Shown: in pieces, positions 1-24,529 of the stretch
How positions within the stretch are numbered: the stretch's first letter is position 1
How the letters are laid out: every line of letters begins with the position of its first letter
IMG/VR virus record: IMGVR_UViG_3300037760_000145
Coordinates: 1 to 24,529 of that record
Source of the DNA: a virus
Taxonomy: Duplodnaviria > Caudoviricetes
Length of the DNA: 24,529 bases
Reading direction: 5' to 3' (one strand)
Made by a program: the position numbers and the translations under genes
Notes under the pieces: model-generated
Databases searched by the model: none
Told to the model about the DNA's origin: nothing
Seen by the model: only the letters and a program-made list of their open reading frames with translations

Positions 1-2757
1 GACGGCGACCAGGTGCAGATGCGCAACGCTGCGGGGACCATCGTCCAAATCCATACGGACAATTTCATCCGCAGCCTTTCCGAAGGCCTGATGCCCGCGA
101 CGGCCGACGAAGTGCGGACCTACGACCTGCGCAAGCGCGAGTCGGGGATCGCTGCGACAGCTAGGACACTGGGCGAGAATATCGCCGTCGGTGCCGCCGA
201 CGTCGCCACGGCGGGCTACCGAGCCGCCGATGCCGTGACGCGCGAGGCGATGGTTGCCGCCGTCCAGCCGTTTTCGGCCGAGCTCTCACAGGAGATTGCC
301 GATGTGCCGCCGCCGCCGTGGGCGCTGCCGACCGGTCGTGAAGCTGCGGCGGCAACGATCGAGGCACTGGGCGGCAATCGAGCAGCGTATGAGCAGGAGG
401 CCAGGGAGGCTGCTCAGGCGAGCCCGACAGCTGCCGGAGTCGGGCAGGTCGTGGGCGGCGTGCTCGCGTCTGGCGGCCTGGTAGGCCCTGCCGGTGGGGT
501 TGCTGCGCGCGTCGGGGTCGAGGCTGGGGTAGGCGCCGGGTTCGGGATCCAGGCGGTGGGCGAGGACGCATTTATTCGGAACGAAAAGCTGAGCAGCCAA
601 AAGGCGCTAGCCGCGATGGGCCTTGGCGCCATTCTGGGCGGCGGAGTGGCCTTCGGGATTGCTGGCTCGTCGCGCCTATTCCGGCGATCCGGCAGTCGCG
701 GGGCGACTCCGTTTGACTCGCCTCGCGCTGGTAGCGGTGGAGCTTACCGGTCAGCGGCCAAGGCGGACGAATACGAGGCGCTCGTATCTCAGGCCGCCGG
801 CGCGCCGCCAGCGCCTGGCGTTGCCGCCAAACTCCGGGATGCTGTCGAGGGCCTACAGAGCGCGGCGACAGGCGCCAAGCGAGAGACCTTGCAGCGGTAT
901 GGCGCGCTGAGGTGGGACAGTACGGCCCTATCGGGGCGCGAGATGTGGCGCAACCGGGATCAGATCCTGGAAGGCGCTACACGCGATCTGGCTGGCAATA
1001 TCGATAGCCTCGCCAGGAACAGTCGAGACGTATTTGATGACGTCGTGGACGTGCGACTGAAACGGAGCAACATCTCGGGCAAGCTCACCGGCGACCGGGC
1101 GGTGATGCTCGACGCCGCGCGGCGTGAGACTGGGCGACTCCGCGCGGAGCTGCAGGCAATCGCGCTCGACGCCGAGCAGTACGGCAACGCGCGGCTGGTC
1201 AAAAATACGAGAAAGCTGGTCAACGACTTAGCTCGTGAGACGCGCGCCACCGACGACGCCGCGCAGGCGTTCATCGCGCTGGATCGCACAAAGCGTGCGC
1301 TGCAGCGCGAGCGCGTGGCTCTTGGCCGCTCTGCTGCTCGTCAGCCAGACGCCCTGCTCTCGCAGCAGGCGCGTGCGCTCGGAGACCGGCTCGAAGAGCT
1401 CCAGGCAGGCACGCGCGCGACGCTGACGGATGAGTCAGTCTGGGGTGCCGCGGCTGTAGATCAGCGCACCATTAATGCCGCTTGGGAAGAGTGGTTCGAG
1501 TCCAAGAGGCTATTCGACGGGCACTTTCTCGCGCGCACCGGAGAGACGTTCGACGGGCGCCCGATCATGGCTGCCGACCCGAACAAGGTAAACGGATTCG
1601 TGCGCAAGCTGGGGCGGCAGGAGTCAGCGCTGGTCGACGAGCATTTCCGACACCACGTAATGGCCACGAACAAACTCAGCGAGGCCATCAGCGAGGCATT
1701 TGACCTCCAACAGAAGAAGGCCGCGGTGGACGCGGTGCGCTCAAGCGCTGAAGAAATCACCAGGACGCTGGCTAAGGCCGACGAAACCGTGAAGGTCGCC
1801 AACCAGATTGACGCCGTCATCAGCTCGGAGGGCAGCGCCGGATTGCCGTCGGCGCTCCTGGGTGGGGCCCTTGGCGGCCCGCTCGGCGCGCTTGCCGGAG
1901 CGGCGTACGGAATCGCGACCCGGCCGGGCTCGCTCATCAAGAGCATGGCTGCACTTGAGTCGCTCGGCGCAAACGTGGACGGCCGCATCCTCAAGAGCAT
2001 CCGACGGGCAATTTCCGCCGTCCCCGACCTGCCGAGCGGGGCGGCACCGAAGCGGCTGCCAGTCAAGCGCGCGGCCGTGTCGGCGACACTGCGCGAGCTC
2101 ACCGAAGACGACAGCGACCGGCATGACACCTACCGCCGCCGTGTGACCGATCTCGCTGAGATTACTACCAGCCCCGGCTTGGCCTCGCAGCGGCTTCGGG
2201 AGGCGACGTCGTCTCTCGCGGCCGATGCGCCAAAGATGGCCGGGCTCATCGGCATCCAGGCGCTACGTGGTGCGCAGTTCCTCCAGACAAAGGTCCCCGC
2301 CGCCGTCGTGCATGCGAATGGATTCGGCCAACGTTTCGACGAGACGGAGGCGAGCGACGAGGAAATCAGCCGCTTCAACCTCTACTGGCACGCCGTCAAC
2401 AACCCGCTGTCGGTACTCGACGACATGGAAAACGGGATGCTGATGGAGGAGCAGGTGGAGGCGTTGCAAGCCGTCTACCCGGACATGCTCCAGGACATCC
2501 GCCGGCGCGCGCTCATCGAGCTGTCCGACAAGAAGGACCCGCTCCCGTATGACATGCGGGCACAGCTCGACCTGCTACTTGACTTTGGCGGAGCCGGAGA
2601 ACCCAGCTACGCGCCAGCATTTATCGACCGGTGGTCGCAGCTAGCGGAGATGTCCCAGCCCGATGAGCCACCGCCACCGAGACGTGGTGGCGGCGGCGGG
2701 ACAAAGCTCGCCGAAAAGATGCAGACGCAATCGGCCTCAATCGAGGCCCGTTCGTGA
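1..2757 (+). CDS. Large virion internal/ejection-type protein (frame open to window start, possibly 5'-truncated)
   Basis: 914+ aa, Ala/Gly-rich and helical-looking, with two hydrophobic glycine-zipper-like segments (ALAAMGLGAILGGGVAFGIAG; LLGGALGGPLGALAGAAYGIA). Lies just upstream of tail-appendage genes. Function inferred from composition and position. Confidence 0.5.
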   Translation, partial: DGDQVQMRNAAGTIVQIHTDNFIRSLSEGLMPATADEVRTYDLRKRESGIAATARTLGENIAVGAADVATAGYRAADAVTREAMVAAVQPFSAELSQEIADVPPPPWALPTGREAAAATIEALGGNRAAYEQEAREAAQASPTAAGVGQVVGGVLASGGLVGPAGGVAARVGVEAGVGAGFGIQAVGEDAFIRNEKLSSQKALAAMGLGAILGGGVAFGIAGSSRLFRRSGSRGATPFDSPRAGSGGAYRSAAKADEYEALVSQAAGAPPAPGVAAKLRDAVEGLQSAATGAKRETLQRYGALRWDSTALSGREMWRNRDQILEGATRDLAGNIDSLARNSRDVFDDVVDVRLKRSNISGKLTGDRAVMLDAARRETGRLRAELQAIALDAEQYGNARLVKNTRKLVNDLARETRATDDAAQAFIALDRTKRALQRERVALGRSAARQPDALLSQQARALGDRLEELQAGTRATLTDESVWGAAAVDQRTINAAWEEWFESKRLFDGHFLARTGETFDGRPIMAADPNKVNGFVRKLGRQESALVDEHFRHHVMATNKLSEAISEAFDLQQKKAAVDAVRSSAEEITRTLAKADETVKVANQIDAVISSEGSAGLPSALLGGALGGPLGALAGAAYGIATRPGSLIKSMAALESLGANVDGRILKSIRRAISAVPDLPSGAAPKRLPVKRAAVSATLRELTEDDSDRHDTYRRRVTDLAEITTSPGLASQRLREATSSLAADAPKMAGLIGIQALRGAQFLQTKVPAAVVHANGFGQRFDETEASDEEISRFNLYWHAVNNPLSVLDDMENGMLMEEQVEALQAVYPDMLQDIRRRALIELSDKKDPLPYDMRAQLDLLLDFGGAGEPSYAPAFIDRWSQLAEMSQPDEPPPPRRGGGGGTKLAEKMQTQSASIEARS

Positions 2758-2766
2758 GGTGACGAG

Positions 2767-3144
2767 ATGCAAGAAAAGCAGGCAGCGAAGGTAAACGGAC
2801 CGCGCGCAAACGTCGCGGCAGCAGTGGGCGGACACACGCTCAAGGTCCTCGCGGTGACGGCATCGAGCGCGGTGCACGACATACTCGGAACGGAGGCGTC
2901 GCCGGGCAAGCTCCGCAAGGCGGACGGGCGCATCGTCAAGATGATCTCGAGCGTCGACACCTATTACGTGTGGAGCGACGACGGGTCCGGGACGGTCGAC
3001 GAAACCGCAAGCGAAACGACCACACCAACCCAGCAGTGCTACTTCATGTCCGCCAATACGGAGGTGCACGAGTACTGCCAGGGGCGGTATTTGATCGTCA
3101 AAGGCAGCACCGGACTACTCCGGATGGCGCTTGCTAGCCCATGA
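2767..3144 (+). CDS. Hypothetical beta-rich virion protein (possible tail-appendage adaptor)
   Basis: 125 aa; GAGGTG Shine-Dalgarno-like sequence before ATG; ATGA overlap with the next gene. Confidence 0.55.
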   Translation: MQEKQAAKVNGPRANVAAAVGGHTLKVLAVTASSAVHDILGTEASPGKLRKADGRIVKMISSVDTYYVWSDDGSGTVDETASETTTPTQQCYFMSANTEVHEYCQGRYLIVKGSTGLLRMALASP

Positions 3145-3896
3145 TCACTAGGCGCCCAGTTCCGGGACGCAATCGCCGCGCGGTCACAGGCGCCGGCGGA
3201 GGCGGCGGAGCGCCATTCCATCCCGTCGACATCGGCGGCTGGACGGAGTTCTGGGACGCGAGCTCGGCGGCGAACACGCTGACGCTATCGGGAAGCGACG
3301 TCATTTCGTGGGAGGGCTCGACCGGGACGCACGATTGGACCGATAACGGCAACTCTGCGCAGCGTCCAGACGCGGCGAGCACGATAAATGGCGTGCGCGT
3401 CGTAAACTTCGACGGCGCTGCGGAGTGGCTGCTTTGCTCGACGATTGATCGCGACTCTCCCGGTACGACGCCCACGTATTACTGGGGCGTCTTTCTGATC
3501 GATGCTGCCTCCAACTTCGACACGCTAGTAGGTGGGCTGGGGGGGGCCAGCCGGATCACCGTTGGCTGCGCAAACACGAGCGGCGATCTCAGTCAGTACA
3601 ATACGACGCAGGCCAACACCAATACGGCGACCACGATCGGCACGCAGTTTCGGCTATACGTCGGTTTCACCAACACGACCGGCGACTTTGTGCAGGTCGA
3701 CGACACGGCGGTCACGGGCTCCGGGTCCGGCAACGTCGATGCGGACGCGGGCTTGTGGTTTGGCTCGCGCGGCGGCGCAGCCAGCACGTTCTTCGCCGGA
3801 AAGTGTGCGTGCTTCGGGGTGCGCGACGCAGCGCTGACGGCCGGCGAAGAGGCGGACCTCAAGGCGTGGGCGATCGCAACCCTCGGGACAGCGTGA
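3141..3896 (+). CDS. LamG/concanavalin-like beta-sandwich virion adhesin
   Basis: Thr/Gly/Asp-rich 251 aa; WDAS...VISW, INGVRVVNFDG and terminal ALTAGE motifs typical of phage LamG-like modules. Confidence 0.65.
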   Translation: MITRRPVPGRNRRAVTGAGGGGGAPFHPVDIGGWTEFWDASSAANTLTLSGSDVISWEGSTGTHDWTDNGNSAQRPDAASTINGVRVVNFDGAAEWLLCSTIDRDSPGTTPTYYWGVFLIDAASNFDTLVGGLGGASRITVGCANTSGDLSQYNTTQANTNTATTIGTQFRLYVGFTNTTGDFVQVDDTAVTGSGSGNVDADAGLWFGSRGGAASTFFAGKCACFGVRDAALTAGEEADLKAWAIATLGTA

Positions 3897-3903
3897 GGCA
3901 CTG

Positions 3904-5367
3904 ATGTTCTCTCGTCGACACCCACGGACGAATCGGCGCGGGATTGGTGCGCCGTCTGGCGCGTCCTCCCCGATCGCACTCGGCGCCTCAGTCTGGGAGG
4001 ACGGCATCTACCTCGACGTCCCGATGCTCGAGCTATCCGACGGCACGGTGCTCTCATCCGCCATCACGCCGCAGGTCGGCAGCGTCGACCTAATCCCCGT
4101 CAACTCGCCAGAGATTGACGAAGTGGGTATTGGTGGGCGGTCTGCGATATGGCTGCCGCAGTCGTCCCTGGCGCACCTCACCGCGCATGCACTGTCGTCC
4201 TTGGTGTCAGGTGACGATAAGCCGCTGACGGTGATCGCGCGTACCAAACGAGACTATCCCACTGGGCAGCGGTCGGTCTTTGGCTTCGGCAATTCCGCGC
4301 AGAGCGCGAACGACTTTCTATACGGCGCCTTTCCAGCAGGGGCTGGCAACTCGCCGACCTTCGTCAAGGATGCGGTCGCGGAAACGCAAAAGGCGATCAC
4401 GCGCACAGGATCGCTGGACTATACCGATCACGTCGTAGCGTTCGTCACCAACGGCACAACCGGATGGATTTATCTCGACGGCGCGGAGGTGGCGACCGAT
4501 GACCTTGATACGCTAGGGATTACGCCCAACCGCTTCGTGGTCGGCGGGCGCCATACAACCGCCGTCCTCGAGCACATGGGCGGATGGATATCGCACTTCG
4601 CCATGACCGGCCAAGCGCTGTCGCCAACACAGATACAGACCGTTACCACCGCATGGCGCGCTGGCGATCTCGGGTACCCCGGGCAGGGCACGGCGATTCA
4701 GTTTTTCGGCGACTCGATCACGCAAGGCGACAGCGACAACGATCCAGCGATCAACAACGCCACGCGAGGCGGCTTTCGTTACAACCTCTTTGAGTGGGCG
4801 CGCGCGAATCGTCTGCGGCTAAACATGGTCGGACACCGCACGCAGGGGATCTTTGCCGATCCGGAGCACAGCTCAATTGGAGGCGCAACAACCGGACTGA
4901 TCCGGGATTACGTGGACACGTACGTGCCGCAGTATGACCCGCGTGCCGTCTTCGTGCTTGCCGGCACCAACGACTCGGATGCGATTGAGGGGGAGTCGAT
5001 GACTCTCGCTGCGTGGCGGGTGATTTACGAAGACCTGTTGGACAAGGCCAGGACGCATCTAGACGCAGTGCCGGGTCAGTCAGACGGGCGTATCATCGTA
5101 GCCACGATCACCCCGATTGAAACAGGCACGGCGGGCGCGACGGCGATCGGCGACATGAACACCGAGCTAGTGGACATTTGGGACGACCACGACGCAGCGA
5201 ATTCGACCAAGCCGGCGCTCATTCGTTGCGATTTCCACACCGCGATTGGTGCATGGCACGCCAACAACTTCAAGGACGCCGTCCACCCAAATCACACCGG
5301 ATACTCGCTGCTTGGTGACGAGTTGATCGCGCAGGCTGGGAGCTACCTGGAGAGCATTGCGACATGA
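3904..5367 (+). CDS. LamG-like domain + SGNH/GDSL hydrolase (tail spike / surface-polysaccharide deacetylase-like)
   Basis: SGNH blocks: FFGDSITQG, HSSIGG, LAGTND, DAVHPNHTGY. N-terminal half has LamG-like HVVAFV...IYLDG...ALSPTQI. Confidence 0.85.
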   Translation: MFSRRHPRTNRRGIGAPSGASSPIALGASVWEDGIYLDVPMLELSDGTVLSSAITPQVGSVDLIPVNSPEIDEVGIGGRSAIWLPQSSLAHLTAHALSSLVSGDDKPLTVIARTKRDYPTGQRSVFGFGNSAQSANDFLYGAFPAGAGNSPTFVKDAVAETQKAITRTGSLDYTDHVVAFVTNGTTGWIYLDGAEVATDDLDTLGITPNRFVVGGRHTTAVLEHMGGWISHFAMTGQALSPTQIQTVTTAWRAGDLGYPGQGTAIQFFGDSITQGDSDNDPAINNATRGGFRYNLFEWARANRLRLNMVGHRTQGIFADPEHSSIGGATTGLIRDYVDTYVPQYDPRAVFVLAGTNDSDAIEGESMTLAAWRVIYEDLLDKARTHLDAVPGQSDGRIIVATITPIETGTAGATAIGDMNTELVDIWDDHDAANSTKPALIRCDFHTAIGAWHANNFKDAVHPNHTGYSLLGDELIAQAGSYLESIAT

Positions 5368-5603
5368 GCAGCATCGTTCACATCGTCTTCGTCGCCGCAG
5401 CACTAACAGCGTGCGCCGCACCAACTCCGCCCGGCTGCGACGAGGCCGACCTCGGCCGCATGATGACCGCCGAGCAGGGAGAGCTTGCGTTAGCGTGCGC
5501 TGGACACGGCGTCGACTGTCCCGATCGTGAATCGATCCACGCGAAATGGAAGCTGCGGCGCGAGGACTGGTTCCTCCGATGTGATCCAGGAGCCATGCAA
5601 TGA
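5364..5603 (+). CDS. Small Cys-rich lipoprotein (o-spanin or exclusion-protein candidate)
   Basis: Hydrophobic signal ending in lipobox LTA-C, followed by Pro-rich linker AAPTPPG. Confidence 0.6.
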   Translation: MSSIVHIVFVAAALTACAAPTPPGCDEADLGRMMTAEQGELALACAGHGVDCPDRESIHAKWKLRREDWFLRCDPGAMQ

Positions 5604-5956
5604 GAGCGCCCACACACGCGCAGCTGGCCGAGGTGACCTCGCTGTTACTCGCGCTGTTGGCGGCAACGAACGGCGGCCAGGCCGTGCCGCTGATTCGCGA
5701 TCTGCTCGCGCATCTGAACAAGCTGCCGGGCGCGCTGCCGGTGCTCGTGCGCGCGCTCGAGCTGATGGCAAAATCCAAAGACAAGCTCGACGCCGGCAAC
5801 TGGAAGCGTGCGTTCATGGTTGCGGTGGCCGACTTCACGGCGCGACGTCTTGCCGACGAATGGCTGAGGCTCGTGCCTGTGCGGTTCGCTGGACGACGAC
5901 CGGCCGGGTTGTCGGCGCGTGACTGGGACCTGCTGCGGGAGAGGGCGCACGGGTAA
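5600..5956 (+). CDS. Hypothetical protein with N-terminal hydrophobic stretch
   Basis: 118 aa, coupled to neighbours by ATGA and TAATG overlaps. Confidence 0.55.
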   Translation: MRAPTHAQLAEVTSLLLALLAATNGGQAVPLIRDLLAHLNKLPGALPVLVRALELMAKSKDKLDAGNWKRAFMVAVADFTARRLADEWLRLVPVRFAGRRPAGLSARDWDLLRERAHG

Positions 5957-6069
5957 TGCGACTGCTCGATCTGCTGGTGTTCATCTGTACTGTCACCGGT
6001 GCAGCGGCGTGGCTATTCCTAGGAATTGCCGCGTTCGCCGGTGCATGGGACTGGCTCAGGAAGAGGTAA
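5956..6069 (+). CDS. 37-aa single-TM membrane peptide (holin/antiholin-like); not in ORF track
   Basis: MRLLDLLVFICTVTGAAAWLFLGIAAFAGAWDWLRKR; TAATG overlap with upstream gene; basic C-terminus. Confidence 0.6.
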   Translation: MRLLDLLVFICTVTGAAAWLFLGIAAFAGAWDWLRKR

Positions 6070-6072
6070 CCA

Positions 6073-6225
6073 ATGTCACTCGTTGCAATGATTCTCCTTT
6101 CGGTGTGCTCGATCATTCTTGGCGCGATCGGTCCCAAGCCAACCGGCTGGGTCGTGACGGCGCTCGCTACGCTGGCCTTGATCCTGATCGTGCTCGGCGG
6201 TTTCTCTGTCCAGATCGGGAAGTGA
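6073..6225 (+). CDS. 50-aa two-TM membrane protein (holin-like); not in ORF track
   Basis: MSLVAMILLSVCSIILGAIGPKPTGWVVTALATLALILIVLGGFSVQIGK; GAGGT SD upstream; immediately precedes a predicted hydrolase. Confidence 0.65.
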   Translation: MSLVAMILLSVCSIILGAIGPKPTGWVVTALATLALILIVLGGFSVQIGK

Positions 6226-6234
6226 TACGGAGTC

Positions 6235-6834
6235 GTGACCGAGCTCGACCCAGGCTACCGCGTGGCTCTCGTAGCGCACGAGTTCCTCGACCCTGGTCCG
6301 GTCGGCGACCTCTACCGCGGCGACGAGTACGAGCGCTTTCTTGACGATGCGTTCGGCAACGGTGCGCAGCTGCGAAAGGTGCGCACGAGCTGCGCCGTCT
6401 TCGCGGCCGCGAGTCTGATCCATGCGGGCGTGCAGGGTCCGCGTAAGTGGCCTGCGCGGCCCGCGATCACGACGTGGTTAGGCGTGCGTGGGTTTGTCGA
6501 GGACGACCCGGACACGGATCTGATCGAGGGCGCATGGATCCCTGAGGGCGAGGCTACCCCTCAGGCGGGGGACGTCTTTTACATCTGCTCGACCGCCGGG
6601 CGCATGTCGCTCGGAGGTGGACAATTCTACACGTGGACGCGCTGGCAGGACGCCGCGAACGGCCACGTCGGCATTCTGATCGACGGCGCTGGCGCCATGT
6701 GGACTACAGGCGAAGGCGGCGGAAGTCCAGGCGGCACCATCTGCAGGCGCAGCGAAGGACACAAGAACATCTACGAGATGAGCCGAACGCTGCGCGGCTT
6801 TTGGCGACCGTCACTCATGGAGCCACGGACGTGA
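6235..6834 (+). CDS. CHAP/NlpC-P60-like cysteine peptidoglycan hydrolase
   Basis: TSCAVFA (catalytic Cys), PQAGDVFYI, GHVGILI (His), TGEGG (Glu) occur in canonical CHAP order. Confidence 0.65.
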   Translation: MTELDPGYRVALVAHEFLDPGPVGDLYRGDEYERFLDDAFGNGAQLRKVRTSCAVFAAASLIHAGVQGPRKWPARPAITTWLGVRGFVEDDPDTDLIEGAWIPEGEATPQAGDVFYICSTAGRMSLGGGQFYTWTRWQDAANGHVGILIDGAGAMWTTGEGGGSPGGTICRRSEGHKNIYEMSRTLRGFWRPSLMEPRT

Positions 6835-7154
6835 GCGAGTACGACACCGACATCCCGCCGGACACCAATCCGCACCCCGACCCGCCTCCGTACGAGGAGG
6901 AGACCGGCGAAGATTTGGCCGCACGCTTCGCGCGCATCGCGGGCAACATGGTGCGCGACTCGATTAGTCCGGTGCGCACTGAGACGGCAGAGCTTCGCTC
7001 AGAGCTGCGTGCGTTGGTGGCGCTGGCGCAAAAGATATTCGACGAGTTCCACGCGCTCAAGTTCGAGCTGGGCAAGCGAGTTGACGCGGTCGAACGGCGA
7101 TTGACCGCAGCAGAGCTGGAGATCCTGGCGATTAAAGATCGGCTGGGAGGCTGA
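6831..7154 (+). CDS. Coiled-coil protein with acidic Pro-rich N-terminus
   Basis: GTG start overlaps upstream stop (GTGA); heptad pattern in C-terminal half. The track start at 6633 is likely too long. Confidence 0.6.
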   Translation: MSEYDTDIPPDTNPHPDPPPYEEETGEDLAARFARIAGNMVRDSISPVRTETAELRSELRALVALAQKIFDEFHALKFELGKRVDAVERRLTAAELEILAIKDRLGG

Positions 7155-7155
7155 C

Positions 7156-7413
7156 GTGCACGTGCCTTGGGAAGCTGTCGTGGCCGTAGCTAGCGCGGGG
7201 GTTGGAGTGATCGGCACTGGGATCAAATGGGTATTTGATCGTTTCGATCGGCACCAGAAGGAATTCATTGCGGCCCTGAAAGACATCCAGGACCGCGAGG
7301 AAGTGCGACGCAAGCAGCACCTTGACGACACGCGCACCTATGCCGAGTCACTGCGCGATCTGGCAGCACAGGTACGAGCCGATTCGCGCCGTCCACCACC
7401 GGGGTCACGATGA
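7156..7413 (+). CDS. Holin-like protein (N-terminal TM + charged coiled coil)
   Basis: GGAGG SD; hydrophobic AVVAVASAGVGVIGTGIKWVF; directly upstream of the GH25 lysin. Confidence 0.6.
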   Translation: MHVPWEAVVAVASAGVGVIGTGIKWVFDRFDRHQKEFIAALKDIQDREEVRRKQHLDDTRTYAESLRDLAAQVRADSRRPPPGSR

Positions 7414-8192
7414 CTATTCGCGGCGTAGATGTGTCCTCACATCAGCAAGCCAGCGCGATCAACTGGCAAGCACTGGCTGAGACGCACCAGTTTTTGATCG
7501 CTCGTGGAACGTACGGCACGCGGCCCGACTCGCAGTGCGCGGCGCACGTGGAGTGTGCGCGAGCGGCTGGTCTCGTGACGGGTCTTTATCATTTTTTTCG
7601 GCCGGGCCAGCCTGTCGCAGATCAGCTAACCGCATTCACTGCAGTGGCCGATACCCTGAGTGTCGACTCGTCGTGGATAGTGCCAGCGCTCGACCTCGAA
7701 GCTAACGAGCGATACGACGGACCGTTCAGCGCGGAGCGGTACTCGGAGCCGTGCTGGACGATCGCGGAGTTTCTCCAGCAGCGATACGGCGGATGTCTGA
7801 TCTACATCAATCCGAGCGACTGGCGTACGCTAGGACGGCCGGGCTGGGTGTTGAGTCATCACGTGTGGCTCGCGCAATGGGGAGTGCGTGAGACCACCCC
7901 GGATCTGCCGTGGGCTATTTGGCAGCACAGCGTCGCAGCACTGCCCGGCGTGTATGCCAGTCCGATCGATCAAAATGTAGCGCGTGCACCGCTACCGCTC
8001 GTTACCACCCCGGAGGTCGTGCCGGATGAGGACTGGGAGGTCGACACCCAGGTCACCCGGGCCGCCCTGACGGCGAGCGCACAGCAGCTGCGTGACGCAA
8101 TGGCTGAGGTGCGGGAGCTCGAGCTGCCGCGGGACCGAGCGGCCGAGATGACCGACCGAGACAAAGACGTGAGGGAGCGAGACGATGATTGA
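7410..8192 (+). CDS. GH25 lysozyme (endolysin)
   Basis: GVDVSSHQ, GLYHFF, ALDLE (DxE), WLAQW, WAIWQHS and IDQN motifs of GH25 muramidases. Confidence 0.9.
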   Translation: MTIRGVDVSSHQQASAINWQALAETHQFLIARGTYGTRPDSQCAAHVECARAAGLVTGLYHFFRPGQPVADQLTAFTAVADTLSVDSSWIVPALDLEANERYDGPFSAERYSEPCWTIAEFLQQRYGGCLIYINPSDWRTLGRPGWVLSHHVWLAQWGVRETTPDLPWAIWQHSVAALPGVYASPIDQNVARAPLPLVTTPEVVPDEDWEVDTQVTRAALTASAQQLRDAMAEVRELELPRDRAAEMTDRDKDVRERDDD

Positions 8193-8793
8193 CGCACTAG
8201 CAATCGCACTGACCGCCGTGGCGACGTCGCTGCCGGCGCCGGCAGTACCTGACGGCAGCCCGCTCTACGAGGCGCCACAGGCCCGCCAGGAGCGGCTGGC
8301 AGTGGTCGCGGTCGCAGTGGCGGCAGTGGCTACCAGGGCGCGCTGTGAGCCGCCGTGGGACGGGTCTGGGTGTCGCCCGCTGTGGCCCGGCTCGAGTGTC
8401 GAGCTCGCGTCCGTGCTGCTCGCGCTGGGCCATTTGGAGTCGGGATACGCCTGGCACGTCCATGCCGGTAGATGCCGGACAGCCATCGGGGAATGTGACG
8501 CCGGCCGGGCCCGGTCTCCGTGGCAGGTCCAGCGCACGCTGCACACTGCGTGGGCGTGGGACGAGATCGAGGGCACCGGCTCGTGGAGCACGTTCGCGGC
8601 GGCGTGGAGTGCTGCTCGCGTGGCCGCCGCTGGGAGACGATACTGCGCATGGTCCGCTCCTAGCGAGCCGTGGCTGGAGGCGACCGTCAGTGCGTACGCG
8701 ACTGGTGGACGGTGCAGGTATCCGCGGGCCCAGGCGCGGGCGAGGTTTGTGGTCTCGATCGAGGGACGGATCCGAGCTGCGCTCTCCGACTGA
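8185..8793 (+). CDS. Secreted lysozyme-like / lytic transglycosylase-like protein
   Basis: N-terminal signal-like segment; LLALGHLESG (catalytic Glu-Ser), DAGRARSPWQV (resembles GLMQ motif) and SAYATG (resembles AYNxG motif); several Cys. Confidence 0.6.
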   Translation: MIDALAIALTAVATSLPAPAVPDGSPLYEAPQARQERLAVVAVAVAAVATRARCEPPWDGSGCRPLWPGSSVELASVLLALGHLESGYAWHVHAGRCRTAIGECDAGRARSPWQVQRTLHTAWAWDEIEGTGSWSTFAAAWSAARVAAAGRRYCAWSAPSEPWLEATVSAYATGGRCRYPRAQARARFVVSIEGRIRAALSD

Positions 8794-8797
8794 CGGC

Positions 8798-8974
8798 CTA
8801 CCCCCGGCGAACGCCGCTGCGACTGCGCCCTTTCGCCGCCCGGTCCGCCACGCGCCTCAGCCACTGAGTCAGCGTCAGATCCTCCGCCTGCGCGGCAGCT
8901 TGCCAGCGGCGGAGCTGCTCGGGCTCGGCGTTCAGGTGCAAGCGTCCGGTGTCGGGGTTGACGGGGCGGGCCAT
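8798..8974 (-). CDS. 58-aa ribbon-helix-helix-like DNA-binding protein
   Basis: MARP...RLHLNA (beta strand), EQLRRWQAAAQAE (helix), LTLTQWLRRVAD (helix); TAATG coupling to the upstream gene. Confidence 0.7.
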   Translation of the reverse strand: MARPVNPDTGRLHLNAEPEQLRRWQAAAQAEDLTLTQWLRRVADRAAKGRSRSGVRRG

Positions 8975-9195
8975 TAGCGGGGCTCTCCCTCGACCGTCAC
9001 ATAGACCCACGCTAGCTCGCGGTCGTCGTGATCTGGCGCCCACGAAGCCTCCACGCCGCGCGAACTCAGCGCCGCACACAGTCGCAGCGCCAGGTAACGC
9101 GGGAGCGCGGTGTCCAGTGCTCCGTAGCCGTCCAGGTGGACAGTGTCCAGCGCCAAGCTGGCCAGCTCGGCGTGCAGGATGTGGCGCGCGATCAC
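8974..9195 (-). CDS. 73-aa hypothetical protein
   Basis: GTG at 9195 overlaps the stop of the 9192-9455 gene (GTGA); its own stop overlaps the RHH start. Confidence 0.6.
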   Translation of the reverse strand: MIARHILHAELASLALDTVHLDGYGALDTALPRYLALRLCAALSSRGVEASWAPDHDDRELAWVYVTVEGEPR

Positions 9196-9455
9196 GACGC
9201 CACCGCGCTGTCCGGCGTCCAGCCCACAGGCATCTCCTCGACGTCCGTGTGCCCGGCGCACCAGTGGGAGTATGCGTCGCTACTGATCTGCTCGTCGTCG
9301 CTGTCCAGGTAGTCACATAGTTCGGCAAGCTCGGCTGCGGGGCACACGTACCAGCGGCTGGTTTCGTCCGCGTAGTAGGCCCAGGTGCCGTCCCCCAGGT
9401 CCGTGGCGTCGATGTGCTTGGCGGCTCGCTCGGTCTTTGCTGTCGTCGTTGTCAT
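9192..9455 (-). CDS. 87-aa acidic, aromatic-rich protein (anti-defence candidate)
   Basis: 18 D/E versus 4 K/R; first gene behind a consensus-like promoter. Confidence 0.7.
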   Translation of the reverse strand: MTTTTAKTERAAKHIDATDLGDGTWAYYADETSRWYVCPAAELAELCDYLDSDDEQISSDAYSHWCAGHTDVEEMPVGWTPDSAVAS

Positions 9456-9490
9456 GATCCCAATATAGCCCATACAATGGGCCTTGTCTA
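9456..9490 (-). promoter_or_regulatory. Sigma70-type promoter with palindromic operator in the spacer; leaderless
   Basis: Minus strand reads TAGACA-17 bp-TATATT-6 nt-ATG; spacer contains GCCCAT-N3-ATGGGC (9468-9482). Confidence 0.8.
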
Positions 9491-9617
9491 GCCTTCGACT
9501 GTCGATTCCTGTACGATTTTCCCGACGGGGCTAACCGTGCGAATCCGTTGGGTTTGCGGCTCCGCCACCGCGAATCTCGGCGGCGCGCTCGCGGAGTCGC
9601 CGCGCGAACGAGCCGCA

Positions 9618-10178
9618 TCACATGAATTCTCCGCATTCGCCGCACTGGGCGGAGCCGGCGGAGCCGCCACCAAAACCGAAGACGTGCCCGCCACCTGCGC
9701 ACCGGTTCTCCGTGGCACGTTCCCAGCGCAGCTTTATCTGCTGCGGGTGAGTATCCACTCGGGGCCGACCGTCGCGCGACCACGAGCCGCCACCGGCCTC
9801 GCCGACGAGTCGCCAGCCCGCAGCGCGCAACGACGCCCCTCCCTCTTCGGGTAGCGTGTAGGTGACGAGCCGTCGGTATCCCATGGCTCGCGCCGCCCGC
9901 CAGCAGGCGGAGTATAGCAACGAGCAGGCGTTCCGCGTACCGTCTGAGCACAAGCGCGTGACCTCTGCGGTGTAGTCGTCGTCTAGCATTCGGGAAACGG
10001 GCCGCCCAACGATGGCGACGGCGACGATGGTGTCGCCTGCCGCGGCGCCTATAGCGAACAGGCCGCCCTGCGGCGCTCGATGGTGCCGGTGATTCTGCGT
10101 CACGTAGGCGCGCGCCTCTCGCAAAGTCATCGGCACCACGCACAGCGCTCTAGTCTGTTGCAAGCTCTCACTCCCCAT
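9618..10178 (-). CDS. XF1762-like / Mom-related GNAT-fold DNA modification protein
   Basis: HRHH, VAIVGRPVSRMLDD, EVTRLCSDGTRNACSLLY, LVTYTLPEEGGASLRAAGW, KLRW. Confidence 0.8.
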   Translation of the reverse strand: MGSESLQQTRALCVVPMTLREARAYVTQNHRHHRAPQGGLFAIGAAAGDTIVAVAIVGRPVSRMLDDDYTAEVTRLCSDGTRNACSLLYSACWRAARAMGYRRLVTYTLPEEGGASLRAAGWRLVGEAGGGSWSRDGRPRVDTHPQQIKLRWERATENRCAGGGHVFGFGGGSAGSAQCGECGEFM

Positions 10179-10181
10179 CGC

Positions 10182-10481
10182 TCACTCCTCCCCCGCAGCG
10201 CGGATCTCTTGTTCCAACTGCTCAATGCACCCACGCATGACGCCGACGATTGCTTGCTGCGCTGCCGCGCGGATCTCGATGTGCGGACCTGGCGGCGTCG
10301 GCAGCGCGGCTACTTCGGCGGCCATATACCGCAGCCGCTTGACGACGTCGAGGCGGGCTTCCGTGAGTCCCTCGCGGTCCAGCTGCACGTTTCCGCATTC
10401 GGCACAATCGGAGCACCACTTGCACATGTCACCAATGTAGTAGCTAGCGCTTCGCAGTGTTTCGCAATCGGTGTCAGTCAT
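10182..10481 (-). CDS. Hypothetical protein with CxxCxxCxxC cluster
   Basis: Start at MTDTD with GGAGG SD; CKWCSDCAEC. The track's N-terminal extension looks off-frame. Confidence 0.6.
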   Translation of the reverse strand: MTDTDCETLRSASYYIGDMCKWCSDCAECGNVQLDREGLTEARLDVVKRLRYMAAEVAALPTPPGPHIEIRAAAQQAIVGVMRGCIEQLEQEIRAAGEE

Positions 10482-10647
10482 CGTCGGTTTCCTCCCGCGT
10501 CTCGTGGTACTTGCCGCCGCACTGGTCCGGCGTGTGCTCGCTGTCGTCGTTGCATGCGCCGCACGGGCACATCGTGTCTGCCGCTCAGCCATTCCACACG
10601 GCTCCGCAGCGCCAGCAGCGGTAGGGAACTAGCCACCATTCAGCCAT
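10474..10647 (-). pseudogene. 57-codon Zn-finger-like ORF with in-frame TGA at codon 21
   Basis: MAEWWLVPYRCWRCGAVWNG*AADTMCPCGACNDDSEHTPDQCGGKYHETREETDDD; coupled to neighbours at both ends. Confidence 0.6.
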
Positions 10648-10792
10648 CGTCGGCTTCCTCGCCTTCGTCGATCTCCACAGGCTGCTGACACGCGCAGAGC
10701 TTTCGGCCGCCGTACGGGCAGCCACAGTCACCGCAGCAATACACGAGGCCGGCGCCAAAGCAGTCCCCGCAGACCTCCAGCGGCTCACTCAT
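10640..10792 (-). CDS. 50-aa Cys-rich microprotein
   Basis: 8 Cys (CGDC, CCGDCGC, CAC), acidic tail; 8-nt start/stop overlaps with both neighbours. Confidence 0.6.
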   Translation of the reverse strand: MSEPLEVCGDCFGAGLVYCCGDCGCPYGGRKLCACQQPVEIDEGEEADDG

Positions 10793-11111
10793 CGCGCTCA
10801 CCGTGCTCGCGCTCGATCTGGTCCACCGTGCACCACTGGCAGCGGCACCCGGGCCGGCATTTTTCGGGCTGCTCGAGGGCGGTCGTGGCGAGGGCGTCGT
10901 ACGCTGTTTTCCAGTCGCGCGCCGAAACGCCCCTGCCGTACCTCTCGCGCCGGAATGCTTCCGCGAACGGTCGCAACGCAGCTTCGAGCGCGGCAATGCG
11001 GGTGTGGGCGGCGTCGCGCTCATCAAACGCTTGAGCCACCGTTTCCCTCAAGAGGCAGCTAGGAGGCGCGAGCAGGACACCCGGCGCAATCTCGTCACCG
11101 TGCTTCATCAA
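10785..11111 (-). CDS. Hypothetical protein (coiled coil + C-terminal Cys cluster)
   Basis: RIAALEAALRPFA helix common in phage early genes; CRPGCRCQWC. Confidence 0.6.
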   Translation of the reverse strand: MMKHGDEIAPGVLLAPPSCLLRETVAQAFDERDAAHTRIAALEAALRPFAEAFRRERYGRGVSARDWKTAYDALATTALEQPEKCRPGCRCQWCTVDQIEREHGERDE

Positions 11112-11406
11112 TCACCCGTCCCACAAGCTGGAGCATCTGCACTCGCACGTCGCCCGCGTGCCGCTCGCCACAGTGCTCGATTTCGGCAATGTCGAGATGG
11201 GCGGCGTCGCCGTCGCCGTCGCCGTAGCCGTAGCCGTAGCCGTCGCCGTCGCCGGAGCCGGAGCGCTGCCGCTGCAACCACGTGCGCCATTCCTCAGGCG
11301 CTGCCGCGAGGGTCTCAGCCGTGGCTGGGCGCTTGCGGGCCCAGTCCACAGCGTCAACGCACGCGCCCAGCAGGATCAGGATCCAGGCGCACCCTAGGCG
11401 ACTCAC
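11095..11406 (-). CDS. G(D/Y/S)-repeat protein
   Basis: LGAC..AVDW motif followed by SGSGDGDGYGYGYGDGDGD; GTGA coupling to the upstream gene. Confidence 0.65.
   Translation of the reverse strand: MSRLGCAWILILLGACVDAVDWARKRPATAETLAAAPEEWRTWLQRQRSGSGDGDGYGYGYGDGDGDAAHLDIAEIEHCGERHAGDVRVQMLQLVGRVIDEAR
11206..11264. repeat. 6-bp-period coding repeat
   Basis: (GTCGCC)3(GTAGCC)3(GTCGCC)2 GGAGCC GGAGC, encoding GD/GY/GS dipeptides on the minus strand. Confidence 0.9.
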
Positions 11407-11693
11407 CACCACGGCTCATTATCCCAGGTCTTGGATGCCTCGGCGGTCGCGTCGACCACGGCAGTGACGTTCCGCAGCACGATGCGATCGACTGCCGGCG
11501 ACACGCGGGCGCCGCTACTGACGCCTCGCGCTGCCACGCCGAGCACGCCGTGGCAATCTGCTGGCCAGTGGACGATCATGCGCGCGTGTGTGAGCTCGAT
11601 CGTCTCGGTATCGGATGGGTCGGTCGTATTCCCGACGAATACTCCGCGGTGTGCGGTGGTTACTAGGACGGGGCGCTTAGTTTGATTTTTCAC
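11403..11693 (-). CDS. DUF6948-like small beta protein
   Basis: AGGAG SD + GTG; VLVTTAHRGVFVG...LTHARMIVHW...GVAARG pattern. Family name from memory. Confidence 0.6.
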   Translation of the reverse strand: MKNQTKRPVLVTTAHRGVFVGNTTDPSDTETIELTHARMIVHWPADCHGVLGVAARGVSSGARVSPAVDRIVLRNVTAVVDATAEASKTWDNEPWW

Positions 11694-11990
11694 TTGGTCT
11701 CTCCTGTGCGTCGCTCCACGACAATCGGTGTCGGCATCTTCGGCGGCTCCTCTTGCAGCCACTGAGGCATCTCCGGCTCCGGCTCGCTCTCCCCGTTCTG
11801 TTTCTCCTCGTCCATTGCGGCGAGGAGACGTGCGGCGGCAGGCGACAGCGACGCCAGCGCGGCGCAGGCGGTAGCGCTCGGCCAGGTTTTCGGCGGCCCG
11901 CTGCTCGGCCTGCAGGAGTCGCTTGAGCTTTGCAGCGTGGCGGGCGACTTCGCGGAGGGTTGATTCGAGGTCAGAAATCGAATGAGTCAT
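11690..11990 (-). pseudogene. Probable frameshifted helical protein
   Basis: MTHSISDLESTLREVARH... is protein-like to about 11865; the +1 frame then gives ALASLSPAAARLLAAMDEEK...GETK*, whose stop overlaps the GTG of the next gene. Confidence 0.45.
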
Positions 11991-12429
11991 CCCCGTTTGC
12001 CTCTCGCTGCTGTCGCCGTGCAAGCATCTTTCCCTTCAGGCGTTGTTCGAGTGACGCGGTCGCACCAGCGTCGAGCTTCTCCTTGACCACCGCGCCGCCG
12101 GTACGGTTCACCCAGCGCACACGATGCCGCGTGCCGCGCTCGTCGGTCTCGTGCTCGATGACGAGCATGCTCTCGATGGTCCCGATGCCGACTGGATGCG
12201 CGAGGCTTTCGCCGTCCCATCCGGTGTTCTCCAGAGCCTCGAGTGTCTTGTCCTCCGTCTTGGGTGAAAAGTACCCCCAATATGTGATCTCGCGCCCCTC
12301 GTAGTTCGGCGGTGCAAGGATGCGAAACGTGATTGCGATCTGTTCCTTGCCGGTGCTCGTCCTTCCGAGCACGGCATCAACGGCTTGTGCGAGATAGCGG
12401 CCGGGGGGGATAAGGTTGTCGGTGTTCAT
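11971..12429 (-). CDS. Phage ssDNA-binding protein (DUF669-like)
   Basis: IPPGRYLA...STGKEQIAITFRI; acidic-aromatic C-terminus DDSFDF; follows the Sak4-like gene. Confidence 0.75.
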   Translation of the reverse strand: MNTDNLIPPGRYLAQAVDAVLGRTSTGKEQIAITFRILAPPNYEGREITYWGYFSPKTEDKTLEALENTGWDGESLAHPVGIGTIESMLVIEHETDERGTRHRVRWVNRTGGAVVKEKLDAGATASLEQRLKGKMLARRQQREANGDDSFDF

Positions 12430-14039
12430 GCTGCGTGCTCCCTTGTCGTCTGAATCTTGCTGATAATCTTGTCGCGCAGTCGCGCGAGCTTGTGCGGGTT
12501 GCCGGAGTCACGCTGCAAGGCGCTGCGTGCAGCCTCCTGCGAGTCCTCTGGTAGCTGCTCGATGAGCGCCGCCGTCTCTGCTTCGAGCTCCGCTGCTGCC
12601 GCGGGAATTCCCCGCCGCGCTGCTGCGTCGAATTCCGCCCAATCAAGCGGCAGCTCCTCCGGCAATCCGTATCGGTTCTTCGCGTGCCGCGCCGGATGCG
12701 GCTGGGTGTATACGACACGCGAGCCGTCGCCAATCGCCTTGTTTTTGTCGTTGTCGGACTTGTTGAGAAATACTCGGTAGTTCGCGAAGAGCACGGCGTT
12801 CGGCCACGCGCGGAGAAGCTGCGCTGACTTCGCGTTCATCTGCAGCTCATACACGTCGTAGCCGTCCGAGGTCGGGTCATCGAAGTGCCTAATGTGTGCG
12901 TGTGCGAGCACCAGCGTGTGCATGCCGGCGGCGTGGAGCTCCTCGAGCCGTACGAGCAGCCAGCGGATCTCCTCGCGTGCACTGTCGTAGCCCTTGCCAT
13001 AGCCGAAGTCCGAGATGGCGGCCTTCCCGCCCTTCTTGCAGACGGCTTCCCAGATGAGCCCCTCGACCCAATCGGCCGTGTCGATGACGACCGACTTGTA
13101 GTCGTGCTTCTCCGTCTGCAGCGCGGTCACCGCGGCTCTGACGTCTTCCCAGCTGGAGAGTCCGGGGAATCGTGCCGTGTCGATCCGGTTCGTTCCGCGC
13201 GGCTCGCCGACGAAAATCGGGTTCGGTGCCGACGCTGCCCACGTGCTTTTTCCGACGCCTTCGGGGCCGTAGAGGACGACCGAATACGGCTCCTCCACGA
13301 TCCCGCGCGTCACCGATGCGAGACTAATTGCCATTGGTTCATGCTCCTTTTGCATGGATGCTCTTATTGCGCGATAGCCGCCGCAGACGTCCCGCGCGCG
13401 GCAGTAGCAGCGATCACAGTGATCGCCGGCGCGTGGAGGCGTTTCCTCACGCAGCCAGTCGAGATGCACGCGACGCATCTCCGATGCCGTCTCCTGCAGC
13501 TGGTCTGGCGAGATGTCTGCCGCGTCAGGCGTGACCGCTCCAGTCTCCGTCACGTAGTGGTATTCGATGTGCGCGCGCTCGATGCCTGGCCACGCGGACG
13601 CAAGCACGACAGCTCCGCCACGTAGCTGCCAGCTATCGGCCGCGGAGTGGTAGCGGCGCCCCGTCTTGTGGTCGACGACGTACAGTACGGGGCCGTCTCG
13701 CCACGCAACGTCAAGCGAGCCGCATATCTCGTCCGCCTTGCCGCCGTGCTGCACATACTCCCTCTCTATATCGTGTCCGAGCACGCGCCCTCCGCGCTCC
13801 GGGTGCCACGCGACAGCAAGCTCCACGTGCGCACTTGCGGGGATGCGGTCACGGACCCTCGACCACCATGTCTCCACGTCTGGCGCATCTGTCGGCGGTG
13901 CCCGGAAGCGGATGGTTCGCGCGGCCTGCGCGTGGAATTCCGTGCCGCGCGCTGCAGCCGAGCTGCGCTTTTCTGGCGGGAGGTCCAGTGCGAAGCTGTG
14001 TAGGCAATGTACAGCTAGCTCGAGCTTGCTCAGCGTCAT
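12426..14039 (-). CDS. PD-(D/E)XK Cas4/RecB-like exonuclease fused in frame to Sak4-like AAA_24 ATPase
   Basis: N-terminal: C, GTEFH, GSLDV, VVDHKTG, WQL, CDRCYC...C. C-terminal: YGPEGVGKS, VVIDTADW, GYGKGY, AKNRYGLP. Start at 14039 inferred from ATGA coupling. Confidence 0.85.
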   Translation of the reverse strand: MTLSKLELAVHCLHSFALDLPPEKRSSAAARGTEFHAQAARTIRFRAPPTDAPDVETWWSRVRDRIPASAHVELAVAWHPERGGRVLGHDIEREYVQHGGKADEICGSLDVAWRDGPVLYVVDHKTGRRYHSAADSWQLRGGAVVLASAWPGIERAHIEYHYVTETGAVTPDAADISPDQLQETASEMRRVHLDWLREETPPRAGDHCDRCYCRARDVCGGYRAIRASMQKEHEPMAISLASVTRGIVEEPYSVVLYGPEGVGKSTWAASAPNPIFVGEPRGTNRIDTARFPGLSSWEDVRAAVTALQTEKHDYKSVVIDTADWVEGLIWEAVCKKGGKAAISDFGYGKGYDSAREEIRWLLVRLEELHAAGMHTLVLAHAHIRHFDDPTSDGYDVYELQMNAKSAQLLRAWPNAVLFANYRVFLNKSDNDKNKAIGDGSRVVYTQPHPARHAKNRYGLPEELPLDWAEFDAAARRGIPAAAAELEAETAALIEQLPEDSQEAARSALQRDSGNPHKLARLRDKIISKIQTTREHAA

Positions 14040-14197
14040 CGGGAGCACAGTCCCTCCAATCGCCGGTGCGCGTGCTCGAGCTGCGCGTCTGTCGGCAGTC
14101 GCGTTGCCCATCGTGCGCCGGGGTATTTCTCCAGGGCCGCGATCGAGGCGGCTAGCGCGTCCTGCAGATCGCGCGACTTGGCCACGATTCGGATCAT
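14036..14197 (-). CDS. 53-aa hypothetical protein; not in ORF track
   Basis: MIRIVAKSRDLQDALAASIAALEKYPG...; ATGA-coupled on both sides; GAGGTG SD. Confidence 0.6.
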   Translation of the reverse strand: MIRIVAKSRDLQDALAASIAALEKYPGARWATRLPTDAQLEHAHRRLEGLCSR

Positions 14198-14448
14198 GAC
14201 GGCACCTCGCTATCCCGCAGCGCGCGCTCGGTCGAGTAGTGCGGCTCCAGAGCAGCGTCGCCCGTAAGCGCTACCCGTGCGTCGCGTGCCGCGCTCGTAA
14301 CGTCTGGCGCCCATGCGATCGTCTGCGAGCAGCCCGGCGTCGGACACTCGCCGATTTCCAGATCTAGATCGGGCCACGGCCGCACGTTGCGCAGCTCGGT
14401 GACGTAGCGGCGGCAATGGCCGCACCAATGGTAATGGCTAGTACGCAC
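14194..14448 (-). CDS. Zn-ribbon protein
   Basis: CGHC...CPTPGC; GGAGG SD. Confidence 0.6.
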   Translation of the reverse strand: MRTSHYHWCGHCRRYVTELRNVRPWPDLDLEIGECPTPGCSQTIAWAPDVTSAARDARVALTGDAALEPHYSTERALRDSEVPS

Positions 14449-14668
14449 GGGGGACCTCCGTAGTTCGCTCGAGCGCGCGCAACAGTCGCTCGATGGCCTC
14501 TTGGTGCGCGGTCACCTCGGCGGTCAGGTCGACCTGGTCGAGGCGGCGGCCGTACTGTCGGCGCCGTACCGCGGACTGGTAGCGCGTCCACTCAGACCGC
14601 AGCCACGCGACCAGTGCGCCCTGGCAGACGCCGGTCAGATCGTGCGGGACCGGGACCGGAGGACTCAC
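14438..14668 (-). CDS. 76-aa hypothetical protein
   Basis: GTGA-coupled start; helical C-terminus. Confidence 0.5.
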   Translation of the reverse strand: MSPPVPVPHDLTGVCQGALVAWLRSEWTRYQSAVRRRQYGRRLDQVDLTAEVTAHQEAIERLLRALERTTEVPRAY

Positions 14669-14922
14669 AGCGTCACCGCCAGTCGCACGGCGTCGACCAG
14701 AGCCAGGTGCCTGCCGAGGCACCGCCCGCAAATCAGCCACGGCTCGCCTCCGTGCGTCTCGCCCCACCGGTGCTCCGCGCCGTCCGCTCCACAGTCGGCA
14801 CAGCCCTCAGGCTCCGGCTCATCCGAGCAGTCGTGCGGCTCGCTCGCGTGGTAGAGTTCGTCGCAGTCGGGGCAGGATTGCCAGTGGTAGTTCCAGTCGT
14901 CGGGGACGTTGGACCAGGTCAT
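14665..14922 (-). CDS. 85-aa acidic Zn-finger protein
   Basis: CPDC...HDC and CADC...CGRC; GAGGAG SD; ATGA coupling. Confidence 0.65.
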   Translation of the reverse strand: MTWSNVPDDWNYHWQSCPDCDELYHASEPHDCSDEPEPEGCADCGADGAEHRWGETHGGEPWLICGRCLGRHLALVDAVRLAVTL

Positions 14923-15161
14923 TGTCCGCTCCTCATTCGGAGGTATCGCTGCGCTACCGCCGTCGCTCGCCGATGCCGGCCGCACGGCGCGCCGAGGTCG
15001 CAGCCGTCGTCGGTGCACGGGCGGCCCATCAGCCGCATACCGATCGCGACGAACGCAGCGCCCTCCGTGTACTTGCCGTGCGCGATAGCCCAGGATTCGC
15101 CGGTGAGACGCGGGTCGCTCCACGGGTCGAGATTGGCTGCGGTCGGGCTGGTCGGCGTCAT
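14919..15161 (-). CDS. 80-aa first gene of the leftward early operon
   Basis: Directly behind the PL-like promoter; C-x3-C-x5-C-x2-H motif. Confidence 0.6.
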   Translation of the reverse strand: MTPTSPTAANLDPWSDPRLTGESWAIAHGKYTEGAAFVAIGMRLMGRPCTDDGCDLGAPCGRHRRATAVAQRYLRMRSGQ

Positions 15162-15197
15162 ATGAGGTCAGTATAATAATACTGATGGCTTTGGCAA
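15162..15197 (-). promoter_or_regulatory. PL-like promoter with palindromic operator
   Basis: Minus strand TTGCCA-16-TATACT-8 nt-ATG; perfect inverted repeat TCAGTAT-N4-ATACTGA at 15168-15185. Confidence 0.75.
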
Positions 15198-15239
15198 TAG
15201 AAAAAGCGCTGGCCAACGGCGAGCGCTTTATCAGTGGGG

Positions 15240-15575
15240 TTATTGCGCGGTTTTTGATGTTTTCTTCAGACGGGCCCGGCGCTCCTCGTAGTCCAGGCGC
15301 TCTTGCTCGATTGCCCACGCTCGACCGCCCCGTTTCTCCCACCACTCCAGAGCGGTGTTCACCAGCTGTCCGGGGTCTAACCCGAACAGTGGAGCAATCC
15401 TGATGGCGGTGGCCAGGCCAGCCCGCAGATGCCCATTCCTGAGCTGGGAAATGTGTCCCTGACCGATGCCGGTGCGCTTCCTCACCTCGCCCTGCGTGAC
15501 GCCACGGCGCTCTTCTTCGAGCAGCCGATGTCGGATGTACCAGCCCACCGCATCCCCACGATCGTCCTTCGGCAT
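15240..15575 (-). CDS. XRE-family HTH repressor (CI-like), 111 aa, no S24 peptidase domain
   Basis: VTQGEVRKRTGIGQGHISQLRNG...IRIAPLFGLDPGQL; divergent from the cro-like gene. Confidence 0.8.
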   Translation of the reverse strand: MPKDDRGDAVGWYIRHRLLEEERRGVTQGEVRKRTGIGQGHISQLRNGHLRAGLATAIRIAPLFGLDPGQLVNTALEWWEKRGGRAWAIEQERLDYEERRARLKKTSKTAQ

Positions 15576-15610
15576 ACCGTCAGCGTCCCGATCTCGCGGT
15601 GATTTCGCAA
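15576..15610 (-). promoter_or_regulatory. Weak PRM-like leaderless promoter
   Basis: Minus strand TTGCGA-17-GACGCT-6 nt-ATG; no SD. Confidence 0.45.
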
Positions 15611-15637
15611 GCGGTCTTGGTGCCGTGGCGATTTTGG

Positions 15638-15671
15638 TTGACCGTCTCATCAGGATTATTATGCTCATAAC
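15638..15671 (+). promoter_or_regulatory. PR-like leaderless promoter with second operator copy
   Basis: TTGACC-16-TATGCT-6 nt-ATG; TCAGGATTATTATGCTCA (15650-15667) matches the PL operator at 15/18. Confidence 0.75.
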
Positions 15672-15941
15672 ATGACCCCAGGCAACGGTGCGCAGAAGTT
15701 CAGCGACTGGATGGAAAAGTGGCTGTCCCAAGACAAGACGCACACGAAGAAGCTCCTCGCGGACCGGCTCCGCGTGTCCCCGGCAGCAATCCACCAATGG
15801 GCGAAGGGGTACACCACTCCGCTTTGGCCCGTGCGCGAGGATATCGAGCGCGAAACTGACGGCGTTGTAACGTGCGAGGACTGGGGGCCAACGAACGACC
15901 GTCGGAAGCCAATCGACGGAGCGGATGGTAAGTCGGCATGA
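15672..15941 (+). CDS. Cro/YdaS-like HTH protein
   Basis: LLADRLRVSPAAIHQWAKG...P...IERETDGVVTCEDW. Confidence 0.8.
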   Translation: MTPGNGAQKFSDWMEKWLSQDKTHTKKLLADRLRVSPAAIHQWAKGYTTPLWPVREDIERETDGVVTCEDWGPTNDRRKPIDGADGKSA

Positions 15942-16047
15942 GGCGTCAGGGTCTACGTGCCGTCGTGACTTCGCAAGGGACGACGGCTTGCACCCGGACA
16001 GGGAATGCCACTGTCCGAAAGTGGACAGGGGTGAAGGGGTCCTCCGC

Positions 16048-16164
16048 ATGATCCGCCGCACCCTCCGCCGCCTAATCGACCTCGCGACGACCCTCCGTCA
16101 CGCCTGGCGCGAAGGTCGCCGGTGGCGGCGTGTGCTGGCGGCAGCGGAGGGGGCGGAGGCGTGA
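16048..16164 (+). CDS. 38-aa basic peptide
   Basis: MIRRTLRRLIDLATTLRHAWREG...; stop overlaps the GTG of the next gene. Confidence 0.4.
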   Translation: MIRRTLRRLIDLATTLRHAWREGRRWRRVLAAAEGAEA

Positions 16165-16706
16165 GGGTGGGAGCCGTGAACATCCTCGAGTGCTTCGCGG
16201 AGCTGTTGAAGGCCACCGCTCCGGTGCCGCCAGGGATGCTGACTCTGAAAGAGTTCGCTGCTCGCATCGGCGTCAAGTACGGCACCGTAAAGCGCTGGGC
16301 CGGCGAAGGCATGCCCGTTTTTCGGAGGGTGAACCCTGCAGGCAACCCTCTCGTAAGAGTCGACTTTCGGGCTGCAAAGAGCTGGGTTGATGCGCGCCAG
16401 CTGAGGCCAGGCCGCGGGCCACGGGTCGCCGTCAAGCGAAGCTCGGAGGTCTACTTCGCTCATGACAAGCGCCGATCGATGATCAAGATCGGCTTCTCGT
16501 CGGATCCGGAGCGGCGAGTGCGAGAACTGCGCAGAGCCAGTGATGGCGGGCACATCGTGAAGCTCATTGGGACGATGCCCGGCGACAAGGTGACCGAGCT
16601 TCGCGTTCACGGGATGTTCTCCCATTTGCGGATTGAAACCGAGTGGTTTCGCGCGGCTCCCGAGCTGTTTGAATTCATCGAATCGTTGCGCAAGGCGGTC
16701 GCGTGA
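16161..16706 (+). CDS. Xis/MerR-like HTH fused to T5orf172-type GIY-YIG domain
   Basis: LTLKEFAARIGVKYGTVKRW; VYF...IKIGFSSDPERRVREL...E..VH..F...R...EWF. Confidence 0.8.
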   Translation: MRVGAVNILECFAELLKATAPVPPGMLTLKEFAARIGVKYGTVKRWAGEGMPVFRRVNPAGNPLVRVDFRAAKSWVDARQLRPGRGPRVAVKRSSEVYFAHDKRRSMIKIGFSSDPERRVRELRRASDGGHIVKLIGTMPGDKVTELRVHGMFSHLRIETEWFRAAPELFEFIESLRKAVA

Positions 16707-17068
16707 CCCTTCTAACCCGCATCGAAGCCGCCGCCTTCTGCCGCGTTTCCCCGCGCGCTTTCGACGTGCACGTACGTCCAGGGTTGACCGAGCGCCGCGT
16801 TGGTAGGCGAGTGCTCTTTCTCCGCCAGGAGCTGGAGCAGTGGGCCGTCACCCCGAAGGCTGGAAACTCCGGCAGCGTGCGCCGGGCTACTCGTACACCG
16901 TCCGTTTCACACACGGTGGCCACGAGTACCACCGATCCTGCGGCACAGCAGATCACGAGCAGGCTTCGCGCGAGGCGGCGCGCATCTACGCGGACATCGT
17001 TAACCGAGAACCGGGAGTTCGACAGCGGCGCGGCAGGCGAGAGCATCGACCGCTCGAGGAGCTGTTAG
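16703..17068 (+). CDS. xis: Excisionase (HTH_17-like)
   Basis: LLTRIEAAAFCRVS...RVGRRVLFLRQELEQW; directly upstream of and overlapping int. Confidence 0.75.
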   Translation: MTLLTRIEAAAFCRVSPRAFDVHVRPGLTERRVGRRVLFLRQELEQWAVTPKAGNSGSVRRATRTPSVSHTVATSTTDPAAQQITSRLRARRRASTRTSLTENREFDSGAAGESIDRSRSC

Positions 17069-17907
17069 GCAAATGGCTGGCCTCAGCACCGTTCGACCCC
17101 GGCACGAAGAAGACCTACGAGGTCTATGCCGGTGCGCACTGGCTCCCGCACTTCGATGCGATGCACCACGTCACGGACGGAATGTGCGCGGAGTACGTAC
17201 GGGCACGGCTTCGGTCCGTGCGCGCGCAAACGGTGCGGAAGGAACTGACGGCGCTGCGGGCGTTCTTGCGCTGGTGTCAGGAGACCGGCGAACTGGAGCG
17301 CGAAGTGACGGTGCCGAGCGTGCCGAAGAAAGCGGCGGGCGTGGCCTACGAGAAGCGACGACGCTCGGCTGCGATTGCGATCACCGAAGCCGAGGCGCGG
17401 CGCATGCTGAAGCTGTTGCCGGAGTGGAGCTCCAGCCGGAAGGTGAAGCGCTTTCCGATTCGCGGGAGATTCGAGTTTGCCTACGAGACGGGGCTCCGGC
17501 CCGACACCATAGACCAGCTCAGCGTGCCGGAGCACTGGGACCTCGGCTCGAAAGTTCTGCGCGTATCGCTAGATGTAGACAAGAACGCATGGGAGCGGGA
17601 GTTGCCGTTATCTCCAAGGGCGCTGCGTGTGCTCAAGAAAGTGGCGCCGAAGAAAGGGCGCATCTTCGGGGCGCACGACTACCGGTCGCACATCCGCGCC
17701 GCGGCCGAGGGAGTGCTCGGGAAGCAGCGTGCGAAGCAATTCACCGGCGCACACTTCCGATCGGCGACGGCGACGCATCTGCTACAGGGAGGCGCAAACC
17801 TGCCCGGCGTGCAGTTCCTGCTCGGGCACAAGCGCACCACGACCACGGCGCGCTACGTTCGCCCGTCGTTCGATGCTGCTCGCGACGCGCTGAAGAAGCG
17901 CCGTTGA
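16840..17907 (+). CDS. int: Tyrosine integrase
   Basis: TGLRPD (R), DK, HFRS (HxR variant of HxxR), LLGH, ARY catalytic set; N-terminal arm-binding-like YTVRF...YHRSCGT. Confidence 0.92.
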   Translation: MGRHPEGWKLRQRAPGYSYTVRFTHGGHEYHRSCGTADHEQASREAARIYADIVNREPGVRQRRGRREHRPLEELLGKWLASAPFDPGTKKTYEVYAGAHWLPHFDAMHHVTDGMCAEYVRARLRSVRAQTVRKELTALRAFLRWCQETGELEREVTVPSVPKKAAGVAYEKRRRSAAIAITEAEARRMLKLLPEWSSSRKVKRFPIRGRFEFAYETGLRPDTIDQLSVPEHWDLGSKVLRVSLDVDKNAWERELPLSPRALRVLKKVAPKKGRIFGAHDYRSHIRAAAEGVLGKQRAKQFTGAHFRSATATHLLQGGANLPGVQFLLGHKRTTTTARYVRPSFDAARDALKKRR

Positions 17908-17908
17908 G

Positions 17909-17992
17909 TGCGACGGAGAGGGCTCGAACCTCCACGGGAATTACCCCACAGGCACCTCAAGCCTGCGCGTCTGCCAGTTCCGCCACCGTCGC
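17909..17992 (-). tRNA. tRNA-Leu(GAG), 84 nt, CCA not encoded
   Basis: Acceptor GCGACGG/CCGTCGC + A73; D loop AACTGGCAGA; anticodon stem CAGGC/GCCTG with loop TTGAGGT; long variable arm; T arm GGAGG-TTCGAGC-CCTCT. Confidence 0.93.
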
Positions 17993-17995
17993 TCA

Positions 17996-18178
17996 TTCCC
18001 GGCAGCTTTCTCGGCAGACCGGGGATTCTGCAGTGTTTTTCCAGGAGTTTTCGATGATTCTGGTAGCACCTCAAGCTAGCGCGTCTGCCGAAATCATTAA
18101 GGAATCGCCAGCCGAGATTGCGCCGGGTGGTACCGAAACGTGGCAGGGCCCCTCGATTCCCGGCACGATAGCCGGCAC
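17996..18178. mobile_element. attP: tRNA-derived core with flanking paired arm-type repeats
   Basis: Core 18064-18089 (minus strand GGCAGACGCGCTAGCTTGAGGTGCTA) flanked by inverted ATGATT/AATCAT. Arm pairs: TTCCCGGCAG and TTCTCGGCAG (17996, 18008); TTCCCGGCAC and TAGCCGGCAC (18157, 18169), both with 12-bp period. Confidence 0.8.
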
Positions 18179-18226
18179 GCGCGCATTCCGCGCGCAGTCG
18201 TGGCTGTGGTTCGTGCGAGGTGCGGC

Positions 18227-18553
18227 GTGAGCGACCACGCATCCCGCGTCAAGCGCGCGCGAGAACTCGATGCGGCGGCGTCGAAGGGCCCATGGGCCTG
18301 GGACCCGGATGATCCGTCCGTGCTCGTCGACGCGACGGGGACGTTCGGGATGTCCGACGCAGACGCCTACTTCATCGCCGAATCCCGCACGCTCCTGGTT
18401 GAGTTGGCGGATGACGTGGAGCGACTCGCGGCCGATAACGCGCAGTTACGCTCAGAGAACGCGCAGCTGCGAGTAGCGCTGGAGACCGACGACTCCAACT
18501 GGCTGACTGCCGCCAGGCGCGCGATCCTCGAGGCCGATCGGGGGGAGCGATGA
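18227..18553 (+). CDS. Ead/Ea22-like protein
   Basis: ASKGPW...DAYFIAESR..LVELADDVERL followed by coiled coil; GAGGTG SD. Confidence 0.7.
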   Translation: MSDHASRVKRARELDAAASKGPWAWDPDDPSVLVDATGTFGMSDADAYFIAESRTLLVELADDVERLAADNAQLRSENAQLRVALETDDSNWLTAARRAILEADRGER

Positions 18554-19362
18554 CGGAAGGCACGCTCGAGCAAGTGCTGGCCGGCGAGGCGCGGTGGAAG
18601 GTCGTGCATGGTGACTGCCTGGACGTGCTGCCGACTCTGCCGGAGCGGAGCGTGGATCATGTGATTACGGATCCGCCTTACTCGGAGCACATTCACAAGT
18701 CCGTGCGGTCGTCTGGTCGGCTCGCTCTATTGGATGTTGAGCAGTTCGAATGCAGAACGCGGCGACAGGTTGACCTTGAATTCGCCCACCTGTCTGGCGC
18801 CGTCCGTCGTGGCGTCGCGCGCGGAACTGCCAAGGCAGCGCGGCGCTGGGTGCTCACGTTCAGCGATGTTGAGTCCTGCTGGCTTTGGCGCCTGTCGTAT
18901 CGCGCCGCCGGTCTGGATTACGTGAAGACGGCGGAGTGGCGCCGGCTCAATGGCGCGCCGCAGTTCACGGGCGACCGTCCCGCGCAGTCGTTCGAGGCCA
19001 TCACGCTGTGCCATCCGCGTGGGCGCAAGCGCTGGAACGGCGGTGGCAAGCAGGGCGTCTACGAATACCCGATCGTGCTCTCTCGCAACGGACACCGCGG
19101 GGAGCGCGTGCATCCCACCCAGAAGCCACACGAGTTGTTTCTGGCGCTACTCGGAGACTTCACCGACCCCGACGACCTCATCCTCGATCCCTTCTGCGGC
19201 TCCGGTACCACCGGCGTCGCCGCACTTCGGCTCGGTCGGCGGTTCATCGGCATCGAGCGCGAGGAGAAGTGGGCCGAGCTGTCCCGCGAACGCCTCCGCG
19301 CCGAGCAGTCCGGCAGCACGCTTTCGGCGCGCCGCGCTGGACAAGGAGCGCTATTCGGATGA
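18550..19362 (+). CDS. N6A/N4C DNA methyltransferase (beta class)
   Basis: GDCLDVL, ITDPPY, HPTQKP, ILDPFCGSGTTG, FIGIE. Confidence 0.93.
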   Translation: MTEGTLEQVLAGEARWKVVHGDCLDVLPTLPERSVDHVITDPPYSEHIHKSVRSSGRLALLDVEQFECRTRRQVDLEFAHLSGAVRRGVARGTAKAARRWVLTFSDVESCWLWRLSYRAAGLDYVKTAEWRRLNGAPQFTGDRPAQSFEAITLCHPRGRKRWNGGGKQGVYEYPIVLSRNGHRGERVHPTQKPHELFLALLGDFTDPDDLILDPFCGSGTTGVAALRLGRRFIGIEREEKWAELSRERLRAEQSGSTLSARRAGQGALFG

Positions 19363-19424
19363 CCCGCACCGAGATCACCGGCGGCGTGCCGGTACAGCGC
19401 ACACTGTTCGGAGACGACCGATGA
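19359..19424 (+). CDS. 21-aa coupled micro-ORF
   Basis: MTRTEITGGVPVQRTLFGDDR; AAGGAG SD; ATGA overlaps at both ends. Confidence 0.5.
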   Translation: MTRTEITGGVPVQRTLFGDDR

Positions 19425-19750
19425 TCATCGCCCACTGCCCAACGTGCAACCGCACCGACGCGCACGTGTCTGCTAGATGGGACGGGCGTCGGCAGCGCGA
19501 CTGCAACCGATGTCGAGGCGTACGCGACCGTGCGCGTGCCCGCGCTAAGACACCAGCTGCACCAGAGCTCGTGCGCGTCGCACGGCCCATCTCGTGTAAC
19601 GTCTGTTACGACCTGCCCAATCGGCGAGAACGCGGCCGCCCATGCGCCTGCGGGCAGTGGTGGGAGCCTGACGTGTACCAGGTCGAGGTGTCATCGCATC
19701 CCAGCGCGTTAGCTCGCGTGATGGCCAACGGAGCATTTGAGGTGTCATGA
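19421..19750 (+). CDS. Double Zn-finger protein
   Basis: CPTC...CNRC and CNVC...CAC; ATGA-coupled. Confidence 0.65.
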   Translation: MIIAHCPTCNRTDAHVSARWDGRRQRDCNRCRGVRDRARARAKTPAAPELVRVARPISCNVCYDLPNRRERGRPCACGQWWEPDVYQVEVSSHPSALARVMANGAFEVS

Positions 19751-19848
19751 CTACGGACATCCAGCGCGCGATCGATCTGTCGGAGACGCTGCATGCAGGG
19801 CGTGGGCAGAGGACGCGGCAGGCTTCGCTCTTCGGCGGTGGCACGTGA
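19747..19848 (+). CDS. 33-aa coupled micro-ORF
   Basis: MTTDIQRAIDLSETLHAGRGQRTRQASLFGGGT; GAGGT SD; ATGA and GTGA overlaps. Confidence 0.5.
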   Translation: MTTDIQRAIDLSETLHAGRGQRTRQASLFGGGT

Positions 19849-20459
19849 CCGCCGCAGTTGCCTGGATCGTCAGCGAGCGCGACCGCAGTGAAGTCGTGTG
19901 GGCGCGTAACGCAATGGAGGCTCGTCGTCTCGGCGCCAGCGAGCTCGGGCACATGCTGGACGAGGAGTCCTACGAGTACCGCCGAGCGCCAGAGTTCGAC
20001 GGTTTCACCGGCAACATCGAGGAGCTACGCCGCGCCCAACTGGCCGCCGGCTGGTGGTTCGATTGCGCGTGGTGCGACTGCGGTCGGCGCGTCTCGGAAG
20101 ACGAGGGCGACGACGGGGAACCGTGCGAGCCGGTAGTGCGAGGCGACGCCGTCTACTGCAGCGAGTGGCACGCGGGCGCCGAGGTCGTTCGGCATGTCGA
20201 GCGGCGTATTCGGATCTGGGAGGCTATTGCCGCAGCCGTGGAGCGTTTTCCCGGCGCGACGATCCATTACGTGAGCGACCGCTGTCACGGCTCGCACCAC
20301 ACGGACGGCAAGTGGCGTGAGCTCGTTTCGATGCGCGTTCCGGGTGTCGACTGCGCCGTGGATTGGTTCACCGGTGACGAGGAGATCCGATTGCCGGTGG
20401 CGCACACGGATGCTTACCGCGAGTACAAACTGCGACGTGCTGCGGGGGAATTCGGATGA
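19845..20459 (+). CDS. Hypothetical phage protein with Zn-finger
   Basis: RRAPEFD, GWWFDC..C.CG, VYCS motifs; GTG start coupled to the micro-ORF. Confidence 0.65.
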   Translation: MTAAVAWIVSERDRSEVVWARNAMEARRLGASELGHMLDEESYEYRRAPEFDGFTGNIEELRRAQLAAGWWFDCAWCDCGRRVSEDEGDDGEPCEPVVRGDAVYCSEWHAGAEVVRHVERRIRIWEAIAAAVERFPGATIHYVSDRCHGSHHTDGKWRELVSMRVPGVDCAVDWFTGDEEIRLPVAHTDAYREYKLRRAAGEFG

Positions 20460-20824
20460 CTGAGACGGACACCCAGCGCGCGATCGTGCGAGCTCTAGCT
20501 GCGATCGGGGTCGAGGCGATCCGGGTCCAGTGCGGGCTAGCGCGTGGAGCAAAGGGCGGGCGGATGGTCCTGGCTCCGCCGGGGACACCAGATTTAGTCT
20601 GCGTTTCCCCAGCGGGATGGCTCGAGGTCAAGGCCAAGGGAGGCCGTCTCTCAGAGCTCCAGGAGCGACGGCACCGCGAGATGATTCGAGCCGGCGCTCG
20701 CGTCGCTGTGGTCAGGAGCGTAGCTGGCGCACTCGAGGTCGTGAGGCGCTGGCAGGAGGAGGATCGGCGGGTGGAGAGGATGATCGCGGAGGATGTGGCG
20801 CTCAGGGAGGTTGGGATCGGATGA
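20456..20824 (+). CDS. VRR-NUC nuclease (resolvase-like)
   Basis: E..TQRAI, GTPDL, WLEVK...GRLSELQ, VAVVRSV. Confidence 0.85.
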   Translation: MTETDTQRAIVRALAAIGVEAIRVQCGLARGAKGGRMVLAPPGTPDLVCVSPAGWLEVKAKGGRLSELQERRHREMIRAGARVAVVRSVAGALEVVRRWQEEDRRVERMIAEDVALREVGIG

Positions 20825-21399
20825 CTGTCTGCGAACACGGTATGGCAATGGGAGAGTGTGGCTGCTTGCCGTGCCCGCACTGCATCGATCGGCCGCCCCA
20901 CCAGATAATCGCGGCCTTCGTCCGGAACGTGGGCTCGATCAGCGAGGTGCGGTTTGCGCTTGGGATTGCGGAGCTAGCGGAGGATATTTTCGCCTGCCGC
21001 CCCGGCGACTTTTCGTTCTACTACCAAGGGTCTAACCTTCGCGTGCGCTCGCAGGTCTCGAGCGATCAAGGTCGCATCGACTTCGCGTTTTACGGCGACG
21101 GCTGGCTCCCACACAGACTGCTGCTCCTGGTAGAAATAGACGACCCATCTCACTGGCGCGATCAATACAAGGCTGCGGCCGATCGCGTCCGAGATCGGAA
21201 TCATCTGCTGCAGCTCGACGTGCCAACCATCCGCTTCTCAAATGAGGAGGCACAGGCCATCGACTCAGCTAGAGCCGCACTCAATTACGCGGTCCGCGCT
21301 GAGGCGAAGCTGGACGCAATCGATAACGCTCGCGCCGGGTCGACAGAGGCGGTTGAACCAGAGCCCACCGATCCTGTCTCGCAGGAGGCCCCGAATTGA
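20821..21399 (+). CDS. DUF559/Vsr-like endonuclease with Cys-rich N-terminus
   Basis: S.SE, SQ...RIDF, LVEIDDPSH, DRVRD, IRFSNEE. Confidence 0.75.
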   Translation: MTVCEHGMAMGECGCLPCPHCIDRPPHQIIAAFVRNVGSISEVRFALGIAELAEDIFACRPGDFSFYYQGSNLRVRSQVSSDQGRIDFAFYGDGWLPHRLLLLVEIDDPSHWRDQYKAAADRVRDRNHLLQLDVPTIRFSNEEAQAIDSARAALNYAVRAEAKLDAIDNARAGSTEAVEPEPTDPVSQEAPN

Positions 21400-22367
21400 C
21401 CTGGGTCCGCCTAGACGACAGCTTCGCGGACCACCCGAAGGTGCGGGCGCTCTCGCCGTCCGCGTTCCGTGCGCACGTCGTCGTACTCTGCTACTGCGCG
21501 CGGCACTTGACGGACGGCGCCGTGGCGGGGCCGATCCTCGCGAGTCTCGGCGTCCGCGGGAAGGACACCGCCGAGCTCGTTCGCGCCAGGCTTTGGCACG
21601 AAACGGACGGTGGCATCGTCGTCCACGACTACCTCGAATACAACCCCAGCCGGTCCGACGTAGAGGACCAGCGGCGGGCCGCTGCTGAACGTCTCGGTCG
21701 CCATCGTTCGAAGACCAAACGTAATGCCGATGCAACGCATCTGCAACGCGTTGCAAACGGTGCACACAACGCGCTTGAAACACTTCCCCCATCCCGACCC
21801 GTCCCGATCCCGTCCCCAGATCCGGATATCGCTCCCTTCGGGAGCTCGTCGAGTTGCCTCGACGCACCCGACGGTTCGGGCGAACGCCCGAGGGAGCCGG
21901 AAGGCCCGGAAAAGAGCCGCGAATCAGCGAAGCCGGACCCGTTCGCAGCCCAAGTGCGCGAGGTTTTCGAGTTCTGGAAAGCCAACACCGGGCACCCGAA
22001 AGCGCTGCTCGACCGGAAGCGCGACGCCCGGATCCGAGCCAGGCTTCGGGACAAATTCACCGTCGACGAGCTCAAACTCGCAATCAAAAACCGCATCCAC
22101 GACCCGCACCTGATGGGCGAATCGAAGGGCGGAGATGGGCGGCTTTACGACGGAATCGAGACCCTGTTGCGAGACGTCGCGCAGGTCGAACGGCTACGGG
22201 ACTTGAGGCCCGAAACCAAGTCGGCCAACACCCGCCACGACCAGCGCCAATGGGTCCAGGAACAACGTGCGCCGCAACCCCCGCCGCTGCCCCCCGGCGA
22301 ACGGCTCGAGCTCGCACGCGGCGCCCTGGCAGTCCTGACGGCCAACGTCGGAAAGGCAATCCCGTGA
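21396..22367 (+). CDS. Phage replication initiator
   Basis: TTG start with AGGAGG SD; WVRLDDSFADHPK...TDG...VHDYLEYNPS N-terminal domain, low-complexity linker with iterons, helical C-domain (VFEFWK...IRARL...FTVDELK.AI). Confidence 0.8.
   Translation: MTWVRLDDSFADHPKVRALSPSAFRAHVVVLCYCARHLTDGAVAGPILASLGVRGKDTAELVRARLWHETDGGIVVHDYLEYNPSRSDVEDQRRAAAERLGRHRSKTKRNADATHLQRVANGAHNALETLPPSRPVPIPSPDPDIAPFGSSSSCLDAPDGSGERPREPEGPEKSRESAKPDPFAAQVREVFEFWKANTGHPKALLDRKRDARIRARLRDKFTVDELKLAIKNRIHDPHLMGESKGGDGRLYDGIETLLRDVAQVERLRDLRPETKSANTRHDQRQWVQEQRAPQPPPLPPGERLELARGALAVLTANVGKAIP
21718..21781. repeat. Putative origin iterons inside the initiator gene
   Basis: TGCAACGC at 21731 and 21742; palindrome TGCAACGCGTTGCA 21742-21755; CAACGCG at 21767. 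Confidence 0.6.
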
Positions 22368-22624
22368 CCCCCGACCCCGAGGCCCAACCCCGCCCCGAGC
22401 TCTACGAGCCCCCGCGTCCGGAAGACCGGCGGCCGAATCCGCGGGGGAGAGCGACGCCGCAGGAGATTGACCGGTACCTGCGGGAGCTGCGGGAGAGGCT
22501 GGGGATTGGCGATGATCGCGAAACGTCGGCGGCAGCTGTTGCAGAATTTGCAACAACTGCGGAGCTGGCTCTCGGCGGCCAGACAGATCAGGAGCAACAC
22601 TCGGGCCAGGGTGATGTCAAGTAA
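22364..22624 (+). CDS. 86-aa hypothetical protein
   Basis: GTGA-coupled to the initiator; ATPQEIDRYLRELRERLG helix. Confidence 0.5.
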   Translation: MTPDPEAQPRPELYEPPRPEDRRPNPRGRATPQEIDRYLRELRERLGIGDDRETSAAAVAEFATTAELALGGQTDQEQHSGQGDVK

Positions 22625-23126
22625 AATCGACAATCACGAGTCACGCGCGCGCGATTTGGGCCATCCCCTGTTCGAGCGCCCGGTGCACCGCATCGGTTAC
22701 ATCGTAGAGCTGATGCGGGCATTGCGCTGGGTCCGTGGCGTGACGGCGACGGAGCTGGCGGAAGCGTGGCGTCTGAGCAGGAGTGTCGTCGACGATTACG
22801 CGACCGAGGCGAGTCGTCATCTCGAGCTGCTTGGCCAGCGGGAGGTGGTGCTCGACGTCGTCCGCTCGAGCGCGCATCAATGGGTTCTAGAGGCGGGGCA
22901 GGACCGCGTCCAAGCCGCTCGGCTGTTGGTCGACACGGTGGGCGGACTGGCCCAAAAGCTCGACGTCTCAGTCCAGCCAGCCCAGCTGCCGGACGGTGCT
23001 GTTATAGCTCGCGTGCTGACCGCCATCGAACGAGCACCCGAGCACCATGCAGCATTGCTGGCCGCTGCCGACCGCATCCGCGCTAGGCGCTTGCCGGCGC
23101 ATGACACCGAAGGAGAATTGGTATGA
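22614..23126 (+). CDS. HTH protein, terminase small subunit candidate
   Basis: TELAEAWRLSRSVVDDY HTH; C-terminal QKLDVSV strand typical of TerS; upstream of TerL. Confidence 0.5.
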   Translation: MSSKIDNHESRARDLGHPLFERPVHRIGYIVELMRALRWVRGVTATELAEAWRLSRSVVDDYATEASRHLELLGQREVVLDVVRSSAHQWVLEAGQDRVQAARLLVDTVGGLAQKLDVSVQPAQLPDGAVIARVLTAIERAPEHHAALLAAADRIRARRLPAHDTEGELV

Positions 23127-23395
23127 AGTACCCCGTGAAGCTCAGGAGCTACCGCACGCAGTTTGCCATTGAGACGCCAGTTGGCTTGACGGCGTCATTT
23201 GTCGCGAAGGAGTTCAACCAAGACGGCAACGTCTCGAGCATCCAGCTGCTGGAGGGCGGCGTGGTGCTGATGCGCGGCAACGACAAGGCCTGGATCGTGG
23301 ACGGCCTGAACGTGGGCGAGCTCGACGAGCAGCCGGAAGCACAGAGGCCGAAGGCGCGGCCGGCGGCGTCGACCACCGGAAAGGCGGCGGCCTGA
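23123..23395 (+). CDS. 90-aa hypothetical protein
   Basis: AAGGAG SD; coupled on both sides. Confidence 0.6.
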   Translation: MKYPVKLRSYRTQFAIETPVGLTASFVAKEFNQDGNVSSIQLLEGGVVLMRGNDKAWIVDGLNVGELDEQPEAQRPKARPAASTTGKAAA

Positions 23396-23733
23396 TGTTG
23401 CGCCGCATCCGTCCCCGAAACGACAACGTGTTGATCAAGCTCGACAAGCCGCACGCGGACTACAAAGGCCCGCTCGAACTGCCGGAGAACTACGACGGCA
23501 AGCGAAATATCGACGGACTGTGGGCTACCGTGATCGCAGTCGGCGACGGCTGTGCGTACAAGAACAACTGCGACAAGTGTGGCAGGCCGCGCTATCCCTT
23601 CGGGATGAGTATTCGCGTGGGAGAGCGCGTGCTCGTCGACGATGGGAAGGTGGCCGGCGACAGGGTGTTCGTCGACGGCGAGGAGCATCGAATCGTGCGA
23701 GCGACCGAGCTGCTTGCGGTGATGGAGACGTGA
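23395..23733 (+). CDS. groES: GroES-like co-chaperonin
   Basis: IRPRNDNVLIK, G.LELPE mobile loop, ATVIAVGDG, IRVGERVL, VDGEEHRIVRATELLAV. Confidence 0.85.
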   Translation: MLRRIRPRNDNVLIKLDKPHADYKGPLELPENYDGKRNIDGLWATVIAVGDGCAYKNNCDKCGRPRYPFGMSIRVGERVLVDDGKVAGDRVFVDGEEHRIVRATELLAVMET

Positions 23734-23745
23734 CCGAACAGCACT

Positions 23746-23856
23746 ATGGAGCGGCGCCGTGTGATGCAGATGCTCGACGATGCCGAAGCGCTGCGGGCGG
23801 TGGAGCGCGAGGAGCGAGAGCGACAGGATGCCGAGCCCGTCGGCACTGACGCTTGA
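23746..23856 (+). CDS. 36-aa charged peptide
   Basis: MERRRVMQMLDDAEALRAVEREERERQDAEPVGTDA fills the groES-terL gap. Confidence 0.35.
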   Translation: MERRRVMQMLDDAEALRAVEREERERQDAEPVGTDA

Positions 23857-24529
23857 CCTCTGCGAGGAGGTTCTGCGTCGGCTCGAGCCCGTCTCGGCCG
23901 ACCTCGGTTATTTCGACAGGCAGCAAGAGGTCGCGAACGACCGCAGCGAGCTGAAGGCGCTGCTCTGCGGCCGGCGCGGAGGCAAGACAGAGTTCCTTGC
24001 GCGCTGGCTCTACGAGGGCCTGCTGCTCTGGCCCGGCGAAAATCACGTCTACGTCGTGCTGCGCAAGAACCAGGCGCGGCGCATCATGAAGCGCATGCTG
24101 GAGCGATTGAATCGCCAGCTCACGCTTGGGCTCACGTTCACCGAGAAGGACCAGCAGCTGTTTTGCGTGCATCCGAACGGCGGCACGATCTGGCTCACGG
24201 GGTGCGATGATGCGCTGGAGGCGGAGAAGTTCCGCGGCGACCGCTATGGGCGCGTGGTCATCGACGAGGCGGGCTCATTCGGTCAGTACCTGCAGATGCT
24301 CGTGGAGGAAAGCATCGAGCCGGCGCTCGCCGACTTGAACGGCCAGCTAATCGTGGCCGGCAGCCCCGGCCTCGTGCCGCGTGGATACTTCTGGGCAATC
24401 ACTACCGGCGACGACGATTCGGAGGTGCGGCAGTGGCCGACGTACGCCTGGACCTGCCTCGACAACCCGCACATCGACGCGTCGAAATTCATCGCGACGA
24501 ATGAGGCAGGGCGTCCAGTACCTGGGCCA
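23828..24529 (+). CDS. terL: Terminase large subunit, ATPase domain (3'-truncated; not in ORF track)
   Basis: Translated by hand: Walker A CGRRGGKT, FRG...VVIDEAG Walker B, IVAGSP motif III, DNPHI. Confidence 0.92.
   Translation, partial: MPSPSALTLDLCEEVLRRLEPVSADLGYFDRQQEVANDRSELKALLCGRRGGKTEFLARWLYEGLLLWPGENHVYVVLRKNQARRIMKRMLERLNRQLTLGLTFTEKDQQLFCVHPNGGTIWLTGCDDALEAEKFRGDRYGRVVIDEAGSFGQYLQMLVEESIEPALADLNGQLIVAGSPGLVPRGYFWAITTGDDDSEVRQWPTYAWTCLDNPHIDASKFIATNEAGRPVPGP

Follow-up and report, generated by a model that had tools for sequence, protein, structure and literature searches.

A 24,529-base virus record, analysed here over its full length (hereafter the window), carries at the end of a leftward gene block three small overlapping genes. 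A first-pass annotation had read them as a stand-alone operon of acr-aca-like architecture, with an operator-containing promoter, two candidate novel anti-defence proteins and an RHH autoregulator. The locus raises two questions, namely whether these genes form an independently regulated unit and what the two proteins encoded ahead of the regulator do. Here, we examine the promoter and the genes of this cassette, compare its first gene with relatives at other loci, and weigh the roles that its cargo may play.

Scanned with Pfam and PHROG, 48 selected ORFs gave the window a temperate-phage layout. These scans identified a GH25 endolysin (7410-8192, plus strand); the leftward gene block, which includes an exonuclease-Sak4 fusion and a Mom-like gene; CI-like and Cro-like HTH genes facing apart at ~15.2-16.1 kb; and, to the right of the CI/Cro region, replication, methylase and terminase genes. 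The cassette closes the leftward block, with 4 nt between its end and a converging plus-strand ORF (8185-8793). Its upstream neighbour, lying outside the cassette, encodes a Mom-like XF1762-family DNA modification protein (9618-10178, minus strand; phrog_1384, 9e-39; NF045478, 6e-61). Within the same block, a single 561-aa ORF (12426-14111, minus strand) joins a PD-(D/E)XK exonuclease to a Sak4-like annealing ATPase by Pfam and PHROG matches; no phage record reached 80% coverage of this ORF, phage matches stayed below 60% identity, and genome contigs gave no confirmed relative. The sole match in an Rfam scan of the window is a tRNA-Leu(GAG) (17908-17992, minus strand), which lies on the opposite strand to the surrounding genes and within a 385-aa ORF as called (17073-18230). 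A GroES-like co-chaperonin gene (23395-23733, plus strand; Pfam/PHROG) stands immediately 5' of the large terminase gene.

The cassette is read from the minus strand. Its promoter is present as annotated at 9490-9462, pairing a -35 hexamer TAGACA (9490-9485) with a -10 hexamer TATATT (9467-9462) across a 17-nt spacer, and the spacer contains the palindrome GCCCAT-TGT-ATGGGC (9482-9468), the predicted operator of the third gene. This promoter is the sole T.GACA-N16-18-TA...T match in the window and one of five promoter-like sites in 5000-24529, where 50 shuffles give 2.3 +/- 1.6. When the 53-nt promoter is shuffled 300 times, a palindrome this long turns up in 3.7% of cases (P = 0.037), and perfect palindromes with 6-bp arms number in the dozens across the window; taken alone, the palindrome is a modest signal. 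The window holds no second perfect copy of the operator, the sole site within two mismatches being 14309-14323. An operator scan of viral contigs returned 17 matches, none of them in a comparable promoter and 13 within the coding sequence of a gut-phage repressor. The palindromes at 9468-9482 and at the CI/Cro switch are unrelated in sequence, in line with the earlier description of the cassette operator as distinct from the CI type. At that switch, an 18-bp palindrome in two copies (15168-15185 and 15650-15667, 3 mismatches) lies over the leftward and rightward promoters and is a probable immunity operator.

The ATG of gene 1 begins 6 nt past the -10 box, giving a predicted leaderless start at 9455. 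Because transcription usually begins at this distance from a -10 box, the cassette mRNA is probably leaderless, and the first 22 nt of the gene 1 transcript are predicted to be unpaired. The ATG (15161) behind the leftward CI/Cro promoter likewise lies a few bases past its -10 box. A search for intrinsic terminators flanking the cassette, the 128-nt upstream gap included, was negative, so that read-through from upstream into the cassette is possible; the description of a stand-alone operon thus holds for its own promoter and fails for insulation. On the opposite strand, a promoter-like TTGTCA-18-TACAAT (9449-9478, plus strand) overlaps the cassette promoter. This site would transcribe antisense into the Mom-like gene and may be a chance occurrence.

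The three translationally coupled genes have the sizes, composition and overlaps originally reported. Gene 1 (9455-9192) encodes an acidic protein of 87 aa and pI ~4, with 18 D/E against 4 K/R and with 4 W and 5 Y. Gene 2 (9195-8974) starts at a GTG that overlaps the end of gene 1 as GTGA and encodes 73 aa, and gene 3 (8974-8798), overlapping gene 2 through TAATG, encodes a basic protein of 58 aa and pI 11.8. In all three, GC at the third codon position (GC3 0.81-0.86) exceeds that at the second (GC2 0.47-0.58), which supports these frames, unlike two overlapping alternative ORFs. No RNA run is listed as containing the stretch; the one DNA run that does covers it in a single piece and may be its source.

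The last of the three is the predicted autorepressor. Language-model (Atlas) features of gene 3 place it with CopG, RHH_1, RHH_5, ParG, HicB and NikA-type clusters (0.91-0.93), with 160-166 shared features, slightly below the level typical for same-family matches. Its sequence follows the pattern of a strand (RLHLNA), a helix, a turn and a helix, flanked on each side by about ten residues. From these features we infer, on sound grounds, that gene 3 is RHH-like. No HMM in Pfam or NCBIfam scored above its curated cut-off, TacA1 reaching only E = 0.088. None of 56 candidate stretches in viral contigs was a relative of gene 3, a word-seeded search of 5.8 billion proteins returned only gene 3 itself, and similarity to the RHH protein of one gene 1-family locus (L014) was not detectable (E = 0.11). 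With no detectable close homologue of gene 3, guilt by association from the RHH side had no starting point.

Gene 1 has 38 close homologues, and its family comprises 435 clusters at 50% identity (E <= 0.001). We inspected the best 150 of the 435, drawing member statistics from 181 sequences and conservation from 180 aligned members. A [YF]SxWC motif is present in 169 of the 181, and residues Y62, S63, W65 and C66 of gene 1 are 97-99% conserved across the alignment. Searches of Pfam, PHROG, NCBIfam, PADLOC and the PDB gave no match to gene 1, nor did phage and plasmid record collections, and there was no usable Atlas match; at the level of the family, 133 members searched against Pfam and 84 against PHROGs gave no meaningful family match. 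Four sequence hints were rejected, RNF146 WWE (E = 0.46) and a designed repeat protein (0 passing stretches) for gene 1, and OCRE and DUF6607, each from a single member, for the family. Among the titles and abstract starts returned by literature searches, none describes the family, although supplements may list the domain. As judged from sequence, the family appears to be widespread and undescribed in family databases. In genome collections, the closest relatives (71% and 69%) come from MAGs of Myxococcota and Deltaproteobacteria, respectively, and 2 of 401 Myxococcota genomes contain a match.

The structural model of gene 1 (pLDDT 88.6) consists of a helix, three strands and three helices (alpha-beta3-alpha3), with a short C-terminal helix. 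Fold searches gave no match in BFVD at E <= 0.001 and best Z scores of 3.6 among 48,161 chains and 3.0 among 772, a result that does not show the fold to be novel. A homodimer prediction scored 0.00, which counts neither for nor against a dimer.

Beyond the solo form, 71 of the 181 family members bear at least 40 extra residues, which sort into a few shared modules, found at either flank of the domain, and 49 singletons. Another small module without a description, marked by MPxxxRxSHxAAGNxG, is often fused to the gene 1 domain (seen in P0041, P0042, P0057, P0090 and P0092, and at loci L012 and L018) and is a candidate cargo family in its own right. A protein of 3,300 aa (P0123) contains eight gene 1-domain matches (joint E = 3.8e-15, each weak at 2.7-25.6 bits), eight PxWWxP motifs and no YSxWC, together with an additional module in two copies, 17 repeated linkers (NRR-type, VNRR-x-LP-like) and a C-terminal SSB domain. 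The linker may be cleaved by a protease to release the individual modules. These repeats, linkers and SSB domain fit the layout of polyvalent proteins, which with their LPD domains have been proposed to act early in invasion, as far as the available text of that study goes (Iyer et al. 2017, PMC5512222). Like the domains described in that text, the gene 1 domain occurs alone, fused in varying order and in many copies, and P0123 is the one case in which a domain that also stands alone lies inside a large multidomain protein. Unlike those in the same portion of PMC5512222, the solo gene 1 domain sits in a regulated cassette, and no Pfam LPD model matches the gene 1 family or P0123.

We compared the surroundings of gene 1 relatives with those of control genes. 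The relatives gave 38 distinct loci (L001-L037, L040), reduced to 30 after eight duplicates or near-duplicates were dropped, and 46 of 49 loci of similar GC around Mom-like genes (three duplicates dropped) served as controls. Using an ad hoc promoter score over the 350 nt upstream of the gene 1 domain, we found a promoter-like site in 9 of the 23 family loci with sufficient sequence, against 9.4% of background positions; the enrichment held in all six threshold and distance settings (P <= 0.025), and the remaining 14 loci had no promoter match within 350 nt. The Mom-gene loci had such a site in 1 of 44 cases (Fisher P = 0.00015), an easy control because the Mom-like gene usually lies inside operons. 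The ATG was placed exactly 6 nt past the -10 box in 13 of 49 promoter matches in the family and in 1 of 58 in the control. As a single locus (L030) supplies five of these matches, we also counted this spacing per locus, obtaining 6 of 30 against 1 of 46 (P = 0.013). For 14 hand-picked promoters the longest palindrome arms sum to 66, where the null averages 56.5 (P = 0.007), with only two of the 14 individually unusual, and the spacer palindromes of gene 1 relatives vary from locus to locus.

Individual loci illustrate how this arrangement recurs. At L030 (290-4830) a single sigma-70-type promoter, with the spacer palindrome ACGGC-N6-GCCGT, recurs seven times, and most copies precede an ATG 6 nt past the -10 box and a small uncharacterised gene. 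We read this locus as a putative array of cassettes under shared regulation, for which no regulator turned up within the 5.1 kb of locus sequence. L029 has one promoter and palindrome in two copies. There, at 3620-3970, a leaderless-type HTH gene and a gene 1 homologue each stand behind a promoter with the same operator, placing the regulator in a neighbouring operon. A hairpin motif is repeated at L001. The best independent case is L096, which was found through the search with the Mom-like gene rather than with gene 1, and which presents a promoter, a spacer palindrome, a gene 1 homologue and an RHH-like start.

Regulators downstream of gene 1 relatives were sought within 1.2 kb at Pfam E <= 0.05, with L096, whose cut-off gene was added by hand, replacing L040. 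They occur at 6 of 30 family loci, being of HTH type in L006, L012 and L025 and of RHH type in L011, L018 and L096, against 2 of the first 30 controls, a difference that is not significant (P = 0.13); in many cases the family contig runs out in under 1 kb. In a reading by eye confined to the family loci, RHH-like genes are also apparent in L010 and L014 and an HTH-like gene in L023. The regulators that follow gene 1 relatives are thus unrelated RHH or HTH proteins, or are absent, and no fixed pairing was found for gene 1, the gene to which this comparison is confined. Gene 1 relatives repeat the layout with different regulators and palindromes, which supports the initial proposal of an independently regulated unit of promoter, operator, cargo and RHH gene. 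An ArdC-N anti-restriction domain lies three genes downstream in L001, the one locus among 30 scanned with an anti-defence domain; Pfam includes few Acrs. Among the larger flanking ORFs, 11 of 97 (of 117 listed) have a Pfam match, including RecT twice, a resolvase and an SSB, neighbours that are consistent with mobile elements.

Gene 2 is a smaller family by count, with seven homologues at 53-73% identity that share a conserved VEASWAPD motif. It has no match in Pfam, PHROG, NCBIfam or the PDB, and its relatives gave no locus in genome contigs, viral contigs or 301 genomes. The model (pLDDT 91.2) is a small alpha/beta protein of predicted ferredoxin-like fold. The best structural scores, to the ferredoxin-like domains of XcpY/EpsM (Z 6.2, rmsd 2.9, 67 aligned), are tied with those of designed proteins and so reflect a common arrangement, and Foldseek returned nothing at E <= 0.001. 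Nothing in the gene 2 sequence or model points to a function.

We favour the reading, with a probability of roughly one half, that the cassette is a self-limiting early accessory operon that would work in the manner of acr-aca, with the RHH repressor Aca14 as precedent, and whose cargo would probably act against host defence or host functions. That the cassette is real and autoregulated we regard as likely, and a cargo directed against defence or at host takeover as about as likely as not. In such an operon, host sigma-70 RNA polymerase would initiate at the gene 1 ATG to give a leaderless mRNA, from which gene 1 would be translated immediately and genes 2 and 3 by translational coupling. A dimer of the RHH protein would bind the palindrome between -35 and -10 and close the promoter, so that expression would come as a short burst following DNA entry or induction. 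The gene 1 product is most likely a small binding inhibitor, whose conserved aromatic/Cys motif would contact a host protein through Y62, S63, W65 and C66, together with W25, Y28 and W35; an enzyme or a charge-based DNA mimic is less likely. An 80-residue domain that is shuffled, repeated and regulator-swapped behaves as a binding module would. An anti-defence role is plausible, given the one ArdC-N neighbour, the adjacent Mom-like gene and the one polyvalent-type protein. Against the favoured reading count the single, short operator, the lack of an insulating terminator, the non-significant enrichment of downstream regulators, the 14 of 23 loci without a nearby promoter match, the scarcity of recognised anti-defence neighbours and the weak scores of the polyvalent copies. 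Both cargo proteins belong to undescribed families, and the more specific first-pass labels of Acr and DNA mimic are not supported, as set out below.

A somewhat unlikely reading retains the autoregulated cassette and assigns its cargo to the lysogen or to phage competition, in the form of moron-type fitness, exclusion, lysis-lysogeny or an antirepressor-type switch. The window looks temperate, with its CI-like and Cro-like HTH genes, and the cassette promoter, being independent of the CI operator, would stay on in a lysogen. The cassette moreover adjoins lysis genes, and the lysis-gene flank is a common insertion place. The repeated promoters of L030 and the repeats of L001, as well as the polyvalent-type protein, nevertheless fit early-delivered functions better, and no membrane segment is apparent in the sequences or models of genes 1 and 2. 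In the immI arc-ant region of P22, an accessory region of a temperate phage, the small RHH protein Arc represses its own promoter and precedes its cargo, which is an antirepressor. The cassette shares with immI a small RHH protein, here a predicted autorepressor, but its RHH gene comes last. Neither Pfam nor PHROG gives a match to an antirepressor family, which argues against a switch of this kind.

Ocr and ArdA are DNA-mimic anti-restriction proteins that are small, strongly acidic and early. Gene 1 is also small and acidic, and could act as a mimic, obstructing a restriction enzyme or a different defence protein that binds DNA. Its net charge is -14 in 87 aa, the family median is -0.13 per residue with 148 of 181 members at or below -0.05, and the ArdC-N and Mom-like neighbours would suit such a role. 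We consider this improbable, since 16 of the 181 relatives lack an acidic character, being neutral or, as with P0162 and P0037, basic, with values reaching +0.12 per residue, and charge is less well conserved across the family than the motif. In gene 1 itself, 8 of the 14 net negative charges fall within residues 41-60, and positions 54-57 of this acidic loop are gapped in 18-22% of members. The near-invariant residues of the family are Y, S, W and C rather than D/E, so that its constant feature is an aromatic/Cys motif and not charge, and the sequence and fold searches gave no match of gene 1 to Ocr or ArdA.

More improbable still is a genuine acr-aca pairing, in which one of the two cargo proteins would be an anti-CRISPR and gene 3 would encode an Aca. 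The acr-aca-like layout and the small acidic proteins favour it, and an RHH Aca has a precedent in Aca14, which in the accessible part of its preprint is reported, with EMSA and reporter proof, to bind anti-defence operon promoters at an inverted repeat (bioRxiv 10.64898/2026.07.27.740549 = PMC13551039). The same work counts Mom homologues and polyvalent-protein domains among Aca-regulated genes (PMC13551039), and Aca repeats are described, in the part of a further study available to us, as overlapping the core promoter (PMC12658196). As in acr-aca and Aca14 operons, so far as these texts describe them, an inverted repeat lies over the core of a sigma-70-type promoter here, between its -35 and -10, the cargo genes are small, and the terminal gene is a small one that is RHH-like by Atlas features. 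In contrast to acr-aca operons, no known acr was recognised in the cassette or in any family locus examined, and no sequence or fold match links its cargo to a solved Acr. Gene 3 also differs from Aca14 in operator and N-terminus. By eye, the cassette operator is GC-rich with 6-bp arms, whereas the Aca14 probes listed in Table S5 of PMC13551039 are AT-rich with 8-9-bp arms; Pasteurella Aca14 is modelled in the available text with a long helical extension, where gene 3 has about ten residues with two prolines before the strand, too few to accommodate such an extension. The cassette transcript is predicted to be leaderless, and the word "leaderless" is absent from the Aca14 preprint (bioRxiv 10.64898/2026.07.27.740549). 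With no acr recognised and an operator unlike that of Aca14, the cassette is not established as a member of the acr-aca class.

Slightly less probable again is a reverse-order toxin-antitoxin pair, with gene 1 or gene 2 as toxin and the RHH protein as antitoxin. Gene 3 resembles RHH antitoxin domains of the HicB, FitA, ParG and TacA types, and HigB toxin chains appeared very weakly for gene 1 (Z 2.2-2.5, rmsd 3.6-4.8), at scores that lie at noise level. Against such a pair, gene 1 relatives are followed by unrelated RHH or HTH regulators or stand alone before a hairpin (L013, L096), gene 3 offers only some ten residues beyond the RHH on each side, and no toxin-family or PADLOC match was found. 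Least probable, the three genes would be the mere tail of a leftward early operon with promoter and palindrome arising by chance, a view to which the shared strand with the upstream block, the terminator-free 128-nt gap and the palindrome P of only 0.037 lend something, and against which stand the near-consensus AT-rich hexamers in 65% GC DNA, the ATG at +6 and the same promoter-ATG geometry in 6 of 30 relatives.

The layout of the self-limiting early accessory operon is already known, and the novelty lies in its cargo, a family of ~435 clusters built on an 80-residue domain with a near-invariant motif and no family model. We raise, quite tentatively, the broader proposal that gene 1 is the prototype of a widespread, undescribed counter-defence domain of unsolved fold, found in phages of little-studied, GC-rich soil and sediment bacteria, Myxococcota included. 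Such a domain would be deployed in leaderless autorepressed cassettes, as shuffled modules and in polyproteins cut at a linker, with each diverged copy directed against a different variant of a host defence protein. The leaderless geometry provides a sequence marker for such cassettes that is independent of known Aca proteins, and the modules fused to the gene 1 domain become cargo candidates too. The gene 1 family occupies the leading position for early expression, in phages whose hosts have few described counter-defence genes. If gene 1 blocks a defence system, it would bring a further inhibitor fold, not seen before, and serve as bait in the search for more cargo.

Follow-up and report, generated by a model that had tools for sequence, protein, structure and literature searches.

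Two versions of one tRNA gene, a complete tRNA-Leu(GAG) and an internal 26-bp piece of such a gene, stand beside a phage integrase gene, which raises the question of which of them the integrase recombines and what then becomes of the host's own copy. The window, the whole stretch of DNA analysed here, is an entire virus record of 24,529 bp. Its attachment site is best read, with a probability of about 0.78, as a free attP of a break-and-replace type, in which the phage tRNA-Leu(GAG) likely replaces a broken host gene. Genes for a GH25 endolysin, a Sak4-like annealing protein, HTH/repressor-like regulators and the integrase lie to the left of the site, and genes for a DNA methylase, a VRR-NUC nuclease and a replication initiator lie to its right; since phage genes flank it on both sides, the site is present in its free, unintegrated form. 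It comprises the following features.

16840–17907, plus strand: tyrosine integrase of 355 aa (PF00589, E 3.6e-16; phrog_1, E 2.8e-31)
17909–17992, minus strand: complete tRNA-Leu(GAG), the likely replacement (ARAGORN and Rfam)
17996–18016, plus strand: arm-type repeat pair on the tRNA side (P′ side), putative integrase-binding site
18014–18031, plus strand: weak terminator-like hairpin on the integrase strand (2 in the region against 0.7 expected)
18064–18089, minus strand: attP common core, tRNA-Leu(GAG) positions ~18–42, exact to cellular genes
18068–18074, minus strand: anticodon loop TTGAGGT within the core, predicted 7-bp crossover region
18093–18098, minus strand: AATGAT motif, 24 nt to the 5′ side of the core loop and conserved in position across the four full-tRNA loci
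18157–18177, plus strand: arm-type repeat pair on the far side (P side), from the repeat search

Layout of the site and cellular origin of the core

The integrase retains its catalytic residues: R220, K248, R307 and Y339 are invariant and H330 nearly so among 69 homologues. A single base pair separates its stop codon from the 3′ end of the tRNA gene, and the tRNA-side arm pair begins 4 bp from the tRNA 5′ end. The arm repeats are 9-bp direct repeats (TTCCCGGCA/TTCTCGGCA at 17996 and 18008; TTCCCGGCA/TAGCCGGCA at 18157 and 18169), and the two pairs frame the 26-mer rather than the complete tRNA gene. They are the sole 12-bp-spaced pairs among 50 plus-strand matches in the window with up to two mismatches; one 12-bp-spaced arm-like pair occurs among 41 matches on the minus strand, elsewhere in the window. 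Within the integrase gene itself, at 17129–17178, a run X1 contig of depth 2 differs from the window by nine C-to-T changes only, which may be an artefact or DNA damage.

The complete tRNA-Leu(GAG) is called at 17908/17909–17992 on the minus strand by both ARAGORN and Rfam (48.2 bits). All of its stem pairs are canonical, its discriminator base is A and no CCA is encoded; the anticodon stem reads CAGGC/GCCTG and the loop TTGAGGT occupies 17954–17960. Outside the anticodon stem, its 3′ part equals the host-type half of the related locus L137 at 38 of 41 bases. Thermodynamic folding gives a minimum that is not a cloverleaf (z −1.8), so the cloverleaf call rests on the covariance model, and folding of the neighbouring spacer reveals no unusual structure.

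The first-pass annotation had described a complete gene and a 26-bp fragment on the minus strand about 70 bp apart, matching at 22 of 26 positions with four compensatory differences in the anticodon stem. This description is borne out: the two are separated by 71 bp, and the four differences amount to two swapped stem pairs (core CTAGC/GCTA, gene CAGGC/GCCT). The core lacks the G that closes the stem. A match of 22/26 is not expected by chance (0 of 1,000 resampled 207-nt neighbourhoods, the best reaching 21), and the next-best match to the 26-mer elsewhere in the window is 20/26.

The 26-mer occurs exactly in about 12,000 stored GTDB stretches (an estimate from the 1/64 scanned). Among the 120 loci listed, identity with the window stops exactly at both ends of the 26-mer in every case, and a full tRNA-Leu(GAG) is present in 119, the remaining one lying at a contig end. 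Exact cellular matches that end so sharply on both sides indicate that the 26-mer is an internal piece of a cellular tRNA, as had been proposed from its stem variant, which cellular tRNA genes do carry. In one contig of run X1 the core is followed by a variable arm like that of the phage tRNA, which means that the sample contains a host-type gene. The core thus both matches the inside of a cellular tRNA gene and is surrounded by arm-type repeats.

The exact match had also been expected to name the host, which it does not. By title, 118 of the 120 listed matches are Actinomycetota, whereas the three taxon-labelled integrase homologues are assigned to Myxococcales, Polyangiaceae and one Anaerolineae; host prediction from the 26-mer was therefore set aside, the integrase kin pointing instead to Myxococcota, which is our best guess. 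An integrase profile (E ≤ 1e-35) retrieved nothing from 401 genomes of Actinomycetota, the phylum of a Streptomyces locus (G014), or from 251 genomes of the phylum of a Phycisphaeraceae locus (G002), both being weak tests in which just 4–7 candidates per genome were scored, with no positive control. Homologues of the Sak4-like protein bear no host labels. This protein, encoded at 12426–14111 on the minus strand, is a 561-aa fusion of a PD-(D/E)XK exonuclease with a Sak4-like AAA_24 annealing domain, and about 20 full-length homologues (39–49% identity) have both domains. The window also encodes, at 23395–23733 on the plus strand, a GroES-like co-chaperonin (Cpn10, E 2e-8), in what appears to be a temperate phage.

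Related loci and the position of the crossover

A profile built from the 69 integrase homologues retrieved 20 IMG/VR loci, or 16 distinct ones once identical integrases were merged, and in all 16 a piece of tRNA-Leu directly follows the integrase gene. Twelve carry a 3′ half, which begins at or slightly before the anticodon loop (nine GAG, three CAG), one carries a 5′ half, and three have a full gene together with a short core. These three, L125 (CAG), L126 and L127 (both GAG), share the window's order of full tRNA, arms, short core and arms. With L121 and L173, each of which has a 3′ half, and MW202476.1, whose related integrase is accompanied by no recognisable tRNA half and no tRNA gene, the distinct relatives number 19: 14 canonical, three window-like, one with a 5′ half and one unresolved. 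L122 was left out (weak 25% match). L149 was dropped as tandem host tRNAs of an unrelated low-GC organism, and L174 was dropped as carrying another integrase with no tblastn match.

Other searches added little. A single-protein scan of IMG/VR returned no matches, a closer alignment recovered just four loci, all known already, the plasmid collection gave distant partial matches only, the PDB only distant XerC/D-type matches, and the Atlas search generic integrase clusters only.

Several relatives deserve description in their own right. L141 (positions 5100–5160; G006, IMGVR_UViG_3300011438_000003) has an attP with the whole 5′ half of a tRNA-Leu(CAG), inverted with respect to the integrase, in a complete 54.6-kb genome with terminal repeats and no full tRNA anywhere; judging by this arrangement, it would repair the host gene from the 5′ side and need a phage promoter. 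In L121 (4940–5070), a 3′-half attP and a terminator-like hairpin are inverted with respect to the integrase, relative to the 68%-identical L129. In L174 (2300–2750) the unrelated integrase likewise adjoins a tRNA-Leu(GAG)-type 3′ half, which begins at the anticodon loop, and would thus represent a second integrase family at this target. In MW202476.1 (L145:4180–4196, about 50478–50494), a 17-bp hairpin follows the integrase gene; its minus strand presumably resembles an anticodon arm with CTC (Glu). ARAGORN found no tRNA in this 77-kb genome, which possibly uses a short core aimed at a dispensable tRNA, with no replacement.

The four short-core loci are alike in geometry. In the window, L125, L126 and L127, one arm starts 69–72 bp from the short-core loop and arms on the other side start 89–105 bp away, and the full tRNA lies outside the arms in all four. 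Canonical L123, L131 and L142 have arms at 70–72 and 90–91 bp around their own loop, the arm finder having given flanking families in just five of the 13 canonical loci. Each of the four short-core loci also has the AATGAT motif, 24 nt to the 5′ side of the loop in its short core (AACGAT in L125); by analogy with IHF, it is perhaps a site for a DNA-bending host factor. Contig L128 stops precisely at the loop, an end that we infer to be an assembly branch between free and integrated forms. Together, the arm spacing, the position of the tRNA outside the arms, the shared motif and the end of L128 place the crossover in 18068–18074. The earlier suggestion that the fragment, rather than the full gene, occupies the crossover position is supported by the arm spacing in these relatives. 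On this evidence the integrase family is predicted to target the anticodon loop of tRNA-Leu(GAG/CAG), by a mechanism deduced from its sites.

Predicted outcome of integration

The consequences of such a crossover were simulated with cellular tRNA loci standing in for attB: 115 of the 120 listed, five with fewer than 100 bases of flank having been dropped. These stand-ins are mostly actinobacterial. ARAGORN calls a tRNA across the loop in 115/115 loci before crossover and in 0/115 at the simulated attL or attR, whereas the phage tRNA is intact in every simulated attL, 71 bp behind the host 5′ half. In simulation, then, integration does as the first-pass annotation had proposed, breaking the host tRNA, with no gene rebuilt, and setting the phage copy directly behind it. 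The canonical restoration of a gene by an end fragment is not what is found here, the 26-mer being internal and restoring none of the 115. What the sequence does contain are features of tRNA-dependent lysogeny: a tyrosine integrase, an intact tRNA of the same isotype and a core that is, in simulation, too short.

In the proposed mechanism, the integrase of the temperate phage would recombine within the anticodon loop of the host's tRNA-Leu(GAG) gene, which would not be rebuilt. attL would consist of the host 5′ half, 71 bp of phage arm and the intact phage tRNA, its junction not amounting to a tRNA in simulation, and attR of a phage arm and the host 3′ half, with no tRNA in simulation. Use of the host tRNA promoter appears the simplest reading: the phage tRNA might be transcribed from it through the arm and cut from the precursor, a step to which we give slightly less than even odds, the alternative being an undetected promoter of the phage tRNA's own. 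Simple scans, weak in high-GC DNA, found no sigma-70-like promoter and no terminator on the tRNA strand of the core-to-tRNA interval; as the promoter scan expects 0.0–0.2 in shuffles, the absence of a promoter means little. About 250 bp past the tRNA, on its strand and within the integrase gene, a weak terminator-like hairpin (17661–17644, minus strand) could stop a read-through transcript antisense to the integrase.

CTC is the commonest Leu codon in nine genes of the window (108/294), so losing tRNA-Leu(GAG) would probably cost the host. In some bacteria, tRNA-Leu(UAG) can read CUC and CUU, so that loss of the GAG gene need not kill. At minimum, the lysogen would need the phage tRNA for good growth; the balance tips slightly towards a lysogen that would need this copy to live.

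Integrated forms of the phage or its relatives were sought in several ways, inspection of attL and attR in related prophages having been the check suggested at the outset. Neither the broken 26-mer nor the exact replacement arm has a match in IMG/VR, the layout scans returned free forms only, and the run X1 contigs, which drop rare forms, contain no attL/attR junction and no joint or loose end at the core; this check therefore yielded no junction from any of the three sources.

It had further been argued that the stem changes keep the replacement from acting as an attB, a claim that stands in part. Compared with all 12 host-type halves, each replacement has at least one anticodon-arm position that sets it apart (stem position 4 in the window, stem position 2 in L126 and L127, the loop in L125). 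However, the 7-bp loop is identical in the core and full gene of the window, a loop mismatch being found only in L125, so a loop mismatch cannot protect the full tRNA here. The short cores of the relatives also depart from the host-type stem profile, and that of L125 has the T of the window's replacement at stem position 4. Changes in the window are concentrated in the anticodon stem (4/10 against 3/58 elsewhere; Fisher p 0.007 per base, 0.046 per pair), in a post hoc test that used a composite in place of the host gene; no clear stem enrichment is apparent in L126 or L127, and L125 is without a close comparator. Protection of the replacement by its stem changes is plausible from these comparisons, and that the altered stem would lower its use as a second attB is about an even bet.

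The most serious rival, which we regard as unlikely, keeps the same crossover and makes the tRNA a passenger, derived from imprecise excision or serving lytic translation, while the host tolerates the loss through a second copy or wobble and the lysogen does not depend on the phage gene. Imprecise excision has been proposed for the tRNA-Leu beside the integrase of LUZ100 (PMC10134795), the window tRNA is as close to host-type halves as noted above (38/41), and MW202476.1 has neither a half nor a gene. A passenger, however, does not readily explain why the full gene carries the anticodon of the core in all four short-core loci, including the switch from GAG to CAG in L125, or why none of the three near-complete canonical relatives has a full tRNA. 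The paired stem changes keep 5/5 pairs, which fits selection on a working gene, and in the G005 genome (that of L127) the att-linked tRNA-Leu(GAG) is kept apart from a 26-tRNA cluster.

That the crossover falls instead in the loop of the full tRNA, whose gene would be rebuilt as usual and leave the 26-mer as a relic, is highly improbable. The loops are identical, the gene sits where canonical relatives hold their 3′ half, and ARAGORN calls a tRNA at attL in 75 of 115 simulations of this crossover; yet the two arm pairs are found on the same side of the gene, there is no room before the integrase stop codon, the chimeric stem formed with a core-type host keeps only 3/5 pairs, and four loci have retained the short core, along with the motif beside it, despite integrase identities of only 44–66%. 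That the site is no working attP at all, but an artefact of assembly or a junction left behind by nested or tandem elements, is scarcely credible: the 24.5-kb window is a fragment found in a single run (run X1, possibly its source; no RNA runs with the window sequence are listed), but one contig of that run, possibly the source itself, crosses the site without differences, the same layout recurs in three other contigs and the integrase is intact.

Break-and-replace integration thus remains the preferred reading of the site. In the four short-core loci, replacement and core also share the same direction, with loop-to-loop distances of 114, 114, 116 and 130 bp. The G005 cluster comprises 26 called tRNAs (L158:7354–11785) on a 137-kb phage contig, about 90 kb from the att-linked gene, and its own Leu(GAG) call looks atypical.

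Known systems and exchange between attP designs

The system described here, known from sequence alone, likely works like the tRNA-dependent lysogeny of actinobacteriophages, whose sequence-testable features it displays (Guerrero-Bustamante and Hatfull 2024, PMC10865867). Phages reported there include Fionnbharth (K4), cluster L, Gaia (X, tRNA-Leu-CAA) and Gordonia CQ2/DL. They share with the window a tyrosine integrase, a core inside a host tRNA gene, arm pairs, the lack of a rebuilt tRNA and a phage tRNA of the same anticodon, and close relatives switch between canonical and dependent designs. The cores given in that report span 8–17 bp, whereas that of the window is longer, at 26 bp, and extended towards the D arm; the GAG isotype is absent from its Table 2. 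The tRNA of Fionnbharth is encoded at a distance from attP, overlapping gene 37, and has its own tested promoter (PMC10865867); the window tRNA instead borders both the integrase stop codon and the arm repeats, following the core in line. A separate location for the lysogeny tRNA is also seen in cluster L mycobacteriophages (PMC10865867), and G005 is much like them in this. The host of the window is, unlike those of the PMC10865867 phages, probably not an actinobacterium, and dependence was tested in those phages whereas here it is a prediction from the DNA.

Break-and-replace at tRNA-Leu had been credited at first pass to some actinobacteriophages; it holds for those and extends further, to pelagiphages and to Rhizobium and Sinorhizobium prophages, for which an argument about super-integration is also published. 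Pelagiphages HTVC025P, HTVC119P, HTVC200P and HTVC019P have a mid-gene tRNA-Leu core with sequenced junctions and, as here, no repair of the host gene and a phage tRNA-Leu beside the integrase; in HTVC025P both tRNA and attP lie between integrase and RNA polymerase, and pelagiphage relatives with 5′-half repair recall L141 (10.1101/410191). They differ from the window in being T7-like podoviruses of SAR11 with TAG and TAA isotypes; the text covered mentions neither promoters nor which way the tRNA points relative to the core. Rhizobium vTRX32-1 has a 12-bp core in tRNA-Leu, a broken host gene and a diverged phage tRNA-Leu, which is argued to lack the core and so to prevent 'super-integration' (PMC8631192); the replacement in the window, by contrast, has an unchanged loop and an altered stem. 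Lo5R7ANS-like Sinorhizobium prophages likewise combine a short core in tRNA-Leu with a broken host gene and a diverged phage tRNA-Leu (PMC11476347; break-and-replace in Sinorhizobium prophages also in PMC12429752). Unlike the window's probable host, these hosts are alphaproteobacterial (PMC8631192, PMC11476347), and the Sinorhizobium isotype is UAG (PMC11476347). The figures or supplements of the pelagiphage and Rhizobium papers may depict a similar in-line placement.

Islander-type islands (PMC4383910) resemble this family in their tyrosine integrase and anticodon-centred site, and 14 of the 19 distinct relatives use a 3′ half, but the fragment in the window comes from inside the gene and restores no tRNA. 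Internal fragments are filtered out by Islander, whose tally of 3,919 islands includes 159 with a 5′ fragment (PMC4383910). The L141 design is thus known already, and prophages with internal tRNA fragments would be missed by island finders of this kind. In the literature covered, with most subscription papers outside its scope, no myxobacterial phages of the break-and-replace type were found.

The integrase tree requires at least two changes of the full-tRNA label. The integrases of canonical L123 and window-like L125 are identical at 305 of their first 320 residues (95%) and then at 15 of 40, a divergence that covers integrase codons about 320–365, including the catalytic tyrosine region; their att regions do not align. 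Near-identity followed by a divergent tail and an entirely different attP points to the exchange of tail, tRNA and attP as one block. As judged from these two loci, this apparent swap was accompanied by a GAG-to-CAG switch of target.

We tentatively propose, as a possibility that we hold to be less than even, a portable promoter-capture cassette consisting of integrase C-terminus, promoterless tRNA and attP, swapped between phages and with its tRNA activated by integration. If so, the host promoter would drive the spare tRNA, located 71 bp past the broken host 5′ half, and transcripts reading through would enter the integrase gene in antisense. One integrase family at one target would then span all the designs, namely repair by a 3′ half, repair by a 5′ half and break-and-replace, with two anticodons. 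Should the spare tRNA use the host promoter, its expression would depend on integration. No description of host-promoter capture was found in the literature covered, most subscription papers and supplements being outside its scope.

The break-and-replace strategy is already published; what appears new, as far as these loci tell, is the integrase family, the GAG isotype and the apparent attP–tRNA cassette swap. With this locus, tRNA-dependent lysogeny would come to include a further integrase family, whose phages are probably myxobacterial, as well as tRNA-Leu(GAG/CAG), with added value in the within-family comparison and in the idea of promoter capture. The L123/L125 pair bears on a question raised with the actinobacteriophages, that of how canonical and tRNA-dependent systems interconvert (PMC10865867).
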